Positions 1 to 64,000 of a stretch of DNA of 64,000 nt are shown here, one piece after another; within the stretch, counting starts at the first letter, position 1; the number at the start of each line of letters is the position of its first letter. This DNA comes from Bacillota bacterium (GTDB taxonomy: Bacteria > Bacillota > Clostridia > Christensenellales > CAG-138), in assembly GCA_023435025.1 (NCBI GenBank), contig JAEYSE010000022.1, forward strand, positions 2,690 to 66,689, read 5' to 3'. The position numbers were made by a program, and so were the translations under genes. The notes below the pieces were generated by a model. It worked only from the letters and a program-made list of their open reading frames with translations, had not been told where the DNA came from and searched no databases.

Positions 1-633
1 GCGATATTCTTCACAGGCGCCGAGCATATCCTGCGGAATCTCTTCCTCCCGGATATCCACGCCCATGTCGTCGTAATAGACCTCGGCCTTCATTTTGATG
101 AGGTCGATGATGCCTCGAAAACCCGCTTCCGCTCCGATGGGGATCTGAATGGGCACAGCGTTTGCGCCCAGGCGATCGTGCATCATTTGAACGACATTAA
201 AAAAGTCCGCGCCGGTGATATCCATTTTGTTGACGTAGGCGATACGGGGAACGCCATACTTGGTCGCCTGACGCCAAACGGTTTCACTTTGCGGCTCCAC
301 GCCGCCCTTGGCGCAAAATACTGCTACCGCGCCATCGAGCACGCGCAAAGAACGCTCCACTTCAACGGTAAAGTCCACATGGCCCGGCGTGTCGATGATG
401 TTGACGCGGTGCTCCCGCCAGTAGGCGGTAGTTGCTGCGGAGGCGATGGTGATGCCGCGCTCCTGCTCCTGCACCATGAAATCCATCGTAGCGGCGCCTT
501 CATGCACCTCGCCCACCTTATGGATCTTGCCCGTGTAAAAAAGGATACGTTCGGTGGTCGTGGTCTTTCCGGCGTCTATATGCGCCATTATGCCTATGTT
601 TCTGGTCATATCCAGGGATGTCTGTCTAGGCAT
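1..633 (-). CDS. fusA: Elongation factor G, N-terminal GTPase portion (3' end lies beyond the left edge)
   Basis: Reverse translation from ATG at 633-631 reads [31 protein letters not shown]...[20 protein letters not shown]. This shows the G1 motif AHIDAGKT and the G3 motif DTPGH. The gene follows rpsL-rpsG as in the str operon. It is absent from the ORF track because it is truncated. Confidence 0.93.
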
Positions 634-777
634 GGGCACGTTCCTTTCCGTTAAAGGGACAATGAGTAGTAACCATAAACAAAAAATCTTTCCTCCAATG
701 GGTTACAAAAGGATAATGGTCCATCCGCATGAAAACAAGCCGCGGATACGGCAAGGCCGTATCCGCGAACCTTCTGC

Positions 778-1248
778 TTACCAGCGATAGTTTGCGAATG
801 CCTTGTTGGCTTCGGCCATCTTGTGGGTGTCTTCCTTCTTTTTGAAGGCGTTACCCGCCTGATTGGCTGCGTCCATGATCTCGCCCGCAAGGCGCTGCAT
901 CATGGTGCGCTCGCCGCGATTGCGGGAATAGGATACGAGCCACCTGAGGCCAAGCGTCTGGCGACGCTCCGGACGGATTTCGATGGGGACCTGGTAAGTA
1001 GCACCGCCAACGCGGCGCGCCTTGACTTCCAGAACAGGCATGATGTTACCCATTGCCTGCGTAAACACTTCTAAAGGTTCGCGGCCGGTCTTTTCGCGCA
1101 CGATATCGAACGCGCCATAGCAGGCCTTCTGCGCGGTGCCGCGCTTGCCATCGAGCATGACCTGGTTGATGAGCTTGGTCACGACGATGCTGTTATAAAT
1201 GGGATCCGCAAGCACTTCGCGCTTGGGTATAAAACCACGTCTTGGCAT
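778..1248 (-). CDS. rpsG: 30S ribosomal protein S7
   Basis: 156 aa. [20 protein letters not shown]...[21 protein letters not shown] is a canonical S7 sequence. Lies between rpsL and fusA. Confidence 0.97.
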
Positions 1249-1261
1249 GTTTTATTCCTCC

Positions 1262-1636
1262 TTACTTCTTCGGGCGCTTTGCGCCGTACAAGGAGCGGGA
1301 CTGCATGCGCTTTGCAACGCCAGCAGTATCGAGCGCGCCACGGATGATGTGATACCTGACGCCCGGCAGGTCCTTTACGCGGCCGCCGCGGATGAGCACA
1401 ACGGAGTGCTCCTGCAGGTTGTGGCCGATGCCGGGGATATAAGCGGTGCCCTCGAGGCCGTCCGTCAAACGGATACGAGCGATCTTGCGCAGCGCGGAGT
1501 TCGGCTTTTTCGGGGTCATGGTACGCACGGCGGTGCAAACGCCCCTACGCTGGGGACGCTTCTTGAGTATGGGGGAGTTGGACTTGTACTCCACCTGCTC
1601 CCTGCCTTTGCGGATCAATTGGTTGATCGTAGGCAT
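1262..1636 (-). CDS. rpsL: 30S ribosomal protein S12
   Basis: 124 aa. [15 protein letters not shown]...[10 protein letters not shown]...[11 protein letters not shown] is a canonical S12 sequence. Confidence 0.97.
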
Positions 1637-1766
1637 TCTATTTCCTCCTAAATATTATCCAGTCGCTTTTTTGTCCGGGGCCAGCGCCCGACCTTCAGCA
1701 TAGGTATTGGGCATTGGCAATGCAACGCGTTTGCGGCATCCTGCCGCCCGGTATCTATGTGTTAAG

Positions 1767-1793
1767 AAAACTCCCTGCAACCCCTTGAGGGAG
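1767..1793 (-). terminator. Hairpin plus T-run between ybxF and rpsL (possible internal attenuator or terminator)
   Basis: The minus strand reads CTCCCTCAAGGGGTTGCAGGGAG followed by TTTTCTT. The stem is CTCCCT/AGGGAG with inner CAA/TTG pairing. Confidence 0.4.
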
Positions 1794-1852
1794 AGATCAT
1801 CTAAATGGTTGAGGCGCCTTTTATGCATCCGGATACCAACCGAGTACCAATG

Positions 1853-2089
1853 CTACTTGCGCACTCCCGCGCATGCAGCGCCGACTTCGATGCCGCACAT
1901 TGCGCCCAGTTCCCGCATGGTATTTACCGTTTCCACGCTCACGTCGTGCTCCTCGCATGCGGTGCGCAGCCTATTCTGTAGGTATGACTCCGTGTCCAGG
2001 GCGATATACACGCGCCCGAGCGTACCCACCCCTACGGCTTTTAGCACCTGCTTGGTGCCGACCACGGCGTTCTGAATACGATCCGCCAT
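1853..2089 (-). CDS. ybxF: Ribosomal protein L7Ae family (YbxF-like)
   Basis: Translation is MADRIQNAVVGTKQVLKAV...MRELGAMCGIEVGAACAGV. The GTKQ..KA and CGIEVGAA motifs are typical of the small L7Ae/YbxF protein found between rpoC and rpsL in Firmicutes. I chose the start at M13 of the tracked ORF because it matches family length. Confidence 0.85.
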   Translation of the reverse strand: MADRIQNAVVGTKQVLKAVGVGTLGRVYIALDTESYLQNRLRTACEEHDVSVETVNTMRELGAMCGIEVGAACAGVRK

Positions 2090-2289
2090 TCCATACGCCC
2101 CTTTCGCCTTACCCGCGTGTCCCATTTTTCCCCGGAAAATCGAGGGAAAGCGGCCCGGAAATCAAGATACGCATGGTGCTTTTGAGAACAAACGTCCCGC
2201 AAAGGCGCACCATGCGTATTTTATCATCCAGCCGGGGTGTTGTCAAAACCTTTTTTATACAGCGTCGCAATTACGCATAATATAGGAGA

Positions 2290-3036
2290 TTATTGCTCCA
2301 CAGGGCAGACGGCATCCTCAGGCGTCCCGGTACCCACGCCCATATGCATACGCTTCCTAACAAACACCAGTCGAAGGCGCTTGCCGTTGACGTTGAGGGG
2401 GAACCAGCCATCCTCCCTCATTCGGCGAAGAATGGGGAGACGAAACGGATCCAGTTCCGTCAAACCCGCATAGCGCTTTTCCAATACACTGGAAAGCACC
2501 CGTCCCACGATGGCCGAAACAATTACCAGCGTCGCAAACAGCGCGAGCGGCAGCAGCATCGCGATACGCTCCAAAGCATCGGATACGCCGGGCAGCATCA
2601 GCGCAATCAGCGCGAGTATGCCCACAAACAGCGGTAGCAGTATGGGCAAGTACTCCAATGTTAGGATGCGCTTGCGGCAGGCGTTGCATACAGAAATCTG
2701 CACCGGCACAAGGGAGCCGACTGCCGATTTGATCTTAAGGCCGATGACGGAGCGCTTGGTGCGCTTGGGCTCCACATGCCCCAGATCCATCAGCCCGTAG
2801 TAGGCGCGCTTATTGGGATGCTGCTTTTTACAAAGCCTGCATTCGTCGGTGTCAAAGAGCGGGTGAATGCCGCCTTCGGGCAGCAAGGAGGACAGTACCT
2901 CCAAATCCTGGGCGACCTGATCGCTCTCCTCCTCTTTGCCGTTCATTACGCAGACCTCGCAGGAGGGCATATTGAGCAGATCGCAGTGCGGCGTATGGTA
3001 GAGCCTGCACTTTTCGTTGGTAATGACCCGTTTCAT
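2290..3036 (-). CDS. Hypothetical Cys-rich two-TM membrane protein embedded in the rpoBC-str cluster
   Basis: 248 aa. The N-terminal half has four Cys pairs: C10/C18, CEVC, CRLC and CNAC. Two hydrophobic helices follow (YLPILLPLFVGILALIALMLPGV and IAMLLPLALFATLVIVSAIVG), then a basic C-terminal domain. The ATG is 12 nt after the rpoC stop and is preceded by GGGGGAG. Confidence 0.7.
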   Translation of the reverse strand: MKRVITNEKCRLYHTPHCDLLNMPSCEVCVMNGKEEESDQVAQDLEVLSSLLPEGGIHPLFDTDECRLCKKQHPNKRAYYGLMDLGHVEPKRTKRSVIGLKIKSAVGSLVPVQISVCNACRKRILTLEYLPILLPLFVGILALIALMLPGVSDALERIAMLLPLALFATLVIVSAIVGRVLSSVLEKRYAGLTELDPFRLPILRRMREDGWFPLNVNGKRLRLVFVRKRMHMGVGTGTPEDAVCPVEQ

Positions 3037-3048
3037 TTGCGCTCCCCC

Positions 3049-6000
3049 TTACACGTTGGAGGTGTTTTCGCTTACCTCAACGTTCTTATACCGCTTGAGC
3101 CCTATGCCCGCGGGAATCAGCTTGCCGATGATGACGTTTTCCTTCAGGCCGACGAGCGGATCGATCTTGCCCTTTATGGCAGCTTCGGTCAGCACGCGCG
3201 TCGTCTCCTGGAAGGAGGCGGCGGACAGGAACGAGTCGGTCGCCAAACTCGCCTTGGTAATACCCAGGAGCTTGCGCTTTGCGATTGCCGGTTGGCCGCC
3301 GTTCATGATGACAGCCTCGTTCTCACGCTCAAAGCGGAATATGTCGATGAGTTCGCCGGGCAGCATTTCCGTATCGCCCGCGTCCTCGATCTGGACTTTC
3401 CGAAGCATCTGGCGGATGATGATCTCGATATGCTTATCGGAGATCTCAACGCCCTGCAGACGGTATACGCTCTGGACTTCCTTGAGCATATACGCCTGTA
3501 CGCCCTTAACGCCTTTGATCTTCAGGATGTCGTGCGGATTAATGGAGCCTTCGGTCAGCTCGTCACCAGCCTCCACCGTGTCTCCGTCGCGTACCTTGAG
3601 CTTGGAGCCGAATGGGATGAGGTAGGTTTCGCTTTCGCCGTCTTCATTGGAGATGATGGCTTCGCGCTTTTTCTTGCTGTCGCTGAGCTTCACAACGCCG
3701 TTGATCTCGGAAATGACCGCAAGACCCTTCGGCTTTCTCGCTTCAAAGAGTTCCTCCACGCGGGGAAGACCCTGTGTAATATCGTCTCCAGCGACGCCGC
3801 CCGTATGGAACGTACGCATCGTCAGCTGCGTACCGGGTTCGCCGATCGCCTGCGCCGCGATGATGCCTACCGCTTCGCCGATGTTGACTTCGTTGCCAGT
3901 CGCCAGGTTGGAACCGTAGCACTTGGCGCAAATTCCGTGTTCACTGCGGCACGTGAACACCGTACGGCAGGTGACTGAATCAAGGCCAAGCTTGCTTATC
4001 AGTTTGCACTCTTCCACATCGAGCAAGGTATTCGCTTTTATGAGTATCTCGCCGGTCTCCGGGTGCAACACATTGTCCGCTGTATAGCGGCCCAGCAAGC
4101 GATCGCCAAGGGGCTCAATCACCTTGTTGCCTTCATGAATAGCGGTAAAGCGCATGCCTTTGAGTGCCTCGCCGCGGACAGCAAAACAATCTTCTTCGCG
4201 CACGATAACATCCTGGGAGACGTCCACCAGGCGGCGGGTGAGATAACCGGAGTCCGCGGTTCGAAGCGCGGTATCCGCCAAACCTTTGCGCGCGCCGTGC
4301 GAGGAAACGAAGAACTCGAGCACAGTAAGGCCCTCGCGGAAGTTCGCGCGGATGGGCACCTCGATGATCTGGCCGGACGGGTCCGCCATAAGACCGCGCA
4401 TACCGGCAAGCTGGCGGATCTGCGCGGTGCTGCCGCGCGCGCCGGAGTTTGCCATCATGTAGATCGGGTTGTAGGGATCGAGCGACTTCATCAGCGCGTC
4501 GGTGACGTCGTTGGTGGTCTTTTCCCATACCTTGATTACGCGCTGCTTGCGCTCCGCGTCCGAGAACAGACCGCTGCGGAAGAGCCCGTCGATATTATCG
4601 ACTTCCTTTTCCGCCAGCTGCAGCAGTTCCGGCTTTTCCTTGGGGACTGTGATGTCCTGGAAGCCCACGGTGATGCCGCCGCGCGTGGAATATTGGAAGC
4701 CCAGTTTTTTGATGTTGTCCAGCACCTCGGAGGTGATGGTAGGGCCGTGCTTTCTGTAGCAGCTGTCCACGATCTTCCCAAGGTCCTTTTTAAGCACGAG
4801 GCGGTCTACCTCAAGCTGGAAGATATTCTCTTCCTTCGAGCGGTCCACATAGCCCAGGTCCTGCGGGATGGCGTTGTTGAAGAGCAGGCGGCCGACGGTG
4901 GTTTCAATTACCTTGCGGCGCTTTTCCCCGTTCCATACGCGCTCCACGCGTACCTTGACGCGGGCCTGCAAAGCGACAACGCCCGTCTGGTAGGCCATGA
5001 CTGCTTCGCTTTCGCTATGGAAGGCCTTACCTTCGCCCTTTGAGCCCGGACGGTCCAAAGTCAGGTAATAGCAGCCGATAACCATGTCCTGCGTGGGGGA
5101 AACAACCGGCTTACCGTCCTGCGGTTTCAATATGTTGTTGGAGGCAAGCATCAAAAAGCGTGCTTCTGCCTGTGCCTCCACCGAAAGCGGAACGTGTACG
5201 GCCATCTGGTCGCCGTCAAAGTCCGCGTTGTACGCGGTGCAGACGAGCGGATGCAGCTTTAGGGCGCGGCCTTCCACCAGCACCGGCTCAAACGCCTGAA
5301 TACCCAGGCGGTGCAGCGTCGGCGCACGGTTTAACAGTACCGGGTGGTCCTTGATGACGCTTTCAAGCACGCCCCAGACCTCGGGGCGCACGCGCTCCAC
5401 CATACGCTTGGCGGATTTGATGTTGTGGGCGTGGCCTTCCTCGACAAGCTTCTTCATGACGAAGGGCTTGAAGAGTTCGAGCGCCATTTCCTTGGGCAGG
5501 CCGCACTGGAACATCTTAAGATCCGGGCCTACCACGATAACGGAACGGCCGGAATAGTCCACGCGCTTGCCCAAAAGGTTCTGCCTGAAACGGCCCTGCT
5601 TGCCGCGCAGCATATCCGAAAGAGACTTTAAAGGCCGGTTGCCGGGGCCCGTAACGGGGCGGCCGCGACGGCCGTTATCGATGAGCGCGTCTACCGCTTC
5701 CTGAAGCATGCGCTTTTCGTTGCGCACGATGATATCAGGCGCCTTTAACTCCAACAGCCTCTTTAAGCGGTTGTTGCGGTTGATGACGCGGCGGTATAAA
5801 TCGTTCAAATCGGAGGTCGCAAAGCGGCCGCCGTCGAGCTGCACCATGGGGCGCAGTTCGGGCGGTATGACCGGCACGACGTCGAGTATGATCCATTCCG
5901 GCTTGTTGCCGGATTTTAAAAACGCTTCCACCACCTCAAGGCGTTTGATGGCGTTTGCGCGCTTCTGGCCCGAAGCGTCCCGGATTTCCTCCCTGAGCTG

Positions 6001-6570
6001 CTGATCCAGCTCAGGAAGCTTAATCTGCTTCAACAGCTCCTTGATGGCTTCCGCGCCCATACCGGCCTTAAAGGCCTTGGGGCCGTACTTCTGCTGAGCT
6101 TCGCGGTACTCCTTATCCGTCAACAGGCTCTTGTGCACGAGCGGCGTTGTGCCCGGATCTATGACCACGAAGTTCGCGAAATAGAGAATCTTCTCTAAAG
6201 CGCGGGGGGACATATCCAGCAACATCTTCATGCGGCAGGGGATGCCCTTGAAGTACCAAATGTGAGAGACCGGGGCGGCAAGCTCGATATGGCCCATGCG
6301 CTCGCGCCTGACCTTGGCTCTTGTGACTTCCACACCGCACTTGTCGCAGATGACGCCCTTGTAGCGCACCCGCTTGTAGCGCCCGCAATGGCATTCCCAA
6401 TCCTTGGTGGGCCCGAATATCCGTTCGCAGAACAGGCCGTCCTTTTCTGGTTTGAGTGTGCGGTAGTTGATGGTTTCCGGTTTCTTGACTTCACCGTGGG
6501 ACCAATCCCGCATCTTTTCCGGAGATGCGAGGCTAATCTGTATCGCATCGAAATTCGTTAGTTCAAACAA
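3049..6570 (-). CDS. rpoC: DNA-directed RNA polymerase subunit beta'
   Basis: Canonical beta' sequence, including [16 protein letters not shown] (the catalytic DFDGD motif) and the zinc-binding [24 protein letters not shown] prefer the TTG at 6570-6568, which gives (M)[18 protein letters not shown] like other beta' N-termini and has GGGAGAGA upstream. The ORF track extends to another TTG at 6597. Confidence 0.96.
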
Positions 6571-6593
6571 TTCGCGTCTCTCCCTTCCCGCAC

Positions 6594-9500
6594 TCAAACA
6601 TCGAGATCATCGCCGGATTCGTCGTCCAGCAACAGCTCGCCATCCGTATCGTCATCGTCTGATTCCTCGTCAAACTCCTCAAAGTCGTCAAACTCGGAGA
6701 AGTCGTTAGCACTCGGCCTGAGTATCGGCGGCGCGTCCTCGGTGCCCGCGATGTTGACGTCGATGACGGAGGGTTCTTCCTCTTCCACCGATTCGCCGAT
6801 CTCGATGACCTCGCGGGTATCGGAAAGAACCTTAATATCAAGCGCAAGCGACTGCAGCTCCTTTATGAGCACCTTGAAGGATTCGGGTACGCCAGGCTGC
6901 GGTACGTTTTCGCCCTTGACGATTGCTTCATAGGTCTTAACGCGGCCCACGACGTCGTCAGACTTGACGGTGAGTATTTCCTGTAGGGTGTTCGCAGCGC
7001 CGTACGCTTCGAGCGCCCACACTTCCATCTCACCAAAGCGCTGGCCGCCAAACTGCGCCTTACCGCCCAGAGGCTGCTGCGTCACCAGCGAGTATGGGCC
7101 GGTGGAACGCGCGTGGATCTTGTCGTCCACCAAGTGCGCGAGCTTGAGGTAGTACATATAGCCGACGGAAACGCGGTTTTCAAAGGGCTCGCCGCTGCGG
7201 CCGTCGAAGAGCACCGTCTTACCATCTTCATTAAAACCGGCCTGCCTGAGGTGGAATTTGATATCCTCCTCGGTCGCGCCGTCGAATACCGGGGTGGCAA
7301 TGTGCCAGCCAAGCTTCTTTGCGGCAAGGCCCAAATGCAGCTCAAGCACCTGCCCGATGTTCATACGGGAAGGCACGCCGAGCGGGTTCAATACGATCTG
7401 CAGCGGGGTGCCGTCGGGCAGGAAGGGCATATCCTCCTGCGGCAGTATGCGGGAAATAACGCCCTTGTTGCCATGGCGGCCCGCCATTTTGTCGCCAACG
7501 GAGATTTTGCGCTTCTGCGCGATATAGACGCGGACCAGCTCGTTGACGCCGGGGGAAAGCTCATCCTTGTTTTCACGGGTGAACACCTTGACGTCCACAA
7601 TAATGCCATCTTCGCCATGCGGCACGCGCAAACTGGTGTCGCGTACCTCGCGTGCCTTTTCGCCGAATATGGCGCGCAGCAGGCGTTCTTCTGCGGTCAG
7701 CTCCGTCTCGCCCTTAGGCGTGACCTTACCAACCAGGATATCGCCGGAGCGAACTTCAGCGCCCGGGCGGATGATACCGTTTTCGTCCAGGTTCGCAAGC
7801 GCGTCTTCGCCGACGTTCGGGATGTCGCGCGTGATTTCTTCGGGCCCTAGCTTGGTGTCACGGGCCTCGGTTTCGTGTTCCTCTATATGGATGGAGGTGA
7901 ACACGTCGTCCTTCACAAGCTCTTCACTGATGAGCACGGCGTCCTCGTAGTTGTAGCCCTCCCATGTCATGAAACCGATGAGAATGTTGCGGCCAAGCGC
8001 AATTTCGCCCATATCGGTGGAAGCGCCGTCGGCCAGGACCTGGCCCTTTGCCACTTGCTCGCCCTTCTCCACGATGGGGCGCTGGTTCAAACAGGTGCCC
8101 TGGTTGGAGCGCTGGAACTTTGTGAGCTTGTAGGATTTAAAGGAACCGTCCCTGTGGGACTTCACAACGATCTTGCGGGCGGAAACGCTCGCCACCTCGC
8201 CGTCTTCCTGCGCAATGATCACAACGCCCGAGTCATGAGCGGCCTTATACTCCATGCCCGTGCCGACAACCGGCGCCTCGGGGACCAGAAGGGGTACTGC
8301 CTGACGCTGCATGTTGGAGCCCATCAGCGCACGGTTCGCGTCGTCGTTCTCAAGGAACGGGATCATGGCCGTCGCCACCGAAACCAGCTGCTTGGGTGAA
8401 ACGTCCATATAATCGACCTCTTCGCTTTTGACCTCTATGATCTGGTCAAGCAAACGGGCGACGACACGGCTCTTTTTAAACCAGCGGGTCTCCGGGTCGA
8501 TGGGTTCGTTAGCCTGCGCGACGATGAACGGATCTTCCTCGTCCGCGGTCAGGTATTCGATTTCGTCGGTAATAATATGGGCCTTAGCGTCTACCCTGCG
8601 GTACGGAGCTTCAATAAAGCCGTACTCGTTGATGCGCGCGTAGGTGGAAAGCGAGTTGATCAACCCGATGTTCGGACCTTCCGGCGTCTCAATGGGGCAC
8701 ATGCGGCCGTAATGCGAATAGTGTACGTCGCGCACGTCAAACGTGGCGCGCTCACGGTTTAGTCCTCCGGGGCCCAGCGCGGAAAGACGGCGCTTGTGCG
8801 TCAGCTCCGCCAAGGGGTTCGTCTGATCCATGAACTGCGAAAGCTGCGAGGAGCCGAAGAACTCCTTGATGGCCGCCGTCACAGGACGGATGTTAATAAG
8901 GTTAGAAGGCATGGCAACATCCATGTCCTGCAGGCTCATGCGCTCGCGCACCACGCGCTCCAGGCGGGTGAGGCCCACGCGCAGCTGGTTCTGCAAAAGC
9001 TCGCCCACGGAACGGATGCGGCGGTTGCCTAAGTGGTCGATATCGTCTATTGTGCCAATGTCGTAATTGAGGCCGATCAAATAGCTGATGGAGGCCACGA
9101 TATCATCCGGCACGATGTGACGCGGAATGAGATCGTGAACATGCTCCTTCAAAAACGCCTTCTTGCCCGCATCGTCCATGCTTTCGCACTCTTTTAAAAG
9201 CTGCATGAGCGTGGGGAAATGGACGTTTTCATTGAGGCCCGCTTCCATGGGATCAAACGAGAGTATGTTGCGCGGGTTGATAAACTGGTTGCCCAGTACT
9301 TTCACGCGCTTGTTTTCAAAGCGCAGCCATACGTAGGGAACGCCCGCGTTCTCAATTTCCTTAGCTTTCTTCCGGGTAACGACCTGACCCGCTTCCGCCA
9401 CGATCTCGCCCGTAATGGGGGAAATGGCGGCTTCGTCGAGCGTATGTCCGGATATGCGCCTTGCAAGCGAAAGCTTCTTATTAAATTTATAGCGGCCCAC

Positions 9501-10307
9501 GCGCGCAAGATCATAACGTTTGTCAAAAAACAGCGAGTTCAAAAGCGTACGCGCGCTTTCCTCCGTGGGAGGCTCGCCCGGACGCTGGCGTTTGTAGATT
9601 TCAATAAGCCCCTCTTCTACAGAAGAGGTGCCGTCTTTTTGCAATGTAAGCGACAGCCGCTCATCCGTCCCCAAAAGCTCCTCGATCTGCGCGTTGGTAC
9701 CATAGCCCAAAGCGCGCAGCAACGCGGTGATATGCACCTTGCGCTGGCGGTCGATTTTGACGAACAGCACCTCGTTTGAGTCGGTTTCATACTCCAGCCA
9801 CGCGCCCCGGTTGGGGATGACCTGGGTGGAGAAGAGCTGCTTGCCCGCCTTGTTGTCGATGGTCTTGGAATAGTACACGCCGGGCGAGCGGACGAGCTGG
9901 CTGACGATAACGCGCTCCGCGCCGTTGATGATGAACGTGCCCTGTTCGGTCATCAGCGGGAAATCGCCCATGAATACTTCCTGCTGCTTGACCTCTCCGG
10001 TTTCCTTATTAATTAGGCGCACGATAACCTTAAGAGGAGCCGAATAGTTGACGTCCCGCTCCTTGCACTCTTCCACGGAATATTTCGGGTTATTCCGGTC
10101 TATATAATAATCAACGAACTCCAGAACCAGCTTCTCGGAATAATCCGTAATGGGTGAGATGTCGTTGAGTACCTCCCGAAGGTCCTCCGCCAGAAACCGC
10201 TCGAACGAATTCTTTTGCACTTCGATCAGATCCGGCATATCCAGGACTTCGTTGATCCGGGAGAAGCTCATACGCGTCCGCTTCCCCATCTTCACCTCAT
10301 GCACCAT
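6594..10307 (-). CDS. rpoB: DNA-directed RNA polymerase subunit beta
   Basis: Canonical beta sequence, including [35 protein letters not shown] and [21 protein letters not shown] chose the start at ATG 10307-10305 (MVHEVK...), which matches clostridial RpoB N-termini. The tracked ORF extends 13 codons further. Confidence 0.96.
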
Positions 10308-10586
10308 CGCGTTCACTCCTAACCGATGCATACGCATCAAAATCATTCAAATAAGAAAGTACCCACCCCAAACCCCGGCAACATGGGCACTTTTGCCAAT
10401 GTACCGTTTGGAGTATTGCCAAATGGGTGATGATATAAACCTTATTGTCCCGCTTCCGCCAAAAAGGGAAAAGGCGCACATCATCCCATACATGTGCAGT
10501 TTATAATAATATCATTGCTGCACACAAGTGTCAATATATGATTTTCTTGAAAGGAAACTTTATTTCCCGGGCAACAGCGCGGTCCA

Positions 10587-11681
10587 TCATTTTAATTTTG
10601 CAAATATCATCCTTCCCGCAGCCGTCTGCAGCACGCTGGTGACCACGGTTTCCACCGTTTCCCCAATATAGCGCCGCCCGTTTTCCACCACAATCATCGT
10701 ACCATCGTCAAGGTAACCTACGCCCTGGCCGGACTCCTTGCCTTCCTTTACAACCGCAAGGGTCATTTCCTCTCCGGGCAGCACAACGGGCTTTATGGCG
10801 TTTGCAAGCTCGTTGATATTGAATACCGGTACGCTCTGGACGCTTGCGACTTTGTTGAGATTATAGTCGTTGGTAATGACAACGCCGCCTAACTCCTGCG
10901 CAAGCCTTAATAGCTTTGCATCCACCTCGGCGATATCCTCAAAATCCCGTTCCTCCACATGCACTGTCATATTAAGTTCCTTCTGCATGCGGTGCAGGAT
11001 ATCAAGCCCTCTGCGCCCGCGCCCGCGCTTTAAAGAGTCGGCGCTGTCGGCGATATGCCGAAGTTCCTGCAGCACAAAACCGGGCACGACGAGCTTGCCC
11101 TCCATAACGCCGGTTTGGCAAATATCGAATATGCGTCCGTCTATGATAACCGAAGTGTCCAAAATCTTCGGGCGCGCCATCACGCTTGTCCGCTCCTTTT
11201 TATCGGAGGATTTGAACCAACCAGGCTCGGCAATCTCATTTCTGCGCCGGAGCGTGACGCTTACCCCAAGATAACCACAGAACACGTAAAGGCCCACATT
11301 GATAATGGCCGCAATCCAGGGCACAGGAATCCGGTTCACAAGCGTCCCCAAAAGCAACGCCAAAAGGAGCCCTAAAATAAGGCCCAGTACCGTAAAGAAA
11401 ATATCCGAAAGGGGCATTTTTGAGAGTGTTTCTTCCGTGTTCCGAACGGCCCCGCCGATAGCATCCATGATTTTGGGTGATAGAATAAAAAATAAAATTG
11501 CAAAAACAGAAGCACCCACTACATAGATCATTACCAGCGCCCATGTCAAAAGCGAAACATGGATGCTTGTCAGGCCGAATGCCACAATGATGTTGTCCAC
11601 CACCGCAATCACTCCGCAGCCAAGCGCCGCGCCCAAAAGCATAATGACGACGCGCAGCATCTTTCGTACCAAAGCATTCAC
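10587..11681 (-). CDS. yacL: PIN/TRAM-domain membrane protein (YacL-like)
   Basis: 364 aa. Four N-terminal TM helices, then a PIN-like region (KILDTSVIIDGRI..., ITNDYNLNKVA) and a TRAM-like C-terminus (GEEMTLAVVKEGKESGQGVGYLDDGTMIVVENG). Confidence 0.8.
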   Translation of the reverse strand: MNALVRKMLRVVIMLLGAALGCGVIAVVDNIIVAFGLTSIHVSLLTWALVMIYVVGASVFAILFFILSPKIMDAIGGAVRNTEETLSKMPLSDIFFTVLGLILGLLLALLLGTLVNRIPVPWIAAIINVGLYVFCGYLGVSVTLRRRNEIAEPGWFKSSDKKERTSVMARPKILDTSVIIDGRIFDICQTGVMEGKLVVPGFVLQELRHIADSADSLKRGRGRRGLDILHRMQKELNMTVHVEERDFEDIAEVDAKLLRLAQELGGVVITNDYNLNKVASVQSVPVFNINELANAIKPVVLPGEEMTLAVVKEGKESGQGVGYLDDGTMIVVENGRRYIGETVETVVTSVLQTAAGRMIFAKLK

Positions 11682-11708
11682 CTCTTCATATTTGTTGATG
11701 GAAAAGAT

Positions 11709-12176
11709 CTATTCGCCCATTACGGCCAGGAACGCATCTTCCTCCTTTCCGCTGGCGGCGACAAGCTCCGCAAGCAAGACCTGTTTTGCAGTTAAAAACA
11801 TTTTCCTCTCCCCTGCCGAAAGCCCGCGGTCCCTTTCGCGGCGAATGAGGCTTTTTACAACATCAGCCACGCCGTAAATTTCGCCCAGGCGTAGCTTCTC
11901 TAAATTTTCTCTGTATCGCTGGTTCCAGTTATCGCTTTCCGGCTGCACGTCCTGCATAAGATAGATGCGCACCCGTTCGCATTCTTCCGGATTAATGACC
12001 GGACGAAGCCCTACGCTTTTTGCGGAATGCACGGGTACCATGGCCGTCATTTTCCCAAGCACAAAGCGAAGCATGTAATATGCCTTGGTTTCGCCAAGCA
12101 CTTCCTGCTCCTGTATGGCTTCCACTATCCCTACTCCGTGCATCGGGTAACAAACCCGTTCGCCAACCCGGAACAT
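11709..12176 (-). CDS. carD: CarD/CdnL family RNA polymerase-binding transcription regulator
   Basis: 155 aa. MFRVGERVCYPMHGVGIVEAIQEQEVLGETKAYYMLRF is the CarD_CdnL_TRCF N-terminal domain signature. Confidence 0.88.
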   Translation of the reverse strand: MFRVGERVCYPMHGVGIVEAIQEQEVLGETKAYYMLRFVLGKMTAMVPVHSAKSVGLRPVINPEECERVRIYLMQDVQPESDNWNQRYRENLEKLRLGEIYGVADVVKSLIRRERDRGLSAGERKMFLTAKQVLLAELVAASGKEEDAFLAVMGE

Positions 12177-12337
12177 ACGCGCGCCTCCCTTCGCAAAAGC
12201 ATAAGTCCCTATCCTTATGATAGCGCAAGAGAGGCGGAAATGTCAATAAACGCGTATTTTATCACAGCAGTTTTCGGTTGTCAACGCAAAATTTTAATGC
12301 TCGCGGCTACCCTCACGCAGGAACGGCGGCGGAGATG

Positions 12338-14977
12338 TTACGGGACCAACCCGTTGACGGACACCAGGTTATCCTTGGCGGAGCCGGTCTTGCGGTCCAG
12401 ATAGAACCGGGTGATATCCTCAATCGCAGGTCCGCCAGCTCTTGAACCGGACTGACCGTAGGGCAGGCAGGTGACGATGACGATCTCCGGGTTATCACGC
12501 GGGAGCAGGGTGACAAACCACCCCGTATTTTCAATATCTACGTTGCCTGAGGCGGAAATCTGCGCCGTGCCAGATTTGCCGATAATCTGGTTCAGATACC
12601 CAGTTTCCTCGTTAACAAATTCCGGACTGAACGCTGACGCTGCGGTGCCGCGGTCCTCCGGGGACACCACGCCCTTTAATCCTTCGCGGATGGCCTGCCA
12701 GTATTCGTCCGGCGCCTCAATTTTATTGTATACGGTGGGCTCGTACTGCTTTACGACGGAGCCGCTTTCATCCAAGATACGGTCCACGATATGCACGTCG
12801 TATACTGTGCCGCCGTTACCGAATGTCGCGGCGTACCGCGCGATGGCAATGGGTGTGGTCAGCGTGGACGCTTGGCCGAAGCCTGCGCGGATTGTCATGG
12901 TGGGCTTCCATTGCAGCTCCGTGAGCATGGAACTGATCTCGTTCACCCAGTTCTGTTCCTGCGTGATACCGATGGGGATGCCCAGCTCCTCATTGAGTAT
13001 GCGGCGGATATCCGGGCCGAACTGGGTATTGGGTTCGCCCGTCTGGAGCGCGATCAGCTTCTGCGCACAGGCCTTTACCGCTTCATCGTCCACTTCCATC
13101 GTGCGCTTTTCCAATATAACTTTAAGGTGGCGCTGCAGAGCGATGTAAACGTAATTGGGCAGGCTGCTTTTCTGCTGACTGACAGGTAATTTGTTGTCAT
13201 ACAGCACGCTTTGCCCGCCGACATGGCTGGTTAGCTCCCCCGGCAGTTCAATGCCGGTGGACGTGCCCAGGCCAAGCTTGGTGGACCAATCGTTGAGCCG
13301 CTCAATACCCAGCATTTCCGCCACCGCACAGAAATAGTAGTTGCAGCTCTTGGTCAGCGCCCTGGAAAGATTCAAGTGCTGGTGGTCCGCAAGCATTCCC
13401 TGCTCTACCGCCCAGCACTGGGGCGCGTTCCGGGTAATTTCCACTTCGTTCCCATTCACGTCTGTCTCATAGAGGATATACGGACCTTTATCGTCGATCT
13501 CGGTGGAGGTGGTGATTTCCCCTTCCATCAATCCTGCAAAGCCGGTCGCCATTTTAAATATGGAGCCGGGTGCCAGACGGGAAGCGATGGCGCGGTTGAG
13601 TGTGGGCATACCGGAATTTTCCCCGAAGAGCGCATCAAACTCCTGCTCGGACAGCCCGGCCATAAACGTATTGGGGTCAAAGGACGGATAGGAGGCCATG
13701 GCGAGCACCTTGCCCGTATGGATGTCCAGCACCACAATGCTGCCGGTTTCCGCCATTTTAATGGTGGAAAGATCGGAACGTTTTTTCAGGTAATCGTCGC
13801 GGTGGTCGACGAGCAACTGCTCCTCATATATGCGGATCTTTTCTATTGCTTCCTTTAACGCGGCCTCCGTCACCGTCTGCAGTGGAAGGTCTATGGTGAG
13901 CATCACGTCGTCCCCGTTGGAGGCGGGGGTCTTTTCCAAAGACCGGGTAATTGTGCCGCTTTTGTTTTTTTCTATCGTCTGTGTGCCGCGCTGCTTGCTG
14001 GTATTGGCGGTGAGGTATTTTTCCATGGTCTTCTCCACACCCGCCACGCCGATATAGTCATTGTAGGAATAGCCCATTTTGGTCATATCCACTACGGTTT
14101 CGTTTTTTTCGTTTGTATCGAATATATCTTTGATGCCGTTGTAATCCTCCGAGGTATAGCCCATGCGCTGCATACCGTCCTCGGTCATTTCATTGGTCAC
14201 CTGCCGCCCGAGGTACCCCAAAATATGCGCCGCGGTTGTTCCCCATGGGTATACGCGCGAGGTACTCTGCACCGTCTGTATGCCCAAAAGCTCGCCTTTG
14301 CGCATATCCAGCTGCGCCACGACCTCCATGGGCACGTTAAACGCGATGGTCACGGGCTCATACGCCCGCCATTTGTTAAGGTTGACCTCCTGCCGGATGG
14401 ATATTATTTTTACAGCCTCGGAGAACGGAAGCTCCTCGGGGATTTTCCACGCTTTTCTGAGCTTGCGGTAAGCCTCTTCCGCGCTGATCCACTTGCTCAT
14501 GTCGTTTTCATATTCTTTTTTAATGGGAAACGCCATGACATTGCAGAAATTCTTGTAGCGGGCCTTGATTGCGTCCTCGCTCGTAACGCCCCAATTGTAT
14601 TCGAGCTCCCCATTATCGTTCATACGGATATAGGACGTATCAATAATTGTGCCGCCGCCTTCCTCGATTAGGCGTATCGCCTCAAGGAGCGATTCGGTGT
14701 AGAGCGCGCTGTCCGCTTCGGAAGTGCGTTCCGGATCGCGGTAGAACTGCACGTTGTAGCTGGTGGAGTCGTACGCGAGCGGGATGCCGTTCCTGTCAAG
14801 TATCCTTCCGCGCGCGCCCGTGGTGTACATGGTGCTGGTGCTTAGATTTGCTGCGGTTTTCGCGTATGTTTCGCCTTCCGCCAACGTCAGGCTGCCAAGC
14901 TGCATTAAAAGCGCCACCATCATCGCCGTAACGGCAAGCGCCAATATCGCAAATCTTCCTTTCGCCTTGTTCTTCAT
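12338..14977 (-). CDS. mrdA: Penicillin-binding protein 2 (elongasome transpeptidase)
   Basis: 879 aa with an N-terminal TM helix. Shows PBP dimerisation and transpeptidase motifs (SIFK = SxxK, the LTKSCN region, and KSGTAQ = KxG). Lies directly downstream of mreBCD. Confidence 0.88.
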   Translation of the reverse strand: MKNKAKGRFAILALAVTAMMVALLMQLGSLTLAEGETYAKTAANLSTSTMYTTGARGRILDRNGIPLAYDSTSYNVQFYRDPERTSEADSALYTESLLEAIRLIEEGGGTIIDTSYIRMNDNGELEYNWGVTSEDAIKARYKNFCNVMAFPIKKEYENDMSKWISAEEAYRKLRKAWKIPEELPFSEAVKIISIRQEVNLNKWRAYEPVTIAFNVPMEVVAQLDMRKGELLGIQTVQSTSRVYPWGTTAAHILGYLGRQVTNEMTEDGMQRMGYTSEDYNGIKDIFDTNEKNETVVDMTKMGYSYNDYIGVAGVEKTMEKYLTANTSKQRGTQTIEKNKSGTITRSLEKTPASNGDDVMLTIDLPLQTVTEAALKEAIEKIRIYEEQLLVDHRDDYLKKRSDLSTIKMAETGSIVVLDIHTGKVLAMASYPSFDPNTFMAGLSEQEFDALFGENSGMPTLNRAIASRLAPGSIFKMATGFAGLMEGEITTSTEIDDKGPYILYETDVNGNEVEITRNAPQCWAVEQGMLADHQHLNLSRALTKSCNYYFCAVAEMLGIERLNDWSTKLGLGTSTGIELPGELTSHVGGQSVLYDNKLPVSQQKSSLPNYVYIALQRHLKVILEKRTMEVDDEAVKACAQKLIALQTGEPNTQFGPDIRRILNEELGIPIGITQEQNWVNEISSMLTELQWKPTMTIRAGFGQASTLTTPIAIARYAATFGNGGTVYDVHIVDRILDESGSVVKQYEPTVYNKIEAPDEYWQAIREGLKGVVSPEDRGTAASAFSPEFVNEETGYLNQIIGKSGTAQISASGNVDIENTGWFVTLLPRDNPEIVIVTCLPYGQSGSRAGGPAIEDITRFYLDRKTGSAKDNLVSVNGLVP

Positions 14978-15011
14978 GGTAAATCCTTTCCTATCCCAGG
15001 GGGAGGCAACG

Positions 15012-15527
15012 TTAATGGCTCAGGCGGTCAAACTGCCTGCGCTTAACCTGGCGGGCAAGCTGTGGCTTAAATGCAATGTGCATCAGCGCGCACAAGACGC
15101 CCGTCAATATGGCGCAAGGCAGTATGTACCTTAGAAAAACGCCCGCAAACGGGAACTGGGCCCCGCTCGCCGCCTTGATAATAGCAAGTATGAGGTCTTT
15201 TGCAAAGCCCGCTGCTGCGGCCGCCGCCGCGGGCACAATCAGATTGTCCGCATAAAACTTCTTATAAAAGAATCCGGCGCATAAGCCCGCCACCAGGTAC
15301 AGTGCGCCGTAAAGCCCGAGGCTTGTTCCAAAAAAGAGATCCATAACGAGCCCGCCGACCGCCCCGTAGACCGCGCCGAACATCGGGCCCTGCAAAATCC
15401 CAAAGCTCACCGCCGCTGCAAGCATGGCATCCGGCCGTATATCGAATAAATTGAGCCGTGTAAACACGATCGAATCCAATTGCATGCAGACGATCATCGC
15501 CACGAGCGCGGTCAGCTTTTTGTTCAT
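15012..15527 (-). CDS. mreD: Rod shape-determining protein MreD
   Basis: 171 aa polytopic membrane protein. Its start overlaps the mreC stop by 4 nt. Position and hydrophobic profile are typical of MreD. Confidence 0.8.
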   Translation of the reverse strand: MNKKLTALVAMIVCMQLDSIVFTRLNLFDIRPDAMLAAAVSFGILQGPMFGAVYGAVGGLVMDLFFGTSLGLYGALYLVAGLCAGFFYKKFYADNLIVPAAAAAAAGFAKDLILAIIKAASGAQFPFAGVFLRYILPCAILTGVLCALMHIAFKPQLARQVKRRQFDRLSH

Positions 15528-16369
15528 GGCGTCTCCTCCGCCTCCGGCATGCCGATGACCACCATCAACTCTTCCAGATGGCGAAAGTCCACCGAGGGCT
15601 GGACAATGGCGTTGCTGCCACTGTCGCTCGCGCGGCTCACGGAAATCACTTCGCCAACCGGCAGGCCCTTGGGGTACAGGCCCCCTATGCCGCTCGTGAC
15701 AATTTTATCCCCCGGGATTAAATCGCTGTCCGAAGGGAGGTAGTAAAGCTCCAGCTTGTCCGCCGCGTTTCCCACCTCAAGCATACCGCGCACCATGCCG
15801 GAATCCCTGGTGCGCTCCACCATGACGCTCACGCTCATGCTTGAATCGATTACAGCAACCACCTTGCTCCAGGTGGCGCCCACATCCGTGACATGCCCCA
15901 CCAGTCCCTTGGCGTTGACGACGGGCATGTTCTTTTCTACGCCCTGGCTGCGGCCGACGTTGATGGTAAACGTATCAAACCAAATCCCCTGGCTGCGGCC
16001 GATGACAGTACCCGTTGCATAGGTGAGATCCGGTGTGCTGTTCACAAAAGCCAGCAACTGTTTTAACCGTTCGTTTTCGGCGCGCAGCGAATCCATTTCG
16101 CTCAACGATTGTTCCAATTGGGAAACATACACCTTGAGCTGCTGGCTTTCGATATCCGCGTCGGTGGTGTTGAGCAGATTTTCCATGAAAGAAATAATGG
16201 AGTCCGAAGCGCGCGAAGCAAACGACTGCACGGGCTGCAGTACCGTGCCCACCGTGCTTTCGACGAACGTGAGCGTGCGGCCTCCCGACGTAACGGCGGC
16301 AAGCAACAGCAGCAATATAACCGCGATCATCGCGATGAGCAACGGCTTGTTTTCGAGCAATCTGCGCAT
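15524..16369 (-). CDS. mreC: Rod shape-determining protein MreC
   Basis: 281 aa. N-terminal TM helix, then a coiled coil (LKVYVSQLEQSLSEMDSLRAENERLKQLL), then the beta-domain motifs VVNAKGLVGHV and GDKIVTSGIGGLYPKGLPVGEV. Confidence 0.9.
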   Translation of the reverse strand: MRRLLENKPLLIAMIAVILLLLLAAVTSGGRTLTFVESTVGTVLQPVQSFASRASDSIISFMENLLNTTDADIESQQLKVYVSQLEQSLSEMDSLRAENERLKQLLAFVNSTPDLTYATGTVIGRSQGIWFDTFTINVGRSQGVEKNMPVVNAKGLVGHVTDVGATWSKVVAVIDSSMSVSVMVERTRDSGMVRGMLEVGNAADKLELYYLPSDSDLIPGDKIVTSGIGGLYPKGLPVGEVISVSRASDSGSNAIVQPSVDFRHLEELMVVIGMPEAEETP

Positions 16370-16606
16370 GAGTGCCTCTTAACATATACGCTATGCAGCG
16401 CATTATCTTCCTCATTATAGCATATGGCAAGGCTCCCGCAAGCAAAGCGAAAAAAGGTTTACAGGAGGGTCATAATCGAAGCCTGTTAAAATCCCGCCCT
16501 TATCCCTGCAGGATGGCAATCAATCTGCTTAGGGTTTCAAGGTATTGGCGCTTCCAGCGCCGCGTCCTATATGGGAGATGCCTCGGACACTATGCCTGCG
16601 GGACAA

Positions 16607-16636
16607 AGAATGTGCAGCCGATAGACTGCACATTCT
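16607..16636 (-). terminator. Hairpin just downstream of mreB (possible partial terminator before mreC)
   Basis: An 11-bp inverted repeat AGAATGTGCAG/CTGCACATTCT with an 8-nt loop. The minus-strand T-tract (TTTGTCC) is weak, so function is uncertain. Confidence 0.3.
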
Positions 16637-16661
16637 GCTTTTCTATTTATATATGAAAGTA

Positions 16662-17678
16662 TTACACCGCGCGGCTCCGGTAATAGGAGATGTTTTCCAC
16701 CGCGATGCGGGCACCTTCTACCACGCAGTCCAGAGGGTCAGGCGCCACATACGCCATGATACCCATTTCGGAGGCAAACAGCTCGGGCAGCCCGTTTAGG
16801 AGCGCGCCGCCTCCGGTCAGACAGATGCCCCTGTCGAAAATATCCGCGGAAAGCTCGGGCGGCGTTACGGAAAGCACCTGACGCACGCAGGAAAGTATGG
16901 TAAGCACCTGCGGCAGTATCGCGCGGTAGATTTCCATGCCGCTGAGCGTAAGCGTGCGCGGCAGTCCGGAAGCAAGCTCCCGCCCGCGTACTTCCATCTT
17001 TTTTGTGGAACCCGGTAACGCCGAACCCAACGCCAGTTTGATTTCCTCCGCAGTGCGCAGGCCAATGGACAATCCGTATGTATGCCGCACATAATCCATA
17101 ATGCCCTGGTTGATATGCGTGCCGCCCGCCCGGACAGAGTGCTTTTCCACTACACCGCCCAAAGCCAGCACCGCGGCGTCCGTCGTGCCGCCGCCGATAT
17201 CCACCACCATAGACCCCGCCGCTTCCTCCACCGGAAGCCCTGCGCCAATGGCGGCCGCCACCGGCTCGTCCAGCAGGAATGCCGCGTGCGCGCCCGCGCT
17301 CCGGGCCGCGTCTTCCAAAGCGCGCTTTTCCACTTCCGTCACGCAGCCGGGCACGCACATCACCGCGCGCACGCCTGCACGCCGCGCAAAATTGCCTATT
17401 GATTTTTCAAGAAAATGCCGAAGCATGGCTTCACAAAGGCGAAAGTCCGCCACAACGCCGTCCTGTAGCGGCTGCACAATCTGCACCGCCCCGGGCGTCC
17501 TACCCAGCATATTGATCGCATCATTCCCTACGGCGATGACGCGTTTTTCTTTGTCGAGAGCTACCGCGCTCGGTTCCCGAAGCACAATACCATAGTCCCT
17601 TCGCGCAATCAGGGTGTTGACCGTCCCAAGATCAATACCGACGTCGCGGCTGAACAGCCCCGCAAGACCCAATCCCAT
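16662..17678 (-). CDS. mreB: Rod shape-determining actin homolog MreB
   Basis: 338 aa. DVGIDLGTVNTL, VVDIGGGTTD and ICLTGGGALLNGL are the actin/MreB phosphate and adenosine motifs. Heads the mreBCD-mrdA array. Confidence 0.95.
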   Translation of the reverse strand: MGLGLAGLFSRDVGIDLGTVNTLIARRDYGIVLREPSAVALDKEKRVIAVGNDAINMLGRTPGAVQIVQPLQDGVVADFRLCEAMLRHFLEKSIGNFARRAGVRAVMCVPGCVTEVEKRALEDAARSAGAHAAFLLDEPVAAAIGAGLPVEEAAGSMVVDIGGGTTDAAVLALGGVVEKHSVRAGGTHINQGIMDYVRHTYGLSIGLRTAEEIKLALGSALPGSTKKMEVRGRELASGLPRTLTLSGMEIYRAILPQVLTILSCVRQVLSVTPPELSADIFDRGICLTGGGALLNGLPELFASEMGIMAYVAPDPLDCVVEGARIAVENISYYRSRAV

Positions 17679-18060
17679 ACCTTATTCCTCGCTTTCACCG
17701 CCAGCATGAATAAAGATTCAAAACTTTTATGGCGGATGGTTTCTATGGAAGTATTGCCAAGAAATGTGCGGTTTCATACACTTGAGGAACAAATTGTTGA
17801 AAACACATTGTGTGCATATAGAGTCCGGCTGTTACATACATAGTTTTTGTTATTGATCGCAGCAACCCCCCAATACAATTTTCTAATATCCGGACAAATC
17901 CGCCTTCTTCTGTGCGCCTATTCTTCTTGAATTTATGGGGGGATGCGCACGCATAGGGGCTTAGCGCTCCAAAACGGCAACTTCCTTCCACCAAGGCATG
18001 GACACGACCCATATATATATGTTAAGGTGAAAAATGATAAATGTTTGACGACGAGGGATT

Positions 18061-19155
18061 ATGAATAAAACGCGCCTTCTGAACAGATTTTTACGGTACA
18101 TTGCCTGTGAAAGCGAGACGGGCAACGAAAAGGCTTTCTGCGACATGATGGAGCAGGAGCTTCTTGATGCGGGGCTTACCGTCATACGGGACGACGTTTC
18201 CGCAAAGTGCGGCTCAAACGGGTATAACATTTACGCAAGCTTACCCGGCATCGGCGAACCGCTGCTTTTAAGCGCGCACCTTGATACCGTATCCCCCGGG
18301 CGCAACATTGAGCCGATGATAGAAGACGGCGTCATCCGTTCCAAGGGCAATACCATTCTGGGTGCGGACGATAAATCCGGCGTTGCCGCGATATTGGAAG
18401 CGCTCGAAAGCGTAATTGAACAGAATCCCCCCCACCGGCCGGTGGAGGTTCTGCTATCCGTGTGTGAGGAAGCCGGTCTTCTGGGCGCAAAGTACGCGGA
18501 TTATTCTTTGATCCGAAGCCGACAGGCCATCGTGCTGGACAGCAGCAAGAAAGGCTGTATCATCAACCGCGCCCCGGCAAACGTCCATCTGCATGTGGAA
18601 ATCCGGGGCAAGGGCGCGCACGCGGGCATAGCGCCGGACCAGGGTGTCCACGCATTAAAAGCCGCCGCGCTTGCGGTATCCAAAATTCCCTGCGGATTTG
18701 TGGATGAAAACAGCGTGATGAACGTTTCCAACTTCCTTTCCCCCGGGCAGACAAACGTGGTGCCGGAGCATGCTTCCTTCGATATAGAGATCCGCTCCTT
18801 CGAAGAAGGCCTGCTGCAAACGCATATTCATAACATGGAGCATGAAGTAAAAGCCGCCTGCGATGCTTTCGGCGCGACGTTTAGCATCACACAGGCGCGG
18901 CATTCGGACGTATTGTATGTGCCCGAAACGAGTCCGCTGCTACAAGCCCTTGTCAGCGCCTATCAGGAACTTGGCGTATCCGTCAAAATTGATCGCACAT
19001 ACGGCGGTTCGGACGCCACATGGTTGTTTTACCATGGGATAGACGCGCTCAACGTAGGTACCGGCATGTGCAACGCGCATTCGCTCACCGAGCATATTGC
19101 AGTTGCGGATCTTGAGCTGACCGCCCGCATGGTGGAACAGATGATTACCCTCTAA
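18061..19155 (+). CDS. M20-family metallopeptidase (PepT-like tripeptidase)
   Basis: 364 aa. SAHLDTVSPG, GADDKSGVAAILEAL and SVCEEAGLLGA match the M20 metal-ligand blocks (H, D, EE). Confidence 0.85.
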   Translation: MNKTRLLNRFLRYIACESETGNEKAFCDMMEQELLDAGLTVIRDDVSAKCGSNGYNIYASLPGIGEPLLLSAHLDTVSPGRNIEPMIEDGVIRSKGNTILGADDKSGVAAILEALESVIEQNPPHRPVEVLLSVCEEAGLLGAKYADYSLIRSRQAIVLDSSKKGCIINRAPANVHLHVEIRGKGAHAGIAPDQGVHALKAAALAVSKIPCGFVDENSVMNVSNFLSPGQTNVVPEHASFDIEIRSFEEGLLQTHIHNMEHEVKAACDAFGATFSITQARHSDVLYVPETSPLLQALVSAYQELGVSVKIDRTYGGSDATWLFYHGIDALNVGTGMCNAHSLTEHIAVADLELTARMVEQMITL

Positions 19156-19177
19156 TTGGCAAGAGCCAACGATTATA

Positions 19178-19206
19178 AAGGGACCGGAATTTTCGGCCCT
19201 TTTATT
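19178..19206 (+). terminator. Rho-independent terminator candidate after the peptidase gene
   Basis: AAGGG(A)CCG-GAATTTT-CGGCCCTT followed by TTATT. The stem is 8 bp with one bulge. Confidence 0.4.
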
Positions 19207-19474
19207 CAAACACAGCGCCCGCCTTTTGTCCGTTCCCACTTCTTATTTATATTCTCAATCCTCATAGCCAAAGTAAATTACCGATGTGATAATTGCAAAT
19301 TGACAGTTCATCTGCGCAGAATGCCGCAATACAGGTATGATTTTTCCCGCGAATTTAGGGTCAAGCCGGGGTAAGAAACCGTAAGCTAACAATAAGATAT
19401 TTCCTCCAATCCAATGGGGGAAATTCCTGATATACAGCGAGAAAATATACTTAAAATTATTTTTAACAAATGCT

Positions 19475-19503
19475 TTGACAAACGTCAGAACATATGTTAT
19501 ATT
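19475..19503 (+). promoter_or_regulatory. Sigma-70-type promoter candidate for the sugar ABC operon
   Basis: TTGACA (19475-19480), a 17-nt spacer, then TATATT (19498-19503). It lies about 155 nt upstream of the 19659 start in an AT-rich non-coding stretch. It overlaps the TGACAAACGTCA and AGAACATATGTTAT inverted repeats described in the findings. Confidence 0.5.
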
Positions 19504-19658
19504 CAATTCGTACTCATTGACAAACGACAAATCAAATGTCAAAAATCCTTCCGCTTCGCTAAGAACTGCATCAAGGCACGCCCTCCCCTCTCATGAGACG
19601 AATTGAAACGGCTTACTTTTTCGCCGCACAAGCGGCAAATAAATAAGGAGGAGAGATC

Positions 19659-20762
19659 ATGAAAAAGGTACTTTCTTTTGTCGTTGCGTTGTTGATGATC
19701 GCCACGATCTTCACGGGATGTCAGACGACGACTCCGGCACAGCAAACCGCCACGGAAGCGCCCGCCGCTCCCGCGGAACCCGCGGCTCCCGCAGAACCCG
19801 CCGCCACCGAGGCACCCAAGCCGCTTAAAATCGCATTCTTCGTATCGGATCTGAGCAACGTGTTCCACCAGGGTCAGGTTGCCGAAGCGCAGAAGTATGC
19901 AAAGGAAAAATATGGCGCGGAAGTGTATGCGTTTGACGGCCAGTCGGACGGCACCGTCATGACCCAGAACATCGACCAGATACTGGCGCAGGGCATGGAC
20001 ATGGCTACCCTGCACGTCTGGGATGACGAGGCCGCCATCCCCGGCATCAAGGCCGCTCTGGAAGCTGGCGTAACAATGGCTTCCTTCTTCGGTCCCTTCC
20101 CCGGAACCGGCATGCCGGTTGTCCGCAGCGATGAAGCGGGCGTCTCTTTCCAAATGGGTGTCGAAATGGCAATGCAGTGGACAAAAGCTTACCCGGATAA
20201 GCCCATCGTCATGGTGCAGCTGGGCTGGCCCAACCACACCGAAGTAAAATCCGGTCGTACCGATCCGTTCGTAGAGGGCGTGCGTTCTGTAGCGCCCAGC
20301 GCAGTGGACCTTGGCTGCCGTGATGCCTCCGCCGGCCCCGACGCTGCCAAGCAGATCATTGCCGACCTTTGCGTCACCCACCCCGAAGTGAACCTGATCT
20401 ATTCCGAAGCATCCAACCTGACCGTAGGCACCATGGCGGCTCTGCGCGAAGCCGGGCGCGGCAAGTTCCAGGATGGCAAGCCGCTGACCGAAATCGTCTG
20501 CAGCGTGGACTTTGACGCCGTGGAAATGAAGGACGTATACGATCCCAACAGTTCCCTGAAGCTCTCCATGGGCCTGCCGCCGGTGGAAACCGCCCGCGCG
20601 AGAATTGACAACCTCTTTGCTATCCGCAACGGTGAACTCGCCCAGATCGGCGAAACCGAAGTGGAGACCTTCGCAAAGGCGTACAATGTGTCCTACTGGA
20701 CCATGCCGCGCGAGGAAGCCTCAAGGTGGCTCAAAGAACAGTTCGGCGTTGACGTGCAATAA
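19659..20762 (+). CDS. Sugar ABC transporter substrate-binding lipoprotein
   Basis: 367 aa. Signal peptide with lipobox (IFTGC), an Ala/Pro-rich linker, then a periplasmic-binding-protein type I fold pattern (KIAFFVSDLSNVFH...). A strong RBS (AAGGAGGAG) lies upstream. Confidence 0.9.
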   Translation: MKKVLSFVVALLMIATIFTGCQTTTPAQQTATEAPAAPAEPAAPAEPAATEAPKPLKIAFFVSDLSNVFHQGQVAEAQKYAKEKYGAEVYAFDGQSDGTVMTQNIDQILAQGMDMATLHVWDDEAAIPGIKAALEAGVTMASFFGPFPGTGMPVVRSDEAGVSFQMGVEMAMQWTKAYPDKPIVMVQLGWPNHTEVKSGRTDPFVEGVRSVAPSAVDLGCRDASAGPDAAKQIIADLCVTHPEVNLIYSEASNLTVGTMAALREAGRGKFQDGKPLTEIVCSVDFDAVEMKDVYDPNSSLKLSMGLPPVETARARIDNLFAIRNGELAQIGETEVETFAKAYNVSYWTMPREEASRWLKEQFGVDVQ

Positions 20763-20838
20763 CGAAACTACAAGGCACCTAGTAGCGGGGAGGGAGCCTC
20801 TTCCCTTCCCGCTTAAACTTTACTTCGGGGTGAGAACT

Positions 20839-22332
20839 ATGAAAAGCGATACAGTGCTGGAAATTCAAAATCTCGTTAAGGATTATCCCGGCGTTCGCGC
20901 GGTCAACGATGTCACCTTTTCCATCAAGCGAAACACCATACATTGCCTGGTGGGCGAGAACGGCGCGGGAAAATCTACCTTAATTAAAATACTCACCGGT
21001 GCTGTCGCGCGCACCGGCGGCGTTGTGCTGCTAAACGGCAGCGAATACTGTGCCACTAATCCCAAAGAAGCCAAGCAAAAGGGAATCAGCACCCTGTTCC
21101 AGGAACTCAACGTAGTGGATCAGCTGACCGTAGAGGAAAACCTGACGCTGGGCGTGGAAGATACGTCGTTCGGGTTTTTAAAAAAGACCGACAAAATTAA
21201 AAAAATAATCAAAGTGCTTGAAAGCCTGGAGCCTTCCATAGACCCGCACCAGCGCGTTTCCACTTTGAGCGTTGCAAAAAAGCAGATCGTGGAAATTGCC
21301 AAAGCCGTGGCGAGCGAGGCCGATATCATCATTATGGACGAACCTACTGCCGCCATATCGGAGGCCGAGATTAACCGGCTTTTCACAATCATAAGAGGAC
21401 TGCGGGAAAAGAACGTTACCGTTATTTATATATCCCATAGGCTGGATGAGATTTTTGCCCTGGGGGATTATGTCACCGTCATGCGGGATGGCAAACATAT
21501 CGAAACCAAGCCCGTAAGCGAGGTAAAGGACCGAGCGGAACTGATCCGGCTGATGATAGGCAAGACCGTGTTTGAGTCTTATACCCCGCCTGAAACCCGC
21601 GCAGTTGAACCAATATTGGAAATCTCGAATTTGTGCAACCACAAGCTCAAGGATATCACGCTTACGGTGAAGAAAGGCGAGATCGTTGGCTTTTACGGCC
21701 TGGTGGGCGCCGGTAAGACGGAGCTTGCGCGCGCCATATACGGCGCCGACCCGTATTGCGGTGAGATTCGCTTTAAGGGCAAGTCCCTGCAGCTTTCGCC
21801 CAGCAAAGCCATAGAGGCGGGCATCGCGCTGGTGCCGGAGGAACGCCGTTCCCAGGGGTTGTTCACCATATTGACCATTCGCGCCAACGTACCCGTCATG
21901 AACATGAAAAAGATTTCAAAACGCGGCTTTATCGATACCGCAAAGGAAAAGAGGGTTGCGGAGGAATACATGGAGCAGCTCCGCATTGTTTCAAGCGGCA
22001 TCGAAAAAGAAACCGCAAAGCTTTCGGGCGGCAACCAGCAGAAGGTGGTATTCTCCAAATGCCTGTTTGCAGACGCGGATTTGTTGATGTTGGATGAACC
22101 GACCCGCGGCATAGACGTGGGTGCGAAAAGTGAGATATACTCCATCATCCGCCAGCTGTCCCGGGAAGGAAAATCCATACTGATATTCTCCTCCGAACTC
22201 CCGGAAATCATGAACCTCTGTGACAGCATCTACCTGCTCTATGACGGGGAGTTAAAGGCCAGCCTGCAGAACTGCAGCGACATCAATTATGAGGACATCA
22301 TGCATACCGTGACGGGAGGTGAACAGCAGTGA
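20839..22332 (+). CDS. Sugar ABC transporter ATP-binding protein (duplicated ATPase, CUT2 type)
   Basis: Starts MKSDTVLEIQNLVKDYPG. Two nucleotide-binding domains are present: GENGAGKST with IIIMDEPTAA, and GLVGAGKTE with LSGGNQQK and LLMLDEPTRGID. I rejected the tracked 5' extension from 20605 because it overlaps the previous gene. Confidence 0.92.
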   Translation: MKSDTVLEIQNLVKDYPGVRAVNDVTFSIKRNTIHCLVGENGAGKSTLIKILTGAVARTGGVVLLNGSEYCATNPKEAKQKGISTLFQELNVVDQLTVEENLTLGVEDTSFGFLKKTDKIKKIIKVLESLEPSIDPHQRVSTLSVAKKQIVEIAKAVASEADIIIMDEPTAAISEAEINRLFTIIRGLREKNVTVIYISHRLDEIFALGDYVTVMRDGKHIETKPVSEVKDRAELIRLMIGKTVFESYTPPETRAVEPILEISNLCNHKLKDITLTVKKGEIVGFYGLVGAGKTELARAIYGADPYCGEIRFKGKSLQLSPSKAIEAGIALVPEERRSQGLFTILTIRANVPVMNMKKISKRGFIDTAKEKRVAEEYMEQLRIVSSGIEKETAKLSGGNQQKVVFSKCLFADADLLMLDEPTRGIDVGAKSEIYSIIRQLSREGKSILIFSSELPEIMNLCDSIYLLYDGELKASLQNCSDINYEDIMHTVTGGEQQ

Positions 22333-23342
22333 ATAAAAGCAAGACGGGCTTGACCAAAAAAATGAGCAACGACGCCTATATCACGCTGTTCATGGCGTTC
22401 GTGCTCGTGGTGTTGTTTGCCATCGCATGCGCGTTCGTTCCAAACTTCTTTCTCCCGCGCAACATGCTTAACCTCGTCACCAACTACTGGCATGTCATCA
22501 TACTGGGCATAGGCGTCACCTTCCTGCTGATTACCGGAAACTTCGATATGTCGGTCAGCGGCGTTATCGCAATGAGCGGCGTGCTCTCGGTATACTTCTG
22601 CCAGACTGCGGACGCAGCGCTCGCACCTCTTTCCCGCGGGCTGGGTCTCCCCTACGGCATAGCAGTCGTGCTTACCCTTTTATGCGCGCTGCTGATTGGC
22701 GGTATTAACGCGTTCTTTATCGCGAAGCTGAAGGTCGCCTCCATTATCGTCACATTGGGCACCATGTCCGTATCCCGCGGCATCGCACAGATCGCCGCGC
22801 TGGGCGCGCAGCGCAACACCAGCTTGCCCGATGTCTACGGCATAATAGGCAACGGAACGCTGCCGGGCACCCCCATCAAATTACCTGTTCTAATTATGGT
22901 GGTATTGGTGGCCATCGCAGTCGTTATAGAGAAAAAGTACGTATTCGGCCGGCGCACATACCTGATCGGCGCGAACATGGAGGCCGCGCGGCTCTCCGGT
23001 GTTAAGGTCGTAAAACACCTGACGCTTCTCTATCTCGCCAGCGCGTTTCTGGCGGGCGTCACGGGGCTCCTTATGGCGTCCGAATATAAGGCGGGGCTAA
23101 GTAACCGCGCTATCGGCTATGAGTTTGATGCGCTTGTCATCGCCCTGTTAGGCGGCACAAGCATATCAGGCGGGTTCGGTTCGGTACTGGGTACGGTGAT
23201 CGGCGCGCTGATACTTTCAGTGGTCACGTCCGCGGCCACAGGGCTTCTGCTTTCGCCCGACTGGCAGTTCTTTATCAAGGGCGTGGTGACATTCCTGGCC
23301 ATTCTTGCGCAGGGCATTGCCCTAAACAGGAGAAAGGGGTAA
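22329..23342 (+). CDS. Sugar ABC transporter permease
   Basis: 337 aa polytopic protein of RbsC/AraH-like pattern. GTGA start/stop overlap with the ATPase gene. Confidence 0.9.
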   Translation: MNKSKTGLTKKMSNDAYITLFMAFVLVVLFAIACAFVPNFFLPRNMLNLVTNYWHVIILGIGVTFLLITGNFDMSVSGVIAMSGVLSVYFCQTADAALAPLSRGLGLPYGIAVVLTLLCALLIGGINAFFIAKLKVASIIVTLGTMSVSRGIAQIAALGAQRNTSLPDVYGIIGNGTLPGTPIKLPVLIMVVLVAIAVVIEKKYVFGRRTYLIGANMEAARLSGVKVVKHLTLLYLASAFLAGVTGLLMASEYKAGLSNRAIGYEFDALVIALLGGTSISGGFGSVLGTVIGALILSVVTSAATGLLLSPDWQFFIKGVVTFLAILAQGIALNRRKG

Positions 23343-23347
23343 GACTT

Positions 23348-24376
23348 ATGGCAAGAAACCTGAACTGTTCCGCCCCGCGGCGTCAAACGGACTGGAAAGC
23401 GGTATTCAAAAACGTCTACATCTACGTCGTGCTGTTTTGCATCGTTACCATATTCTCGGTAATGAAGCTGGATGAAGTATCCTTCTTCGGCCGCGGCCAC
23501 TTCCTGGGCAAAGACAGCCTCATTCACCTGATGCGCATGTCCGTACCCATCATGACTCTGAGCGGCGGGTTTACGCTGCTGATGATTTCGGGTCACATGG
23601 ATCTTTCCGTGGGAAGCGCGATGAGCTTAAGCTCCGTCGTATTTGCCTGGCTGGTATTAAACGGCGTATCCCTGCCGCTTGCCATGCTGGTCACCGTCGC
23701 CCTGGGCGTAGTGCTCGGCCTGATCAACGGATATCTGGTGATGAAGCTCCGCATTACGCCGGTTATCGCCACGCTGGTCACGCTCAACATATTCAAGGGC
23801 GTGGCACTGCTGATCGTTCCGGACGGTATCTCCGGCATCAAAAGCACGGATACGCAGACAATGCCCGCATTTATCAGCGATTATGCGCGAAAGCCGCTGC
23901 TGTTGGGGCTACCCGCCGCGTTCTATGTAGCGGTGGCGCTCATTCTCATACTGGTTATCGTCCAGCGCAGGACCATACTTGGTAAGTACGCCGCGGCCAT
24001 CGGCGGTAACCGCACTGCGGCGGAGCTTTCAGGCATCAACGCGGTGAAGATCGGGTGGATACTCTACGTTATTGTGGGCGTACTGGCGGCGTTCGCCGGG
24101 TTTGCGCGGGCAAGCTACATGTCTTTGGGCGACCCACTTTCGGGCGACGGTATGGAAACGGACCTGATTATTGCGGTGCTTTTAGGAGGCACAGCGTTCT
24201 CGGGCGGGGAGGGCTCGGTGGCAAAGACAATCGTCGGAGCGCTGATTATCATGTGCATGACGACCGGGCTTATGACGGTAATAGAGCCGTTTTACCAGAT
24301 GTTCTTTAAGGGCGCGGTGTTGATACTTGCGGTCACGCTCAACCATCTCCTGGTGCGGCAAAAGGTCTGCGCCTAG
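23348..24376 (+). CDS. Sugar ABC transporter permease (second subunit)
   Basis: 342 aa polytopic protein, paralogous in pattern to the preceding permease (…GGNRTAAELSGINV…). Confidence 0.9.
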   Translation: MARNLNCSAPRRQTDWKAVFKNVYIYVVLFCIVTIFSVMKLDEVSFFGRGHFLGKDSLIHLMRMSVPIMTLSGGFTLLMISGHMDLSVGSAMSLSSVVFAWLVLNGVSLPLAMLVTVALGVVLGLINGYLVMKLRITPVIATLVTLNIFKGVALLIVPDGISGIKSTDTQTMPAFISDYARKPLLLGLPAAFYVAVALILILVIVQRRTILGKYAAAIGGNRTAAELSGINAVKIGWILYVIVGVLAAFAGFARASYMSLGDPLSGDGMETDLIIAVLLGGTAFSGGEGSVAKTIVGALIIMCMTTGLMTVIEPFYQMFFKGAVLILAVTLNHLLVRQKVCA

Positions 24377-24425
24377 CGCATAGGAAAAGAAATCTCTAAA
24401 GTTCTTGATTGAATGGAGTATTTTT

Positions 24426-25280
24426 GTGGATGCGGTGAATTTATTCGGTCTGTATGAAAAGGCGCTTCCCGCATACTTAAGCTGGGAGGAAAAGCTCTCC
24501 TTCGCAAAATATGCCGGATACGATTTCGTAGAGATGAGCACAGATGAATCGGACGAACGGCTGGAACGCCTGTACCGCAAGGAGGCGCAGGATGAACTGA
24601 TCAGCGCCATACAGAAAACGGGCGTTCCCGTGCTGACCATGTGCTTGAGCGGGAACCGACGCTACCCCATAGGCAGCCGGGAAAAGAATATTCGTGAAAC
24701 TGGCGTGGACCTTATAAAACGCGCCATCAATCTCTCCGTGGCGGTTGGCATACGGGTAATCCAGCTTGCGGGGTATGACGAATATTACAACGAATCGGAC
24801 GAAAGCACGCGCGCTTTCTTTGCCGAATCTCTTCGGGACTGCGTTGACTCCGCCGCGCGCTACGGCGTAATGCTGGCGATTGAAACCATGGATACGGAGC
24901 TGATGGGCTCTATATCCAATATCATGTCCTACATCAAAGAGATCGGGTCCCCCTGGCTGAGCGTGTACCCGGATATCGGCAACCTTTCCTCCCGCAAGGT
25001 GGATATCGAAGCCGATTTTAAGGCCGGCTGCGGGCATATCGCCGCCATACACCTGAAAGACACGCGGGAAAACGAGTTCCGGCGCGTGGGGTTCGGGGAA
25101 GGTATTGTGGATTTTACAGGCTTCTTCCGGCTGATCAAAGCCATTGGTTACAAAGGCCCGTTCGTGGTGGAGATGTGGTCGGACGACAATTTAAACTCCA
25201 TACCCGACGTCAAGCGGGCAAGGGAATTCCTTTTGAGCAAGCAGGCAGAGGCCGCGCTCGCTGAGGCGCAGGAAGCATAA
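24426..25280 (+). CDS. L-ribulose-5-phosphate / L-xylulose-5-phosphate 3-epimerase-like TIM-barrel enzyme (UlaE/SgbU family)
   Basis: LFGLYEKALPAYLSWEEKLSFAKYAGYDFVEMSTDESDERLERL...MCLSGNRRYPIGS closely parallels my recollection of E. coli UlaE/SgbU (PLGIYEKALP...FVEMSVDETDERLSRL...MCLSAHRRFPLGS). I chose the GTG start at 24426, which has GGAG 7 nt upstream. The tracked ORF begins at TTG 24405. Confidence 0.82.
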   Translation: MDAVNLFGLYEKALPAYLSWEEKLSFAKYAGYDFVEMSTDESDERLERLYRKEAQDELISAIQKTGVPVLTMCLSGNRRYPIGSREKNIRETGVDLIKRAINLSVAVGIRVIQLAGYDEYYNESDESTRAFFAESLRDCVDSAARYGVMLAIETMDTELMGSISNIMSYIKEIGSPWLSVYPDIGNLSSRKVDIEADFKAGCGHIAAIHLKDTRENEFRRVGFGEGIVDFTGFFRLIKAIGYKGPFVVEMWSDDNLNSIPDVKRAREFLLSKQAEAALAEAQEA

Positions 25281-25314
25281 TCAAATATTTAGAAAAGAAA
25301 GCGAGGATCTGGGC

Positions 25315-26475
25315 ATGTTGGAATTTGAGAATAACGTACCGGTTCATGTGGTATTTGGGTTAAAGAAACTTGAAACGATCGGCGTGCACGTAAAAGCGCA
25401 CGGCAGAAAGGCGCTCATCGTAACCACAGGCAACTTCTTTGAGAAAAACGGCCTGGTGGGCAGAATTCAGGGCTATCTAAGCGCCGAAGGCATACAGAGC
25501 GAGTATTTCTACGATGTCTCGCCCAACCCCCACCTCCATGAAGCGCTTGCGGGCGCAGAATTCGCCAAGAAGACCGGCTGCGACCTCGTCATCGGCCTGG
25601 GCGGCGGCAGCGCCATAGACGGAGCCAAATGTATCGCCGTGGCCGTAGCGCAAGGCGGCGAAGACATATGGGACTACTGGATGGGCAAAAAGACCATATA
25701 CGCGGCGCTGCCCATTATCGCCGTAACCACCACTTCCGGCACGGGCAGCCACATCTCCCCGTACTCGGTCATCACCAATACGGAAACCGGCGAAAAGCCC
25801 GGCGCGGGTTCTCCGCTGCTTCACGCGAAAGTCGCCATCGTGGACCCGGAGCTGATGATATCGCTGCCTAAGAAAATGACAGCTTCCACAGGCTATGACG
25901 TACTCGCCCACGCGATCGAGGCCTATACCAGTAAATCTGCAACGCCGTTCTCGGACCTCTACTGCGAGAAATCCATCAAGCTGGTGGGCAAATACCTGCG
26001 CCGCGTCGTAAACGATGGCAGCGACGTTGAAGCCCGCGTGATGATGGCGCTGGCGGATACGTTCTCCGGCTACGGCATCAGCATCGCCGTTATCACCATG
26101 TGCCACGCCATGGCGCACGCGGTAGGCGGCGTGTGCAACACCGTGCACGGCGAAAGCCTTGCCGCCATGACCCCCGCGGCCATGCGGCACAGCATGAATA
26201 AGAGCCCGGAAAAGTACAAAAACATCGGCGCGTGGCTAGAAGGCTATGACGTAGTACCCGCGGATTGGACCACCGAAAATACTGTGCAGGCCGTGGAAGC
26301 AGTCATCCGCGATATCGGTATGTACGCTCCGCTTTCCACGCAGGGCGTAAAGCGCGAGGACTTTGACAAGATCATAGAAGGCACTATCGGCTACATGGCT
26401 GGCGGCTGCGAGATTGACCCCGCGGCACCGATTTCCGCCGACGATGTGCGCAAGGTTCTCGAGGCTGCCTTTTAA
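25315..26475 (+). CDS. Iron-containing (group III) alcohol dehydrogenase
   Basis: 386 aa. GLGGGSAIDGAKCIA and the metal-His region (YDVLAHAIEAY, CHAMAHAVGG) are typical of the Fe-ADH family (PduQ/EutG/FucO relatives). No N-terminal extension. Confidence 0.9.
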   Translation: MLEFENNVPVHVVFGLKKLETIGVHVKAHGRKALIVTTGNFFEKNGLVGRIQGYLSAEGIQSEYFYDVSPNPHLHEALAGAEFAKKTGCDLVIGLGGGSAIDGAKCIAVAVAQGGEDIWDYWMGKKTIYAALPIIAVTTTSGTGSHISPYSVITNTETGEKPGAGSPLLHAKVAIVDPELMISLPKKMTASTGYDVLAHAIEAYTSKSATPFSDLYCEKSIKLVGKYLRRVVNDGSDVEARVMMALADTFSGYGISIAVITMCHAMAHAVGGVCNTVHGESLAAMTPAAMRHSMNKSPEKYKNIGAWLEGYDVVPADWTTENTVQAVEAVIRDIGMYAPLSTQGVKREDFDKIIEGTIGYMAGGCEIDPAAPISADDVRKVLEAAF

Positions 26476-26487
26476 GGAGGCGGGCAT

Positions 26488-27003
26488 ATGCGGACGATCG
26501 GATATAAAAAGCTTACGAGGGACGCGTTCGCGCCCTATGGTACGTATGCAAGCATACTCAACCCGGAGGGCTGCCGCTTCGGCGAACCTCCGGTAGAGTT
26601 CTACCGCGATATGGCGCAGCAAACTCTGGGCGCAGGCGTCGGCATGGTATCCTATTCCTGCTGCGTGGTGCGCCAGAGGCCCGATTGGGTGCTGGAAAAC
26701 GCGGAATACCACAACCACACCTGCGAGGCCATACTCTGTCTGGACGGCGATTACCTGATGCATGTCGCCCCCGCCTGCCAGGAGCATGAGGAGCCGTGGG
26801 ACAATATTGAGGTGTTTTTGATTCCCAAGGGTACTTTGGTGGTCACAAGGCCCGGCGTTTGGCATCAGGCAGGATTTCCTTACGGCTGCGGCGAAGTACA
26901 TATACTGTGCGCGCTGCCCGAACGCGCGTACGCCAACGATTGCATCTGCAAAACCATACCGGCTGATAAGCGCATCCAAGTGCTGGATGCGATGATGGAA
27001 TAA
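26488..27003 (+). CDS. Ureidoglycolate-lyase (AllA)-family cupin-like protein, function unknown here
   Basis: 171 aa. The N-terminal LTRDAFAPYGTY and the later GVWHQ resemble the AllA pattern (L..EAF..YG ... VWH). The assignment is by pattern only. Confidence 0.55.
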   Translation: MRTIGYKKLTRDAFAPYGTYASILNPEGCRFGEPPVEFYRDMAQQTLGAGVGMVSYSCCVVRQRPDWVLENAEYHNHTCEAILCLDGDYLMHVAPACQEHEEPWDNIEVFLIPKGTLVVTRPGVWHQAGFPYGCGEVHILCALPERAYANDCICKTIPADKRIQVLDAMME

Positions 27004-27060
27004 AAACGCGCCCGTTCCTCCCGATGGCGTGGCGCGGGCAGGAATCAGAAAGGAGCGGGC

Positions 27061-28569
27061 ATGGGCAAACGGTATGTTCTGGGGCTTGACAATGGCGGGA
27101 CGGTAATAAAAGCCGCGCTGTATGACGAAAACGGCGGCGCTTTAAGCTGCGCGCGCATCGGCGTTGACAGCATATTGGGCGAAAACGGCGAAGTCGAACG
27201 GGATATGGATACGCTCTGGGCGGCGAACTGCGCAGTCCTGCGCGAGACCATAGAAAAATCCAACGTTGATCCCCGTCAAATCGCAGGCGTATCCCTTTCC
27301 GGCCACGGCAACGGGCTGTACCTGGTGGATGAGGACTTACACCCCGTAAGGCTAGGCGTCTATTCCACCGATGCCCGTGCGGCGGCGTTTGTAAAGAAGC
27401 TTCAGCAAACGGGCGCAAGCCGCATCATGTTTGAAAAGACCATGTCGGCAGCCTACCCCGGCCAACCGGGACCGCTTTTAAACCATTTGCTGCAGTATGA
27501 ACCGGAAGCCATCAGAAAAGCAAAATGGGCGCTTGGCTGCAACGATTTTATCCGGCTCCGCCTTACAGGAGAGGCCTTCGGAGAAATTTCCGGTGCGTCG
27601 GCCGCGGGCATATTGAACCAAAAAACCCGCGGGTACGATCCTTTCCTGCTCGAAACGATGGGGATAGCAGGCTGCGGGAGGCTTTTCCCTCCCCTCTCCC
27701 CCTCCTTCGGGCTGTGTGGCGTGGTTTCCCGAAAAGCTTCGCAGGAAACCGGGCTTGCGGAGGGTACCCCTGTCGCTGGCGGCATGATAGACCTTACCGC
27801 CTGCGCCATCGCCATGGGCATGACGGATAAAAAAAGGCTCGCGCTGATTGCGGGCACATGGAGTATCAACGAGTATCTCGCGAATATCCCCCCCGTCGCG
27901 CCGGAGCTGCTGCTTTCATCGGTATATTGCATAGACGGCTACTACCTGGTGACGGATGGCAGCACGGCTTCTGCGGGCAACCTCGAATGGTTCGTGCAGG
28001 GCTTTTTGTCCTCCGAACGGGCGCAGATGCAGGCGGAGGGAAAGACAGTATATGACGCCGCAAATCATATGGTCGCTTCCATAATACATGAGGAGAGCAG
28101 CATACTCTTCCTGCCATTTTTATATGGTTCCAACGTGGACGCGGACGTCAAGGCCTGTTTCCTTGGCATCACCGGCAGGCACACAAAGGCCCATATGCTC
28201 CGCGCCATATACGAGGGCGTTGTATTCTCCCACAAAACGCATGTGGAACGGCTTTTAAAATACCGCGATCGGCCGGAAGCCGTACGCATCGCGGGAGGGG
28301 CCGCAAGATCCCGCGTATGGGTACAGATGTTTGCGGATGCGTTGGGTCTGCCGGTTGAGGTATCGGCGGGAGAGGAATTGGGCACCATGGGCGCTGCGAT
28401 GTGCGCGGGCGTGGCGACGGGGGTGTTCCCCTCGTTCCTTGAGGCAGCGAACCGATTCTCCAATGTCGCTTATATTGTGGAGCCCGACCTGAAAAGCAAA
28501 GAACGATACGCGCAGAAATACATGCTGTATCATAAGGCAATCGAACGGCTTTCGCAATTATGGATGTAA
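27061..28569 (+). CDS. FGGY-family carbohydrate kinase (xylulokinase / L-xylulose kinase-like)
   Basis: 502 aa. VLGLDNGGTVIKAALYD (the N-terminal ATPase motif), a GTWS-type block (IAGTWSINEY) and a C-terminal GGAARSRVWVQMFADALG block are typical of FGGY kinases. Confidence 0.9.
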   Translation: MGKRYVLGLDNGGTVIKAALYDENGGALSCARIGVDSILGENGEVERDMDTLWAANCAVLRETIEKSNVDPRQIAGVSLSGHGNGLYLVDEDLHPVRLGVYSTDARAAAFVKKLQQTGASRIMFEKTMSAAYPGQPGPLLNHLLQYEPEAIRKAKWALGCNDFIRLRLTGEAFGEISGASAAGILNQKTRGYDPFLLETMGIAGCGRLFPPLSPSFGLCGVVSRKASQETGLAEGTPVAGGMIDLTACAIAMGMTDKKRLALIAGTWSINEYLANIPPVAPELLLSSVYCIDGYYLVTDGSTASAGNLEWFVQGFLSSERAQMQAEGKTVYDAANHMVASIIHEESSILFLPFLYGSNVDADVKACFLGITGRHTKAHMLRAIYEGVVFSHKTHVERLLKYRDRPEAVRIAGGAARSRVWVQMFADALGLPVEVSAGEELGTMGAAMCAGVATGVFPSFLEAANRFSNVAYIVEPDLKSKERYAQKYMLYHKAIERLSQLWM

Positions 28570-28578
28570 ATGCAAAAT

Positions 28579-28610
28579 GTCCGCCACTCTTTGATGAATG
28601 GCGGGCGTTT
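28579..28610 (+). terminator. Terminator candidate after the kinase gene
   Basis: GTCCGCCA-N12-TGGCGGGC, an 8-bp stem that includes one G:U pair, followed by GTTTCCTTCTCC. The T-tract is weak. Confidence 0.4.
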
Positions 28611-28660
28611 CCTTCTCCTTATACTTTTCAATGCGTTTTGACTTTTGTTATGAAATATTC

Positions 28661-28690
28661 TTGACATACAAATCCCGGCAGGGCTAAGAT
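28661..28690 (+). promoter_or_regulatory. Promoter candidate for the first SorC regulator
   Basis: TTGACA (28661-28666), an 18-nt spacer, then TAAGAT (28685-28690). It lies about 40 nt upstream of the 28732 start. Confidence 0.4.
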
Positions 28691-28731
28691 GAAAGATGCA
28701 TGGGATTTCCAATAACTTTTGAGGTGGCTCG

Positions 28732-29688
28732 ATGGATACAAGGCATGACATACACATACTGGTGCAGGCCGCACAGATGTATTATATGGATGGACTGACA
28801 CAGGAAAAGATCGCGCAGCAGCTGGGTATATCGCGCTCGGCTGTTTCTATGATACTCACCGAAGCGCGGGAGTTCGGAATTGTCGATATTAAAATCAAGA
28901 ACCCGCAGATCAACAACGACGAACTCTCACAGAAAATGATAGAGCGGTTTCAACTAAAAAAATGCTTCGTCATACCTGTTAACGCCAAGCTTCAGCGGAT
29001 ATTGACAAGAATCGTGGCTACCCAGGGCGCGGCAATTGCAGAAAAAGAGATCCGCAGCCACTCCTCTCTGGGAGTCGCGTGGGGTACCACCTGTTATGAG
29101 TTCATGTCCGCCTTTCGCAACACGGAGAATTTGTTCGACGTGCATGTACTGCCGTTGATTGGCGGCACCAACCGCATCGCTTCGGAATACCAGCTCAATG
29201 AAATGGTGCGCATCATGGCCGAAAAGCTGCAGGGGCTCCCCTCTTTTATGTACGCCCCTGCGCTTGCCGAAACCATAGAAGAAAGGGACCTGCATATGAA
29301 AAGCGCATACATGCAGCCCCTGATTGAAAAATGGAATACGCTGGACGTTGCGCTCATCAGCGTGGGCGCACCGCCGGATTATTATAGCAGCAAGCCGCAG
29401 TTCGAGCCGGAGGTTGCCAAACAGCGTTTTGAATCCGATCCTACGCTGGCCGTGGGGGACTTTTGCGCGCGCCGCTTCAACATACACGGCGAGTTCCTGA
29501 ACAACCAGTATAACCGCCGTATCATAGGAATAAGCGAGCAGGAGCTTCGCAACGCGGGCAATGTCATCTGCATGGCGGCTGGGGACCATAAGGTATTGTC
29601 CATATTGGGCGCGCTGCGCGCTGACGTGATCGACATCCTCATCACGGATGAAAATACCGCCGAGCGCGTGATGCGCATCGCGGACTGA
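28732..29688 (+). CDS. SorC/DeoR-type sugar-binding transcriptional regulator (paralog 1)
   Basis: 318 aa. N-terminal HTH (AAQMYYMDGLTQEKIAQQLGISRSAVSMILTEAREFGIV), then a sugar-phosphate-binding domain with GVAWGTT and PLIGG motifs as in B. subtilis DeoR/CggR and SorC. Confidence 0.85.
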   Translation: MDTRHDIHILVQAAQMYYMDGLTQEKIAQQLGISRSAVSMILTEAREFGIVDIKIKNPQINNDELSQKMIERFQLKKCFVIPVNAKLQRILTRIVATQGAAIAEKEIRSHSSLGVAWGTTCYEFMSAFRNTENLFDVHVLPLIGGTNRIASEYQLNEMVRIMAEKLQGLPSFMYAPALAETIEERDLHMKSAYMQPLIEKWNTLDVALISVGAPPDYYSSKPQFEPEVAKQRFESDPTLAVGDFCARRFNIHGEFLNNQYNRRIIGISEQELRNAGNVICMAAGDHKVLSILGALRADVIDILITDENTAERVMRIAD

Positions 29689-29705
29689 TTTCTGTTTTCG
29701 CATAC

Positions 29706-29727
29706 GCCCGGCGGACCGGGCTTTTTT
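29706..29727 (+). terminator. Rho-independent terminator after SorC paralog 1
   Basis: GCCCGG-CGGA-CCGGGC followed by TTTTTT. Confidence 0.7.
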
Positions 29728-29739
29728 ACCGCCGTTGAG

Positions 29740-29755
29740 ATGAACGGTTGTTCAT
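29740..29755. promoter_or_regulatory. Palindromic operator candidate aTGAACggttGTTCAt upstream of SorC paralog 2
   Basis: Perfect 6+6 inverted repeat. The same TGAAC-N4-GTTCA architecture recurs at 30972-30985, and a degenerate copy lies at 19487-19500. Confidence 0.35.
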
Positions 29756-29813
29756 TGCATCCAGGGAATGTGAAAGTAAGTGACGGACAGTATCGGTAAG
29801 TGGAAGGTGCAAA

Positions 29814-30755
29814 ATGGACGAGAGAAGGGACACAAAAATCCTGGTGGCTAAGCTCTACTACACGCAAGGGCTTTCGCAAGAGGAGATCGCAAAGCAGATT
29901 CACCTGTCCCGGCCCACCGTATCGCGGTTGTTAAAAGCCTGTATCGAGGAAGGCATCGTGCAAATCAAAATTGACGATATCTCTTCCCTGGGGCAGGAAC
30001 TTGCAAAGCGCCTTGCGGATACCTACGGCATAAAAAAAGCGATCGTGGTGCCGTCCAGCTCCAGCGCGGAGGCGGATAAGGAACGTGTCGGCCGTGCGGC
30101 GGCAGGATACCTGCAGGAAATACTGCTTCCCAAAATGCTCATAGGTATCTCCTGGGGCTCCACCATACATGCCGTGGTACAGCACCTCGATCCCCCCAGC
30201 TTTATGAAGGCCGACGTCATTCAGCTTCTGGGCGGCACAGGCAGCAAGACAGGCGATACGGATGCAAACTCCATGGCGCTCTCCCTCGCGCGCGCCCTCA
30301 ACGGTGACGCGTATCTTCTGCAAGCGCCATTTATGGTGCAAAGCAAAATACTGCGGGACCTTTTAATGGAAGAACCGCATATCAAGACGCATTTTGAAAA
30401 GCTCAAGCACACGGATATCGCAATCGTCGGGCTGGGCTCCACGAAACCGGCGCTTTCTGCGCAGTTCCGTTCCGGCCATATCAATATGGCGGATTCCGAG
30501 CGGCTGATCGCAGAAGGCGCGGTCGGGGATATCTGCGGAAGGTATGTGGACATCAATGGCCTAAGTTGCCATACGCTATTGAGCGACAAAATGATCGCGG
30601 TAACACTGGACGCGCTCAAACGCATCCCTACGGTTATAGGCGTAGCAGCTGGCGAACAGAAGGCGGATATCATCGTGGGCGCTTTGCGCGGCAGGTATAT
30701 AGACGTGCTGGTTACCGATGAAAAGGCGGCTGTCGGCGTGCTCGGGTACAGATGA
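29814..30755 (+). CDS. SorC/DeoR-type sugar-binding transcriptional regulator (paralog 2)
   Basis: 313 aa. HTH (VAKLYYTQGLSQEEIAKQIHLSRPTVSRLLKACIEEGIV), then GISWGST and QLLGG motifs. Confidence 0.85.
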   Translation: MDERRDTKILVAKLYYTQGLSQEEIAKQIHLSRPTVSRLLKACIEEGIVQIKIDDISSLGQELAKRLADTYGIKKAIVVPSSSSAEADKERVGRAAAGYLQEILLPKMLIGISWGSTIHAVVQHLDPPSFMKADVIQLLGGTGSKTGDTDANSMALSLARALNGDAYLLQAPFMVQSKILRDLLMEEPHIKTHFEKLKHTDIAIVGLGSTKPALSAQFRSGHINMADSERLIAEGAVGDICGRYVDINGLSCHTLLSDKMIAVTLDALKRIPTVIGVAAGEQKADIIVGALRGRYIDVLVTDEKAAVGVLGYR

Positions 30756-30915
30756 GCAAGCGCTTAACGTCCAAAGTATCGGCGTTAAAAATCGCTCCGT
30801 CTTCGCCAAAGACCTCGGACACTACCCTTTCCTAAGAGCGCCCGCAGCGAAGGTGCAGCAGAACACCCCTAGGTAGCAATGCTTAAACAAAACACATAAT
30901 GTCCTTTTAACACAC

Positions 30916-30943
30916 GCGGCTCCATGCGAGCCGCCTTTTTATT
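30916..30943 (+). terminator. Rho-independent terminator after SorC paralog 2
   Basis: GCGGCTC-CATGC-GAGCCGC followed by CTTTTTATT. Confidence 0.75.
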
Positions 30944-30971
30944 GCGCCCATATAGCCTGTCCATATATGCG

Positions 30972-30985
30972 TGAACATATGTTCA
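30972..30985. promoter_or_regulatory. Palindromic operator candidate TGAACatatGTTCA upstream of the BMC operon promoter
   Basis: Perfect 5+5 inverted repeat 17 nt upstream of the -35 candidate. It shares the 11-mer GAACATATGTT with the ABC-operon promoter (19488-19498). Confidence 0.35.
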
Positions 30986-31001
30986 ATATAGTGCCTCTAT
31001 A

Positions 31002-31030
31002 TTGACATGGGTGTATGGACGCAGTATTAT
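31002..31030 (+). promoter_or_regulatory. Sigma-70-type promoter candidate for the BMC operon
   Basis: TTGACA (31002-31007), a 17-nt spacer, then TATTAT (31025-31030). It is followed immediately by the inverted repeat TGACAAATGTCA (31036-31047) and lies about 50 nt upstream of the rpe start. Confidence 0.55.
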
Positions 31031-31079
31031 AAATTTGACAAATGTCATGAACAATGTTAAAGGTCAACAGGAGCACATC

Positions 31080-31742
31080 ATGAAGCTATCTGCGTCCATA
31101 TTGTCGGCGGACCATCTGCGTCTTGGCGCGGAAATAGAGCGGGCGGTTTCCGCCGGGTGCGAGTACCTCCACCTGGACGTCATGGACGGCCACTTCGTTC
31201 CCAATCTTGCCGTAGGTGTTTGCACCGTGGAAGCGCTCAGAGGAGAAACCCGTCTTCGCAAGGACGCGCACCTGATGGTATCCAATCCCGAAGTCCTGAT
31301 CGAGCCCTTCATCAGCGCGGGTGCAGACTCCATCACCATACACGCAGAAAGCACCCCCCACCCTATCCGCCTGCTGCGGGAAATCAAAAGAGCGGGAAAG
31401 CTCGCGGGCCTGGCTCTTACCCCCGAGACCCCGGTGGAAGCGGTGCACACCGCCCTGTTTGAAGCGGATATCGTGCTGCAAATTTCGGTCTGCGTGGGCT
31501 TTGGCGGGCAGAAGTTCATCGTCCCGGTATATGAAAAACTACGGCAACTCCGCGAATACAAGGCGCGTTACGGCCTTAACTTTGAGATACAGGTGGACGG
31601 GGGCATCAACGCCGAAACCGCAGGCATTGCCGCTGAATGCGGCGCCGAAGTCCTGGTGGCCGGCTCCGCGCTGTTCTGCGCGGCGGATATGAGGTCTGCT
31701 GCGAACGCTTTACGTAACCCAACGCCAAACGGCGTATATTGA
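31080..31742 (+). CDS. rpe: Ribulose-phosphate 3-epimerase
   Basis: MKLSASILSADHLRLGAEIERAVSAGCEYLHLDVMDGHFVPNL... is a canonical Rpe N-terminus (S.L.AD, H.DVMDG.FVPN), with VDGGI later. RBS AACAGGAG lies upstream. I rejected the tracked TTG extension from 31002 because it overlaps the promoter. Confidence 0.9.
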   Translation: MKLSASILSADHLRLGAEIERAVSAGCEYLHLDVMDGHFVPNLAVGVCTVEALRGETRLRKDAHLMVSNPEVLIEPFISAGADSITIHAESTPHPIRLLREIKRAGKLAGLALTPETPVEAVHTALFEADIVLQISVCVGFGGQKFIVPVYEKLRQLREYKARYGLNFEIQVDGGINAETAGIAAECGAEVLVAGSALFCAADMRSAANALRNPTPNGVY

Positions 31743-31766
31743 GTAACGGAAATTGGAGGGAATGGT

Positions 31767-32555
31767 ATGGGTCTATATTCCGACAACCTGAAGGATAAGG
31801 TCTGTGTGGTAACGGGCGCGGCAAAAAGCATCGGCTTTGCCATTGCGCAAAAGTATGCCGAGCAGGGCGCAAAAGTGGTGCTTCTGGACATCGATCCGTT
31901 GGTGGAGCGTTCCGCCGAAGAACTGCGGGAAAAGGGGTTCCAGGCGTTCGGCGCCGTGCTCAACATCACGGACAGGGAGGCTGTGTTAAAGACCTTCGAG
32001 CGTATCGTGGAGGAGCACGGCGAGATCTATGCGCTGATCAATAACGCGGGCGCAGTAGACCAGAGGCCCTTTGAAGAAAACGACGAGGCCGTGTTCGAAA
32101 AGATGTTTAAAATCAACGTCTATGGCACCGCCTGGTGCATTCAGGGCGCAATCGAAAGCATGAAGCGGCAGAAGGATGGCCGCATCATCAACTTCTCCTC
32201 CAAATCCGGCAAGACGGGTTCGGCACTGATGGGCCCGTACAGCGCGGCAAAAGGAGCGATCATTTCACTGACTCAGGCGCTCGCGTACGAGTACGCGCCC
32301 TACAACATCAAAATCAACTGTGTTTGCCCCGGCATTACGGACGCCACGGGCGTATGGTCCAGCGTGAGCGCCGGGTATATCGACAACCTGCATCTTCCCC
32401 GGGAAGAGGTCATCAAGAAATTCACGGCAAAGGTGCCTTTGGGAAGGCTTACGGATAAGCAGGATCTGGTGGACTTTGTGTTCTTCCTCACGGTATCCGG
32501 GGATTACTGCACCGGGCAGGCGTTCAACATCACCGGCGGCCGAGAGATGCACTAA
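31767..32555 (+). CDS. Short-chain dehydrogenase/reductase, sorbitol-6-phosphate dehydrogenase (SrlD)-like
   Basis: 262 aa. Shows TGAAKSIG (Rossmann) and YSAAK (catalytic Y-x3-K). [12 protein letters not shown]...[16 protein letters not shown] resembles my recollection of E. coli SrlD (INSKSGKVGS...YCTGQSINVTGGQVMF). Confidence 0.85.
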
Positions 32556-32566
32556 AGGAGGCGCGT

Positions 32567-33406
32567 ATGGATATTGAAAAACTCGTCCGGGAAATCACCG
32601 CGGAGGTTCTAAAAGAAGTGGGCGGTACGGCGGGCACATCCGCGCTGCAGCCCAGAGAATCCAAAAGGGACATGAGCTACGGCAAATACATGGATCATAC
32701 CGTACTCAAGCCCGAAACCATAAGATCTTCCGTGAAGCGCTTCTGCGACGAAGCGAAGGAATGGGGCTTCGCCAGCGTATGCGTCAACCCCACGCACGTG
32801 AAATTCGTGTCCAATGAGCTCAAGGGCACAAGCGTGAAAACCTGCTGCGTCATCGGCTTCCCTCTGGGCGCGAACACGCCCTTTGTCAAGGCCGTGGAGG
32901 CAATGGAAGCCGTCAAGAACGGCGCCAACGAAGTGGACATGGTCATCAACGTTGGCGCGCTCAAGGATAAGGATTACGACCTGGTACTCGCGGATATCAA
33001 GGGCGTGGTGGACGCCGCGCATCCCACAGCAGAGGTCAAGGTCATCATCGAAACCTGCCTGCTGACGGACGAGGAAAAGGTTCGCGCGTGCGAGCTTGCC
33101 AAGCAGGCCGGTGCGGATTTTGTAAAGACGTCCACGGGCTTCGGCTCTGGTGGGGCGACTGTGGAAGACATCCGGCTCATGAAGCGCACCGTGGGGGACA
33201 GCATGCGTGTGAAGGCCTCCACCGGCATCAACGACAGGGCCATCTGCGACGCCATGATCGCTGCAGGCGCCGTGCGCATGGGCACCAGCAAGGGCATTAA
33301 GATCATAATGGGCGAGGAAGAGCAGAAGCAGTGCACGAACTGCGGCAACTGCAAAGCCTCCTGCCCAAGCGGTAACGTGACCATCCAGAAAAAGAGCGAC
33401 TATTAA
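32567..33406 (+). CDS. deoC: Deoxyribose-phosphate aldolase family enzyme with an encapsulation-peptide-like N-terminus and a C-terminal CX2CX2CX3CP tail
   Basis: 279 aa. The DeoC core has [21 protein letters not shown] (Schiff-base Lys context) and VKASTGI. About 35 extra N-terminal residues begin [18 protein letters not shown] (amphipathic helix). About 35 extra C-terminal residues contain [12 protein letters not shown]. Confidence 0.9.
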
Positions 33407-33431
33407 AGAATCAGTAAGGAGAATGTGAAAT

Positions 33432-33707
33432 ATGGATAAGCAGGCATTGGGCATGGTGGAAACAAGGGGTCTGGTCGGCGCGATTGAAGCGGCGGACGCC
33501 ATGGTAAAAGCGGCCAACGTAACGTTGGTTGGCAAAGAACAGATCGGCTCGGGCCTTGTCACCGTTATGGTGCGCGGCGACGTCGGCGCAGTCAAGGCCA
33601 GCGTGGACGCAGGCGCGGCGGCGGCCAAGCGCGTGGGTGAACTCGTAAGCGTGCATGTCATACCCCGGCCCCATCAGGATGTGGAGAACATACTCCCCGC
33701 GAAATGA
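33432..33707 (+). CDS. BMC-H shell protein (PduA/EutM-type hexamer, Pfam BMC domain)
   Basis: 91 aa. [77 protein letters not shown] is a textbook PF00936 sequence. Confidence 0.95.
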
Positions 33708-33732
33708 CCGCGAAGACTTTTAGGAGGGCAAT

Positions 33733-34497
33733 ATGGATCTCGCTTTGAAAGGAAAAACCGTGTTGGTCACGGGCGGCGCGGCCGGCTTAGGCGCGGGCAT
33801 CTGTGAGGTGTTCGCGCAGGAGGGCGCGAACCTGATGGTCAACTATATCGCCAACGAACCGGACGCGAAGCAGTTTGCAAAGACGCTGTACAACCGCTTC
33901 GGCGGCAGGCATATGGCCATTTATGGGGACGTCACCAGCGCGCAGGATGTCGACAATATGATCGACACCGCCGTCAAGGAATACGGCCATCTGGACATTG
34001 TGGTCAACAACGCTGGCATCTGGCCGACTACGCTGGTTGAAAACATGTCCGATGACGAGTGGAACAAGGTCATCAACATCAACCTCACGGGTCCGTTCAT
34101 GGTATCAAAAAGGGCCTGCGTGTATTACAAGAACGCCGGTATCCGCGGGCGCATCGTCAACATTTCTTCAAAATCCGCGTTTGCCGTGAATACTGAAGCG
34201 CACGCGCACTACGTATCCGCCAAAGGCGGGGTTGTGCTGTTAACCAAGGCGCTCGCGCGTGAGTTCTCGCAATACGGCATTATCGTAAACGGCGTGACGC
34301 CGGGCATGGTCAGGACGCCGCTCAACGAGGATAAACTCAGCAACCCGGATATTCTGGCCGCCTATGTTCAGCGCATTCCTTCCGGGCGCGTATCCACCGC
34401 GCAGGAGGTGGGCTATGCGGTAGCGTTTTTAGCCTCCAGCAAGGCGGACTTCATCAACGGAACCTGCGTGGACGTCACCGGCGGCATGCTGATATAA
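33733..34497 (+). CDS. Short-chain dehydrogenase/reductase (FabG/gluconate-5-dehydrogenase-like)
   Basis: 254 aa. Shows TGGAAGLG, NNAG and YVSAK (Y-x3-K), and ends INGTCVDVTGGMLI. Confidence 0.88.
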   Translation: MDLALKGKTVLVTGGAAGLGAGICEVFAQEGANLMVNYIANEPDAKQFAKTLYNRFGGRHMAIYGDVTSAQDVDNMIDTAVKEYGHLDIVVNNAGIWPTTLVENMSDDEWNKVININLTGPFMVSKRACVYYKNAGIRGRIVNISSKSAFAVNTEAHAHYVSAKGGVVLLTKALAREFSQYGIIVNGVTPGMVRTPLNEDKLSNPDILAAYVQRIPSGRVSTAQEVGYAVAFLASSKADFINGTCVDVTGGMLI

Positions 34498-34549
34498 CGA
34501 GGCAATCAAGGTATCTTATTAAAAATCTGAGTTTCAGGAGTACAGGGTT

Positions 34550-35206
34550 ATGTATGAAGCGCAAAAGCGTGAGGTCATAAAAACAGGGCTGGCGATGAAA
34601 GAAACAAGGCTTATCAGCCTTTCCGGCGGAAATGTGAGCCTGCGTTTAGAAAACGGCCACATATTGGTGACTCCCTCCGGCATGATCTACGAGGATATGA
34701 AAGAGGACGACATTCCGGTTCTTGACGCCGACGGCAAGCGTATAGAAGGCACGCTTCGCGAATCCGTGGATACGGTGGCTCTGCTCTACATTTTCGCGCA
34801 TATGCCGCATGTCAACGCGATTCTGCATACCCATCAGCCGTACGCAACCGCTGCGGGGCTCTTAGGCGACGTGCTCCCCGCCGCGGTGACCACGCTCTGT
34901 AACGTTGCCCTAGGGCCGGTCAATGTAGCACCCTACTGCTCCGCTGCAAGTGTTGATATGGGCATACAGACGGTGCAGCACATCGGTGAGCGCCGCGCGG
35001 TCATACTCAAGCACCACGGCGTCATCACGGTGGGCAAGGACTTAAAGGAAGCCCTGTATGCCGCCGTGTATATGGAAGACGCCGCGCTCACCTGGCTCAT
35101 GGCAAAGGCGGCGGGCGTACCTGCGCTGCTGACACCGGAACAAATAACAGACGCCGTAGAGATTCATAAGACCTACGGCCAGCCTAAAAAAGGCCATGGA
35201 GCCTGA
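34550..35206 (+). CDS. Class II aldolase/adducin-family protein (L-fuculose-P aldolase or L-ribulose-5-P 4-epimerase-like)
   Basis: 218 aa. Shows GGNVSLRL, the metal His cluster ILHTHQPYATA, and KHHGVITVGKDLKEA. These are the conserved blocks of FucA/AraD/UlaF-type enzymes. I cannot discriminate aldolase from epimerase by eye. Confidence 0.85.
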   Translation: MYEAQKREVIKTGLAMKETRLISLSGGNVSLRLENGHILVTPSGMIYEDMKEDDIPVLDADGKRIEGTLRESVDTVALLYIFAHMPHVNAILHTHQPYATAAGLLGDVLPAAVTTLCNVALGPVNVAPYCSAASVDMGIQTVQHIGERRAVILKHHGVITVGKDLKEALYAAVYMEDAALTWLMAKAAGVPALLTPEQITDAVEIHKTYGQPKKGHGA

Positions 35207-35855
35207 GGCGCTCCGGCGGCGGGTGACGCTTGCCGTAACCAAACAACTTTTTCTTGCCGGCCAGGGACGGTATGTGCCCGCGGCTGTCTCGGCACGCCAC
35301 CTGCACCTTTGCCCGGCAGACGTTGAAGTGCTTTTTGGCAAGGGATATTCGCTCAACAGGGAACGGGATCTTGTGCAGCCCGGCCAGTACGTCTGCACGG
35401 AGAAAGTCGCGTTTGTGGGGTCCAAGGGCCGCATAGATGGTATCCGCGTGCTTGGCCCGACGCGAAAAGAAACGCAGGTGGAGCTTTCCATGACGGATTG
35501 CTACAAGGTGGGTATCGTCCCATTTGTGCGGATGTCCGGAGAGCTTGCAAACACAACGGGCGGGAAACTCATTGGCCCTGCAGGCGAGGTGACGCTGAAC
35601 AGCGGCGTTATCGTGGCTGCACGGCATCTGCATATGTCAACGGAACAGGCTGCGCTCTATGGGCTAAAAGACGGAGACGTTGTGGACGCCAGGATGTCTG
35701 GTGACAGGGGCGCCGTATTCTTAAATATCCCGGTACGCGCCGGGAGCGCACATGAAATGGAACTGCATCTGGATACCGATGAAGCCAATGCTGCGGGTTT
35801 TCGCGGCGGGCTTGTCGAACTCTTGGAGCATAACGGGGGTCAGTATGGTAGATGA
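35196..35855 (+). CDS. pduL: Phosphate acyltransferase PduL (phosphotransacylase)
   Basis: 219 aa. Two PduL repeats are present (SARHLHLCPADVEVLFG and ARHLHMSTEQAALYG), plus the C-terminal HLDTDEANAAG. About 30 extra N-terminal residues (MEPEALRRRVTLAVTKQLF) could be a targeting helix. The start overlaps the upstream stop by 11 nt. Confidence 0.9.
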   Translation: MEPEALRRRVTLAVTKQLFLAGQGRYVPAAVSARHLHLCPADVEVLFGKGYSLNRERDLVQPGQYVCTEKVAFVGSKGRIDGIRVLGPTRKETQVELSMTDCYKVGIVPFVRMSGELANTTGGKLIGPAGEVTLNSGVIVAARHLHMSTEQAALYGLKDGDVVDARMSGDRGAVFLNIPVRAGSAHEMELHLDTDEANAAGFRGGLVELLEHNGGQYGR

Positions 35856-36492
35856 GGAACTGATTGCACGTATTACGCGGGAAGTGCTCGCCCGCATCCC
35901 GAATGCGCCGCAGCCTAAGACGCTCGTGGTGTTCCCCGGGTATTTGTATGAGCAGGACGCCGTTGCAAAGCATCTGGCTGAAAAGCACGGCAGCGCGGAA
36001 GTGGCGCTGTTTGGGGATGCGGCGGTTCGGCATCCGCAGCTTACCGTGGTTGAAACAGGCACGCAGGCGCAAAGGCAACAGCTTGCAATGCGGCTAAGTG
36101 GCTATGAGAATATCGTGATTGTCACCCCGCCTTTGGAATACCTCTATGTCGCGGCAGAAGGCGATGATTCGCGCCTGGATACGGCGCTGATGCTTCGCCC
36201 GCTGCTGTGGCGCAAAAAAGTGACGCTGCTGTTGGATTATGTGCCGCCCAGGAACAGAAGCGGGTTCTCCCGGCTGACCGACAGCCTGGAGATGCTGCAG
36301 AATATGGGTGCCGCAATTGAAACGCTGCCGAGGCTTTCCAACGCGGGTGGCGAAGCGAAAGAACTGGTCAGTGCCCAGGACATCCGGGACGCCGCGGCAG
36401 GTTCGGGGTATATCCGTCTGGCGCCCCGCGCCATCATCACGCCGCTTGCGGCCGATATGGCGAAGGAACTGGATGTAACAATAGAAAGGTAA
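35845..36492 (+). CDS. Uncharacterised BMC-associated protein with an encapsulation-peptide-like N-terminus
   Basis: 215 aa from the ATG at 35845, overlapping the pduL end by 11 nt. Begins MVDEELIARITREVLARIPN (amphipathic helix followed by a Pro-rich linker). I recognise no catalytic motif. The C-terminus reads IRLAPRAIITPLAADMAKELDVTIE. I rejected the tracked start at 35752 because it would overlap pduL by about 100 nt. Confidence 0.65.
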   Translation: MVDEELIARITREVLARIPNAPQPKTLVVFPGYLYEQDAVAKHLAEKHGSAEVALFGDAAVRHPQLTVVETGTQAQRQQLAMRLSGYENIVIVTPPLEYLYVAAEGDDSRLDTALMLRPLLWRKKVTLLLDYVPPRNRSGFSRLTDSLEMLQNMGAAIETLPRLSNAGGEAKELVSAQDIRDAAAGSGYIRLAPRAIITPLAADMAKELDVTIER

Positions 36493-36502
36493 GGAACACC
36501 TT

Positions 36503-36805
36503 ATGCAGATCGCACGGGTTCGGGGAAGCGTGGTAAGTACAAATAAAACCGAGAAGCTGCATGGGCTAAAACTGCTTGTGGTGGTACCCATTGAGTTGAA
36601 CTCGTTTGAGGAGAAGGGCTCCCCCATCGTCGCCATCGATACCGTTGGCGCGGGGCCGGGAGAGGTCGTAATGCTCTGCGGCGGAAGTTCCTCGCGGCAG
36701 ACGCCGCTTACCGAAAACAAGCCCTCCGATATGGCAATCGTGGCGATCATCGATTCGATAGAGATGAACGGCAATACCATTTTCAGAAAGTATGGCGGCG
36801 ACTGA
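36503..36805 (+). CDS. BMC-P vertex (pentamer) protein, EutN/CcmL family (paralog 1)
   Basis: 100 aa. MQIARVRGSVVSTNKTEKLHGLKLLVV...AIDTVGAGPGEVVMLCGGSSSR...AIVAIIDSIE is a typical PF03319 pattern. Confidence 0.9.
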   Translation: MQIARVRGSVVSTNKTEKLHGLKLLVVVPIELNSFEEKGSPIVAIDTVGAGPGEVVMLCGGSSSRQTPLTENKPSDMAIVAIIDSIEMNGNTIFRKYGGD

Positions 36806-36822
36806 GCGGGAATGAGGAAAAT

Positions 36823-38241
36823 ATGAGCCTGACAGATCAACAGATTCAAAGCATTGTGGAGGACACGCTTAAGAATCTCCGGCGCGTGCATACCGGAGCG
36901 GGCGTGCAGGCGGAAGCGGGCGCAAGCTGGCTTTGCGACACTATGGATGAAGCAGTTTCTCTTGCTGCGGCCGCGCAGAGGGAACTGATGCAAAAAACGC
37001 TCGCGGACCGCGAGCGGTATATAGAAGCCATGCGCCATGCCGCCAAAGAAAATGTGTTGAAGCTTTCGGAGCTGGCGCACCAGGAAACGGGCTATGGCAG
37101 CGTGGAGCATAAGAAGCTCAAGAACCTCCTGGCGATCGAAAAAACGCCGGGCGTTGAGGACTTGCAATCTGACGCTGTTTCCGGGGATTTCGGGCTGACG
37201 TTAATTGAACGGGCGCCTTTTGGCGTTATCGGAGCCATTACGCCCTCCACCAACCCGACTTCCACTGTCATCAACAACAGCATCAGCATGATAGCGGCTG
37301 GAAACGCCGTGGTGTTCAACCCGCATCCTGCGGCTAAACGCGCCTCCACCGAGGCCATGCGAATTCTCAACGAAGCCATCCGCGCGGCGGGCGGGCCAAA
37401 AACACTCATCTGCACTGTGAAGGAGCCCTCTCAGGAAAGCGGCAAAGCTTTAATGGAGCATAAGAATGTTCCGCTGCTGGCAATCACCGGAGGCGAAGCT
37501 GTGGTACGCCTCGCGATGAAGACAGGCAAGAAGGTAATCGCCGCAGGGCCCGGCAACCCACCGGTGATTGTGGACGATACCGCCCTTATCGAAAAAGCAG
37601 CCAAGGATATTGTGGATGGCGCGAGCTTTGACAACAACGTGCTGTGCATCGCCGAAAAAGAGGTATTCGTATATGAAGGTGTGGCGGGCGCGCTGATCAT
37701 GGGCATGCAAAAGCACGGCGCGTATCTTGCCAGTACGGGCGAAACGGAGAAGATCGTCAACACCGTGTTCACGAAAAAGGACGGCAGGTATATTCTCAAC
37801 CGCCAGTTCGTGGGCAAGCCGGCAACGCAAATCCTGCGCGAAAGCGGCATCCGCTTTGACGGAAGCCCGCGCCTTGTAATTGCCGATGTGGATGAATGCC
37901 ATCCATTCGTCACCGCTGAAATGTTGATGCCGGTATTGGGCATTGTGCGCGTCAAGCACGATATCCACGCAGCCATAGAAAAGGCCATTATCGCAGAGGA
38001 CGGCTGCAGGCATACCGCCATCATGCATTCTCAAAACGTCAGCCACCTTTCCATGGCAGCGAAGGCGCTCAATACGACCATATTTGTAAAGAACGCGCCC
38101 TCCTACGCGGGGCTTGGGTTCAACGGCGAGGGGTTTGCCTCCCTTACCATCGCGACGCCGACTGGAGAAGGCATTACCAGCGCGCGGACGTTTACACGCA
38201 GCCGTAGGTGCGTACTATACGGGGATTTTAGGATCGTTTGA
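36823..38241 (+). CDS. CoA-acylating aldehyde dehydrogenase (PduP/EutE-like) with an encapsulation-peptide-like N-terminus
   Basis: 472 aa. Shows GPGNPPVIVDDTA, and DNNVLCIAEKEVFV for the catalytic Cys context as in EutE/PduP. The N-terminus MSLTDQQIQSIVEDTLKNL is amphipathic. Confidence 0.92.
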   Translation: MSLTDQQIQSIVEDTLKNLRRVHTGAGVQAEAGASWLCDTMDEAVSLAAAAQRELMQKTLADRERYIEAMRHAAKENVLKLSELAHQETGYGSVEHKKLKNLLAIEKTPGVEDLQSDAVSGDFGLTLIERAPFGVIGAITPSTNPTSTVINNSISMIAAGNAVVFNPHPAAKRASTEAMRILNEAIRAAGGPKTLICTVKEPSQESGKALMEHKNVPLLAITGGEAVVRLAMKTGKKVIAAGPGNPPVIVDDTALIEKAAKDIVDGASFDNNVLCIAEKEVFVYEGVAGALIMGMQKHGAYLASTGETEKIVNTVFTKKDGRYILNRQFVGKPATQILRESGIRFDGSPRLVIADVDECHPFVTAEMLMPVLGIVRVKHDIHAAIEKAIIAEDGCRHTAIMHSQNVSHLSMAAKALNTTIFVKNAPSYAGLGFNGEGFASLTIATPTGEGITSARTFTRSRRCVLYGDFRIV

Positions 38242-38284
38242 TCCGCAGGCATAAAACAAAAACTTGAAATAAGGAGCGTTTCAA

Positions 38285-38602
38285 ATGGAACTGCAGGCAT
38301 TGGGAATGGTGGAAACAAGGGGTCTCGTCGGCGCGATTGAAGCGGCGGACGCGATGGTAAAAGCGGCGAACGTCTTCCTGGTAGGCAAGGAACAGATCGG
38401 CGCGGGACTGGTCACCGTTATGGTGCGCGGCGATGTTGGCGCGGTAAAGGCTTCAGTTGACGCGGGCGCCGCAGCGGCCAAACGCGTGGGGGAACTAGTA
38501 AGCGTACATGTGATCCCACGCCCTCATGCGGATGTGGAACGAATACTTCCCACCGTGCAAAAGAAGGCGGAAAAGCCGGAGAAAGCTGAAAAGAAGGCAT
38601 AG
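38285..38602 (+). CDS. BMC-H shell protein with a Lys/Glu-rich C-terminal tail
   Basis: 105 aa. The BMC-domain core is nearly identical to the 33432 gene. The tail is [16 protein letters not shown]. Confidence 0.95.
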
Positions 38603-38604
38603 GG

Positions 38605-38868
38605 ATGTATACGGGCGTCGTGGTTGGCTCGGTGGTAAGCACCGTCAAAAACGAAAGCATGAGGGGCATCAAGCTGCTTGTGGTGGAGAAGCGCGAAAAC
38701 GGTAAGCCGGCCGGGCTTATCGTTTCGGCTGACGGCACCAGGCAGGCGGGCAAGGGCGACCATGTCTACCTGATAGGCAGCAAGGAAGCAAGCTTGCTGT
38801 TTGCGGAGCATGGACCGGTGGCGGTGGACTCCGCCATCATCGGGTTTATTGACAGAGTTAACGAATAA
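38605..38868 (+). CDS. BMC-P vertex protein, EutN/CcmL family (paralog 2)
   Basis: 87 aa. MYTGVVVGSVVSTVKNESMRGIKLLVV...GDHVYLIGSKEA...AIIGFIDRV. Confidence 0.88.
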   Translation: MYTGVVVGSVVSTVKNESMRGIKLLVVEKRENGKPAGLIVSADGTRQAGKGDHVYLIGSKEASLLFAEHGPVAVDSAIIGFIDRVNE

Positions 38869-38889
38869 AGAAGGGAGCATTACTGGGAT

Positions 38890-39162
38890 ATGGATAAACA
38901 GGCATTGGGCATGGTGGAAACCAAGGGACTGGTCGGCGCGATAGAGGCGGCGGACGCCATGGTAAAAGCGGCGGATGTGCGGCTGATCGGCAAGGAGCGC
39001 ATCGGCTCAGGGCTGGTCACGGTCATGGTACGCGGCGATGTCGGCGCGGTGAAGGCCAGTGTAGACGCGGGCGCGGCTGCGGCCAAGCGCATAGGGGAGC
39101 TCGTCAGCGTTCATGTCATCCCCCGGCCGCATGAAGATGTGGAGGGCATCCTCCCTCAGTAA
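38890..39162 (+). CDS. BMC-H shell protein (third paralog)
   Basis: 90 aa. [57 protein letters not shown]...VHVIPRPH. Confidence 0.95.
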
Positions 39163-39172
39163 GGAGGCGTCT

Positions 39173-39442
39173 ATGTTGCTCGCCAAAGTAACGGGCACGG
39201 TGGTCTCCACGATAAAACATCCGTCCCACCATGGCCAAAAGCTGCTGATGGTGCAGCCTATTGGCCTTGACGGGGGCGCGATTGGCGCGCGGCACATCGC
39301 GGTTGACGCCGCGGACGCGGGCGTAGGCGATACGGTGCTTGTCAACAACGACGGCGGCGCCGCGATTATGATACTCGAAGACAAGCGCGCAATCATCGAT
39401 ATGACCATCTGCGGCGTGATCGACCATGTGGACGTGGAGTAA
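39173..39442 (+). CDS. BMC-P vertex protein, EutN/CcmL family (paralog 3)
   Basis: 89 aa from the ATG at 39173, with AAGGAGG 6 nt upstream. MLLAKVTGTVVSTIKHPSHHGQKLLMVQP...AVDAADAGVGDTVLV...ICGVIDHVDV. I rejected the tracked upstream extension because it overlaps the preceding BMC-H gene. Confidence 0.88.
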   Translation: MLLAKVTGTVVSTIKHPSHHGQKLLMVQPIGLDGGAIGARHIAVDAADAGVGDTVLVNNDGGAAIMILEDKRAIIDMTICGVIDHVDVE

Positions 39443-39459
39443 GGAAAGGCGGAAAACGA

Positions 39460-40197
39460 GTGAAACCGGAAGCCATAGAGGCAATTATTCAGCAGGTGAC
39501 AAAAGAAGTGATGGCCGCGCTCAGTGTTGAACACAGCGAAGCCTCGGGCGCGGAAGTGGCCTGCACCATAGAGCATAGCGTGTTGAACCCCGACATGACG
39601 GAAGAGCGCATCAGAACGGCCTGCAATGAGGCTGCTGCGTGCGGGCTTGCGAACGTCTGCGTATCGCCGTACTTTGTGCCGCTGGCTGCGGAACTTTTAG
39701 CCGGAAGCGGCGTGAAGGTCTGCACGGTGGTGGGGTTCCCGCACGGCGCGGCATCCCGAAGGGCCAAGGAGGCGGAAGTGCGGGAAGCCATATTAAACGG
39801 CGCTCAGGAGCTGGACGTGGCGATGAACATACTCGCCATTAAAAGCGGCAAAAGCGACGAAGCGTTGCAGGAGCTTAAAGGCCTGGTGGAAATCGCCCGC
39901 GGCCGCGCCGACGTGAAGGCCATATACGAGCAGAGCCTTTATACGGAAGATGAAAAAAGAGAGGCGCTGCGTATCGCCATAGCCTCAGGCGCCGCGTATA
40001 TCAAGATTTCCAATGCTTTAAGCGGCAAAAAGGCGGAAGCGGAAGATGTACGCTTTGTGCGCGGCATTGTAGGCGAAGGCGTCAAAATCAAAATTGATGG
40101 CGGCATCAACGACGCGGCAAAAATCCAAGAGCTGCAGCAGGCAGGCGCGAACAGGTTTGGATGCAGCAAGTCTGTTCAGATCGTATGCGGGGCATAA
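39460..40197 (+). CDS. Divergent DeoC/LacD-family aldolase paralog with an encapsulation-peptide-like N-terminus
   Basis: 245 aa with a GTG start. The N-terminus (M)KPEAIEAIIQQVTKEVMAAL is amphipathic. The DeoC-like core has LDVAMN, VKAIYE, YIKISNAL (Lys retained but the KTSTG context changed) and IKIDGGI. Confidence 0.82.
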   Translation: MKPEAIEAIIQQVTKEVMAALSVEHSEASGAEVACTIEHSVLNPDMTEERIRTACNEAAACGLANVCVSPYFVPLAAELLAGSGVKVCTVVGFPHGAASRRAKEAEVREAILNGAQELDVAMNILAIKSGKSDEALQELKGLVEIARGRADVKAIYEQSLYTEDEKREALRIAIASGAAYIKISNALSGKKAEAEDVRFVRGIVGEGVKIKIDGGINDAAKIQELQQAGANRFGCSKSVQIVCGA

Positions 40198-40224
40198 CGC
40201 TTTTTGCAGGTCCATTCATGAACA

Positions 40225-40268
40225 AAAGACATCCCCAACCGTTGGCTGGGGATGTCTTTTTATTTTTC
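40225..40268. terminator. Bidirectional rho-independent terminator between the BMC operon and the convergent hydrolase gene
   Basis: A 13-bp stem AAAGACATCCCCA/TGGGGATGTCTTT, followed by TTTTATTTTT on the plus strand and preceded by an A-run that serves the minus strand. Confidence 0.75.
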
Positions 40269-41486
40269 GGCACCCGCGATACGGGCAACCTCCTGTACAA
40301 ATCGATCGCTTTCGTTGATCCATGGGCTATGGCCGGAATGTTCAAACCATACAATCTCCTTGTAAGGCGCGCTCATCGAATAAAAATACTCCTCCGCCAG
40401 AGAGACGGGCGCGTTTATATCATGTTTTCCCAGGAATAAATACACCGGCACCTGCAGCGTGCTGTAGTCTTTCTGCAAATCAACGGAGTACAGCTGCGGA
40501 TATACGTGATTGAACGTATTGACGATACCTCTTATAAAGTTGACCGCATCAAAAACACCATACTCTTGCGCGGCCAGGTCGCGCAGGGTATTGTATCCGG
40601 CATTTTGTATTTCGGGGTTGCGCGCCATAACGCCGCTGAGGTAATTAAGGTATGCGGCGCTTTTCCATGTCACGTCTTTTCCGTAATAGGGAGGCGGGCC
40701 GTTCTTCTTGAGCGTTTCCACCAGAGCCTCCTCCCCCGCCTTTTTGGCAAGCTCCATTGTCAGATCATAATCAATGATCTCCGTTTCCAGAAAATCCACC
40801 ATTTGCCCCGTTCCAATAACGGCATGGTACAGCTCGGGATACCGTTCCACGAGGAATATGCCAAGCGCGCTCCCCCAGGACTCTCCAACCAGATATATCT
40901 TTTCCTGCCCGAATTCATTGCACAGGTATTTTGTCAGCGCATGGCCGTCTTCGATATAGGTTTCAGGCGTCAGATCTCGGCGAGATATGGCCGAATAGGA
41001 TTTGCCGGACCCCGGCTGATCCCAGTTCACAACAACAAAATGCTTTTCCAGCTCCTTTAAGTCATGACGGACCGCAGCCATTTGGGTGCCGCCCGGCCCG
41101 CCCGCCAAAAACAGCAGGACCGGATTGTTGACATTATGAGAACGGATGCTGATCCATTCCCTGCGTCCATTTAAATCCACCTGCTTTAGTTCCGCAATGC
41201 TCCCGCTTATCAAGTTTCCCTGATCGTCCCTTATGGCTGGCGTAGACGCGGCCCATTGGGTAAACGCGGTAAACAGAACGCTTGCCGCAAAGCATGAAGC
41301 AAGCAGAATGCCCGTATGTTTTATGCGCATCATCGTCTTACTTTTGTCCGAATGTTTAAACGACCGGGCAAAAAGCACGACGGTGTTGATGATAAGCAAA
41401 AGCACAAGCAGCAGGCAAAGTGTAAGCAGTATTCCCAAAAGTACAATCCTCCACATAGGTTCTCCCCCGCAAATTAATTTGACCAT
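40260..41486 (-). CDS. Alpha/beta hydrolase (prolyl-aminopeptidase/S33-like) with an N-terminal membrane anchor
   Basis: 408 aa with an N-terminal TM helix. Shows LFLAGGPGG, DQPGSGKS and the nucleophile elbow GESWGS. Confidence 0.85.
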   Translation of the reverse strand: MVKLICGGEPMWRIVLLGILLTLCLLLVLLLIINTVVLFARSFKHSDKSKTMMRIKHTGILLASCFAASVLFTAFTQWAASTPAIRDDQGNLISGSIAELKQVDLNGRREWISIRSHNVNNPVLLFLAGGPGGTQMAAVRHDLKELEKHFVVVNWDQPGSGKSYSAISRRDLTPETYIEDGHALTKYLCNEFGQEKIYLVGESWGSALGIFLVERYPELYHAVIGTGQMVDFLETEIIDYDLTMELAKKAGEEALVETLKKNGPPPYYGKDVTWKSAAYLNYLSGVMARNPEIQNAGYNTLRDLAAQEYGVFDAVNFIRGIVNTFNHVYPQLYSVDLQKDYSTLQVPVYLFLGKHDINAPVSLAEEYFYSMSAPYKEIVWFEHSGHSPWINESDRFVQEVARIAGAEK

Positions 41487-41564
41487 CGTTCAATTCCGCA
41501 GTATAACATATAGTTGAACGATGGTCAACTTATGTTATACTAATGAAGAAAAGGTGGTGAGTCT

Positions 41565-42179
41565 ATGGACAAACGAACAAGAATACTTGATGCGCTGCAG
41601 GAATTGCTGCATGAAGGCAGGGCGGGAACGGCGTCCGTCATGGATATCGCCAAAAAAGCGGGTATCGCCAAGGGCGGCATGTATTACTACTTTAAAAGCA
41701 AAGAGGAAGCGTTGGATGCGCTTGCCCGGCGGCAATATGTGAATGTGATACAGACGTGCAAGCAGGCGCTCGCCGGGGCGGAGGGAGACGCCATTACAAA
41801 GCTGAAACTCCTGCTTAACGTGTACCGAAATACGGCGGTGGATTCCACCGTGGATCAATTTTTGCATCAGACGCAAAACGCCGCCATCCATCAAAAATCA
41901 ATGGCGGATATCGTTTATGGGCTTTCCCCGCTTATTGCCGAACTCTTCGAGCAAGGGAGCCGTGAAAAAACATTTGTGTGCGAAAATCCCGCCGCGTACG
42001 CCGAAATTCTGCTTAGTGTGCTGGTTTTCCTGCTTGACCCCGGTATTTTTGAATGGACACACGAGCAAGTAACGGAAAAACTCAAATCCCTGGCGGATTT
42101 TTTGGAAAAGGGGCTTTGCGCAAAAAAGGACAGCTTCTCCTTTTTATACGAGAACTGGACGGGCCAAAGGCTTATGTAG
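41565..42179 (+). CDS. TetR/AcrR family transcriptional regulator
   Basis: 204 aa. The N-terminal HTH is RILDALQELLHEGRAGTASVMDIAKKAGIAKGGMYYYFKSKEE. Confidence 0.9.
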   Translation: MDKRTRILDALQELLHEGRAGTASVMDIAKKAGIAKGGMYYYFKSKEEALDALARRQYVNVIQTCKQALAGAEGDAITKLKLLLNVYRNTAVDSTVDQFLHQTQNAAIHQKSMADIVYGLSPLIAELFEQGSREKTFVCENPAAYAEILLSVLVFLLDPGIFEWTHEQVTEKLKSLADFLEKGLCAKKDSFSFLYENWTGQRLM

Positions 42180-42214
42180 CTCCAAGATATAAACATTGAA
42201 AAGAGGAACGCGAA

Positions 42215-42580
42215 ATGAAAAAGTTATATTTGTTTGCGCTCGCCTGTGTCCTGATACTTGCCGCAGGCTGCCAGAAACAGGACTTTGCGGGCAGCCGCAC
42301 GGCCAATGATACGCAATTCCTATTGGAGTATTCCATCTTAAATAAAACAGAGACGCACGAAATGGACTTAAAACAGGGAACGATGGTGCGTGTCGAAATT
42401 GAAAGCCAGTCCGGCCGCATAGACGTCGTTGTAACGGATAAAAACGGTGAGGAAATTTATAAAGGGAACGGTGCTTCCTCGGGGAGTTTTTCGCTTGAGA
42501 TACCGCAAACAGACACGTATCGGTTTTCCGTTGCGGGAAGCAATGCAAAAGGTAGCGTCAGTTTTACCGTTGAAGAATAA
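42215..42580 (+). CDS. Hypothetical lipoprotein
   Basis: 121 aa. Signal peptide plus lipobox (LAAGC), then a beta-rich small domain. RBS GAGGAA lies upstream. Confidence 0.7.
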   Translation: MKKLYLFALACVLILAAGCQKQDFAGSRTANDTQFLLEYSILNKTETHEMDLKQGTMVRVEIESQSGRIDVVVTDKNGEEIYKGNGASSGSFSLEIPQTDTYRFSVAGSNAKGSVSFTVEE

Positions 42581-42728
42581 GCCGGAAATCGGGCTTACAG
42601 GTTCATTATAGGACCGCTCCGATCAAAAATTTTTTTATTCGCGCGAAGAGGTCGCCGAATATGATAAGAGTAAGAGGCCCCGTTAAATTAAACGGAAACG
42701 CGCGAAATGGAATTGGAGCAAGACGATC

Positions 42729-42938
42729 ATGAATATTAAATTTGAGAATAGATGCGGCTGCATAGACATTGGGAATCGGGGGGGCTGCATAGATATTTTT
42801 GTACCGGATGAACGCGATAAGGAAGTATTCAGAGAAAAAGACCGTTTGAGTAAGTTCTTTATCGAAGCACCGAAAGCGTGTATTAAAGTTGCGGTTATTG
42901 GGGGCAAACCAGAAGGCGAGGTCATTATTAAAGTTTAA
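42729..42938 (+). CDS. Hypothetical small protein (69 aa) with an internal CGCIDIGN / GGCIDIF repeat
   Basis: An ORF only, with no recognisable family. Coding status is uncertain. Confidence 0.3.
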   Translation: MNIKFENRCGCIDIGNRGGCIDIFVPDERDKEVFREKDRLSKFFIEAPKACIKVAVIGGKPEGEVIIKV

Positions 42939-43109
42939 GAGCAGGAAGGGTTTTCAATCATAACCAATGCCCTTTTGGGTTAAGAATACCGCCGAACGTT
43001 TTCGGCGGTATTTTCTTTGACACAATGCCCAATTCTCTATCCCCGATCCGTTCATTTTTCTGCTTACGCGTCATAAAAATCAATAAACACCAAAAGGAAG
43101 TGAACGCAT

Positions 43110-44252
43110 TTGAATGAATATACCGTGCAACCCGGCGATACGCTGTATTCCATCGCGCGGTTATTTAATATGCCCACAGAGCGTTTGCGCTCCCTTAATC
43201 CGGAAATAGCGGACACGGACATCCTTTTTGTTGGGCAGACGCTGCGTATTCCAGACGTCGGACTGGTCCGACCCGTGATTGAAGTGAATGGCTATATTTA
43301 TCCGGTTGAAAACCCTCTTCAATGGATCGGAATATTCCCCTACCTTACTTATCTAAGCATATTCGGCCATGAAATCCGCCCCTGCGGCATGCTCGCTGTC
43401 CCCGACAGTATGCCGCTGATTCTGGCGGCACGTCAGGCCGGCGTTGCGCCGTTGATGGTGATAACCAATACGGTGGATGGCGTTTACTCCGGCGAATTGC
43501 TGCACGGCATCCTTTCCGACCCCCAAGCGCAGCAGACGCTGATCCAAAACAGCATCCAAGTCGCCCAAGCATACGGCTATTATGGGGTGAATTTCGGGTT
43601 TGAGTACGTTTTTCCGGAGGATTACGCAGCCTACGCTTCATTTTTGGAGATGGCCTCCAACCAGCTGCACGCGCTCGGGTTGATTATCGTCGCCTCCATC
43701 CGGCTGGTTGTGATATTGCCGGAGCCGCCTTCCCTGTCCGAAGCTCTCGCCCATTACAGCCGCATACTCGATCGCTATATCATTACCCCTGCGGATATCG
43801 TATGCTCCACGTACCGCGAACCCATAGATGTTATCCAACAAGGGCTTGATTATGTGACCCAGTACTTTTCCAACCCTAAAATATTGTTGGGCATTCCAAC
43901 CTGCTGTTACGAATGGGACGTACCCTATTCGCCCGGCAATGAATACCGCATGCTCTCCCCCGGCCAGGTGGACGAAATCACCCGACTAAGCGGCGCGTAT
44001 CCCGAGATAGACCCGAATACGCAGATGACTTACTTTCGCATACTGGAAGATGGAAACCTGACGCGCGTAATTATGTGCGCCTCCGCGCCCAGCCTGGCGG
44101 TAACGGAACTGGTACGGGTTTACAACCTGGGCGGCGTCAGCTTCCGCCCCCTGAACCTCTTCAATCTCGCAAGCTACCAGGTGATTCACGTGCGAAACGA
44201 TATTCGCAAGGTGCTGCCGTCGAGTGATATATCAAACAGTCGATACTTCTAA
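43110..44252 (+). CDS. LysM-domain plus GH18-like (YaaH/spore cortex hydrolase-type) protein
   Basis: 380 aa with a TTG start and AAGGAAG upstream. The N-terminal LysM is YTVQPGDTLYSIARLFNMPTERLRSLNPEI..LFVGQTLRIP. A GH18-like barrel pattern follows (YGYYGVNFGFEYV). Confidence 0.78.
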   Translation: MNEYTVQPGDTLYSIARLFNMPTERLRSLNPEIADTDILFVGQTLRIPDVGLVRPVIEVNGYIYPVENPLQWIGIFPYLTYLSIFGHEIRPCGMLAVPDSMPLILAARQAGVAPLMVITNTVDGVYSGELLHGILSDPQAQQTLIQNSIQVAQAYGYYGVNFGFEYVFPEDYAAYASFLEMASNQLHALGLIIVASIRLVVILPEPPSLSEALAHYSRILDRYIITPADIVCSTYREPIDVIQQGLDYVTQYFSNPKILLGIPTCCYEWDVPYSPGNEYRMLSPGQVDEITRLSGAYPEIDPNTQMTYFRILEDGNLTRVIMCASAPSLAVTELVRVYNLGGVSFRPLNLFNLASYQVIHVRNDIRKVLPSSDISNSRYF

Positions 44253-44336
44253 AATTCTGTAACCCGACCCTTTTCAGGCACATCAGATAGGCCCGCAGGA
44301 CATTCATCCCGCGGGCCCTCTTTTCATCCACAAATA

Positions 44337-44645
44337 TCATTTTGTAACGGACGGCAAACTGTCCAGATTGTTATCTTCCCTTTCATCGGGGAGGGATTTT
44401 AAATACTCGTTTCCTTTTCGCGTCGCTACCCCAACGCCCTGAATGCCTCCCTGCTTGGCGAGCGCTACGCCCTCTTCTTTATTCAGTGTCCGGCCATCCG
44501 AAAGCTGATAGCCGGTGACGCGGCCATCCTCCTTGACCAGTGCCGTGATCTCTTTGGCGTCCGCATTGGGTGTTGGGATATCCTTCAAGGCCATCATCGG
44601 CAGCTTTGATGCATCATTCTCCATTTGCTTTTCCTCCTTGGCCAA
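44337..44645 (-). CDS. DUF3892-like small protein
   Basis: 102 aa. ITALVKEDGRVTGYQLSDGRTLNKEEGVALAKQGGIQGVGVATRKGNEYLKSLPDEREDNNLDSLP resembles the DUF3892 pattern as I remember it. Confidence 0.55.
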   Translation of the reverse strand: MAKEEKQMENDASKLPMMALKDIPTPNADAKEITALVKEDGRVTGYQLSDGRTLNKEEGVALAKQGGIQGVGVATRKGNEYLKSLPDEREDNNLDSLPSVTK

Positions 44646-44742
44646 ATAAAAATTGTGCCACTTGCTTCAAGAATAGTCTGCCAATAAGGAGGGAAGGATA
44701 TTCCGGTTTAAACGAGTGGCGAAGAGCATTGAAATATTTGCT

Positions 44743-45804
44743 TTATGAAATACTTTGCAGGCCCGATTTCATAGCCAGACATCTCAGAAACGGATGGTAC
44801 ATGGCCGGGGATTTTAAGTTTTTGATGAGCAAATTCAACCTGATATCCGTTACCTTCCGTTTATATCTGTCCATAAACCCGTCTACTCCCTCCTCAAGAC
44901 ACTGGGCCAGGTATAAAGAGCTTTTTAGTGCATAACTGATCCCTTCTGCAGAGCTGGGGCTTATCGCTCCGGCAGCTTCCCCAATAAGGGCTATACCACC
45001 GCTCCCTGCACAAAACTGTGATGCCTTCCTGGGCCTATGAATGAACGCGCCCTCAGTTTTGACCTTATGCTCAAAGCTGAAGCCCAATTGCACCAGTTTC
45101 GTCTTCAGAATATCGAACTTTTCACGGGCGTTCGCCTCATGGTTAAGGGCAGCCCCCAACAGCACATGTTTTTCCTTAGGTATGATCCAGGAATAAAAAT
45201 CACTGATTTCCTCATCGAAAATCGCCGTAAAATACGGCATATGATACGGGTATTCAAACCATTCCTGAATGGAAATATACTTTTCAGGGATATTGTTAGC
45301 TTCGCCTATGGACTTGCGCACCTTGGAATTTGCGCCGTCAGCGCCTACGATTATCCTTGTTTTTACTGCTGTCTCATGTCCGTTATCAACATAACGAACT
45401 TCATATCCCCCCGTTATTTCAGCAGAGTTTTTAAAAAAGGAGTTGAACCTTTTGTCAACATCCGCTGGTATCAGGGAGACCAGCCACCTGTCAAACTTTT
45501 CCCTGTCCATATTGAAATAAAATCTCTGGTATCTTCTTTCAAGATGATTGGTAAGATCAATGGCTCTTACGGCAAAAAGCTGCGGGTCCACCAGAATATC
45601 TTTTGGCAGCCACAAACCCAACTTTGCAATCATTTTCTGGGCGTCAGGGGCCAATAGCCCTCCGCAGCATTTATTTGTGAGGTTTTGGGGGTTCTCATTC
45701 CCCAGATCCCGTTTGTCAATTAATAGTACCTTGTACTGATTGGCAATTAACCGCGCCAGGTTAGCCCCTGCAGGGCCCGATCCTACAATAACAACATCAT
45801 ACAT
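44743..45804 (-). CDS. FAD-dependent oxidoreductase (geranylgeranyl reductase-like family)
   Basis: I chose the start at MYDVVIVGSGPAGANLA (GxGxxG dinucleotide fold), which has GAGGTGG upstream. The tracked ORF extends to 45870. Confidence 0.85.
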   Translation of the reverse strand: MYDVVIVGSGPAGANLARLIANQYKVLLIDKRDLGNENPQNLTNKCCGGLLAPDAQKMIAKLGLWLPKDILVDPQLFAVRAIDLTNHLERRYQRFYFNMDREKFDRWLVSLIPADVDKRFNSFFKNSAEITGGYEVRYVDNGHETAVKTRIIVGADGANSKVRKSIGEANNIPEKYISIQEWFEYPYHMPYFTAIFDEEISDFYSWIIPKEKHVLLGAALNHEANAREKFDILKTKLVQLGFSFEHKVKTEGAFIHRPRKASQFCAGSGGIALIGEAAGAISPSSAEGISYALKSSLYLAQCLEEGVDGFMDRYKRKVTDIRLNLLIKNLKSPAMYHPFLRCLAMKSGLQSIS

Positions 45805-46134
45805 CGTCCACCTCATATGCCCGCTTTTCATACTTTGGAGACTCCTCTTGGCGGTATCATAGAATATCATATGCAGCTTGTCAACGAAAATTTATTGTTT
45901 TTCAATAAATTTTTATTGTTTTTCAGGATGAATCTCAGCCATCTTATGTGAAACATGATGCGCTATACACAGCCGAAAACCGCCGCACAGAAGCTTTCAA
46001 AGGAGACCGCTTCCGAGCCGCGCTGCGTTGCAAAATTTTTTATATGGTTTTATACAAACAGCTTGACTTAGAGTCCACTCTAACTGCTAGACTGAAAGAA
46101 ATCCTACGGAAATTATTTTCATTAGGAGGGCAAA

Positions 46135-47097
46135 ATGGAATATTCAAAACTCGGAAACTCAGAGCTTCAGGTATCGCGTCTTTGTGTAGGCTGCATGAGC
46201 TATGGCGATCCGGCAAGCAATATGCACGCGTGGACGTTGAGCGCGGAAGAAAGCGAGGCACTGGTCAAGCGCGCGCTTGATCTCGGGATCAATTTCTTTG
46301 ATACCGCCAATATCTATTCGGCAGGCACCAGCGAGGAGTATCTCGGCCGCGCGATCAAAAACAATATTGCGCGCGACAAGGTCGTCCTGGCGACGAAAGT
46401 CTATTTCAACGAGGGCCATCTCTCAAAACAGGCAATCCTGCGCGAAATCGACGGTTCTCTGAAACGGCTGGGCACGGATTACGTGGACCTCTACATCATT
46501 CACCGCTTCGATGCCGGCACCCCGATTGAGGAAACGATGGAAGCGCTTAACAGCCTTGTCAAGGCGGGTAAGGTACGCGCGCTGGGCGCTTCCGCCATGT
46601 ATGGCTACCAGTTTTACAACATGCAGCTTGCGGCCCAAAGGAATGGCTGGACACCGTTTGTCTCCATGCAGAACCACTACAACCTGCTCTACCGGGAGGA
46701 CGAGCGCGAGCTGATCCCTATCTGCAAACAGCAGAATGTTGCCCGTACGCCTTACAGCCCTCTGGCTGCGGGCAGGCTTTCCCGCCTTGAATGGCATACG
46801 GATACAAAACGCAGCCAGACCGACAAGGCGGCGGTTACAAAGTACGACAGCACGCAGGAGACCGACTATGCCATTGTGCTTCGCGTAAATGAGCTTGCGC
46901 AAAAATATGGCGCCACCATGACGCAGATTGCCCTTGCGTGGCAGTTCTCTAAGGGGGTAACGTCTCCCATCGTCGGCGCAACCAAGGCAAAGTATTTTGA
47001 TGACGCCATCGGCGCTTTTCACGTGAAACTTACCGAGGAAGACGTCACGTACCTTGAGGAGCCGTATGTTCCGCATAAGGTCGTTGGCGCTCGTTAA
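46135..47097 (+). CDS. Aldo/keto reductase
   Basis: 320 aa. MEYSKLGNSELQVSRLCVGCMSYG..., FFDTANIYSAGTSEEYLG and DLYIIHRFD are typical AKR blocks. Confidence 0.92.
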   Translation: MEYSKLGNSELQVSRLCVGCMSYGDPASNMHAWTLSAEESEALVKRALDLGINFFDTANIYSAGTSEEYLGRAIKNNIARDKVVLATKVYFNEGHLSKQAILREIDGSLKRLGTDYVDLYIIHRFDAGTPIEETMEALNSLVKAGKVRALGASAMYGYQFYNMQLAAQRNGWTPFVSMQNHYNLLYREDERELIPICKQQNVARTPYSPLAAGRLSRLEWHTDTKRSQTDKAAVTKYDSTQETDYAIVLRVNELAQKYGATMTQIALAWQFSKGVTSPIVGATKAKYFDDAIGAFHVKLTEEDVTYLEEPYVPHKVVGAR

Positions 47098-47296
47098 CAA
47101 TCAACTACCGTTTATCTTGATCCACGCAAAAAGCCCGCAGATGCGGGCTTTTTATATCCGCTTCATGTCAGCAAAGCAGTCTTTATACAGGGAGGTTCTC
47201 CGAACAGCTGCAATCCGGTCAGGGTTGCGTAAGGTTTACGCATGCGATAGAGTGTATCATGAAAAACAAAACAGCATATACGCGGAGGAAACATTC

Positions 47297-47494
47297 ATGG
47301 ATCAGTTTGCGAAAGAAGATTTGGAAGAAGCGCTCCGGGCTATCAATTCCACGATTAGCAAATGTGAGAAAGTGCAGCCAAAGTTGAAACAAGGTTCCGC
47401 TCAGCATACGCTGCTCGTACGCAGAATTAAGGCGCTTCAGATAGCGTCGTCATTGATCAAACAAGCGCTGGATGGTCCATCAAAACATGAATGA
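47297..47494 (+). CDS. Small conserved-looking hypothetical protein (65 aa)
   Basis: MDQFAKEDLEEALRAINSTISKCEKVQPKLKQGSAQHTLLVRRIKALQIASSLI is a helical protein with GGAGGAA upstream. I recall similar small Firmicute proteins but cannot name the family. Confidence 0.5.
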   Translation: MDQFAKEDLEEALRAINSTISKCEKVQPKLKQGSAQHTLLVRRIKALQIASSLIKQALDGPSKHE

Positions 47495-47573
47495 CCGCTA
47501 TTTAAGAAGACCGGCCAAATGGAGAGGGCGTATATCCTTCAGGATACAATCACACGCATCGTACGCTGCGGCT

Positions 47574-48110
47574 CTACTGGAACTCATTTCTCCATTGAAC
47601 CACCATTTTTTTCAAATTTCTTCTGCCCTTAATAACCAAAAACGGTTTGTCGGGATATTTTTCATGTAACCCCATTATGGCACGTCTACGTGTCTTGGAA
47701 AAACGCCATAACCCCTTACATAATCGAAAAAAGTCCAGATCCAACTTCTCCTCGAGATATTGCGGCAAGTCCGAACGCTTTTTACCGAGTCTTTTCAATA
47801 CGCCAGCCAGACATACAATTCGGTTGATATCCAGGAATAGGATTGCATCCGCCGCTTGAAATCTTAACTCCATTGTGCCGGTGTGATTTCCCTCAATAAT
47901 CCATTTTTCCTTCGATATGAGTTCTGTTTGCTTCTTTATCCATTCTTCTTTCGTTGGTTTTTCCCAGTTCGGCCGCCAAAACTCGACGTCAAGATGAACG
48001 AGTGGTAAACCCGTGATAGCGGACAGTTCTTTCGACAAAAAACTTTTTCCGCTGCCGTTATTGCCAACGATCATCATGCGGTTGTATCCCGATATCTGCA
48101 ACGCTGTCAC
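47574..48110 (-). CDS. P-loop NTPase (topology-modulation / adenylate-kinase-like)
   Basis: Walker A motif in MIVGNNGSGKSFLSKEL. The small size (about 170 aa) is typical of this family. The true start may be M12/M13. Confidence 0.72.
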   Translation of the reverse strand: MTALQISGYNRMMIVGNNGSGKSFLSKELSAITGLPLVHLDVEFWRPNWEKPTKEEWIKKQTELISKEKWIIEGNHTGTMELRFQAADAILFLDINRIVCLAGVLKRLGKKRSDLPQYLEEKLDLDFFRLCKGLWRFSKTRRRAIMGLHEKYPDKPFLVIKGRRNLKKMVVQWRNEFQ

Positions 48111-48222
48111 TTCCGAACATTCTTATTATTTTAGACACCGAACTTTTCAATAAGTTTTGATAGGCGACGGGTTGGGCAAGCGCCCAACCCGCGATTCATC
48201 CGCACCCTTAGGGGCAGAAGTG

Positions 48223-49632
48223 TTATTCCGCTTCCAACAGCAACACCGGCGTTCCCTCCGGTTCAGCCTGCGGGTGATGCTCCGTCAGTCGCTTCATCCA
48301 GTTTTTCCGGAAGAAGAACACAAGGCCGATGATCACCTTCGCGATCTCCTCGGTGAATGTCATAGCGAATATCCATAGGAATGGCAGGTGCAGAACGAAT
48401 CCGGCAATTACCACGGAAGGCACACCTACCAGCCACACGGCACCCACGTCAATGATTGCGCCAAGCGCGGGCCTGCCGCCTGACCGAAATATGGCCACGA
48501 TAAGCAGCATGGTGAGCATGCGCAGGGGCAAGTTTGCGCTGCCGATCAGCAAGAGTTTCGTGGCAAGCTCGCCGGTGGCCGGGTCGGCCGGATTGATCAG
48601 GTTGATGATCGGCACCCGCAGCAGGATCTCCAGTATGCTCATGCATACCGCGAACAGCGTCCCCATCATCAGAAACCATTTGGCGCTTTGCCAGGCACGC
48701 TCGTTATCGCCAGCGCCCACAGCCTTGCCGACGATGACCCCACAGGCCGAGCCCATACCGATCACAAACGCAAACAGCAACTGGTCGATACTGTTATAAA
48801 GCGTATAGGCCGGGACGCCTGTTTCCCCACCCACGCGGCCAAACACAAACATGTAAGAAGATGTGCCCAGCGACCACAGTACCTCGTTCATGATCACAGG
48901 CATGGCTACCTGATAGAATTTCCGCACCATTGGCTTGGTGTAGGCAAACAACTCACGGAAGCAGGCAAATGCCGGATGCTTCCTGTGTCGGACCACCGTT
49001 ATGAGCATACCCATCTGCACCAGGCTGGAGATCACAGTAGCAATCGCCGCGCCCTGTACGCCCAACATCGGGAAACCCAGTTTGCCATGAATCAGCACGT
49101 AGTTTAAGCCCGTGTTGACCACCACCGCCACAACGCTCGTAATAAGCGGGATGCGCACTTCTTCGGTGCTGCGCAGCATGATCGTCGTAGCGTAGTTGAA
49201 ACCCATGACAATGCAGTTGAACGCGATGATCTGCATATAATCCACGCCCAGCCGGACCGCCTCGGGATTGTTGTCTCCGGCAAACACCTTTACAAGCGCA
49301 TGGGGGAACAAAACCATCGCCGCGCCGAACAATACCACCAGCGCCATCGTGTTGACCAGCGCAAACCCATAGACGCGGCGGATGCCCGCCTCGTCATTGA
49401 CGCCCTTGTATTGGGAGTAAAGGATAGCCGCGCCGGAGTTGATTCCAAACAGAGAGATCATCATGATGAACGTCCACCGTCCGGCCATGCCCACGCCGGC
49501 CATCGCAGCGTTGCCCAGTTGTGACACCATCGCGGCATCGATCAGTTGGAACGAAGCCATTAAAAGGTTCTGCACAGCAACCGGTAGCGCCAGCCGAAGC
49601 ATATTTTTCAGAAAATCCTGTCCAAGGCTCAT
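48223..49632 (-). CDS. MATE-family efflux transporter
   Basis: I chose the start at MSLGQDFLKNMLRLALPVAVQNLL, a typical MATE N-terminus. About 12 TM segments. I rejected the tracked upstream extension to 49857. Confidence 0.9.
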   Translation of the reverse strand: MSLGQDFLKNMLRLALPVAVQNLLMASFQLIDAAMVSQLGNAAMAGVGMAGRWTFIMMISLFGINSGAAILYSQYKGVNDEAGIRRVYGFALVNTMALVVLFGAAMVLFPHALVKVFAGDNNPEAVRLGVDYMQIIAFNCIVMGFNYATTIMLRSTEEVRIPLITSVVAVVVNTGLNYVLIHGKLGFPMLGVQGAAIATVISSLVQMGMLITVVRHRKHPAFACFRELFAYTKPMVRKFYQVAMPVIMNEVLWSLGTSSYMFVFGRVGGETGVPAYTLYNSIDQLLFAFVIGMGSACGVIVGKAVGAGDNERAWQSAKWFLMMGTLFAVCMSILEILLRVPIINLINPADPATGELATKLLLIGSANLPLRMLTMLLIVAIFRSGGRPALGAIIDVGAVWLVGVPSVVIAGFVLHLPFLWIFAMTFTEEIAKVIIGLVFFFRKNWMKRLTEHHPQAEPEGTPVLLLEAE

Positions 49633-49867
49633 TTTCACGTCGTTGTTCTCCAAAATAAAAAGCAATTTTAATAGTTTATCATATATTTGGTTTTCACGGT
49701 AGGGCTGCAGCCATACAGAAAATAGAACCTCTGTGACAAGGCTTAGATTATACTCAATATTTACACCAATCAAGAAAAGGACGCGATATGACGTCCTTTT
49801 CTTGGTGGTGCAGTAGTGAAAAAGAGCTCTTCCTGCTTTGATACTAGCTATTCTCAAGCCGTGGGAT

Positions 49868-50323
49868 TTAATTGATAATTTCGCTGTAATAATTGGATTT
49901 TAAGCAGTCCTCCAATGCTAATCTTCTTATCCCAATCATGCTTATAGGTAAATGGCTTATATCAAACCACTCCAATCCGGCGCATTTGTTGGGCTCTGCA
50001 ATCAATGGATTACCACGAAAAGAATGGATAACAAAGTAAATATCATAATAAGTCCGTATTTCGTTTTTTCCAACCCTATGCGATAAGTGTGCAAATGAGA
50101 CATCCTCAATCTCAACGGTAATGCCTAATTCTTCCTTGCACTCTCTCACAACGGCCTGCCTGGCGGTTTCACTTTCATCGACATGCCCGCTTCCGGCAAA
50201 ATCCCACATACCGTCCATATATCCTGTATTTGCTCTTTGATGCAGCAGAACTTGCTGCTTACCATTTACCGTCCTCAGAATTAGCGGAAATATGGCTGAT
50301 AAGGTTTTGTAATGCTCTCCCAT
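49868..50323 (-). CDS. NUDIX hydrolase
   Basis: 151 aa. The Nudix box is GSGHVDESETARQAVVRECKEELGI (G-x5-E-x7-REx2EExG pattern). Confidence 0.85.
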   Translation of the reverse strand: MGEHYKTLSAIFPLILRTVNGKQQVLLHQRANTGYMDGMWDFAGSGHVDESETARQAVVRECKEELGITVEIEDVSFAHLSHRVGKNEIRTYYDIYFVIHSFRGNPLIAEPNKCAGLEWFDISHLPISMIGIRRLALEDCLKSNYYSEIIN

Positions 50324-50398
50324 ACTTGCCCTCCGTCAATTAGCGATCATTTTCCTCTATTATGATTTTATCATACTTACAGGCCGGTCACGCCTGGG

Positions 50399-50471
50399 CA
50401 CGAAATCCCGGCCGTTAAAATCGCTCCACTGGAGCGATTTTCTCGCTGCGCGGGCGCGGCTTCGAATCCGC
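50399..50471. repeat. 73-bp direct repeat, copy 1 (contains a 10-bp-stem hairpin and a T-arm-like GGCTTCGAATCC)
   Basis: CACGAAATCCCGGCCGTTAAAATCGCTCCACTGGAGCGATTTTCTCGCTGCGCGGGCGCGGCTTCGAATCCGC. It is near-identical to 50742-50814. Confidence 0.85.
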
Positions 50472-50741
50472 TAGATGCACGAAGCCTCGCAGCGCCCGCA
50501 AAAAGTTGGTAGTGAGCAAGTCGGCGTTAAAAGCCCGCGTTTACAAGGGCTTAGCCGACGCGAGCGGGACTTTTTGCGGAAAAGGAGGAGCAATGGAGCG
50601 GGACGAAAAATCCCCAACCGCAAGGCGATTGGGGATTATGAGTGGAGCGTAATTTGCTCCGACGTGGTGGAGCTTACCGGATTTCGATTTCGGCCATCGG
50701 CATCGTCTTGCTTGTGCTTCGCACTGCGCAAGCCGGCCTGT

Positions 50742-50814
50742 CACGAAATCCCGGCCGCTAAAATCGCTCCACTGGAGCGATTCTACCGCTGCGCGGGCGC
50801 GGCTTCGAATCCGC
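50742..50814. repeat. 73-bp direct repeat, copy 2
   Basis: CACGAAATCCCGGCCGCTAAAATCGCTCCACTGGAGCGATTCTACCGCTGCGCGGGCGCGGCTTCGAATCCGC. It differs from copy 1 at about 5 positions. Confidence 0.85.
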
Positions 50815-50831
50815 CGATTATATGGCTCACC

Positions 50832-50871
50832 AATAGAAATAGGACACCCTGTAGGGTGTCCTATTTCTATT
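50832..50871 (-). terminator. Perfect 19-bp-stem palindrome immediately 3' of tRNA-Ala
   Basis: AATAGAAATAGGACACCCT-GT-AGGGTGTCCTATTTCTATT, abutting the CCA end of the tRNA. Confidence 0.6.
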
Positions 50872-50947
50872 GGTGGAGCTTACCGGATTCGAACCGGTGA
50901 TCTCTACACTGCCAGTGTAGCGCGATAGCCAACTTCGCTAAAGCCCC
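50871..50947 (-). tRNA. tRNA-Ala (anticodon GGC), CCA encoded
   Basis: The reverse complement is GGGGCTT-TA-GCGA-AGTTGGCTA-TCGC-G-CTACA-CTGGCAG-TGTAG-AGATC-ACCGG-TTCGAAT-CCGGT-AAGCTCC-A-CCA. It folds as a cloverleaf by hand. The G3:U70 Ala identity pair is present and the anticodon loop is CT-GGC-AG. Confidence 0.9.
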
Positions 50948-51061
50948 ATATCCTGCGGCAGAACCCGGCCGGGTTTTGCACGCAAGGGATATTATAACTG
51001 AATGAAATCCGTTTGTAAAGATGCAATTTATACAGGCAGGAAAAGTCCCTGCTTGTCCGCA

Positions 51062-52102
51062 TCAGCCGTCAAAATACTCGCCGCGCTTGTAATCGTAAAT
51101 TGCACCGTTGGCGTAGATATTGATGTTTTCAAGCACCTTGCCGGTACCGATCGCAACGCAGCTGATGGGGTCTTCCGCTACATAGCAGGGTACTTTGGTA
51201 TGTTCCGCCACAAAGCGGTCCATGCCGTAAAGCAGCGCGCCGCCGCCGGTTAAGCAGATGCCGCTTTCCGCGATATCCGAAGCGAGCTCGGGCGGGGTGC
51301 GCTCAAACAGCGCGCGTACGCTTTCCAATATGCTCTGCAGGGGTTCTTCCAATGCCTCTATCATTTCGTTGGAGCCGACAACAATCGCCTGCGGCAAGCC
51401 GGAGATGAGGTTTCGGCCCTTGACGTCTATGAACACCTGCTCCTTGCGCGGGTAAGCGGAGCCGATGGCGATCTTCATTTCTTCTGCGGTGCGCTCGCCG
51501 ATTAGGAGATTATGCTTTTTACGCATGTAGCGCACGATGGCGTCGTCAAATTTGTCGCCCGCGATTTTGATGGAATCGGATATGACCGCGCCGCCCAAAG
51601 AGATGATCGCGATATCCGTCGTACCGCCGCCGATGTCCAGCACCATGCTGCCGCGCGGCTGGGAAATGTCGATGCCGGCGCCGATTGCCGCGGCAATGGG
51701 CTCTTCAATCAAAAACGTATGACGCGCGCCCGCTTCTTCCGTGGCGTCAATGACCGAACGCTTTTCCACTTCCGTTACGCCGGAGGGAACGCAGACGACG
51801 ACGCGGGGCTTGAAGAATATATGGGAGCCGACGACTTTTTTAAGGAAATGGTTCAAAAGGCGCTCTGTAATATCGAAATTGGATATGACGCCGTCTTTAA
51901 GCGGTCGGATGGCGATAATGCTGCCGGGCGTACGGCCCAACATGCGGCGCGCCTCTTCGCCTACTGCGAGTATGCGCCCGGTAATGCGCTCCACTGCTAC
52001 GACGGAAGGCTCCCTCAGGACGATGCCCTTGCCTTTTACATAGACCAGGACGCTGGAGGTTCCGAGATCGATGCCCACATCGTTAAACTCAAACAATCCC
52101 AT
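51062..52102 (-). CDS. MreB/Mbl-family actin homolog (second paralog)
   Basis: 346 aa. Shows DVGIDLGTSSVLVY, VLDIGGGTTD and ICLTGGGALLYGM. Confidence 0.92.
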   Translation of the reverse strand: MGLFEFNDVGIDLGTSSVLVYVKGKGIVLREPSVVAVERITGRILAVGEEARRMLGRTPGSIIAIRPLKDGVISNFDITERLLNHFLKKVVGSHIFFKPRVVVCVPSGVTEVEKRSVIDATEEAGARHTFLIEEPIAAAIGAGIDISQPRGSMVLDIGGGTTDIAIISLGGAVISDSIKIAGDKFDDAIVRYMRKKHNLLIGERTAEEMKIAIGSAYPRKEQVFIDVKGRNLISGLPQAIVVGSNEMIEALEEPLQSILESVRALFERTPPELASDIAESGICLTGGGALLYGMDRFVAEHTKVPCYVAEDPISCVAIGTGKVLENINIYANGAIYDYKRGEYFDG

Positions 52103-52399
52103 GCTGCGATCCTCTTACCTTTCGGTTCTTGCCAATTCCAGTATTTCGGAATTTTGCGCATAAAAATCCCGTCTGCAATCAGCCTGTATAGTATGATACC
52201 GCAAATTCGGATACTTTTCAAATATCCGTAACATATTTCACAAAAAATTTTATCCTAAAGAAGGTTTTTCATGCAACCGAAGGGAAGAACGGCGCGTTAT
52301 GAAATTCAGGCGTTGTGACGCTTTTGTAAACGCCGCCCCAAATGCCTTGCATAAGCGTACCGCGATACGGTACAATTTGTATATACTGCTGCAGTAATT

Positions 52400-53293
52400 A
52401 TGAAGGAAATGCCCGGTGAAAGTATAATGGCAATTCTACAGAAGAAACAGAAGAAAACGCAATGGCAGACACGTGCGCTCAGCCTGTCGGTCATTTTGAT
52501 GACCGCGCTGCTTTTCGCGTGCACGCCCCAGGCGCAACCGGGAAATGTAGCGGAGCTTTCACCTACGCCGGAAACGCCCGCCATCACACCGGAACCTATC
52601 GAAACCCCGGGGCAGGGCCAAGCGAGCCCGGCGCCGTCCGGCTCAGGCTCGGATGAAATCCCCATTGAAGAGATTGACGGCGTGGCGGACCCGAACGACG
52701 TATTACCCCCCACCCGCCCGTACGATGAATACAAGGCGCTCAACAACGATGTGATCGGCTGGATCACCGTCCCCAACACCAAAATCGATTATCCCGTCGT
52801 CCGTGCCGCGGACAACGAATATTACCTCACCCATAATGTGGAGAAGAAAAAATCCAAGCACGGCGCAATCTTCATGGACTACCGCAACGCGGACGTGGAG
52901 CAGCGGTACCACATCATACTCTACGGCCACAACATGAAGAACGGCACCATGTTCCATGACTTGAACAATTATAAGCAGCGCAGCTTCTTTGAAGAGAACC
53001 GTGTGATCACGTTCAACTGGGACGGCGATGAGACCAAGTGGGAAGTGTATCTCGCGTTCGTATGGCACGGAGGCCCCGTGTACTGGCATACCCGCTTCAA
53101 CATTACGACGCCCGCGGAAAACTTCGCGCAGTACATGAACGATGTCGTCTCCTACATGAAATCCGAAAAGTACACCGTATATGACGATACCGTTACCATA
53201 AAGCCCACCGATCAAGTCCTTACGCTTTCGACCTGCACGTATGAATACGACCAGTCCCGCTATGTGGTAAGCGCCAGAAGAATTCTCCCGTAA
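52400..53293 (+). CDS. srtB: Class B sortase
   Basis: 297 aa with an N-terminal TM helix and a Pro-rich linker. Shows DVIGWITVPNTKIDYPVV, ILYGHNMKNGTMFHDL and the catalytic TLSTC. The start may be the downstream MAILQKK. Confidence 0.85.
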   Translation: MKEMPGESIMAILQKKQKKTQWQTRALSLSVILMTALLFACTPQAQPGNVAELSPTPETPAITPEPIETPGQGQASPAPSGSGSDEIPIEEIDGVADPNDVLPPTRPYDEYKALNNDVIGWITVPNTKIDYPVVRAADNEYYLTHNVEKKKSKHGAIFMDYRNADVEQRYHIILYGHNMKNGTMFHDLNNYKQRSFFEENRVITFNWDGDETKWEVYLAFVWHGGPVYWHTRFNITTPAENFAQYMNDVVSYMKSEKYTVYDDTVTIKPTDQVLTLSTCTYEYDQSRYVVSARRILP

Positions 53294-53439
53294 TAACCTT
53301 GTTTTGCCTACTACAAAAGGAATGAAAACCCGCTGTTTCGGCTGATGTTGAAAGGCGGGTTTTGTGTTATACTGGTAGGTGCGGACGTTATCCCTGTTTT
53401 TGGGAAGACGTCGGTACAATTTGAAATGGAGGAACATAC

Positions 53440-54564
53440 ATGCAGGACCCTCGTTTAAAGCAATTGGCCAGCCTGTTGCTCAACCACAGCATACATATCA
53501 AAGAGGGAGAGCTTTTTGGCATAAGGACCGGCTTATTGGCAAAGCCGCTTGTTAAGGAACTGATGAAGGAAGCGCATCGCATCGGCGCTGTGCCCTATGT
53601 AGATCTGGAGGACGATGAAATCAAGCGCCTGGCGTTCGGTTTCATTGACCCGGAAAATTCGGAGCCTGCGCGCGCTGCGCTCAAAAAGCAGCTTGAATGG
53701 GAACGCGTGCTCTGGTCCCACTGGGCCGGGCAGGTGGTCATCGGCGTAGAGGAAAACGACGCGGAGCTTTCCGGCGCAAATCCGAAAGCAATGGCCATTT
53801 ACAGGGAAGAATTAAAGGAGATCCGCGATCTTCGCATCAACGAACGCCGCTGGGTCTACTTGCACTGGCCGACCATGGCTGATGCCCAGAAAGCCGGTAT
53901 GTGCTACGACGATTTCTATGAGTTCTTCCTCAACGCGGCGCTGGTGGACTATGACGAAATGGAGCGGAACATGCGGCCGCTGGTCGAACTGATGCAACGC
54001 ACAGACAAGGTACGCCTGCTGGGCAAGGGCACGGACCTCACTTTTTCCATCCGCGGCATGAACGTCATCCCCTGCGCAGGGGAAATGAATATTCCGGACG
54101 GCGAGGTGTTTACCGCACCGCTCAGGGAGAGCGCGAACGGCGTCATCCAGTATAATACGCCGCTCATTGAGCAGGGCAAGCGCTATGACAACCCGCGCTT
54201 TGTGTTTGAAAACGGCAAAATTGTGGAAGCATCCTGCGGCAACGATACCGTGGGACTCAACGCGCTGCTGGACACCGATGAAGGCGCACGCTACCTTGGC
54301 GAATTTGCGATTGGCGTCAACAACGCCGTCACAAAGCCCATAGGCAATACGCTTTATGACGAAAAGATCGGCGGGTCTTTCCACCTCACGCCGGGCGCAG
54401 CGTATGATTCCGCGTTCAACGGCAACCGTTCGTTGCTGCATATGGATATCGTTTGCATGCAAGCCAATCCCTATGGCGGGGAAATCTATTTTGACGGCGT
54501 TTGCATCCGCAGGGATGGGCTGTTTACCCTGCCGGAGCTTGCGGGTTTGAACCCGAAAGGATAA
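53440..54564 (+). CDS. Aminopeptidase, M29 (AmpS/PepS) family
   Basis: 374 aa. MQDPRLKQLASLLLNHSIHIKEGE..., NIPDGEVFTAP and GEFAIGVN blocks are typical of thermophilic-metalloprotease M29 enzymes. Confidence 0.88.
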   Translation: MQDPRLKQLASLLLNHSIHIKEGELFGIRTGLLAKPLVKELMKEAHRIGAVPYVDLEDDEIKRLAFGFIDPENSEPARAALKKQLEWERVLWSHWAGQVVIGVEENDAELSGANPKAMAIYREELKEIRDLRINERRWVYLHWPTMADAQKAGMCYDDFYEFFLNAALVDYDEMERNMRPLVELMQRTDKVRLLGKGTDLTFSIRGMNVIPCAGEMNIPDGEVFTAPLRESANGVIQYNTPLIEQGKRYDNPRFVFENGKIVEASCGNDTVGLNALLDTDEGARYLGEFAIGVNNAVTKPIGNTLYDEKIGGSFHLTPGAAYDSAFNGNRSLLHMDIVCMQANPYGGEIYFDGVCIRRDGLFTLPELAGLNPKG

Positions 54565-54576
54565 AGGGAGGCTCAT

Positions 54577-55434
54577 ATGTCCAAAGGGGCCAGACGGCTG
54601 CTCGTTGACAGCATTGCCATCATCATCGGAAGCGCGCTGACCGCGCTGGGGCTTTCGATGTTTACCGTCCCCAACAACATTGCGCCAGGCGGCGTATCCG
54701 GTATCGCGACAGCGCTTGCCGCGCTGATTCGCGTGCCGGTGGGTACCCTCACGCTTATCCTCAACGTCCCGTTGATGATCGTGGCGCTCAAGCGCCTTGG
54801 TTTTAAACCGCTTGCAAAAACGATCGTTGCCACGGTGCTGCTTTCCGTGTTTATTGACCTGTTTGCGCTTTGGTTGCCGGGGTATACCAATAACATTCTG
54901 CTAGCGGCGCTGATAGGCGGCGGCTTTATGGGCGTTGGACTGGGGTTGTTGCTGACGCGCGGCGTCAGTACGGGCGGTACCGATCTTATCGGCCTCATGC
55001 TCTTTAAAATGCGGCCGGGATTTTCCATGGGACAGCTTTTGATGGCGATTGATACGTTGGTCGTTCTGTTCGCCGTTGTGGTATTTCGTGATATTGAGGT
55101 AGCGCTCTATTCGTTTGTGGCTCTGTTCGTCACCAGCAAGACGATAGACGCCATACAGGAAGGCGTGGACCATGCAAAGGTCATCTATATCATCACCGAC
55201 CGGGAAGAGGCGCTTTTAAACCGTATCGCCCATGAAATGGGGCGCGGGGTCACGGTGCTTCCCGCGCGCGGCGGGTTTTCTGGCAAGGACAAGACGGTGC
55301 TGATGACAATCGCGCGCCGAAACGAAGTCGCTTTGACGCTGCAGGCTGTGCGAATGATAGACCCGCAGGCGTTTACAATCATATCCGACGCGACAGAGGT
55401 GCATGGCGAAGGGTTTAAAGAGGGCGTAGATTAA
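54577..55434 (+). CDS. YitT-family membrane protein (DUF161/DUF2179)
   Basis: 285 aa. SIAIIIGSALTALGLSMFTVPNNIAPGGVSGIA is typical of YitT. The C-terminal soluble domain contains GVTVLPARGGFSG. Confidence 0.85.
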   Translation: MSKGARRLLVDSIAIIIGSALTALGLSMFTVPNNIAPGGVSGIATALAALIRVPVGTLTLILNVPLMIVALKRLGFKPLAKTIVATVLLSVFIDLFALWLPGYTNNILLAALIGGGFMGVGLGLLLTRGVSTGGTDLIGLMLFKMRPGFSMGQLLMAIDTLVVLFAVVVFRDIEVALYSFVALFVTSKTIDAIQEGVDHAKVIYIITDREEALLNRIAHEMGRGVTVLPARGGFSGKDKTVLMTIARRNEVALTLQAVRMIDPQAFTIISDATEVHGEGFKEGVD

Positions 55435-55590
55435 AATCTGAACCAGACGGTCTCCCGTAAGCAGGAGATTCCGCCCCGTATCCTCAAGCAAAGGAAGGTG
55501 CGGGGAAACTGCGTTTCCCCGCATAAAATAATTACCTTCGGCGCTGAAAACGCCGATACCTTGAAACCCCTAAGCAGGAAGGAGCATGCA

Positions 55591-57387
55591 ATGACTACCA
55601 TTAAAGAACGGCTTTCTGCGCTACGGAAAACGATGGCGCAGAAGCACATCGGCGTGGTACTGATTCCGACTTCGGATTATCACGCCTCTGAGTATTTGGG
55701 TGAGCATTTTCAGGTAAGGCAGTATTTTTCCGGTTTCACCGGCTCGGCTGGCACGCTTGTGGTGTTGCCTGAGGAGGCCGGGCTCTGGACGGACGGGCGT
55801 TATTTTATCCAGGCGGATCTGGAATTAAAGGGCTCCGGAATCACGCTGTACCGCGAAGGGCAGCCGGACGTGCCGGAACTGGAGGATTTTCTCTATGGCA
55901 AGCTGCCCGAAGGCGCCATACTTGCGCTGGACGGGAGGATGGCGGACGCCAGTTGGTGCCTGGAACTGTCCAAAAAGCTTGCCCCTAAGAACGTAACGCT
56001 GTTGAGCGATTTTGACCCCGCGGAAGGCGTGTGGGAGGACCGGCCTCACCTTTCAGAGGAACCGGTGTTTTTGCTGCCGCCCGAGTATGCGGGCAAGAGC
56101 ACGACGGAGAAGCTTGCCGATTTGCGCAAGGAACTTGAAAAGTTGGACGTGGATGCGCATGTGCTCACGACGCTCGACGATATCGCGTGGCTCTACAACT
56201 TCCGGGGCGGGGACGTTGCGTATAACCCCGTGGCGCTCGCCTATACCGCAGTGGAGCGGGAACGCGCGGTACTGTTTATTGAAAAAAAGAAGCTGAGCGC
56301 GGAGGTGTTGGAGAGGCTCGCCTCCGCCAACGTGGAAGTAAAGCCCTATGAAGATGTGTACCAATACGTCAAAGGTTTCAATAAGCTGCAGCGCGTGCTG
56401 GTTTCAAAGAAAAAAGTCAATTACGCGCTGTACTCTAAAATCGACTCGCACGCGACGGTTGTCGAAGGGGATAACCCCACCACGCATGCAAAGGCAATCA
56501 AAAACAGAACCGAGAGCGACAACTTCAGAAAAGTGCATGTGAAGGATGGAATTGCCGTTACCCGCTGGATGTATTGGATGAAAACGCGCGGCTGGGACAA
56601 GGAAATCAACGAGGTGGACGTCGCAAAACATGTGGATGCGCTTCGCATGGAACAGCCGGGCTGCCTGGGCTTAAGCTTCCCCACTATCAGCGCTTACGGT
56701 CCAAATGCTACCATGGGGCACTACCACGCGACGGAAGCGAACTGCGCCGTGGTAAAGCCGGAAGGGCTATTCCTGCTCGATTCCGGTGGCCAGTATTACG
56801 AGGGCACCACGGATATCACCCGTACGGTTTCGGTAGGCGCAGTGACAGCGGAGCAAAAGCGCCACTTTACGCTGGTGCTCAAGGGTACGCTCCGCTTGAG
56901 CAACGTCAAGTTCCTGCACGGCCTGACCGGATTGCAGCTTGATATCCTCGCACGCGAGGCGTTGTGGGCGGAGGGGCTTGATTATAACCACGGCACCGGC
57001 CACGGCATAGGTTATGTGCTGTGTGTGCACGAAGGCCCCAACAGCTTCCGGTACCGAAACCTACCGGGCCGTATACCCCCATGCGTGTTTGAACCGGGCA
57101 TGGTCACATCTGTGGAACCCGGTATGTATGTGGAAGGAAGCCACGGCATAAGATTGGAGAACCTTGTGTTGTGTGTAGAAGGGGAAAAGACGGAATACGG
57201 GCGCTTCCTGAAGTTTGAAACGCTTACGCTTGCGCCCTTTGACCTGGACGTGGTGGAAACGGAGCTGTTGAGCGCGCAGGAAAAAGAGTGGCTCAATGCC
57301 TACCACAGCCGCGTATACGAGATGATCGCCCCGCATATCCCCGAAGAAGAACGCACATGGCTCAAACAGGCCACAAGGGCGATATAA
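55591..57387 (+). CDS. Xaa-Pro aminopeptidase (M24B family, long form)
   Basis: Starts MTTIKERLSALRKTMAQ, with GGAAGGAG upstream. Shows the M24 metal-ligand blocks LLDSGGQYYEGTTDITRT, HGTGHGIG and EPGMY. I rejected the tracked 31-codon upstream extension. Confidence 0.9.
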   Translation: MTTIKERLSALRKTMAQKHIGVVLIPTSDYHASEYLGEHFQVRQYFSGFTGSAGTLVVLPEEAGLWTDGRYFIQADLELKGSGITLYREGQPDVPELEDFLYGKLPEGAILALDGRMADASWCLELSKKLAPKNVTLLSDFDPAEGVWEDRPHLSEEPVFLLPPEYAGKSTTEKLADLRKELEKLDVDAHVLTTLDDIAWLYNFRGGDVAYNPVALAYTAVERERAVLFIEKKKLSAEVLERLASANVEVKPYEDVYQYVKGFNKLQRVLVSKKKVNYALYSKIDSHATVVEGDNPTTHAKAIKNRTESDNFRKVHVKDGIAVTRWMYWMKTRGWDKEINEVDVAKHVDALRMEQPGCLGLSFPTISAYGPNATMGHYHATEANCAVVKPEGLFLLDSGGQYYEGTTDITRTVSVGAVTAEQKRHFTLVLKGTLRLSNVKFLHGLTGLQLDILAREALWAEGLDYNHGTGHGIGYVLCVHEGPNSFRYRNLPGRIPPCVFEPGMVTSVEPGMYVEGSHGIRLENLVLCVEGEKTEYGRFLKFETLTLAPFDLDVVETELLSAQEKEWLNAYHSRVYEMIAPHIPEEERTWLKQATRAI

Positions 57388-57407
57388 AGCAACTTGGATA
57401 AAAGCCA

Positions 57408-57444
57408 AAGGCCGCTGACTCAACTGTCAGCGGCCTTCCTATTT
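57408..57444. terminator. Bidirectional terminator between convergent genes
   Basis: A 12-bp stem AAGGCCGCTGAC/GTCAGCGGCCTT with a 6-nt loop, followed by CCTATTT. Confidence 0.65.
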
Positions 57445-57456
57445 GGGTTATGGTTG

Positions 57457-58205
57457 TCAACAGGTTGCCTGGACCTGGTGAAGTTTGGAGAGCCGAAAAA
57501 ATCGGATTGCGGCCAGCATGGAAAACACCACCCAGGGAATGAGAGAAACGAGCGAGAAATAGACACCTATGGTTTCGACCGTAGACGGGATCAGCATAAA
57601 TACGCCTGAGGACAACCCAATCCAAGCCATCGCCTTGCTATAAAAGGCGCTTTTGAACATAGCAACGGATATCAGTATCAGGCAAATCGCGCTCAATATA
57701 TAGTAGATGTCGAACGCGGTGCCTTTCCATTGGGCAATCAGCGTCTGTCCGGCGGCAAGAAGCACAGCTCGTTCCGGCTCCGAGGCGCTTAAAACAAACT
57801 GTCTGCTCAAAGAGAGCATTTCAAACGCCGGGTTGGAAGCATAATACGCTGCGGTGGCCAGTAATCCCATCAGAAGGGAGATCAGCAGCATGGACTCGTT
57901 CCTTTTCCTGAGCGACAGGTAAAAGGCAAGGTACATCAGGGCTACGATGGTATTGTTGACGATATAAACCACATCAAGATGCATCAGACCAAGAACCGTG
58001 CTGCTTTGCAGCAATTGATACCACGCGGTAACAGACTGCGGTATGGGCCATATGGCGAATACCGCAATCTGAATTGGAATAAGAACCCCATCACGATTGT
58101 CGCGATCCCGGCAGCCCGATAAAGCGGGCCCCACTTCTCAGTTTCAGCCTCGTTTTGAAGGCGGGCTTTGTCCTCTAGTGGCATGGTTTTTATACATATG
58201 TCCAT
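57457..58205 (-). pseudogene. DUF4386-like polytopic membrane protein, apparently interrupted by a 1-nt frameshift
   Basis: Two overlapping minus-strand ORFs (58205-57984 and 58134-57457) join sensibly at a C4/G4 run (58086-58089). The join reads ...WGPLYRAAGIATIVMG | VLIPIQIAVFAIWPIPQSVTAWYQLLQ... It could be a sequencing error rather than a real pseudogene. Confidence 0.5.
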
Positions 58206-58217
58206 ATACGCACCCAG

Positions 58218-58613
58218 TTAAGCCGGATTGGCGCTGAGCAGCGCGCCCTCTATGGCCTTCAATATGACCCGGCTTGAGTATGTCGCGCCCGACACGCTGT
58301 CCACCTGCAAGGATTGCGCCTCCACCACTTTGCCGGGGATTGCTTCCGCTGGAGCACCCTGCCCATTGTCGTGCCTGATAATATCGATCGATGTGATTCT
58401 GTGCGCCTTTACCGTAACATTGACTTCCGCAGAAACGGGGAATGCGGAATAACTGCCGGAATAAACGCCATCCTGAATCGTATTAAGATCGATTTTTGTT
58501 TTTAGCGCTTCCAGGTTTGCGCTGACGCGGATGAGCACACCGTTCACGGCAAGGGCAATTGCCGCTATTGCCACAAGCACAATCGCAAGAATGACGATTC
58601 GTTGCTTTTTCAT
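58218..58613 (-). CDS. FMN-binding domain protein (membrane-anchored)
   Basis: 131 aa with an N-terminal TM helix. VDSVSGATYSSRVILKAI is the FMN_bind (S-G-A-T) flavinylation motif context. Confidence 0.75.
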   Translation of the reverse strand: MKKQRIVILAIVLVAIAAIALAVNGVLIRVSANLEALKTKIDLNTIQDGVYSGSYSAFPVSAEVNVTVKAHRITSIDIIRHDNGQGAPAEAIPGKVVEAQSLQVDSVSGATYSSRVILKAIEGALLSANPA

Positions 58614-58643
58614 GATTCAAGGCTCCTTTTCAGCTAGCGGCGG

Positions 58644-59114
58644 TCATGCCAATACGCCAAGCTTCCCGACGACAGCGTGAATCAGCTTTTCTCGGTTCTC
58701 AGCATTGGACCAGTTGACGATTCCCGTTCCGTATACGGCTGCCCCCTTACCCCCGCAGAGCGCGAGCATCTGCTTCATGGCGCGGTTTCCGCCCATCCAG
58801 GGGTGAGGAAATTGCTGCGTCAAAAAACACGCCGTCTTTTTCCCGCTTAAGGAGCCGATTTGGGACAGATATGCCCGCATGACCGGGGAAAGCGAAAATC
58901 CCCGCACCGGTGCGCCAAACAGAACCGCATCGTATCCGTCGATATCCGGCTTTTCCTTGAGCCTGATTTTCTGAGCATCGCCCTCTTCGTCGTTCAAAGC
59001 AGATACTTTTAAAAGGGATACCGCATGCCCGGCAGTAAGAAGCTTTTCTTTGATCTTTTGCGCTACCATCAGCGTGTTACCCGTTTGAGAGTGAACGATA
59101 ATCCCGACCTTCAT
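58644..59114 (-). CDS. Flavodoxin-family protein
   Basis: 156 aa. MKVGIIVHSQTGNT is a flavodoxin phosphate-binding loop pattern. Confidence 0.8.
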   Translation of the reverse strand: MKVGIIVHSQTGNTLMVAQKIKEKLLTAGHAVSLLKVSALNDEEGDAQKIRLKEKPDIDGYDAVLFGAPVRGFSLSPVMRAYLSQIGSLSGKKTACFLTQQFPHPWMGGNRAMKQMLALCGGKGAAVYGTGIVNWSNAENREKLIHAVVGKLGVLA

Positions 59115-59126
59115 ACTTGATTCCTC

Positions 59127-59732
59127 CTATATTTTCAATAAATAGTCCACAATCTGATCAAGGTCCCGGAATAAGTTTTTCGTGTCGCCCAGGTCGCCGT
59201 TGTTGGAGAAGCTTAATGTCAGCAGGCCGTGTATGGCGTAAATGCATGTTTTTGCCACCGCCTCGATATCCGCCGCCCGCAACCTGCCGCTTTTTACATA
59301 GCCCTGAAGCGTCTCGTTCCACATGGCGCCAATATCCGGCTCAGCAATAGCGTCAATAGAAACCTGTCTTGGCCGCTGTATCTGAAAAAAGTAGAAGAAT
59401 TTGAATACGTTGGGGTTCTCCAAATAGTATTCCATATAGGTTTTGAATACGTCTTTTATGTCCATCTCCCGGAGCGTAGGTTGGAATTTTTCTTGAAATA
59501 CTTCCACAAGCTCCAGAACCATATACCGTTTTGTTTCCCACAGCAACTCGTTCAGATCTTCAAAGTAGCTGTACAGCGTCGGGTATGAATACCCCGCGAC
59601 ATCCGCCACTTTCCTTACCGTTACGCCGTCCACCCCTTCAAGCGCAATGATTTCTTTTGCCGCCTGAAGAAAGTACAGTTTGACTCTGCTGCGTTTTCGT
59701 TCCTGTTTATCGGTTCTTATTTTTTCTTCCAT
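59127..59732 (-). CDS. TetR/AcrR family transcriptional regulator
   Basis: The HTH is FLQAAKEIIALEGVDGVTVRKVADVAGYSYPTLYSYFEDLNEL. I chose the start at MEEKIRTD (GGGGAAG upstream). The tracked ORF extends to 59807, so the start is ambiguous. Confidence 0.82.
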   Translation of the reverse strand: MEEKIRTDKQERKRSRVKLYFLQAAKEIIALEGVDGVTVRKVADVAGYSYPTLYSYFEDLNELLWETKRYMVLELVEVFQEKFQPTLREMDIKDVFKTYMEYYLENPNVFKFFYFFQIQRPRQVSIDAIAEPDIGAMWNETLQGYVKSGRLRAADIEAVAKTCIYAIHGLLTLSFSNNGDLGDTKNLFRDLDQIVDYLLKI

Positions 59733-59900
59733 GCTTCCCCTGTTTGCCTCGTTTCTGCGCAAAACAATTTTTCTAACACTGTTTATTATTTTTAACATTG
59801 TTATCATATCGGTTTGTGTTTATTTTGTCAATGAGAAAATAAAAAAGCGGACCTGAAATTAATATCAGTTGCAGTCATCGTCGCCTATGCTTAACAGCCT

Positions 59901-59940
59901 ATAAAAATAGGGCTGCCTCAGCAAAAAGCTGAAGCAGCCC
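59901..59940 (-). terminator. Rho-independent terminator downstream of the (DPE)n surface protein gene
   Basis: GGGCTGCTTCAGC-TTTTT-GCTGAGGCAGCCC on the minus strand, followed by TATTTTTAT. Confidence 0.7.
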
Positions 59941-59965
59941 ATTATCTTAACTAGTCGCAATAACA

Positions 59966-60700
59966 TTAATCTTCTTTCTTTAGACGGTTAATCAATATCG
60001 CGCCACCAGCGAGGAGCATACTGCCTACGATCATCATTATGCCGAACAGGTTGACATCACCAGTTTGGGGTATTCCCAGAGGAATGGCTTCAGCCACACC
60101 GGTGCCTGAACCGAGAGGAATGGCGGGATCATCAGGGTCTTCAGGATCTTCAGGATCTTCAGGATCCTCGGGATCTTCCGGGTCTTCAGGATCTTCCGGG
60201 TCTTCAGGATCTTCGGGATCTTCGGGATCTTCGGGATCTTCGGGATCAATCACATCTCCGCTTCCGAAGAAGCTTACATGGCTGATAGCCGGCTGGTTTC
60301 CACCGTTATTGAGCAGGTGCACCGAGGTGACCAAGTACGTACCAATCAGAAGCTGACCGTTTGGAATGGTATATAGCGCATACCCGTTCCCACCCTTTAC
60401 AGAAAGCTGTGCAATCTGGATATCCTTCGTCACGTCAAATGAAGCGTCTTTGCCATCATTTTGAATATTAATGTTCCCAATGCCGTCGATCGAATTGCCG
60501 TCCCAGCTTCCATTGTCCTCAAATTTACCGAGGAAATCAGCCACGCCATTATCGTTTCCAGTGTATACGTCAATCAGATTTTCATCCGTTGTCAGTAGGG
60601 TGGCGTCCGCCAAAGCAACGCTGCTGGTAAAAAACATGGCAGCAACAACGAGCAGAGCAATCAACTTTCTGCTTTTCATAATACGAGAAAACTTCCTCAT
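59966..60700 (-). CDS. Secreted, sortase-anchored surface protein with a (Asp-Pro-Glu)n spacer
   Basis: 244 aa. Signal peptide (KLIALLVVAAMFFTSSVALA), a domain of about 130 aa with unknown function, about 12 DPE repeats, then the sorting signal IPQTGD plus a hydrophobic helix and the charged tail RLKKED. Confidence 0.8.
   Translation of the reverse strand: MRKFSRIMKSRKLIALLVVAAMFFTSSVALADATLLTTDENLIDVYTGNDNGVADFLGKFEDNGSWDGNSIDGIGNINIQNDGKDASFDVTKDIQIAQLSVKGGNGYALYTIPNGQLLIGTYLVTSVHLLNNGGNQPAISHVSFFGSGDVIDPEDPEDPEDPEDPEDPEDPEDPEDPEDPEDPEDPEDPDDPAIPLGSGTGVAEAIPLGIPQTGDVNLFGIMMIVGSMLLAGGAILINRLKKED
60135..60247. repeat. Tandem 9-bp repeat (about 12.5 copies of GGATCTTCR) encoding (DPE)n on the minus strand
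   Basis: I read the copies directly: GGGTCTTCA GGATCTTCA GGATCTTCA GGATCCTCG GGATCTTCC GGGTCTTCA ... GGATCTTCG x4. Confidence 0.95.
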
Positions 60701-61091
60701 TTTCGTTCTCCTTCCATCGCATGCAATATCTCTGATTTAAAGATTGCGAGCCTTAGGGCTGTCAATTCGGCAAGCCCTAAAGGTTCCCGCGTTACCAGAT
60801 TTATCCGAAATGGTTCTTATCTTTTATATAATACGCTTTTGGCTGATTCACCGCTTCATAATGGCCTCATTCCGGCCTCATTTTGACCTCGCTTCAGTCT
60901 CACGTTCTCTCGGCAGAGCATTGAAGCATGGCGCCTACCTGTGCAGGCGGAACGCAACCGGCATCAGCAAAAGGCTGTGATTTCTTGCAGCTTAATTTTC
61001 AGTTGAGTGGCTTTTTCAAAGTAGCATTTGAGATTCTTTTACGATAAGTATTACTCGCATGGATTACAGCGCCGTGTCCACAGGGCTCATC

Positions 61092-61121
61092 AAAAAAACC
61101 TCCAGCAATCTGGAGGTTTTT
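61092..61121 (-). terminator. Rho-independent terminator downstream of the LacI-PfkB unit
   Basis: AAAAAACCTCCA-GATTGC-TGGAGGTTTTTT symmetry. The minus-strand hairpin is followed by a T7 run. It lies about 160 nt after the pfkB stop. Confidence 0.65.
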
Positions 61122-61281
61122 CATTGTCTGAGAGGGGGAAAAAACAGCTGAATGCCCGCTGACACCGGCCTTACCGTTTTCGCGCCAGCCTGCATCAATC
61201 TTCTAATTTTTGCGTTGTAATTAATACCGCTATCCGAAAGCGGGCTGATCCTTAATCAACTTTATCTTCTAGAAACTGTTA

Positions 61282-62169
61282 TTACCGGTAAAACGCATCC
61301 AGATACGCTTCCACATCCTTGCGGGTGCCCATAAACGGCCCCGGCGTTTCCATTTTGAGCGACACGAGCGCCGCAGCATAGCGGAGCGCTTCGGGAATGT
61401 CCTGATAAAACCGCTCGGTGATATAGCCGGAAAAGCAGGTGTCTCCCCTGCCGGTTCGTCCGATCAGACTGCGGGGCTTGAGCGGGCAGGTGTAAATGCG
61501 TTTTCCATCGAACACAAGCGCCTCGGTGTTGTGCGTGATCATGATTTCCTGCGCGCCCCAGTCATAAAGCTGGCGGGCGGCTCTAACCCTATCATCCGAA
61601 CCGGTCAGAATCTCCGCTTCCGCAGCGTCCGTTTTCAAAAAGCGTATCAAGGGAAGGTATGTCTTTTTCTCTTCCCAGTCACGGAATACCATGTCTCCGC
61701 CTTCATCGCAGCGCAGCAAGCATTGCACGTCCACCGCAGCCGCCGCACGCTTTGACGCATACGCGATCACTTCGTTGCCGATATCCCCCCGCATCAGCCC
61801 AGCAATATGGTAGACCCTTGCGTTGACGTCCGGGATTTCGTCCACGGTATAGGGAGCTATACGGCTGATGGCCGTGCAGGTGCGCCGCTCACGGTCTGCC
61901 GTATGGTAGACATTGCGGATAGAAGTGCTTCCAGGGCTTTCAAGCGGGAAAACCGTTACGTTCTTTGCCGGGGCAAACAGCGCGCTGATATCCATATCCC
62001 GGCTTGACGCCTTGGGCAGTACCGCGACTTTTCTCCCCATACCGGAAGCGGCCAAAGCGGAATAGACCACGGCGCCGCCTATGATACGCCTGGTTTCGCC
62101 ATCGTAATCCGTATTGATATCCATGCTGGGCTGGCCGATGATAAACGAATCAAATGGTTCTATCTGCAT
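61282..62169 (-). CDS. PfkB-family carbohydrate kinase
   Basis: I chose the start MQIEPFDSFIIGQPSMD, with GGGAGG 5 nt upstream. The C-terminal motif TGRGDTCFSGY matches the PfkB signature (G-x-GD). Confidence 0.85.
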   Translation of the reverse strand: MQIEPFDSFIIGQPSMDINTDYDGETRRIIGGAVVYSALAASGMGRKVAVLPKASSRDMDISALFAPAKNVTVFPLESPGSTSIRNVYHTADRERRTCTAISRIAPYTVDEIPDVNARVYHIAGLMRGDIGNEVIAYASKRAAAAVDVQCLLRCDEGGDMVFRDWEEKKTYLPLIRFLKTDAAEAEILTGSDDRVRAARQLYDWGAQEIMITHNTEALVFDGKRIYTCPLKPRSLIGRTGRGDTCFSGYITERFYQDIPEALRYAAALVSLKMETPGPFMGTRKDVEAYLDAFYR

Positions 62170-62255
62170 AGTACCTCCCGTCAATTCCGCAAGACATACT
62201 GGTTTTAATAGAATCTCCTTATGGCTTTGAAAATGGCTCGTCAGCCTTTGTTCGC

Positions 62256-63353
62256 CTATGTACTTTGACGTATGATAAGTTCATTCTCCACAAACAGCAT
62301 GCGGCTCTTTAAACCCGGGTCGGCGATCTGCGCAAGCAATTCCCGCACGGCAAGGCGGCCCATCTCGTTCCGGTTTACGCGGACGGTGGTGAGTGCCGGA
62401 TAACAGATCTCCGCCGCCTCGATATCGTCATACCCCACCACGGCAATATCCTGCGGAACTTTGAGCCCGGCGTCCAGTATCGCCTTGATGGCGCCCATGG
62501 CGATGCTGTCGGTCGCGGCAAATATCGCGGTGGGCAGGTTCTGGGTTTCCAGCATCCGCTGTATGAGTTTGTACGCGTTTATAGAACCCGTTCCTTCCGT
62601 GATAAAGGGCGTGCCGATGACAGGCTGAGGTTGCAGGCCGTACATGCTCAGCTTCTCCTCATCCGGCGGGGAATAAAGCCCCCACAAATTTGTGGAGCGT
62701 ATGGCGTCATTTGCGTATACGGGGATGTCATGCTCCCTGTGGACGTCCAGGTATGCCAAATATCTCAGGTAATAACTCGGGTGGCTGATGCGGTCACTGA
62801 TGAAGGCGATCTTTCTGTGCCCACGCTCCAGAACCAGATGTTCCATGAGTCTGCGCGCGCCGTTATAGTTTTCATCCACAATAAACGCGTTGTTGGGGGA
62901 AGGGATCGCGTCGTTTACAAAAACAAGCGGGATGTTCCTCCTTCCGAATTCCAACATGGCGTCTCTCGGCTTAAAGGAAATCAATATTGCACCGTCTATG
63001 CTGTCCTGAATGAAATGTTCGTCAAACGTACCGTTCTCCACTTCGGTAGTGGCGACAACGATATGGAAATTGTTCAGCTTTGCTTCCTGAATGGCGCCGT
63101 CCAGCAGCGGGCCAAAGAATGTATGCCCGAAGTAGGGCATATGCTTACGGTACATACAGAAGCCAAGAATACCGGAGCGTTTGGTGGCAACTGCCTGGGC
63201 CAGAGCGTTGGGCTGGTAGAAGAGTTCTTTCGCGATTTTGTTGACCCGCTGCTTCGTCTCTTCGTTCACCAGAGGGGAATCCGCCAGTGCGCGCGAGGCA
63301 GTGGCCTTGGAAACGCCGGCCAATCGGGCAATGTCGATCAGTCGTGGTTTCAT
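62256..63353 (-). CDS. LacI-family transcriptional regulator
   Basis: 365 aa. The N-terminal HTH is RLIDIARLAGVSKATASRALADSPLVNEETKQRV, followed by a PBP-type sugar-binding domain. Confidence 0.92.
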   Translation of the reverse strand: MKPRLIDIARLAGVSKATASRALADSPLVNEETKQRVNKIAKELFYQPNALAQAVATKRSGILGFCMYRKHMPYFGHTFFGPLLDGAIQEAKLNNFHIVVATTEVENGTFDEHFIQDSIDGAILISFKPRDAMLEFGRRNIPLVFVNDAIPSPNNAFIVDENYNGARRLMEHLVLERGHRKIAFISDRISHPSYYLRYLAYLDVHREHDIPVYANDAIRSTNLWGLYSPPDEEKLSMYGLQPQPVIGTPFITEGTGSINAYKLIQRMLETQNLPTAIFAATDSIAMGAIKAILDAGLKVPQDIAVVGYDDIEAAEICYPALTTVRVNRNEMGRLAVRELLAQIADPGLKSRMLFVENELIIRQST

Positions 63354-63462
63354 GTGAGGTCTCCCTTCATACCGTCATTATGGCAAGCCGTTCATTCGCA
63401 AATTGTGCGCAAAAAAGTTCTTGCATAACGCTAAAATCTATGTTTTAATTTATACAACAAAA

Positions 63463-63476
63463 TGAAACCGGTTGCA
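63463..63476. promoter_or_regulatory. LacI/CcpA-type operator candidate TGAAACCGGTTGCA
   Basis: A 14-bp near-palindrome with a central CCGG that fits the TGNAANCGNWNNCA architecture. It lies 110 nt upstream of the lacI-family gene in the divergent intergenic region. Confidence 0.5.
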
Positions 63477-63667
63477 ATAAGCAATCCATCATAAATTGAT
63501 AATTTTTTAAAGTGTCACACGCTTTTAGTTATTCGCTTTTGCATTGTCGCATATACCTCTTTTTTCTCTTTTTATCTCTTCGTTCTCCTTGCTTTCGTAA
63601 AACCGTATCCATCGTTTTACCGTAACTATTTGCCTTGTTTTGTACCGTGAATGATTTCTTATATCGT

Positions 63668-63681
63668 TACAACCGGTTTCA
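63668..63681. promoter_or_regulatory. Second LacI-type operator candidate (TACAACCGGTTTCA, the reverse complement of TGAAACCGGTTGTA)
   Basis: It has the same half-sites as 63463-63476 in the opposite orientation. It lies 50 nt upstream of the GDPD-family gene start. Confidence 0.5.
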
Positions 63682-63730
63682 ACCCCGTTTTGATTTGCCT
63701 TAAATTCAAATACAGAAAGAAGGATCATCC

Positions 63731-64000
63731 TTGGGAATTCTCCCCAACATCACCGCACACGCAGGGTGTGAAGGCACGGCATCGGGTTCTATCTCCTCTG
63801 TTTATGATGGCCTCCGCTTAAGGGCGGATTTTGTTGAAGTTGACGTCCGGCGAACGCAGCAGGGCGAGCTGGTCCTTTCCCACGACAGGCTGACTGAAGA
63901 AAATTATCGGTCCTGCGTACGTCTTTCTCAGGTTCTGGAGCTGGTAAAGGGTTTTAAAATGGTCGGCGTCAACTGCGATATCAAGGAAGAAGATATCCTG
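63731..64000 (+). CDS. Glycerophosphodiester phosphodiesterase (GDPD)-family protein, 5' part (runs off the right edge)
   Basis: A TTG start with GAAGGA upstream. Translation is (M)GILPNITAHAGCEGTASGS...ADFVEVDVRRTQQGELVLSHD, which fits the GDPD pattern (I.AHRG ... E.DV..T.DG..V..HD). Truncated at the window end. Confidence 0.65.
   Translation, partial: MGILPNITAHAGCEGTASGSISSVYDGLRLRADFVEVDVRRTQQGELVLSHDRLTEENYRSCVRLSQVLELVKGFKMVGVNCDIKEEDIL

Follow-up and report, generated by a model that had tools for sequence, protein, structure and literature searches.

An importer and sugar-phosphate epimerase module apparently coupled to an SPU4-type microcompartment operon: a tentative pentitol or ketopentose island

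Which compound feeds the deoxyribose-phosphate-aldolase microcompartment encoded in the window (the whole 64,000-nucleotide stretch of DNA analysed), and is that compound brought in by the sugar importer encoded just upstream? Pfam and NCBIfam profiles outlined one catabolic island at 19.5–40.2 kb, with all named genes on the + strand, in a gut-type, Christensenellales-like bacterium. The island consists of an 8-gene importer operon (lipoprotein solute-binding protein (SBP), tandem ATPase, two permeases, UlaE-type epimerase, iron-type alcohol dehydrogenase (Fe-ADH), AllA-fold cupin and FGGY kinase), two SorC regulator genes and a microcompartment (BMC) operon. All of the genes that the sequence-only reading had placed upstream of the BMC operon were present, as were the Rpe, the SDR and the class II aldolase-family protein that it had placed inside; the peptide strings it quoted for the UlaE-like protein were also found. 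The division into transcription units fits promoter-like sites at 19475–19503 and 31002–31030 (11/12 matches each) and terminator-like hairpins after each SorC gene.

The SPU4 organelle and its aldolases

The organelle is of the known SPU4 type, already described in the supplement of PMC8217296, with two deoxyribose-phosphate aldolases (DERAs), a PduP-type aldehyde dehydrogenase (AldDH), PduL, three BMC-H and three BMC-P proteins. The usual SPU4 locus carries RpiB and TPI, whereas the island lacks both and instead has Rpe, two SDRs and an AraD-like class II protein. Single BMC-H (33432..33707; PF00936) and BMC-P (36503..36805; PF03319) genes are followed by a run of four shell genes assigned by Pfam (38285..39442; BMC-H 38285–38602, BMC-P 38605–38868, BMC-H 38890–39162, BMC-P 39173–39442). 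The PduL-type phosphotransacylase (35196..35855; PF06130; NF011652, 229 bits, cut-off 209) and the PduP/EutE-type acylating AldDH (36823..38241; NF011927, 631 bits, cut-off 403) both have N-terminal extensions. The protein at 35845..36492, which occupies the “eut_hyp” position and has an EP-like N-terminus, gave no Pfam or NCBIfam match, and was classed as a conserved SPU4 protein by homology and position: homologues with 28–38% identity sit at the same place in other SPU4 loci.

DeoC1 (32567..33406; TIGR00126, 278 bits, cut-off 117) is 58–64% identical to the housekeeping DeoC of Bacillus and Listeria and retains the catalytic D/K/K residues, but has a 35-residue, encapsulation-type extension at its N-terminus and a conserved CxxCxxCxxxCP tail at its C-terminus. 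At ≈60% identity to ordinary DERAs, it is unlikely to act on a different substrate. DeoC2 (39460..40197; TIGR00126, 198 bits, cut-off 117) is more divergent: D/K/K are kept, the substrate loops are altered (YIKISNAL, KIDGGIND), and its orthologues are the last gene in other SPU4 loci. The N-terminal extensions of both proteins were seen directly against housekeeping DERAs. The encapsulated aldolase step proposed earlier is a DERA step: both copies of DERA carry an N-terminal extension, and the class II protein has none.

The importer operon and the sugar-phosphate enzymes

The SBP (19659..20762) belongs to the CUT2/Peripla_BP_4 family by Pfam and has a signal peptide and lipobox (...IFTGC). 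It matched no NCBIfam equivalog and no characterised relative, and sequence and fold comparison with the PDB gave only distant, RbsB-like matches; its family is found at 58–85% identity across many metagenomes. The ATPase (20839..22332) has two ATP-binding domains (two ABC_tran stretches in Pfam), and its top NCBIfam matches are AraG/XylG/GguA-like, all under their cut-offs. A TTG start at 20605 was rejected in favour of the ATG at 20839. The two permeases (22329..24376; 22329–23342 and 23348–24376) match the BPD_transp_2 profile. Across phyla the importer family is strongly conserved; it is also found beside two different microcompartment types, and in many contigs its orthologues recurrently adjoin LyxK/UlaD/UlaE/UlaF-like genes. 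The UlaD-like decarboxylase beside these orthologues hints at a C6 compound.

Three enzymes point to C5 ketose-5-phosphates. The UlaE/SgbU-type L-xylulose-5-P/L-ribulose-5-P 3-epimerase (24405..25280; start TTG 24405 or GTG 24435) passes two NCBIfam cut-offs (NF009688, 346 bits against 317; TIGR00542, 335 bits against 272) and can be aligned over its full length with that of E. coli (3cqh, 278 bits), including the conserved LAxExMD, YPDIGN, HxKD and EMWS, which we take to be metal-ligand motifs. The ribulose-phosphate 3-epimerase Rpe (31077..31742; true start ATG 31077) scores 236 bits on TIGR01163 (cut-off 213) and 214 bits in Pfam. The class II aldolase-fold protein (34550..35206; PF00596) is under the cut-off of NF005123 (166 bits, cut-off 251), but has an Asp (“ESVDT”) at the position of AraD D76, which is occupied by Glu in the aldolases FucA and DrdA, and is probably an L-ribulose-5-P 4-epimerase-like enzyme. 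For UlaE and Rpe, both above curated cut-offs, the analogy drawn earlier with the LyxK/UlaE/AraD/Rpe route stands; with the class II protein it is plausible.

The two SDRs lie in the BMC operon. SDR1 (31767..32555) is polyol-dehydrogenase-like by its best PDB matches and NCBIfam; it had been read as an SrlD-like sugar-phosphate SDR, and while an SDR is indeed present, it is nearer to free-polyol sorbitol and xylitol dehydrogenases (1k2w, 4e6p, 1zem). SDR2 (33733..34497) is glucose-1-dehydrogenase/FabG-like. No targeting extension was seen on Rpe, either SDR or the class II protein, and all four are probably cytosolic.

The imported compound might instead have six carbons, as a hexitol, a ketohexose or an L-gulonate-type aldonic or 3-keto acid, with the epimerases acting on hexulose-6-phosphates or on the L-xylulose-5-P remaining after loss of C1. 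The commonest flanking set of the importer orthologues comprises a member of the OMP decarboxylase family (UlaD-like, 192 bits; HPS-like, 151 bits) with SDR, UlaE-like, AraD-like and FGGY genes, sometimes joined by an AKR and an SGL lactonase. SDR1 also resembles sorbitol and galactitol dehydrogenases, and Rpe scores on the allulose-6-P 3-epimerase model as well as its own. However, no decarboxylase is present in the window, UlaE and Rpe pass C5-specific equivalog cut-offs, the kinase and AraD-like protein are only 27–33% identical to their counterparts in the decarboxylase-type loci, and DERA gets no substrate by a C6 route either. We consider a six-carbon substrate improbable.

The FGGY kinase (27061..28569; Pfam) falls below every curated NCBIfam cut-off, with XylB (201 bits, cut-off 380) and LsrK (158 bits) at the top, and its orthologues in syntenic loci are 46–56% identical. 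Its best PDB match is LsrK (5ya0, 132 bits), and an ABC importer, an FGGY kinase, SorC regulators, an Rpe homologue and DeoC/LacD-family enzymes together superficially resemble the lsrACDB-K-R-F-E set for autoinducer-2 uptake and degradation. This reading is already disfavoured and highly improbable: the SBP has no LsrB match, the LsrK, LsrR, LsrA and LsrC/D models score far under cut-off and below other families, LsrG is absent, and both PF01791 proteins are true DERAs rather than LsrF.

The metal cupin next to the kinase (26488..27003; PF04115) had been described as AllA-like. The fold is indeed that of AllA (AF2 model, pLDDT 91; Foldseek against AllA-type structures, 2bdr with TM 0.79, next the DUF4867 entry 9gyy), but its 2His-2Glu-like motif, with E73, H75, E80 and H126 invariant, resembles DUF4867, and the context is sugar, not purine, metabolism. 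DUF4867 has been linked to FGGY kinases (PMC11968277). DUF4867-type relatives of the cupin occur alongside FGGY kinases or as fusions with them, and a distant homologue adjoins one in locus L167; the cupin probably assists the ketose kinase.

The Fe-ADH (25315..26475; Pfam, NCBIfam), which has no targeting extension, is present in L085, L155, L087 and L088 but missing from the otherwise syntenic L006, L007, L025 and L165, and homologues with 47–53% identity adjoin the same importer in other contexts. It is a variable member of the module, and its distribution follows the importer, not the shell. The NADH recycling earlier suggested for it found no specific support in this distribution; a PduQ/EutG-like role is possible.

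Apparent coupling of the importer and microcompartment operons

At least 13 related loci (L001, L002, L006–L009, L025, L085, L087, L088, L155, L165 and L166) share the layout at 46–85% protein identity, with conserved synteny of importer, UlaE, cupin, FGGY kinase, two SorC regulators, Rpe, SDR1, SDR2, DeoC1 and shell; the synteny extends over many Christensenellales loci. In three of them (L006, L007, L165) the class II orthologue sits inside the importer operon, between permease and UlaE. Of the genes here, SDR1 shows the tightest linkage to DeoC1 in different contexts: it is adjacent or close to DeoC1 homologues not only in type A loci but also in L039, L011, L016, L019 and L121.

The palindrome TTGACAAAYGTCA occurs at both island promoters; in relatives, too, it lies upstream of each of the two operons. 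The importer-operon promoter-like site (19475..19546, + strand) contains TTGACAAAYGTCA at 19475 and 19517 and GAACATATGTTA at 19488, and the BMC-operon site (31002..31047, + strand) has TTGACAAATGTCA just past the −10 box (31035); GAACATATGTTC is at 30973. Allowing one mismatch at most, the operator-like motif was found four times in the window, where 0.14 matches would be expected; three of the four lie within the two promoters. It was also found upstream of the SBP gene in L085, L155, L087 and L088, and upstream of Rpe in L087, L001, L002 and L025; exact 12-mers occurred in only 7 of 175 loci, six of the seven being type A. SorC regulator 1 (28732..29688) has its own promoter-like site (28661–28690) and a terminator-like hairpin (29706–29721), and regulator 2 (29814..30755) is followed by a terminator-like hairpin at 30916–30934. 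Both were assigned by profile match and score best on Bacillus-type DeoR, under cut-off (195 and 239 bits, respectively); regulator 2 is ≈33% identical to regulators adjoining deoC in Bacillus loci. Judged from these motifs, the importer operon and the organelle appear to share a regulator, with one or both SorC proteins as the putative partner of the palindrome.

The two operons could nevertheless be independent neighbours, a pentitol/L-xylulose operon draining into the pentose-phosphate pathway beside an SPU4 organelle fed with nucleoside-derived deoxyribose-5-P from elsewhere in the genome. On paper each half is a complete known module with its own promoters and terminators, a biochemical bridge between them is absent, and many SPU loci have no importer module. 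Against this, the synteny persists among widely diverged loci, the AraD-like gene moves from one operon to the other, the Rpe, SDR and AraD-like genes are embedded among shell genes, both operons have the operator-like motif, and in L039 SDR1 and the importer adjoin a DERA even where there is no shell. We regard independence as quite unlikely, and the coupling suggested by the sequence-only reading looks real in this genomic comparison. In the SPU papers cited here (PMC11585597, PMC8217296) no link to an importer or a kinase is mentioned, and the importer/kinase/epimerase neighbourhood is a testable lead on the feedstock of these widespread organelles.

Candidate substrates and the route to the DERAs

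Our best guess for the imported substrate is a pentitol or ketopentose, because the curated models point to C5 ketose-5-phosphates. The CUT2 importer would take up a small neutral carbohydrate, most likely a C5 polyol or ketose of the xylitol, L-arabinitol or L-xylulose type. In the cytosol, SDR1 and/or the Fe-ADH would oxidise it, the FGGY kinase, helped by the cupin, would phosphorylate the ketose, and the UlaE-type 3-epimerase, AraD-like 4-epimerase and Rpe would interconvert L-xylulose-5-P, L-ribulose-5-P, D-xylulose-5-P and D-ribulose-5-P. Inside the metabolosome, the two DERAs would split 2-deoxyribose-5-P into glyceraldehyde-3-P and acetaldehyde, the AldDH would make acetyl-CoA, and PduL would make acetyl-phosphate; all four of these proteins carry N-terminal extensions and, like UlaE and Rpe, pass curated cut-offs. 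One or both SorC regulators would bind TTGACAAAYGTCA at both promoters. The substrate class, the order of steps and the pairing of regulator with operator are our interpretation of gene identities, synteny and the common motif, and we put the scheme as a whole, a co-regulated pentitol/ketopentose island feeding an SPU4 organelle, at slightly under an even chance. No enzyme recognisable as converting pentulose phosphates to 2-deoxyribose-5-P was found within the island, so the proposed chain is broken at its key step.

For the same reason, import of a deoxy sugar (DNA-derived 2-deoxy-D-ribose, or a deoxy pentose or deoxy polyol related to it) stays a serious rival, if on balance an unlikely one. 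The kinase and cupin would then make 2-deoxyribose-5-P fairly directly for the encapsulated DERAs, SorC would sense the deoxy sugar as Bacillus DeoR does, and the epimerases and SDRs would handle side substrates or stereoisomers. Both DERAs are true DeoC by the curated model, DeoC1 closely resembles housekeeping enzymes, the regulators score best on DeoR, and the nearest SBP folds are ribose-binding proteins. The idea also matches the published SPU hypothesis (PMC11585597, PMC8217296). Yet the conserved UlaE, AraD-like, Rpe and SDR1 proteins would have no role under this reading, and importer orthologues (60–75% identity) occur with UlaD/UlaE/UlaF-like sets and no DERA. Furthermore, we know of no FGGY kinase for an aldose such as deoxyribose.

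The simpler SPU4 locus of C. hongkongensis, in which SorC, ABC importer, FGGY kinase, MDR-type alcohol dehydrogenase and TPI surround DERA with no epimerase, fits direct phosphorylation of an imported deoxy sugar better, but neither the SBP nor the kinase of the window is an orthologue of its counterpart there. Elsewhere, an FGGY kinase adjoins DERA in L005, L022, L029 and L031, and L039, which has no shell genes, combines the orthologous ABC importer with SDR1, an MDR and DERA, both in keeping with deoxy-sugar import. So is a non-BMC DeoC close to DeoC1, which is paired with a ROK kinase.

Layout of the island and its SPU4 microcompartment

The catabolic island spans 19.5–40.2 kb of the + strand and is bordered by unrelated housekeeping genes, with an M20 peptidase and mreBCD/PBP genes upstream and genes for an alpha/beta hydrolase, a TetR regulator and a LysM/GH18 protein downstream. 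Family profiles confirmed the gene inventory that the sequence-only reading had assigned to both operons, with only small start-codon corrections. The importer unit (19659–28569) consists of eight + strand genes, encoding a solute-binding lipoprotein (SBP; Peripla_BP_4) in first position, a two-domain ABC ATPase with its true start at ATG 20839, two BPD_transp_2 permeases, a UlaE-like protein, an Fe-ADH, a cupin of 171 residues and an FGGY kinase. Downstream of this unit are the genes for two SorC-family regulators, each closed by a terminator-like hairpin, and SorC1 has a promoter-like site of its own. The organelle unit, also on the + strand, extends from Rpe (ATG 31077) to 40197 behind a promoter-like site at 31002–31030. 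No dehydratase, RpiB, TPI, PduS, DeoB or nucleoside phosphorylase was found among the scanned ORFs of the window. Two further + strand ORFs 3' of the second DERA gene (40161–40439 and 40506–41060) had no family matches, and the latter overlaps a 408-aa alpha/beta-hydrolase gene on the - strand (40260–41486). They are probably not genes, which would place the end of the organelle operon at 40197.

The organelle is a sugar-phosphate-utilising (SPU) metabolosome of the kind described by Axen 2014 (PMC4207490), Sutter 2021 (PMC8217296) and Dwyer 2024 (PMC11585597), and its subtype is SPU4. The Sutter 2021 catalog (PMC8217296) records this subtype from Firmicutes, including Catabacter/Christensenella and ‘Clostridiales R-7’, and characterizes it by an ‘eut_hyp’ protein, a PTAC, BMC-P genes in a triplet and BMC-H paralogs that resemble one another, with a BMC-T not consistently present. 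The window has three BMC-H (PF00936) and three BMC-P (PF03319) genes, the shell set by which SPU4 is recognized, and shares with SPU4 the BMC-P triplet, the similarity of the BMC-H paralogs and the lack of a consistent BMC-T. It likewise has an extension-bearing deoxyribose-phosphate aldolase (DERA) as signature enzyme; both of its DERAs, DeoC1 (32567–33406) and DeoC2 (39460–40197), are PF01791 proteins of the DeoC type that score 278 and 198 bits with TIGR00126 (cut-off 117). The PduP-type acylating AldDH (NF011927, 631 bits) and the PduL-type PTAC (PF06130; NF011652, 229 bits) also agree with SPU4, each with an N-terminal extension visible in the translation, as does a conserved protein of no assigned family that has an EP-like N-terminus and sits at the ‘eut_hyp’ position.

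Unlike the catalogued SPU4 loci, the window has no RpiB, TPI or PduS/BMC-T, includes Rpe, two SDRs and an AraD-like protein among its shell genes, carries a CxxCxxCxxxCP tail at the C-terminus of DeoC1, and has its organelle operon tied to an importer/kinase/3-epimerase operon, with which it shares an operator-like motif. The absence of the RpiB-type isomerase (PF02502) and TPI (PF00121) holds for the scanned ORFs at 18–44 kb and the scanned flanking ORFs; RPI is also absent from 11 of 29 curated SPU4 loci. In relatives, PduS (Complex1_51K/SLBB/Fer4) and a tandem-domain BMC-T lie between AldDH and the next BMC-H (13954–15881 in L165, one of the homologous loci collected for comparison; 4039–5897 in L029, the C. 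hongkongensis SPU4 island). In the window, only a 43-bp gap (38241–38285) separates AldDH from the next BMC-H, and the usual electron-transfer pair is therefore missing from this organelle. By their Pfam coordinates, Rpe, SDR1 (31767–32555), SDR2 (33733–34497) and the AraD-like class II protein (34550–35206) have no terminal extension, and they were therefore taken as cytosolic.

DeoC1 is 58–64% identical to the housekeeping DeoC of Bacillus, Listeria and Staphylococcus, with about 35 extra N-terminal residues, and its closest genome matches, on which the placement of the host in Christensenellales is based, are Christensenellaceae and Christensenellales MAGs (77–82% identity). DeoC2 has an N-terminal extension resembling that of DeoC1, and alignment with housekeeping DeoC showed that the catalytic Asp/Lys/Lys are kept in both. 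The ferredoxin-like CxxCxxCxxxCP motif at the DeoC1 C-terminus (33332–33367) is nearly invariant among full-length homologs and may constitute a redox or metal site on an aldolase. The tail is absent in L006, L007 and L165, three loci that have PduS and a 181-aa BMC-T, of which the window has neither. The substrate loops of DeoC2 are altered (YIKISNAL vs. FVKTSTGF; KIDGGIND vs. KASGGVRT) around intact catalytic residues, and DeoC2-type DERAs form a separate conserved clade at the end of SPU4 loci. Given these two features, DeoC2 may act on another substrate or serve as a scaffold. An extension-less DeoC, 76% identical to DeoC1, is found beside a ROK-family kinase in two other loci (L174, 9044–10690; L175, 2094–3740), and the pair may be a two-gene deoxyribose module with another kinase family.

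Evidence for coupling of the importer and organelle operons

A comparison of orthologous loci showed that the importer module and the organelle genes do co-occur in relatives. In a tblastn map of the 80 loci retrieved with the DeoC1 alignment, the order permease/(AraD-like)/UlaE/cupin/FGGY/SorC/SorC/Rpe/SDR1/SDR2/shell/DeoC1/PduL ... DeoC2 was found in L001, L002, L006, L007, L008, L009 and L025, all from Christensenellaceae or close relatives, at 46–83% protein identity. Precomputed Pfam labels gave the same permease-to-DeoC2 order on a 3.67-Mb contig (L165), and a search with the SBP recovered the order importer/UlaE/Fe-ADH/cupin/FGGY/SorC/(Rpe/AraD-like) in L085, L155, L087 and L088. The AraD-like gene lies among the shell genes in the window, and between permease and UlaE, within the importer operon, in L006, L007 and L165. 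The shuttling of this gene between the importer and organelle operons speaks for a single pathway.

The second line of evidence is a palindrome, TTGACAAAYGTCA, that has two copies in the importer promoter (19475 and 19517) and one in the organelle promoter (31035, just 3' of the -10 box); a second palindrome, GAACATATGTT, is found near it in both promoters. When up to one mismatch was allowed, TTGACAAAYGTCA had four matches in the window against 0.14 expected, three of them in the two promoters. The exact 12-mer was present in seven of the 175 collected loci, six of which share the window's layout, and was located upstream of SBP (L085, L088, L155), Rpe (L002, L087) or SorC1 (L025). On the strength of this distribution, the importer and organelle operons are apparently co-regulated via a common operator-like motif. 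This is sequence evidence on the refuting condition set in the sequence-only reading, that the two operons would respond to different inducers. With two independent lines, conserved synteny and the common motif, the coupling proposed in the sequence-only reading looks real, and the alternative that importer and organelle are merely adjacent, which both lines speak against, appears improbable. The remaining one-mismatch copy of the motif (9514–9526, - strand) falls within a 1250-aa ORF and is probably a chance match.

In our literature searches, no paper connected SPU organelles with a module of importer, kinase or epimerase genes, and none described an SPU-type microcompartment from Christensenella; the catalogued locus of C. 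minuta is GRM5-like. The word ‘transporter’ is absent from the main text of Dwyer 2024 (PMC11585597), and term searches of the Sutter 2021 supplement (PMC8217296) returned no sugar kinase, ABC transporter or epimerase. The organelle type is already known. The SPU papers and supplements that were searched mention neither the conserved and apparently co-regulated importer/kinase/epimerase link nor the substitution of Rpe, the AraD-like protein and the SDRs for RpiB and TPI.

Candidate enzymes and a possible route

The UlaE-like protein scores 346 bits with NF009688 and 335 bits with TIGR00542, above the respective cut-offs of 317 and 272. It can be aligned over its full length with E. coli UlaE (3cqh, 278 bits), with conservation of LAxExMD, YPDIGN, HxKD and EMWS, the motifs that presumably hold the metal ligands. 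By these scores it is a confident member of the L-ribulose-5-P 3-epimerase (UlaE/SgbU) family. Rpe exceeds the rpe equivalog cut-off. For the class II protein, the best model was NF005123 (166 bits), which is under its cut-off of 251, with the FucA and DrdA models scoring similarly. The AraD insertion is missing from it. The Asp of its ‘ESVDT’ falls at the position of AraD D76, where the aldolases FucA and DrdA have Glu, as seen in the window translation and when a relative was aligned with 1k0w and 6btd by HMMER. We read it as an epimerase-like enzyme. A role for it as the encapsulated aldolase that forms the aldehyde was rejected, given the lack of an extension, the epimerase-type Asp and the position of the gene beside UlaE in relatives. 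The kinase belongs to the FGGY family and is under every curated cut-off, its best scores being 201 bits for XylB (cut-off 380) and 158 bits for LsrK (cut-off 528). The proposed analogy to LyxK/UlaE/AraD/Rpe stands for UlaE and Rpe, which are above their cut-offs, is plausible for the class II protein, and for the kinase goes as far as membership of the FGGY family.

The cupin, earlier called AllA-like, has an AF2 model (pLDDT 91) that matches the AllA fold (TM 0.79, 16% identity), followed by the DUF4867 protein SqvB. The fold part of that description holds; AllA sequence membership and a purine/allantoin context do not, and the logic is closer to DUF4867. Ureidoglycolate lyase was rejected as its function, since only the fold matches, NF009932 gives 30 bits against a cut-off of 160, and the surrounding genes are sugar genes. 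The invariant residues E73, H75, E80 and H126 are reminiscent of the 2His-2Glu iron site found in DUF4867 proteins. Members of that family occur alongside, or fused to, FGGY kinases and are suspected, without proof, of opening or mutarotating ketose rings (PMC11968277). A distant homolog of the cupin again lies beside an FGGY kinase in L167.

SDR1 has its nearest matches among dehydrogenases of free sorbitol and xylitol, not in sorbitol-6-P dehydrogenase, which contradicts its earlier description as an SrlD-like sugar-phosphate SDR, and SDR2 is nearest to Bacillus glucose 1-dehydrogenase. The Fe-ADH is an inconstant member of the module, absent from L006, L007, L025 and L165, and its homologs (47–53% identity) follow the importer in shell-less contexts.

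In E. coli, the lower pathway of L-xylulose and L-ascorbate breakdown (LyxK-SgbH-SgbU-SgbE; UlaD-UlaE-UlaF) converts L-Xu5P via L-Ru5P to D-Xu5P. The window resembles this pathway in its UlaE-type 3-epimerase, its AraD/UlaF-fold protein with the epimerase-type Asp, and its FGGY kinase. It differs in its kinase, which is not recognized as a LyxK orthologue on score, in its SorC-type regulators, in using a CUT2 ABC system for uptake in place of PTS or TRAP, and in the interleaving of its genes with those of a microcompartment. A UlaD/SgbH decarboxylase is absent from the window and adjoins orthologous importers elsewhere. The PVM/GRM5 microcompartments for fucose and rhamnose are similar in processing sugar-derived aldehydes in a metabolosome, and in loci that encode a class II aldolase-fold protein together with sugar kinases or isomerases. 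However, their class II aldolase is the aldehyde-forming signature enzyme, with lactaldehyde as intermediate, whereas the window's class II protein is epimerase-like and DERA is the aldehyde source.

A free polyol is suggested by SDR1, and a ketose by the cupin and kinase. The reading that we favor as most economical, with confidence a little short of even, is that a pentitol or ketopentose is imported and passes through cytosolic epimerases, with the SPU4 organelle downstream. The pentitol or ketopentose would be taken up, oxidized to the ketopentose and phosphorylated, and L-Xu5P, L-Ru5P, D-Xu5P and D-Ru5P would be interconverted in the cytosol. Inside the organelle, by established SPU chemistry, 2-deoxyribose-5-P (dR5P) would yield G3P and acetaldehyde, which would proceed to acetyl-CoA and then acetyl-phosphate. 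The C5 ketose-5-phosphates were placed at the center of this route because UlaE, Rpe and the AraD-like protein all point there; a C6 substrate is doubtful.

A deoxy sugar as the imported compound is a reading kept alive by the C. hongkongensis SPU4 island (L029), for which the best interpretation is that such a sugar is taken up and phosphorylated directly. Its order is SorC/MDR dehydrogenase/DeoC1/FGGY/TPI/ABC importer and, as in the window, a SorC regulator, a dehydrogenase, an FGGY kinase and a CUT2 ABC importer flank the SPU4 shell and core. However, the importer and kinase of the two islands are not orthologous (there is no SBP match in L029, and the kinase is 23% identical), and L029 has TPI and PduS/BMC-T and lacks UlaE, the cupin, Rpe, SDR1/2 and the AraD-like protein. 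We consider a deoxy sugar possible, if rather unlikely, for the window. Directly after the island in C. hongkongensis HKU16 lie a large serine recombinase and a MobA/VirD2-type relaxase (L029, 17270–20514), which hints that this island adjoins or rides a mobile element. An Lsr-like system for AI-2 was also considered and rejected, and we give it hardly any credence: LsrB, LsrF and LsrG are missing, the kinase is far under the LsrK cut-off, and the DeoC proteins are true DERAs.

Nothing recognizable among the island enzymes would take the pentulose phosphate of the favored route to dR5P, and another DERA substrate cannot be assumed because DeoC1 is too close to ordinary DERAs. It is conceivable, though we think it quite unlikely, that the organelle is not, or not only, a DNA-scavenging device and forms the end of a pentitol/ketopentose route through a putative non-radical synthesis of dR5P from pentulose phosphate. 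In such a synthesis, an enediolate-forming ‘epimerase’ would eliminate water, SDR1 and SDR2 would carry out two ketoreductions, and the Fe-ADH would oxidize a terminal alcohol; with DERA and AldDH added, the whole would be redox-neutral and, like phosphoketolase, would give glyceraldehyde-3-P and acetyl-phosphate. The scheme is chemically coherent, but would require a 1-kinase, while the best matches of the kinase are 5-kinases. A like puzzle arises in other SPU types, where RpiB occurs in complex with DERA ‘without an obvious role’ (PMC11585597). If true, the logic of the non-radical scheme could explain why RpiB is kept with DERA there.

SPU microcompartments are among the most widespread metabolosomes, and the prevailing view of their feedstock is ‘deoxyribose-5-P from DNA debris’. 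What feeds DERA, and why pentose-phosphate isomerases are present, has been a puzzle. The island makes the feedstock question directly testable, as its dedicated importer, its kinase and probable helper cupin, the pair of regulators and the defined candidate operator common to both promoters all serve as handles. The host lineage (Christensenellaceae) is gut-relevant, and should the inducer prove to be a polyol or pentulose from the diet, the place of SPU organelles in gut ecology would have to be reconsidered.

The importer family in other neighborhoods

The SBP had no NCBIfam match and no characterized relative. Sequence searches returned only ribose-binding proteins (E ~1e-9), and Foldseek with the AF2 model returned only generic RbsB-like folds (≤20% identity), which are uninformative on the ligand. 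The family is 58–85% identical across many metagenomes and phyla, and orthologous SBP/ATPase/permease sets fell into neighborhood group A, which is that of the window, and groups B, B', C and D.

In group B (L081, 4907–21911; L169, 1468–21074; also L084, L101, L104, L117, L119, L150 and L170), the order is OMP-decarboxylase-family/BMC-H/CsoS1D-type BMC-T/BMC-P/BMC-H/PanB-like/SDR/importer, followed by UlaE-like/AraD-like/FGGY/HAD/SorC, with the AraD-like protein above the NF005123 cut-off. The OMP-decarboxylase-family protein bears an extension and is UlaD-like (192 bits) and HPS-like (151 bits). In L169, 2-oxoacid dehydrogenase E1 and E2 precede the cluster. There is no AldDH in the group B shell-gene cluster, and a formaldehyde-handling organelle is one possibility. 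The cluster was not found by term searches of the Sutter 2021 catalog supplement and is apparently undescribed.

Group B' (L120, L125, L126, L132, L137) has the group B enzymes without shell or PanB, and group C (L121, L124) has SDR1/BMC-H/DeoC/Rpe near SDR/cupin/importer/FGGY/SorC. In group D, the importer is accompanied by Fe-ADH, SDRs, an aldehyde:ferredoxin oxidoreductase, a GAPDH-like protein and PGK. A high-GC contig (L039) carries SDR1/MDR dehydrogenase/DeoC/importer, in which the DeoC has no extension and no shell genes are visible. The repeated association of the importer with a LyxK/UlaD/UlaE/UlaF-like set, with DERA and with two types of shell-gene cluster suggests a substrate whose breakdown generally proceeds via a reactive intermediate.

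Follow-up and report, generated by a model that had tools for sequence, protein, structure and literature searches.

A predicted SPU4-type microcompartment operon with two divergent deoxyribose-phosphate aldolase homologues in a conserved sugar-gene island

Results

We analyzed a 64-kb stretch of DNA (hereafter, the window) containing an operon of 15 co-directional genes on the forward strand (positions 31080–40197). Intergenic gaps range from −11 to 52 nt, and the same 15 genes were called independently on a public contig of identical sequence. Domains of the products were assigned with Pfam, and equivalog or subfamily scores were judged against NCBIfam/TIGRFAM cut-offs. The operon opens with a ribulose-phosphate 3-epimerase (Rpe, 31080–31742; PF00834, E = 9e-64; TIGR01163, 236 bits vs. 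a cut-off of 213), a polyol 2-dehydrogenase-like short-chain dehydrogenase (SDR1, 31767–32555; PF00106), a deoxyribose-phosphate aldolase homologue (DERA1, 32567–33406; PF01791, E = 8e-20), the BMC-H shell hexamer protein H1 (33432–33707; PF00936, E = 9e-31), a glucose 1-dehydrogenase-like short-chain dehydrogenase (SDR2, 33733–34497; PF13561), and a class II aldolase/epimerase-family protein (34550–35206; PF00596, E = 2e-41). These are followed by a PduL-type phosphotransacylase (35196–35855; PF06130, E = 3e-67; NF011652, 229 bits vs. 209), an eut_hyp/PduM-like protein without a direct Pfam match (g8, 35845–36492), the BMC-P shell pentamer protein P1 (36503–36805; PF03319, E = 7e-29), a CoA-acylating, EutE-like aldehyde dehydrogenase (AldDH, 36823–38241; PF00171; NF011927, 631 bits vs. 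403), the shell proteins H2 (BMC-H, 38285–38602; PF00936, E = 3e-29), P2 (BMC-P pentamer, 38605–38868; PF03319, E = 7e-15), H3 (BMC-H, 38890–39162; PF00936, E = 2e-30), and P3 (BMC-P pentamer, 39173–39442; PF03319, E = 4e-22), and a divergent DERA paralogue (DERA2, 39460–40197).

Domain searches of the 15 products found no B12 enzyme, glycyl-radical enzyme, reactivase, adenosyltransferase, or acetate kinase, and tblastn found no extra shell gene, BMC-T, PduS, TPI, or RpiB in the 64 kb. The original prediction had described the same co-directional layout with short gaps or overlaps, the same enzymes, three BMC-H and three BMC-P genes, and the same five absences; the coordinates, the independent gene call, and the domain searches (PF00936 and PF03319 for the shell) bear this out, and the motifs that it quoted (NVLCIAEKE, two RHLH, and HLDTDEANAAG) are each present in the translations. 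Its description of the operon as complete is arguable, as BMC-T and PduS/PduT are missing and the sole iron-containing alcohol dehydrogenase lies outside the operon and lacks an N-terminal extension.

H1 shares 91–93% identity with H2 and H3, and the H2 translation ends in a Lys/Glu-rich tail of 15 residues; the predicted shell would thus consist of three nearly identical BMC-H proteins and a BMC-P triplet. Judged relative to domain starts, N-terminal extensions of the encapsulation-peptide kind occur on five proteins (DERA1, DERA2, AldDH, PduL, and g8) and are absent from Rpe, SDR1, SDR2, the class II aldolase-family protein, and the upstream iron-containing alcohol dehydrogenase. In four of the five, the extension is a strongly amphipathic helix, with hydrophobic moments of 0.56–0.71 (DERA1, DERA2, g8, and AldDH), the strongest being that of AldDH (0.71), whereas that of PduL is weaker (about 29 residues, with the PF06130 domain beginning at residue 30). 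The two DeoC/DERA proteins are the only plausible aldehyde-generating cargo enzymes of the locus. No enzyme that both recycles NAD+ and carries an encapsulation peptide was evident, and the recycling role may fall to the flavoprotein-fold protein g8 or to the Cys-rich tail of DERA1.

Both DeoC proteins score above the TIGR00126 deoC equivalog cut-off of 117 bits (278 for DERA1 and 198 for DERA2). DERA1 matches the DERA structure 8qps over residues 35–249 (269 bits), and throughout its family the positions that align with the catalytic Asp/Lys/Lys of DERA do not vary. Its N terminus carries an encapsulation-peptide-like helix, and its C terminus a CxxCxxCxxxCP tail with weak Fer4 model matches at residues 247–271. 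DERA1 is a member of a distinct subfamily in which the phosphate-binding loop is altered, reading KASTGIN (KASTGINDR in DERA1) instead of KASGGVR, and which P153, G193, K206, T219, I221, and N222 discriminate. T-type DERA1 genes co-occur with SDR1/SDR2, other dehydrogenases, kinases, or PTS, and are found with sugar genes in five shell-free loci (L012, L013, L015, L016, and L040). DERA2, which is the last gene in SPU4 shell operons, has an N-terminal amphipathic helix and retains the positions aligned to the catalytic Asp/Lys/Lys; its motif changes (KTSTGF to KISNAL, KASGG to KIDGG, and GFPLG to GFPHG) are kept in orthologues from eight loci. Both paralogues therefore differ from housekeeping DERA in or beside the phosphate-site motifs of the E. 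coli enzyme, a divergence that the earlier reading had overlooked. Because these motifs bind the substrate phosphate in E. coli DERA, deoxyribose-5-phosphate is no safe assumption here, and the aldolases may act on another substrate.

Among solved structures, SDR1 comes closest to SDR-type sorbitol/L-iditol dehydrogenases (1k2w and 4e6p) and a xylitol dehydrogenase (1zem), and its orthologues (63–84% identity) share a locus with T-type DERA1 in 12 related loci, while SDR2 is closest to Bacillus glucose 1-dehydrogenases (3aus and 1gco; E = 2e-55). The product of 34550–35206 may be either an epimerase or an aldolase: its top NCBIfam model is an L-ribulose-5-phosphate 4-epimerase subfamily (166 bits, below cut-off), the solved structures that it matches best are fuculose-phosphate aldolases (6btd and 4c24), with AraD (1k0w) scoring lower, and its gene adjoins a UlaE-like gene in relatives. 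AldDH is 65–74% identical to the AldDH of two SPU4 loci (L030 and L028). The AF2 model of g8 (pLDDT 81) has a helix at residues 4–16 and Foldseek matches to UbiX, EpiD, PPC decarboxylase, and DmrB (E = 2e-5, TM 0.45–0.59); 20 of 25 diverse family members match TIGR02536 eut_hyp and 4 of 25 match PduM. The model and these matches indicate an eut_hyp/PduM-like protein with a predicted flavoprotein (UbiX/EpiD-like) fold, typical of SPU4 loci.

A larger conserved island, of which the operon forms the downstream part, encodes a sugar ABC transporter, a kinase, epimerases, and two SorC/DeoR-type regulators, all on the forward strand. At least five genomes of Christensenellaceae-like bacteria (L007, L008, L082, L086, and that of the window) have this island in full, and others have part of it; it had been overlooked in the earlier reading. 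The monosaccharide/polyol ABC transporter, of the ribose-transporter kind (19659–24376; PF13407, two PF00005, and two PF02653), comprises a binding protein weakly like ribose-binding proteins, a double ATPase, and two permeases; it is kept upstream of the island in L086 and is 69–70% identical to one adjoining SDR1–DERA1 in L040. Next come a UlaE/SgbU-like L-ribulose-5-phosphate 3-epimerase (24426–25280; NF009688, 346 vs. 317 bits; TIGR00542, 335 vs. 272 bits) and the iron-containing alcohol dehydrogenase (25315–26475; PF00465 and PF25137, residues 9–386), for which all specific NCBIfam models fall under their cut-offs. The AllA/DUF4867-like cupin (26488–27003; PF04115, E = 3.5e-9; AF2 pLDDT 94) has Foldseek matches to ureidoglycolate lyases (TM 0.77), then to the DUF4867 structure 9gyz; DUF4867 proteins, whose function is undetermined, have been tied to ketose metabolism and FGGY kinases (PMC11968277). 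An FGGY-family sugar kinase follows (27061–28569; PF00370 and PF02782), with XylB and LsrK as top models, both under cut-off, and LsrK (5ya0) as the nearest solved relative ahead of xylulokinases.

Two SorC/DeoR-type regulators (both PF04198) separate this module from the operon. SorC1 (28732–29688), of the sugar-phosphate-responsive type, scores 128 bits to SorC (2w48) and 125 bits to B. subtilis DeoR (8r7y), and SorC2 (29814–30755) scores 155 and 152 bits, respectively; the SRPTVSRLL recognition segment of SorC2 is identical to that of B. subtilis DeoR. The Lys of QLKGG in B. subtilis DeoR, which we take to be the residue that binds deoxyribose-5-phosphate covalently, is Leu in SorC2 and Ile in SorC1, so the effector of both probably differs from that of B. 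subtilis DeoR.

The perfect palindrome TGAACATATGTTCA at 30972–30985, a likely operator of a SorC/DeoR-type repressor, is the only zero-mismatch copy in the 64 kb. It matches the half-sites of B. subtilis DeoR, TTGAACA/TGTTCAA (PMC11229326), as well as the sites that precede dra in loci of Bacillus, Listeria, and Clostridium. This DeoR-like sequence is kept upstream of the operon in all relatives examined: sites of this type occur with 0–1 mismatch in the SorC2–Rpe intergenic region of six loci (L007, L008, L082, L086, L084, and L085) and with 0–2 mismatches upstream of the corresponding operon in five others (L002, L003, L009, L010, and L012). A one-mismatch copy lies at 29741, upstream of the start of SorC2 itself, and a site at 19487 upstream of the transporter has three mismatches, no better than chance. 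Within the island, the connection made by the palindrome is confined to SorC2 and the microcompartment operon, and SorC2 is likely the repressor of this operon.

A candidate sigma-70 promoter, TTGACA-17-TATTAT (31002–31030, forward strand), lies 17 nt downstream of the palindrome and 50 nt ahead of the Rpe gene, whose start has the ribosome-binding site AGGAG. As the original prediction had noted, the sequence is present, and it outscores every other promoter-like match in 26400–41600 (11 of 12 consensus positions, a consensus match only); taken together, matches of this kind are no more frequent than in shuffled sequence (10 found vs. 10.5 expected), and the site is therefore only a plausible promoter. 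The strong bidirectional intrinsic terminator that had been proposed is well supported by a hairpin at about 40224–40260 (−23.8 kcal/mol, z = −4.16), which no shuffle equals in folding and which lies between an A-run and a T-run. Our consensus scan missed it because the apical part exceeds the loop limit of the scan.

Discussion

The most likely route runs from the aldolase through acetaldehyde and acetyl-CoA to acetyl-phosphate. A 2-deoxy-sugar phosphate (deoxyribose-5-phosphate or a close analogue) would enter the shell and be split by DERA into acetaldehyde and triose phosphate; AldDH would trap the acetaldehyde as acetyl-CoA, yielding NADH, and PduL would convert acetyl-CoA to acetyl-phosphate, recycling CoA. 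ATP would then come from an acetate kinase that acts outside the shell and has its gene elsewhere. Repression of the operon would be exerted at the TGAACATATGTTCA operator by the DeoR-like SorC regulator encoded next to it, with a sugar phosphate as the inducer. The retro-aldol route had been put forward in the original prediction; it equals the published SPU model and is here predicted from the genes.

The upstream ABC importer, cupin, FGGY kinase, and L-ribulose-5-phosphate 3-epimerase may act together with the operon, and from within the operon Rpe, the SDRs, and the aldolase/epimerase-family protein would belong with this upstream module. In combination, these genes resemble a pathway that starts with the import of a pentitol or pentose and runs via ketopentose-5-phosphates. 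We know of no reaction that converts ketopentose-5-phosphates to a 2-deoxy-aldose phosphate, and the link from the sugar module to the aldolase thus has a missing step. A tblastn search found no nucleoside phosphorylase in the 64 kb, and, judged on this enzyme, the classical source of deoxyribose-5-phosphate is not nearby. Taken as a whole, we give a probability of roughly 60% to an SPU4-type catabolic microcompartment that uses the DERA-to-acetyl-phosphate route, is under DeoR-like regulation, and is linked to the sugar module.

By gene content and order, the operon is predicted to be a metabolosome locus of the SPU class, as had been proposed, and comparison with catalogued subtypes places it in SPU4. 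The order PduL–g8–P1–AldDH–(PduS–T)–H–P2–H–P3–DERA2 is common to the SPU4 locus of Christensenella hongkongensis (L030), at 49–65% identity; this species, which we take to be the same as Catabacter ABBA15k, carries a 181-aa BMC-T in that locus. The SPU catalogue enters a 181-aa SPU4 BMC-T for Catabacter ABBA15k. Catalogued SPU4 loci are from Firmicutes and have AldDH, PF01791, PTAC, and an eut_hyp-like protein with an encapsulation peptide, together with a BMC-P triplet, similar BMC-H, and no consistent BMC-T (Sutter 2021, Supplementary Data 2). Compared with them, the present operon lacks RpiB, TPI, and PduS/PduT.

To our knowledge, no in vivo substrate has been established for any SPU type. 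The earlier statement that the class was described by bioinformatics only no longer holds: in work by Dwyer, Sutter and Kerfeld (2024), an SPU6 DERA and its RPI partner were both purified and shown to form a complex, and activity on deoxyribose-5-phosphate was measured in vitro (PMC11585597), and a 2025 preprint reported shell self-assembly for archaeal SPU-type loci. The organelle type, built around deoxyribose-phosphate aldolase, is already catalogued as SPU4, whereas the present variant is undescribed; what it adds to the catalogue is the island, the conserved DeoR-like operator, the distinct DERA1 subfamily, and the divergent DERA2. This variant appears to be tied to genes for sugar alcohols and pentuloses and not to those of DNA salvage.

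Results

The operon on the forward strand at 31080-40197 comprises fifteen co-directional genes with gaps ranging from an 11-nt overlap to 52 nt, as the original prediction had described, and an independent gene call on the identical public contig returned the same set: Rpe, SDR1, DERA1, BMC-H (H1), SDR2, a class II aldolase-family protein, PduL, an eighth gene (g8), BMC-P (P1), AldDH, H2, P2, H3, P3 and DERA2. Pfam confirmed every domain that had been named (three PF00936, three PF03319, PF00171, PF06130, two PF01791, PF00596, two SDRs and PF00834). When the six small ORFs were searched against shell models, three matched BMC-H (PF00936; E-values of 1e-29 to 1e-31) and three matched BMC-P (PF03319). 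The three BMC-H proteins are 91–93% identical, and the three BMC-P proteins share at most 37% identity with one another. H2 ends in a Lys/Glu-rich tail (38552-38602) that is absent from the other two near-identical BMC-H paralogues. Both DeoC proteins exceed the NCBI deoC equivalog cut-off (TIGR00126), AldDH scores 631 bits on the EutE-like model NF011927 and contains the NVLCIAEKE motif with the putative catalytic Cys, and PduL lies above the cut-off of the phosphate propanoyltransferase model NF011652, its PF06130 domain beginning at residue 30. No further shell genes, and no BMC-T, PduS, TPI or RpiB, were detected by tblastn in the 64 kb.

The proposed promoter, TTGACA-17-TATTAT (31002-31030), is the best promoter-like site within 15 kb, but such sites as a class are not commoner here than in shuffled sequence. 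The terminator expected beyond 40197 has a folding energy of −23.8 kcal/mol (z = −4.2) and is flanked by an A-run and a T-run. Additionally, the regulator gene SorC2 is separated from the operon by a terminator-like hairpin (30916-30934; GCGGCTC...GAGCCGC and a T-run), which fits the operon as a separate transcription unit.

In the published catalogue, loci for sugar-phosphate-utilising (SPU) microcompartments combine DERA (PF01791) with an RpiB-like protein (PF02502), AldDH and a BMC-P triplet, and the RpiB-like protein is named as a signature enzyme beside DERA (Sutter 2021). Subtype SPU4, mostly from Bacillales and Clostridiales, has PTAC, TPI and an eut_hyp-like protein with a 30–40 aa N-terminal extension, and its shell has two similar BMC-H proteins, with BMC-T inconsistent. 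A PduS/PduT pair occurs in 14 of the 33 catalogued SPU4 loci, with BMC-T only alongside PduS, and RPI is missing from SPU5 and from 11 of the 29 curated SPU4 loci. The SPU4 list includes Catabacter, Clostridiales R-7 and Anaerotruncus, and for Catabacter ABBA15k a main locus with a 181-aa BMC-T is recorded. We scanned the DERA1 alignment against one genome per species, which gave 80 loci, and mapped the window proteins onto their ORFs; the compared loci carry handles from L001, the window's own contig, to L086. One of them, L030, is from Christensenella hongkongensis, which we take to be the same species as Catabacter ABBA15k.

L030 has the order PduL-g8-P1-AldDH-PduS-BMC-T(181 aa)-H-P2-H-P3-DERA2, at 49–65% identity to the window, and downstream of DERA2 it encodes SorC, an MDR dehydrogenase, DERA1, an FGGY kinase, TPI and an ABC transporter. 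The same core order, minus PduS and BMC-T, is found in the window, and on this shared gene content and order we assign the window locus to SPU4. Another related locus, L028, is 63–88% identical to the window, and among named relatives DERA1 is closest to proteins of Christensenellaceae MAGs (77–82% identity). Of the features common to SPU loci, two DERAs with shell genes, AldDH and the BMC-P triplet are present; of those particular to SPU4, the locus has a PduL-type PTAC with an N-terminal extension, similar BMC-H paralogues without BMC-T or PduS, and synteny with L030. A PF02502 RpiB-like protein was found in 0 of the 15 products, nor did tblastn return a match in the 64 kb with a reconstructed E. 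coli RpiB sequence as query, and a PF00121 TPI is absent from both operon and window, though present in L030.

For the eighth gene, g8 (35845-36492), direct Pfam and NCBIfam searches gave no assignment. Its C-terminus weakly matches TIGR02536 eut_hyp (E-value of 0.01) and the EutQ N-terminus. A profile built from a few close homologues retrieved 260 clusters among 1.8 billion representatives, and 20 of 25 diverse members of this family matched TIGR02536, with 4 of the 25 matching PduM. In the AlphaFold model (pLDDT 81), an N-terminal helix (residues 4–16) is joined by a linker of low confidence to a Rossmann-like core, with a small domain at the C-terminus; the core resembles the UbiX/EpiD/PPC-decarboxylase/DmrB flavoprotein fold (E-value of 2e-5, TM 0.45–0.59). 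By family profile and fold model, g8 is the eut_hyp-type, flavoprotein-related protein with an N-terminal extension that is characteristic of SPU4.

We compared N-termini to distinguish candidate cargo from cytosolic enzymes. DERA1 (32567-33406) has approximately 34 additional N-terminal residues relative to solved and housekeeping homologues, its core starting at approximately residue 35; DERA2 (39460-40197) has approximately 30 relative to solved DERAs, with the core from approximately residue 31; and PduL has approximately 29. The N-termini of DERA1, g8 and DERA2 are similar to each other and that of AldDH fits the pattern more loosely, with hydrophobic moments of 0.56–0.71 across the four (DERA1, 0.63; DERA2, 0.56); the PduL extension is less amphipathic (0.35). 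An amphipathic N-terminal extension absent from housekeeping DERA, which is an SPU feature, is thus present in both paralogues. Conversely, Rpe, SDR1, SDR2, the class II aldolase-family protein and the Fe-ADH encoded upstream (25315-26475) begin directly at their domains. Because the extensions are confined to DERA1, DERA2, AldDH, PduL and g8, we infer that the shell would contain the two aldolases, AldDH, PduL and the flavoprotein-fold protein.

The reading that we consider best supported, with a probability of roughly 0.6, is the standard forward DERA metabolosome. DERA would free acetaldehyde from a 2-deoxy-sugar phosphate, AldDH would convert the acetaldehyde to acetyl-CoA with production of NADH, and PduL would convert acetyl-CoA to acetyl-phosphate. 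What the sequence shows is domain identity, retention of the residues that align with catalytic ones, the N-terminal extensions and SPU4 synteny; encapsulation, flux direction, the aldehyde and the substrate are inferred.

The DERA equilibrium lies on the side of condensation, and this counts for the opposite direction, in which AldDH would reduce acetyl-CoA to acetaldehyde as an NADH sink and DERA would join acetaldehyde to glyceraldehyde-3-phosphate, giving deoxyribose-5-phosphate. Since polyols yield extra NADH, co-regulation with polyol catabolism would make sense in that case, and both the polyol-dehydrogenase-like SDR1 and the Fe-ADH would suit redox balancing; such a direction was proposed for Atribacteria (Nobu et al. 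2016, as summarised in PMC6281690). Nevertheless, a PduL with an N-terminal extension is a hallmark of the oxidative, ATP-yielding direction, deoxyribose-5-phosphate is no terminal electron sink, and the Fe-ADH has no extension, so that acetaldehyde would have to exit the shell for ethanol to be formed. Two conserved, targeted DERA paralogues are also hard to explain as buffers, and we regard this direction as improbable.

The least likely of the readings makes the class II aldolase-family protein the aldehyde producer, as in PVM-like organelles, splitting a ketose-1-phosphate into DHAP and lactaldehyde, glycolaldehyde or acetaldehyde, with the DERAs as accessories. A class II aldolase serves as signature enzyme in PVM, PVM-like and SPU-like loci, and the best solved relatives of the protein here are the fuculose-phosphate aldolases 6btd and 4c24, above AraD; however, its best NCBIfam match is an L-ribulose-5-phosphate 4-epimerase subfamily. 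The protein has neither an N- nor a C-terminal extension, and in the alignment it has Asp in place of the catalytic Glu of FucA and no Tyr at the position of FucA Tyr113. Moreover, in relatives of the locus its gene adjoins the UlaE-like epimerase gene, outside the microcompartment operon. On these three grounds (extension, FucA-type Glu/Tyr and gene position) the PVM/PVM-like reading was rejected.

The DERA1-like proteins of the 80 loci fell into two groups, canonical (62 sequences) and T-type (20 sequences). The canonical group, with the motifs KTSTGFS..GGAT and KASGGV(R/K), takes in the housekeeping enzymes of Bacillus, Listeria and Staphylococcus as well as the extension-bearing DERA1-like proteins of L030-type SPU4 loci. 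The T-type group, whose members come from the window, other Christensenellaceae, Treponema, Chloroflexi and one Erysipelotrichaceae MAG, has Thr for the first Gly of the phosphate loop (KASTGIN) and five further discriminating positions (P153, G193, K206, I221 and N222); besides the window, it is represented at L002-L009, L011-L017, L019, L020, L026 and L040. T219, I221 and N222 of DERA1 align with G204, V206 and R207 of E. coli DERA, and G193 directly follows the KTSTG motif. In E. coli DERA the aligned loops bind the substrate phosphate. Apart from the window's own contig, T-type DERA is accompanied by SDR1 orthologues in 12 related loci; it occurs with a ROK kinase in L013 and L016, and with a mannose-family PTS, an MDR dehydrogenase, an Rpe-like gene and an Fe-ADH in L015. 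FGGY kinases are also frequent neighbours, and these associations hold with or without shell genes. At L040, on a contig labelled as an Anaeromyxobacter sp. MAG, SDR1, the T-type DERA and the ABC transporter are 63–70% identical to those of the window, which is unexpectedly close for Myxococcota and could be due to horizontal transfer or a mis-binned contig.

In both DERAs the residues aligned to the catalytic Asp/Lys/Lys are conserved, while the motifs of the E. coli phosphate site are altered in each. The substitutions in DERA2 (KISNAL for KTSTGF, KIDGG for KASGG and GFPHG for GFPLG) are kept in eight orthologues that close SPU4 shell operons (L006, L007, L008, L011, L024, L027, L028 and L030), and around the Schiff-base lysine the DERA2 family reads KISNAL or KIQNVL. 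To judge from these residues, DERA2 looks like a functional enzyme of different specificity and not a decayed copy.

DERA1 also has a C-terminal ferredoxin-like motif, CxxCGxCxxxCPxG (residues 256–267; 33332-33367), with weak matches to 4Fe-4S Pfam models. This Cys-rich tail with a terminal Tyr is present in 24 of the 26 aligned DERA1 family members, and was found in canonical SPU4 DERA1 proteins too; the 2024 SPU paper (PMC11585597) does not mention it. The tail might hold an iron-sulfur cluster or serve for docking to partners of the PduS/PduT type.

Upstream of the operon and on the same strand are a ribose-transporter-type (CUT2-like) ABC transporter (19659-24376), a UlaE-like L-ribulose-5-phosphate 3-epimerase above its equivalog cut-offs (24426-25280), the Fe-ADH, an AllA/DUF4867-like cupin (26488-27003), an FGGY kinase (27061-28569) and two SorC/DeoR-type regulators (SorC1, 28732-29688; SorC2, 29814-30755). 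The whole island recurs in the Christensenellaceae-like loci L007, L008, L082 and L086 and in part in L002, L003, L009, L010 and L026, at 50–84% identity, and those relatives whose contigs extend that far (L007, L008 and L082) also encode PduS/BMC-T. The cupin gene, immediately upstream of the kinase gene, is kept in all relatives of the island, and the best structural matches of its model (pLDDT 94) are ureidoglycolate lyases (TM 0.77), followed by DUF4867. A 2025 study tied DUF4867 to ketose metabolism and FGGY kinases and suggested ketose ring-opening or mutarotation, its function not being assignable. The kinase is nearest to LsrK and xylulokinases but under every family cut-off; SDR1 is nearest to SDR-type sorbitol and xylitol dehydrogenases, and SDR2 to glucose 1-dehydrogenases. 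Taken at face value, the non-cargo genes would import a pentitol or pentose, oxidize or reduce it to a ketopentose, phosphorylate this and interconvert L- and D-ketopentose-5-phosphates. Between this module and an aldolase that requires a 2-deoxy aldose, no connecting reaction is known.

The surroundings of the island include rpoC, rpoB, mreC, a gene for a PBP2-like transpeptidase and two MreB paralogues separated by 33 kb (3049-10346, 12338-17678 and 51062-52102), so the island belongs to the chromosome and is not part of a mobile element. The far end of the window (61282-63353) has minus-strand genes for a LacI-family regulator and a PfkB-family sugar kinase.

In two further loci, L084 (8351-13596) and L085 (4595-9839), we found a stand-alone block, Rpe-SDR1-DERA1-BMC-H-SDR2-MDR-cupin, with a single BMC-H gene and no other shell genes within 10 kb. 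The DERA1 proteins of the block have both the N-terminal helix and the Cys tail, and the block resembles a satellite locus whose microcompartment is encoded elsewhere. Given this block, the 15-gene operon of the window looks, from its gene order, like a fusion of such a unit with an SPU4 core operon. Two URO-D-like genes, a 2-hydroxyacid dehydrogenase and two FGGY kinases lie near the block.

The transporter type, LsrK-like kinase, LsrR-like regulators, PF01791 protein and Rpe homologue together brought an AI-2 (Lsr) system into consideration, which was rejected. Such a system has an LsrF-type thiolase and an LsrG isomerase beside LsrK, LsrR and the LsrACDB transporter. Both PF01791 proteins match the deoC model alone and are approximately 60% identical to housekeeping DERA, all Lsr models are far under their cut-offs, and the kinase falls well below that of the LsrK model, though its best solved relative is LsrK. 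The LsrG-type family had 0 matches among the scanned proteins in and beside the operon.

An undescribed role for the organelle can be considered on the basis of the island. It would be the last stage in the catabolism of an imported pentitol, pentose or other sugar, not of DNA scavenging, with the dedicated T-type DERA, possibly together with DERA2, as the cleaving enzyme. The T-type phosphate pocket may be remodelled for a sugar phosphate made in the cell by the co-inherited SDRs, kinase and epimerases, and the cleavage may be an undescribed split of C5 into C2 and C3, with an outcome like that of phosphoketolase, or may release an aldehyde other than acetaldehyde. In that role the Cys-rich tail of DERA1 and the flavoprotein-fold protein could take over in-shell redox recycling from PduS/PduT. 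We consider this role tentative and rather unlikely. A dehydratase/reductase route from pentulose-1-phosphate to 2-deoxy-pentose-5-phosphate, using the class II protein as an MtnB-like dehydratase together with the two SDRs and the Fe-ADH, is chemically possible but was set aside as unsupported: the aldolase-family gene lies outside the conserved core beside T-type DERA, and the other epimerases act on 5-phosphates.

Turning to regulation, the −35 hexamer is closely preceded, at 30972, by a perfect palindrome, TGAACATATGTTCA, and a one-mismatch copy is found at 29741, upstream of SorC2. Between SorC2 and Rpe, L007, L008, L082, L084, L085 and L086 have a site with 0 or 1 mismatch; in L002, L003, L009, L010 and L012, sites with no more than two mismatches precede the corresponding operon. 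The palindrome fits the half-sites of B. subtilis DeoR, ATTGAACAAAATTTCAAT...TGTTCAA, a repressor that binds deoxyribose-5-phosphate covalently (PMC11229326). It also fits the sites that precede dra in ten loci from Bacillus, Listeria and Clostridium; the TTGAACA-palindrome operator of the DeoR regulon is thus present upstream of this aldolase operon. SorC2 scores 152 bits against B. subtilis DeoR versus 155 bits against Klebsiella SorC, and its recognition segment, SRPTVSRLL, is that of DeoR. We take the covalent deoxyribose-5-phosphate residue of DeoR to be the Lys of its QLKGG motif, Lys141. At this position SorC2 has Leu and SorC1 has Ile, and neither regulator has a DeoR-type effector lysine. 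Judging by these residues, the DNA side of the switch is DeoR-like and the effector is probably sensed differently.

Between the −10 hexamer and the Rpe start (31034-31060) are two DeoR-half-site-like sequences, TGACAAATGTCA and TGAACAATGTTAAA, which may together serve a tetrameric SorC-type repressor as a second half-operator. A third operator upstream of the transporter (19487, three mismatches) was rejected: sites with this many mismatches arise often by chance, the window having approximately 25 of them, and co-regulation of the two modules is therefore suggested by conserved synteny alone.

The same operator bears on whether the organelle serves DNA scavenging, with deoxyribose-5-phosphate as the sole substrate, obtained from deoxynucleosides through a phosphorylase and mutase encoded elsewhere. 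The sugar genes would then be bystanders, in that the SDRs, Rpe, the aldolase/epimerase gene and the transporter/kinase module would form a separate pentitol/pentulose pathway sharing the neighbourhood and the operon. This is the published model for every SPU subtype; it agrees with an operator identical to that of the deoxyribose-5-phosphate-induced dra operon of B. subtilis, with a DERA1 core approximately 60% identical to the housekeeping DERA of Bacillus, Listeria and Staphylococcus, and with a PNP_UDP_1 phosphorylase gene two genes from the T-type DERA in one Chloroflexi locus (L013). However, DERA1 and a shell gene are intermingled with SDR1, SDR2 and Rpe in one operon across genomes at 50–80% identity, T-type DERA accompanies SDR1 and sugar kinases even where there is no shell, and the two regulators have Leu or Ile at the position of the effector-binding lysine. 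Deoxyribose-5-phosphate is classically supplied by nucleoside phosphorylase and phosphopentomutase, and tblastn detected no nucleoside phosphorylase in the 64-kb window. We consider exclusive DNA scavenging unlikely.

Discussion

The locus is a real, well-formed example of the catalogued type SPU4. Three of its aspects are undescribed in the accessible literature: its wiring to sugar and polyol genes beneath a DeoR-like operator, the distinct DERA subfamily and the Cys-rich tail on a cargo aldolase. The original prediction held that SPU organelles were known from bioinformatics only, which is outdated, as an SPU6 DERA has been purified and is active on deoxyribose-5-phosphate (Dwyer, Sutter and Kerfeld 2024; PMC11585597). 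According to that paper, the enzyme was soluble only without its N-terminal extension and had a Km value of 0.104, given without a unit in the text consulted; the RPI partner was inactive on ribose-5-phosphate and formed a complex with DERA; and PTAC is reported for SPU1, SPU4 and SPU7 only. A 2025 preprint describes self-assembly of shells from SPU-type loci of Hodarchaeales. Our searches returned no paper on the in vivo substrate or native organelle of any SPU type, on SPU4 enzymes, or linking SPU to pentitols, xylulose or Christensenella.

SPU is among the most widespread microcompartment types, occurring in 26 phyla, and what its accessory enzymes do is a recognised puzzle. The present locus is of moderate interest, chiefly for the experimental access it gives to what SPU organelles consume: an operator and repressor pair, an importer, a kinase, two dehydrogenases and a recognisable aldolase subfamily serve as handles open to testing in those gut Christensenellaceae that can be cultivated. 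Should the organelle do no more than cleave deoxyribose-5-phosphate, it would be an ordinary new member of a catalogued type. If it is fed by imported sugars or sugar alcohols and not by DNA, the use of SPU loci as markers of detritus or DNA recycling needs revision, at least for Clostridia, and the aldolase would have a new specificity of biotechnological interest.

Like other SPU4 loci of Clostridia, the window encodes AldDH, a PduL-type PTAC, and a PF01791 DERA and flavoprotein-fold eut_hyp-like protein with predicted encapsulation peptides, together with the BMC-P triplet and near-identical BMC-H paralogues, BMC-T not being obligatory, in the common order PduL-g8-P1-AldDH-...-H-P2-H-P3-DERA2 (49–74% identity). 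Unlike them, it lacks the RpiB-like gene, TPI and the PduS/PduT pair, its operon includes Rpe, two SDRs and the class II aldolase-family gene, and its DERA1 is T-type (KASTGIN), whereas L030-type loci have the canonical KASGGV(K/R). SPU6 of Chloroflexi, the only SPU type with purified enzymes (PMC11585597), likewise has a DERA signature enzyme with an N-terminal extension, AldDH, the BMC-P triplet and a proposed path from deoxyribose-5-phosphate through acetaldehyde to acetyl-CoA. As described there, SPU6 differs in its RPI partner complexed with DERA, BMC-T(dp), C-terminal encapsulation peptide on AldDH and GntR-type regulator in the operon studied, whereas the window has PduL, SorC/DeoR-type regulators and no BMC-T.

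The dra-nupC-pdp operon of B. subtilis and its regulator DeoR resemble the window in having a DERA gene downstream of a SorC-family regulator, nearly identical half-sites (TGAACA...TGTTCA) and an identical DNA-recognition segment in the regulator. In contrast, the window has no nucleoside transporter or phosphorylase, Leu or Ile replaces the QLKGG lysine, and the target operon encodes an organelle, dehydrogenases and an epimerase. The E. coli yiaK-S/ula route (LyxK, SgbU/UlaE and SgbE/UlaF) has its counterparts in the FGGY kinase, the L-ribulose-5-phosphate 3-epimerase above its family cut-off, the class II aldolase-family gene beside the epimerase gene in the window's relatives, and the extra Rpe. 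Unlike that route, the window has no 3-keto-L-gulonate-6-phosphate decarboxylase, the identity of its 4-epimerase is insecure, uptake would be through an ABC transporter and not TRAP or PTS, and the sugar genes are fused to a microcompartment operon.

Follow-up and report, generated by a model that had tools for sequence, protein, structure and literature searches.

A putative iron-sulfur repeat inserted in the catalytic tail of a microcompartment deoxyribose-phosphate aldolase

Alignment with its homologs indicates that DeoC1, a deoxyribose-phosphate aldolase (DERA) encoded in the 64 kb stretch of DNA that we analyzed (hereafter the window), has about 20 residues, one Fer4 repeat, inserted inside its short mobile tail and ahead of the terminal tyrosine. 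This conserved half-ferredoxin cysteine motif is a new element, in that it was not found in the literature searched. From the lone repeat we predict an Fe-S site, which probably pairs two tails, and the explanation that we consider best, with a probability of roughly 40%, is that an Fe-S cluster pairs the tails and couples its own state to DERA activity.

Results

A DERA with an insertion ahead of its terminal tyrosine

DERA is generally considered an aldolase that needs no cofactor. The DeoC1 open reading frame was confirmed, and both of its termini match exactly the residues quoted in the original prediction. Its features, in window coordinates, are as follows:

32555-32561, forward strand: strong Shine-Dalgarno sequence AAGGAGG, read from the sequence, 5 nt before the DeoC1 ATG
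32567-33406, forward strand: DeoC1, BMC-type DERA, 279 amino acids, coordinates including the stop codon
32573-32623, forward strand: N-terminal amphipathic helix of encapsulation-peptide (EP) type, residues 3-19 (AF2, hydrophobic moment, homologs)
32624-32671, forward strand: flexible, poorly conserved linker, residues 20-35 (pLDDT <50 for residues 19-28; length and sequence variable in homologs)
32672-33313, forward strand: DERA TIM barrel, residues 36-249, with D124, K187 (equivalent of the Schiff-base lysine) and K216 (profiles, alignment, structure)
33314-33331, forward strand: acidic linker before Cys1, residues 250-255, variable in length
33332-33388, forward strand: putative single Fer4 repeat within the catalytic tail, residues 256-274 (per-column counts of 88/88, subset alignments, tail profile)
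33389-33403, forward strand: end of the catalytic tail, KKSDY, residues 275-279, with Y279 as the equivalent of E. coli DERA Y259 (terminal Y in 88/88)

By sequence and predicted fold DeoC1 is a bona fide DERA, for which cleavage of dR5P is predicted, and the intact DeoC core that had been described from the sequence is borne out. The TIGR00126 deoC equivalog model matches residues 38-247 (E=5e-83, 277.6 bits, cutoff 117.3) and Pfam DeoC matches with E=8.5e-20, while the AF2 model, with pLDDT mostly >90 in the barrel, superposes in Foldseek on the Bacillus halodurans DERA 6d33 with a TM score of 0.96, an rmsd of 1.5 Å and 59% identity. D124, K187 and K216 are invariant across 44 aligned homologs; from motif positions in the E. 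coli sequence, we take them to be equivalent to E. coli D102, K167 and K201. As a cross-check of the residue mapping, K184 of BH1352, which is mutated in 6msw, aligns with K216. The score above the equivalog cutoff, the catalytic residues, the TIM barrel and the tyrosine-ended tail all place the protein in DERA/DeoC (EC 4.1.2.4). It shares its catalytic residues and terminal tyrosine with the ordinary Firmicutes enzymes (B. halodurans BH1352 6d33, Streptococcus suis 5dbu, Geobacillus 8qps) and with E. coli DERA, but these have no N-terminal helix, and their tails are 8-12 residues long against 30 in DeoC1, where the tail holds the Fer4 repeat.

The C-x2-C-x2-C-x3-C-P motif begins at nt 33332 (residues 256-267), and in the 64 kb window, read in all six frames, no second motif of this pattern occurs. 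It is carried by 88 of the 120 best DeoC1 homologs, at 62-99% identity, and in all 88 of these tail-bearing proteins C256, C259, G260, C262, C266, P267 and Y279 are invariant. Such conservation makes the motif neither a chance occurrence nor the product of a frameshift or misassembly, the latter two being what the original prediction had named as a possible source of the extension.

The spacing of the tail is asymmetric: the linker from G249 to Cys1 varies between 6 and 13 residues, whereas the stretch that runs from Cys4 to the C-terminus measures 12 residues in 86/88 tail-bearing homologs and 13 in the remaining 2/88. Ordinary Firmicutes DERAs end in G-x(7-10)-Y, a tail of 8-12 residues that includes the terminal tyrosine and has no cysteine, and a terminal Y is present in 87/150 of the best representatives of 50% clusters. 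EP-bearing relatives that are tail-less end in GExxxxxxKNEY, 12 residues, which corresponds to a clean deletion of the insert. The cysteine motif reported within some 35 extra C-terminal residues is thus real, but those residues are better described as an insert of about 20 in an existing tail of 8-12 than as an appended fusion. According to reviews, the terminal tyrosine of the mobile tail in E. coli DERA, Y259, folds into the active site and joins in catalysis.

In the AF2 monomer the DeoC1 tail is a coil with pLDDT ~60, and a low-confidence coil of this kind is as expected if the tail needs a partner or a cofactor. No barrel cysteine is specific to the tail-bearing enzymes, since C60, C72, C93 and C175 are equally conserved with and without the tail, and no barrel position was found among the homologs to co-vary with tail presence, which argues against a specialized docking surface.

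The N-terminal extension of about 35 residues likewise proved to be of the type first proposed. AF2 makes residues 3-19 a helix with a hydrophobic moment of 0.51, a value reached by 3% of shuffles, and the helix is found in 86/88 tail-bearing homologs. DeoC1 has the short terminal amphipathic helix and poorly conserved linker of an EP, and, as in SPU DERAs, the extension is without counterpart in non-BMC homologs. An N-terminal encapsulation extension on SPU DERAs is already published (Dwyer et al. 2024, PMC11585597), so the helix is of a known type and not new; it is predicted to target DeoC1 to the lumen for packaging. The extension of the characterized SPU6 enzyme differs in comprising ~70 residues (an alpha helix and two beta strands), against ~17 residues for the EP helix of DeoC1.

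Relation to the Fer4 repeat

The cysteine pattern CX2CX2CX3CP is that of Fer4, but DeoC1 lacks the two repeats per domain and all Pfam Fer4 models score under their gathering thresholds, the best being Fer4_10 with 22.6 against 25.5 bits and PF00037 reaching 15.9 against 21.1. A profile of the tail can be aligned to polyferredoxins one Fer4 repeat at a time, the strand that follows CP being covered as well, and the i-Evalues of the repeats lie between 1e-4 and 5e-3; the matches of the profile in the PDB are Fe-S proteins only, nearly all of those listed holding two or more repeats. DeoC1 thus resembles clostridial 2x[4Fe-4S] ferredoxins and other Fer4 proteins (PF00037; the polyferredoxins FwdF and MvhB) in having CX2CGX2CX3CP with a short hydrophobic strand after it, and differs from them in that known Fer4 domains pair their repeats, whereas here there is one, with sub-threshold scores, embedded in the catalytic tail of an enzyme.

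In a canonical ferredoxin three cysteines of CX2CX2CX3CP ligate one cluster and the fourth ligates the neighboring cluster. The original reading of one such motif as a canonical cluster-binding site is to be corrected for this 3+1 division, and also for the sub-threshold Pfam scores. A single copy instead implies either that two tails pair or that a cluster is incompletely ligated. We are aware of no natural ferredoxin fold to which two chains contribute one repeat each.

Genomic setting

The genes around DeoC1 are the following:

31080-31742, forward strand: Rpe, in a conserved module with SDR1, DeoC1, BMC-H and SDR2
31767-32555, forward strand: SDR1, of the same conserved module
33432-33707, forward strand: BMC-H shell protein (Pfam BMC, E=9e-31), directly after DeoC1 in most related loci
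33733-34497, forward strand: SDR2, of the same conserved module
34550-35206, forward strand: class II aldolase/epimerase family protein
35196-35855, forward strand: PduL phosphotransacylase
35845-36492, forward strand: EP-bearing protein of 215 amino acids, family unassigned
36503-36805, forward strand: BMC-P
36823-38241, forward strand: aldehyde dehydrogenase (AldDH) of CoA-acylating type
38285-38602, forward strand: BMC-H
38605-38868, forward strand: BMC-P
38890-39162, forward strand: BMC-H
about 39173-39442, forward strand: BMC-P
39460-40197, forward strand: DeoC2, a second EP-bearing DeoC paralog, with neither C-terminal tail nor terminal tyrosine

With three BMC-H, three BMC-P, the AldDH and two DeoC genes between 32.5 and 40.2 kb, the gene content identifies the locus as an SPU-type microcompartment with DeoC1 as its signature aldolase. 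No match to RPI (PF02502) was obtained among the locus ORFs scanned; according to the SPU-defining papers, RPI is lacking in SPU5 and in part of SPU4. The genes neighboring DeoC1 are of pentose-phosphate epimerase type rather than of nucleoside catabolism.

The cysteine motif is restricted to one DERA subfamily. Conservation in BMC-associated copies only had been proposed as a check, and the outcome was positive: every tail-bearing locus with usable flanks is BMC-linked. In a search of 1.84 billion cluster representatives, none of the 150 best at the 50% level had the motif; as clustering at 50% merges the whole tail family into a single cluster or a few, this result speaks only to other DeoC clusters. 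A metagenome scan with the core alignment gave relatives of 60-69% identity among the matches listed, none of them with the tail. The tail has been lost about 10 times (on an NJ tree its state changes 13 times or more, and P0065 has in addition a decayed motif), and such repeated loss implies that the enzyme works without it.

The tail is independent of the MNdh/BMC-T(SE) electron module, which is missing from the window. Ten tail-bearing loci have complete flanks (L171 was left out, as its contig ends before the MNdh position); seven of them encode MNdh and three, namely the window locus, L004 and L084, have an intact tail without MNdh/BMC-T(SE). Conversely, the module accompanies a tail-less DERA in L085, L086 and L074, and no locus lacks both. 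There is no anticorrelation between tail and MNdh in this tally, the numbers of which are too small for statistics. A role of the tail as a substitute for MNdh/BMC-T(SE) was suggested by the window, L004 and L084 as against L085 and L086, but was rejected with four further tail-bearing loci (L167-L170), all of which have MNdh.

Discussion

The published descriptions of SPU DERAs that were consulted (Axen 2014; Sutter 2021; Dwyer, Sutter & Kerfeld 2024, PMC11585597) mention no cysteine, Fe-S or ferredoxin feature on this enzyme. DeoC1 is like the SPU DERA described there (PMC11585597) in being a PF01791/TIGR00126 DERA beside BMC-H, a BMC-P triplet, AldDH and PduL, and in having an N-terminal amphipathic extension and the conserved catalytic D/K/K; its subfamily differs in the Fer4 repeat of the C-terminal tail, and its locus in the window differs in having a second DeoC paralog in place of RPI (PF02502). 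An Fe-S-type motif on a BMC protein also occurs in MNdh (PduS), BMC-T(SE) (PduT) (PMC11626177) and the Fe-S-binding shell proteins of GRM loci, but these are dedicated redox or shell proteins, whereas the motif of DeoC1 is on a non-redox signature aldolase. The SPU-type compartments of Hodarchaeales (Asgard) offer a comparable case, a redox-cofactor module attached to DERA with its function unexplained (preprint PMC12747264), although the module there is a whole flavoprotein domain, that of DeoC1 is an Fe-S motif of 20 residues within the tail, and the lineages are unrelated.

In the mechanism that we favor, the Fer4 repeat would bind an iron-sulfur cluster, probably [4Fe-4S]. The interior of the tail may be the one permissive place for an insertion because the EP occupies the N-terminus and the tyrosine must stay terminal. 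The most likely holo form would be one in which two tails from neighboring DERA subunits make a ferredoxin-like two-cluster unit, since a lone repeat canonically shares its fourth cysteine with a second cluster. This unit would anchor the base of the catalytic tail, from which the length-conserved 12-residue segment would deliver the tyrosine. Cluster occupancy or redox state, responding to iron, oxygen and the lumenal redox poise, may then set the mobility of the tail and the linkage of the subunits, and thereby the activity of the acetaldehyde-releasing DERA. Against this mechanism stand the sub-threshold Pfam scores, the lack of a known precedent, the absence of co-varying barrel positions and the repeated loss of the tail; moreover, the fixed 12 residues may be no more than the length of the Fer4 strand together with the conserved KNEY end. 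In its most far-reaching form the mechanism would amount to a natural split (half) ferredoxin: two DERA chains would each supply one Fer4 repeat of 20 residues, and the resulting 2x[4Fe-4S] unit would bridge the subunits at the base of their catalytic tails. This would be the first iron-sulfur-gated class I aldolase, with the redox, iron or oxygen status of the lumen acting as a switch on acetaldehyde release; we consider it unlikely.

The repeat might also, paired or not, serve as a tethered lumenal electron carrier, a ferredoxin-like relay on the most abundant cargo that takes electrons, for example, from the NADH-oxidizing MNdh (a PduS homolog) to BMC-T(SE) with its Fe-S pore, or to some other acceptor, and leaves the aldolase chemistry unaffected. 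An MNdh/BMC-T(SE) route out of metabolosomes is established (PMC11626177), both components are encoded in 7/10 tail-bearing loci with complete flanks, and the Hodarchaeales flavoprotein-DERA fusion is an independent redox module on the same enzyme (PMC12747264). We nevertheless find such a carrier rather doubtful, because the window, L004 and L084 retain an intact tail without MNdh/BMC-T(SE) while L085, L086 and L074 are tail-less despite having it; because MNdh is modelled as docked directly on BMC-T(SE) with 7-9 Å between clusters, so that an extra relay is unneeded (PMC11626177); and because the remaining enzymes annotated in the locus are of nicotinamide-dependent families and no further Fer4-type cysteine motif is present in the window. 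Metal-bridged tails that join DERA oligomers in the cargo core or dock them on the shell, acting as a further packaging signal at the C-terminus and taking no part in redox chemistry or catalysis, would explain why the motif is found solely in BMC-linked copies and is lost along with the BMC context (L172, L173). The BMC-H gene that nearly always follows DeoC1 directly and the C-terminal EPs of other SPU enzymes (Dwyer et al. 2024, PMC11585597) fit this as well, but the tail is a coil according to AF2 and not an amphipathic helix as in known EPs, the adjacent BMC-H has no cysteine, and the otherwise identical complete loci L085 and L086, with their tail-less DERA, indicate that packaging without the tail is possible; on balance an assembly element seems unlikely.

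That the four cysteines bind no Fe-S cluster at all, and instead make up a structural Zn knuckle or reversibly form disulfides, giving a small rigid or thiol-switch element in the tail, is quite improbable. Four closely spaced cysteines can bind Zn, and the single-motif Fer4 matches are sub-threshold in Pfam. However, the glycine after Cys2, the proline after Cys4 and the strand G-N-V-x-I are conserved and ferredoxin-specific, and the PDB matches are confined to Fe-S proteins. The tail-bearing hosts, Clostridia/Christensenellales and Treponema MAGs, are anaerobes, in which labile clusters are usual, and this also counts against a site of another kind. The probability that the tail is an artefact, arising from a frameshift or misassembly at the 3' end or because translation reads on into a small ferredoxin gene, is negligible; nothing was found in favor of this reading, and the conservation data refute it. 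The architecture is shared by 88 independent database proteins and occurs on >12 independent contigs, which come from different samples; the terminal tyrosine specific to DERA is kept after the motif; and the DeoC1 reading frame ends in a normal stop codon followed by the Shine-Dalgarno sequence and ATG of BMC-H.

Few metabolosomes are as widespread as the SPU compartment, or as little understood. If the motif in the tail of its signature aldolase binds a cluster, an element of redox or iron control, or one that carries electrons, would have been added to a non-redox BMC enzyme, and there would be a tie to the Fe-S route that has recently been proposed for the export of electrons from metabolosomes. 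The tail would then also be a natural test case for a single ferredoxin half-repeat, with a bearing on the origin of ferredoxins by duplication. For the engineering and annotation of DERAs it carries a warning, namely that the terminal tyrosine survives an insertion of 20 residues ahead of it.

An intact aldolase behind a targeting helix

The gene under study is preceded by a consensus ribosome binding site:

Window 32555-32561: Shine-Dalgarno sequence AAGGAGG, consensus, ahead of DeoC1
Window 32567-33406, + strand: DeoC1 open reading frame, 279 aa

The DeoC core is intact, as the original prediction held: residues 38-247 match the deoC equivalog TIGR00126 with 277.6 bits against a cutoff of 117.3, the Pfam DeoC model is also matched, and the nearest solved structures are short Firmicutes DERAs at ~59% identity. 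In an AlphaFold2 model built from 44 homologs the barrel has a pLDDT mostly above 90 and superposes on the Bacillus halodurans DERA 6d33 with a TM of 0.96 and an rmsd of 1.5 Å. The catalytic residues D124, K187 and K216 show no variation in the homolog alignment; they are the counterparts of E. coli D102, K167 (Schiff base) and K201, and the title of the BH1352 K184L structure served as a cross-check on this mapping.

An encapsulation-type helix had also been proposed for the N-terminus. This is right, yet already published, since an N-terminal extension has been reported for all DERAs of sugar-phosphate utilising (SPU) compartments (Dwyer, Sutter and Kerfeld, 2024; PMC11585597). The model places a helix at residues 3-19, ahead of a linker whose pLDDT is below 50. 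This helix has an amphipathic pattern (muH 0.51, equalled by 3% of shuffles); the sequence MDIxKIVxEVTxxVLxE is kept in 86 of the 88 homologs bearing the Cys tail, and comparable helices begin the second paralog DeoC2, the aldehyde dehydrogenase (AldDH) and a 215-aa protein of the same operon.

A cysteine block inserted in the catalytic tail

In 88 of the 120 best database homologs the extreme C-terminus reads C-x2-C-G-x-C-x3-C-P-x-G-N-V-x-I-x-K-x-E-Y. The four cysteines, G260, P267 and the terminal Tyr are invariant in these motif-bearing proteins, at identities down to 62%, and no second copy of the Cys motif occurs in any frame of the 64 kb window. The motif had been predicted as a C-terminal fusion; its presence stands, but it is an insertion within the catalytic tail, because ordinary non-BMC DERAs (from Bacillus, Listeria, Streptococcus and Anoxybacillus genomes) all end in G-x(7-10)-Y, and relatives that bear the encapsulation peptide (EP) without the Cys motif end in GExxxxxxKNEY, 12 residues past the barrel. 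The two tail forms thus differ by a clean block of ~20 residues, CxxCGxCxxxCPxGNVxIx, which sits between the acidic tail start and the KNEY end and leaves the terminal Tyr in place. Between the fourth Cys and the C-terminus, 86 of 88 proteins have 12 residues, and DeoC1 and one other have 13; the linker ahead of the first Cys varies from 6 to 13 residues.

A terminal Tyr is found in 87 of 150 diverse DeoC cluster representatives, and that of DeoC1 is the equivalent of E. coli DERA Y259, which according to reviews is carried by a disordered tail that folds over into the active site and contributes to catalysis.

Identity of the insert

None of the Pfam Fer4-family models that match the DeoC1 tail, at residues 245-274 (253-269 for the core Fer4 models), reaches its gathering threshold. 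When a profile built from 31 tails was run against PDB sequences, it aligned one repeat at a time to the Fer4 repeats of polyferredoxins (FwdF, MvhB) and 2x[4Fe-4S] ferredoxins; these alignments extend through the strand that follows the Cys-Pro, and the i-Evalue per repeat is about 1e-4 to 5e-3. Because the profile aligns to individual repeats, the insert is one Fer4 repeat, i.e., half a ferredoxin domain. Virtually all of the PDB matches listed have at least two repeats. In a Fer4 repeat the first three cysteines ligate one cluster and the fourth, of the Cys-Pro, the neighbouring cluster. Given this three-plus-one split, a lone repeat should need a second one as partner or else bind a cluster that has an open iron site. 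No barrel Cys is specific to the tail-bearing proteins, and in the AlphaFold2 monomer the tail is coil with pLDDT ~60.

DeoC1 is thus a DERA targeted to a BMC, and a conserved Fer4 half-domain has been inserted immediately ahead of the catalytic Tyr at its end. Enzyme, compartment and EP were known before. Full-text literature searches, which for the 2024 SPU paper covered the main text, turned up no account of Cys, Fe-S or ferredoxin features in DERAs or SPU cargo. The Fer4 insertion, absent from the literature searched, is mechanistically suggestive; automatic Fer4 Pfam labels already stand beside DeoC on some database entries.

The microcompartment locus

The operon runs, 5' to 3', Rpe, SDR, DeoC1, BMC-H, SDR, a class II aldolase/epimerase family protein, PduL, the EP-bearing 215-aa protein, BMC-P, AldDH, BMC-H, BMC-P, BMC-H, BMC-P and a second DeoC. 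On its 5' side lie an ABC sugar transporter, a UlaE-like L-ribulose-5-P 3-epimerase (346 bits, above cutoff), an Fe-ADH, an FGGY kinase and two SorC-type regulators. The published SPU metabolosome signature is DERA, AldDH and a BMC-P triplet. RPI (PF02502) is absent from the window's locus, as it is from the published type SPU5 and part of SPU4.

The catabolic genes at window 19659-31742 and 34550-35206 (the transporter, 3-epimerase, an AraD/FucA-family protein, Rpe, the FGGY kinase, two SDRs and the Fe-ADH) resemble a pentose route of the L-xylulose/L-ribulose-5-P type rather than nucleoside or deoxyribose salvage.

DeoC2 (window 39460-40197, + strand, 245 aa, GTG start) is 35% identical to DeoC1 and exceeds the TIGR00126 cutoff. 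Its EP-like helix aligns with that of DeoC1 and the catalytic D/K/K are kept; the phosphate-binding loop, ISNALSGKKAE, has diverged from DeoC1's, and the protein stops directly past the barrel, with neither tail nor terminal Tyr. It is kept at the operon's 3' end in all related complete loci and may be a partner subunit, in the place of RPI in other SPU types.

The 215-aa protein (window 35845-36492, + strand) has the EP-like start MVDEELIARITREVLARI, contains no Cys and has no match in Pfam or NCBIfam. Counted from its ATG, the gene shares 11 nt with the 3' end of pduL; in related loci it always lies 3' of PduL, and in one, L086, it is fused to it (424-aa PTAC). The mechanical ORF of the third BMC-P (window 39113-39442, + strand) begins 20 codons 5' of its Pfam match and overlaps the preceding BMC-H, and the true start is likely the ATG at about 39173.

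Distribution and loss of the tail

Every tail-bearing DERA with usable flanks adjoins BMC genes (the window and the related loci L001-L004, L006-L008, L081-L084 and L167-L170), so the proposed check, whether the tail is confined to BMC-associated copies, came out positive. The Cys motif is missing from all of the top 150 representatives of other DeoC clusters. The hosts are Clostridia/Christensenellales MAGs and a Treponema MAG. Four loci (L006, L008, L081, L082) carry a satellite module, Rpe-SDR-DeoC(tail)-BMC-H-SDR, with no other BMC gene within 10 kb, which suggests that a tail-bearing DERA and a single BMC-H move together.

In a neighbour-joining tree of the barrel, tail-less and tail-bearing forms are intermingled, and parsimony requires at least 13 changes. 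No barrel positions co-vary with the tail. One homolog, P0065, has a decayed Cys motif. Two loci, L172 and L173, encode DeoC forms without tail and Tyr, and their BMC context is gone; in the L172 lineage DeoC stops directly past the barrel (..IVKG), and the loss of the tail and terminal Tyr came with that of the shell gene. At L172 3977-4252, ~275 nt of non-coding DNA lie where the tail end and the BMC-H gene would be.

Possible roles of the insert

Our preferred reading begins with the Fer4 repeat of DeoC1 binding an Fe-S cluster. With less preference, two tails would pair to make the ligand sets complete, which would link subunits and fix the catalytic tail at its base; last in preference, cluster status would modulate tail mobility and the activity of the acetaldehyde-releasing step. 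All three steps are inferred. One locus, L007, has two tail-bearing DeoC paralogs (5236-6060 and 10001-10807, the second with the tail GDVDEEHVCINCGACTGTCPTSNVTLTKTAY), which would permit heterotypic tail pairing.

The tail could instead be a tethered lumenal electron carrier, which we consider unlikely. In favour of this reading, it frequently co-occurs with MNdh, a PduS homolog that together with BMC-T(SE) forms an electron path from NADH to the outside of metabolosomes (described in 2024; PMC11626177), and a flavoprotein-DERA fusion has arisen independently in Hodarchaeales compartments (PMC12747264). In many related loci MNdh and a PduT-like BMC-T(SE) lie between AldDH and the shell genes; in the closest syntenic loci, L001, L002 and L086, they stand, the BMC-T with its pore Cys, between AldDH and the next BMC-H. 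Neither is present at window 38241-38285, nor is there a remnant in the 64 kb, and L004 and L084 likewise lack both. Seven loci have tail and MNdh, three (the window included) the tail without MNdh, three MNdh without the tail, and none has neither. By this tally, and within the limits of a small sample, the tail neither requires the MNdh/BMC-T(SE) module nor replaces it. A packaging or cross-linking element seems somewhat less probable still, and a Zn or disulfide knuckle the least probable of these alternatives.

The repeated losses of the tail show that the DERA can function without the insert, and a regulatory or accessory role therefore fits better than a catalytic one.
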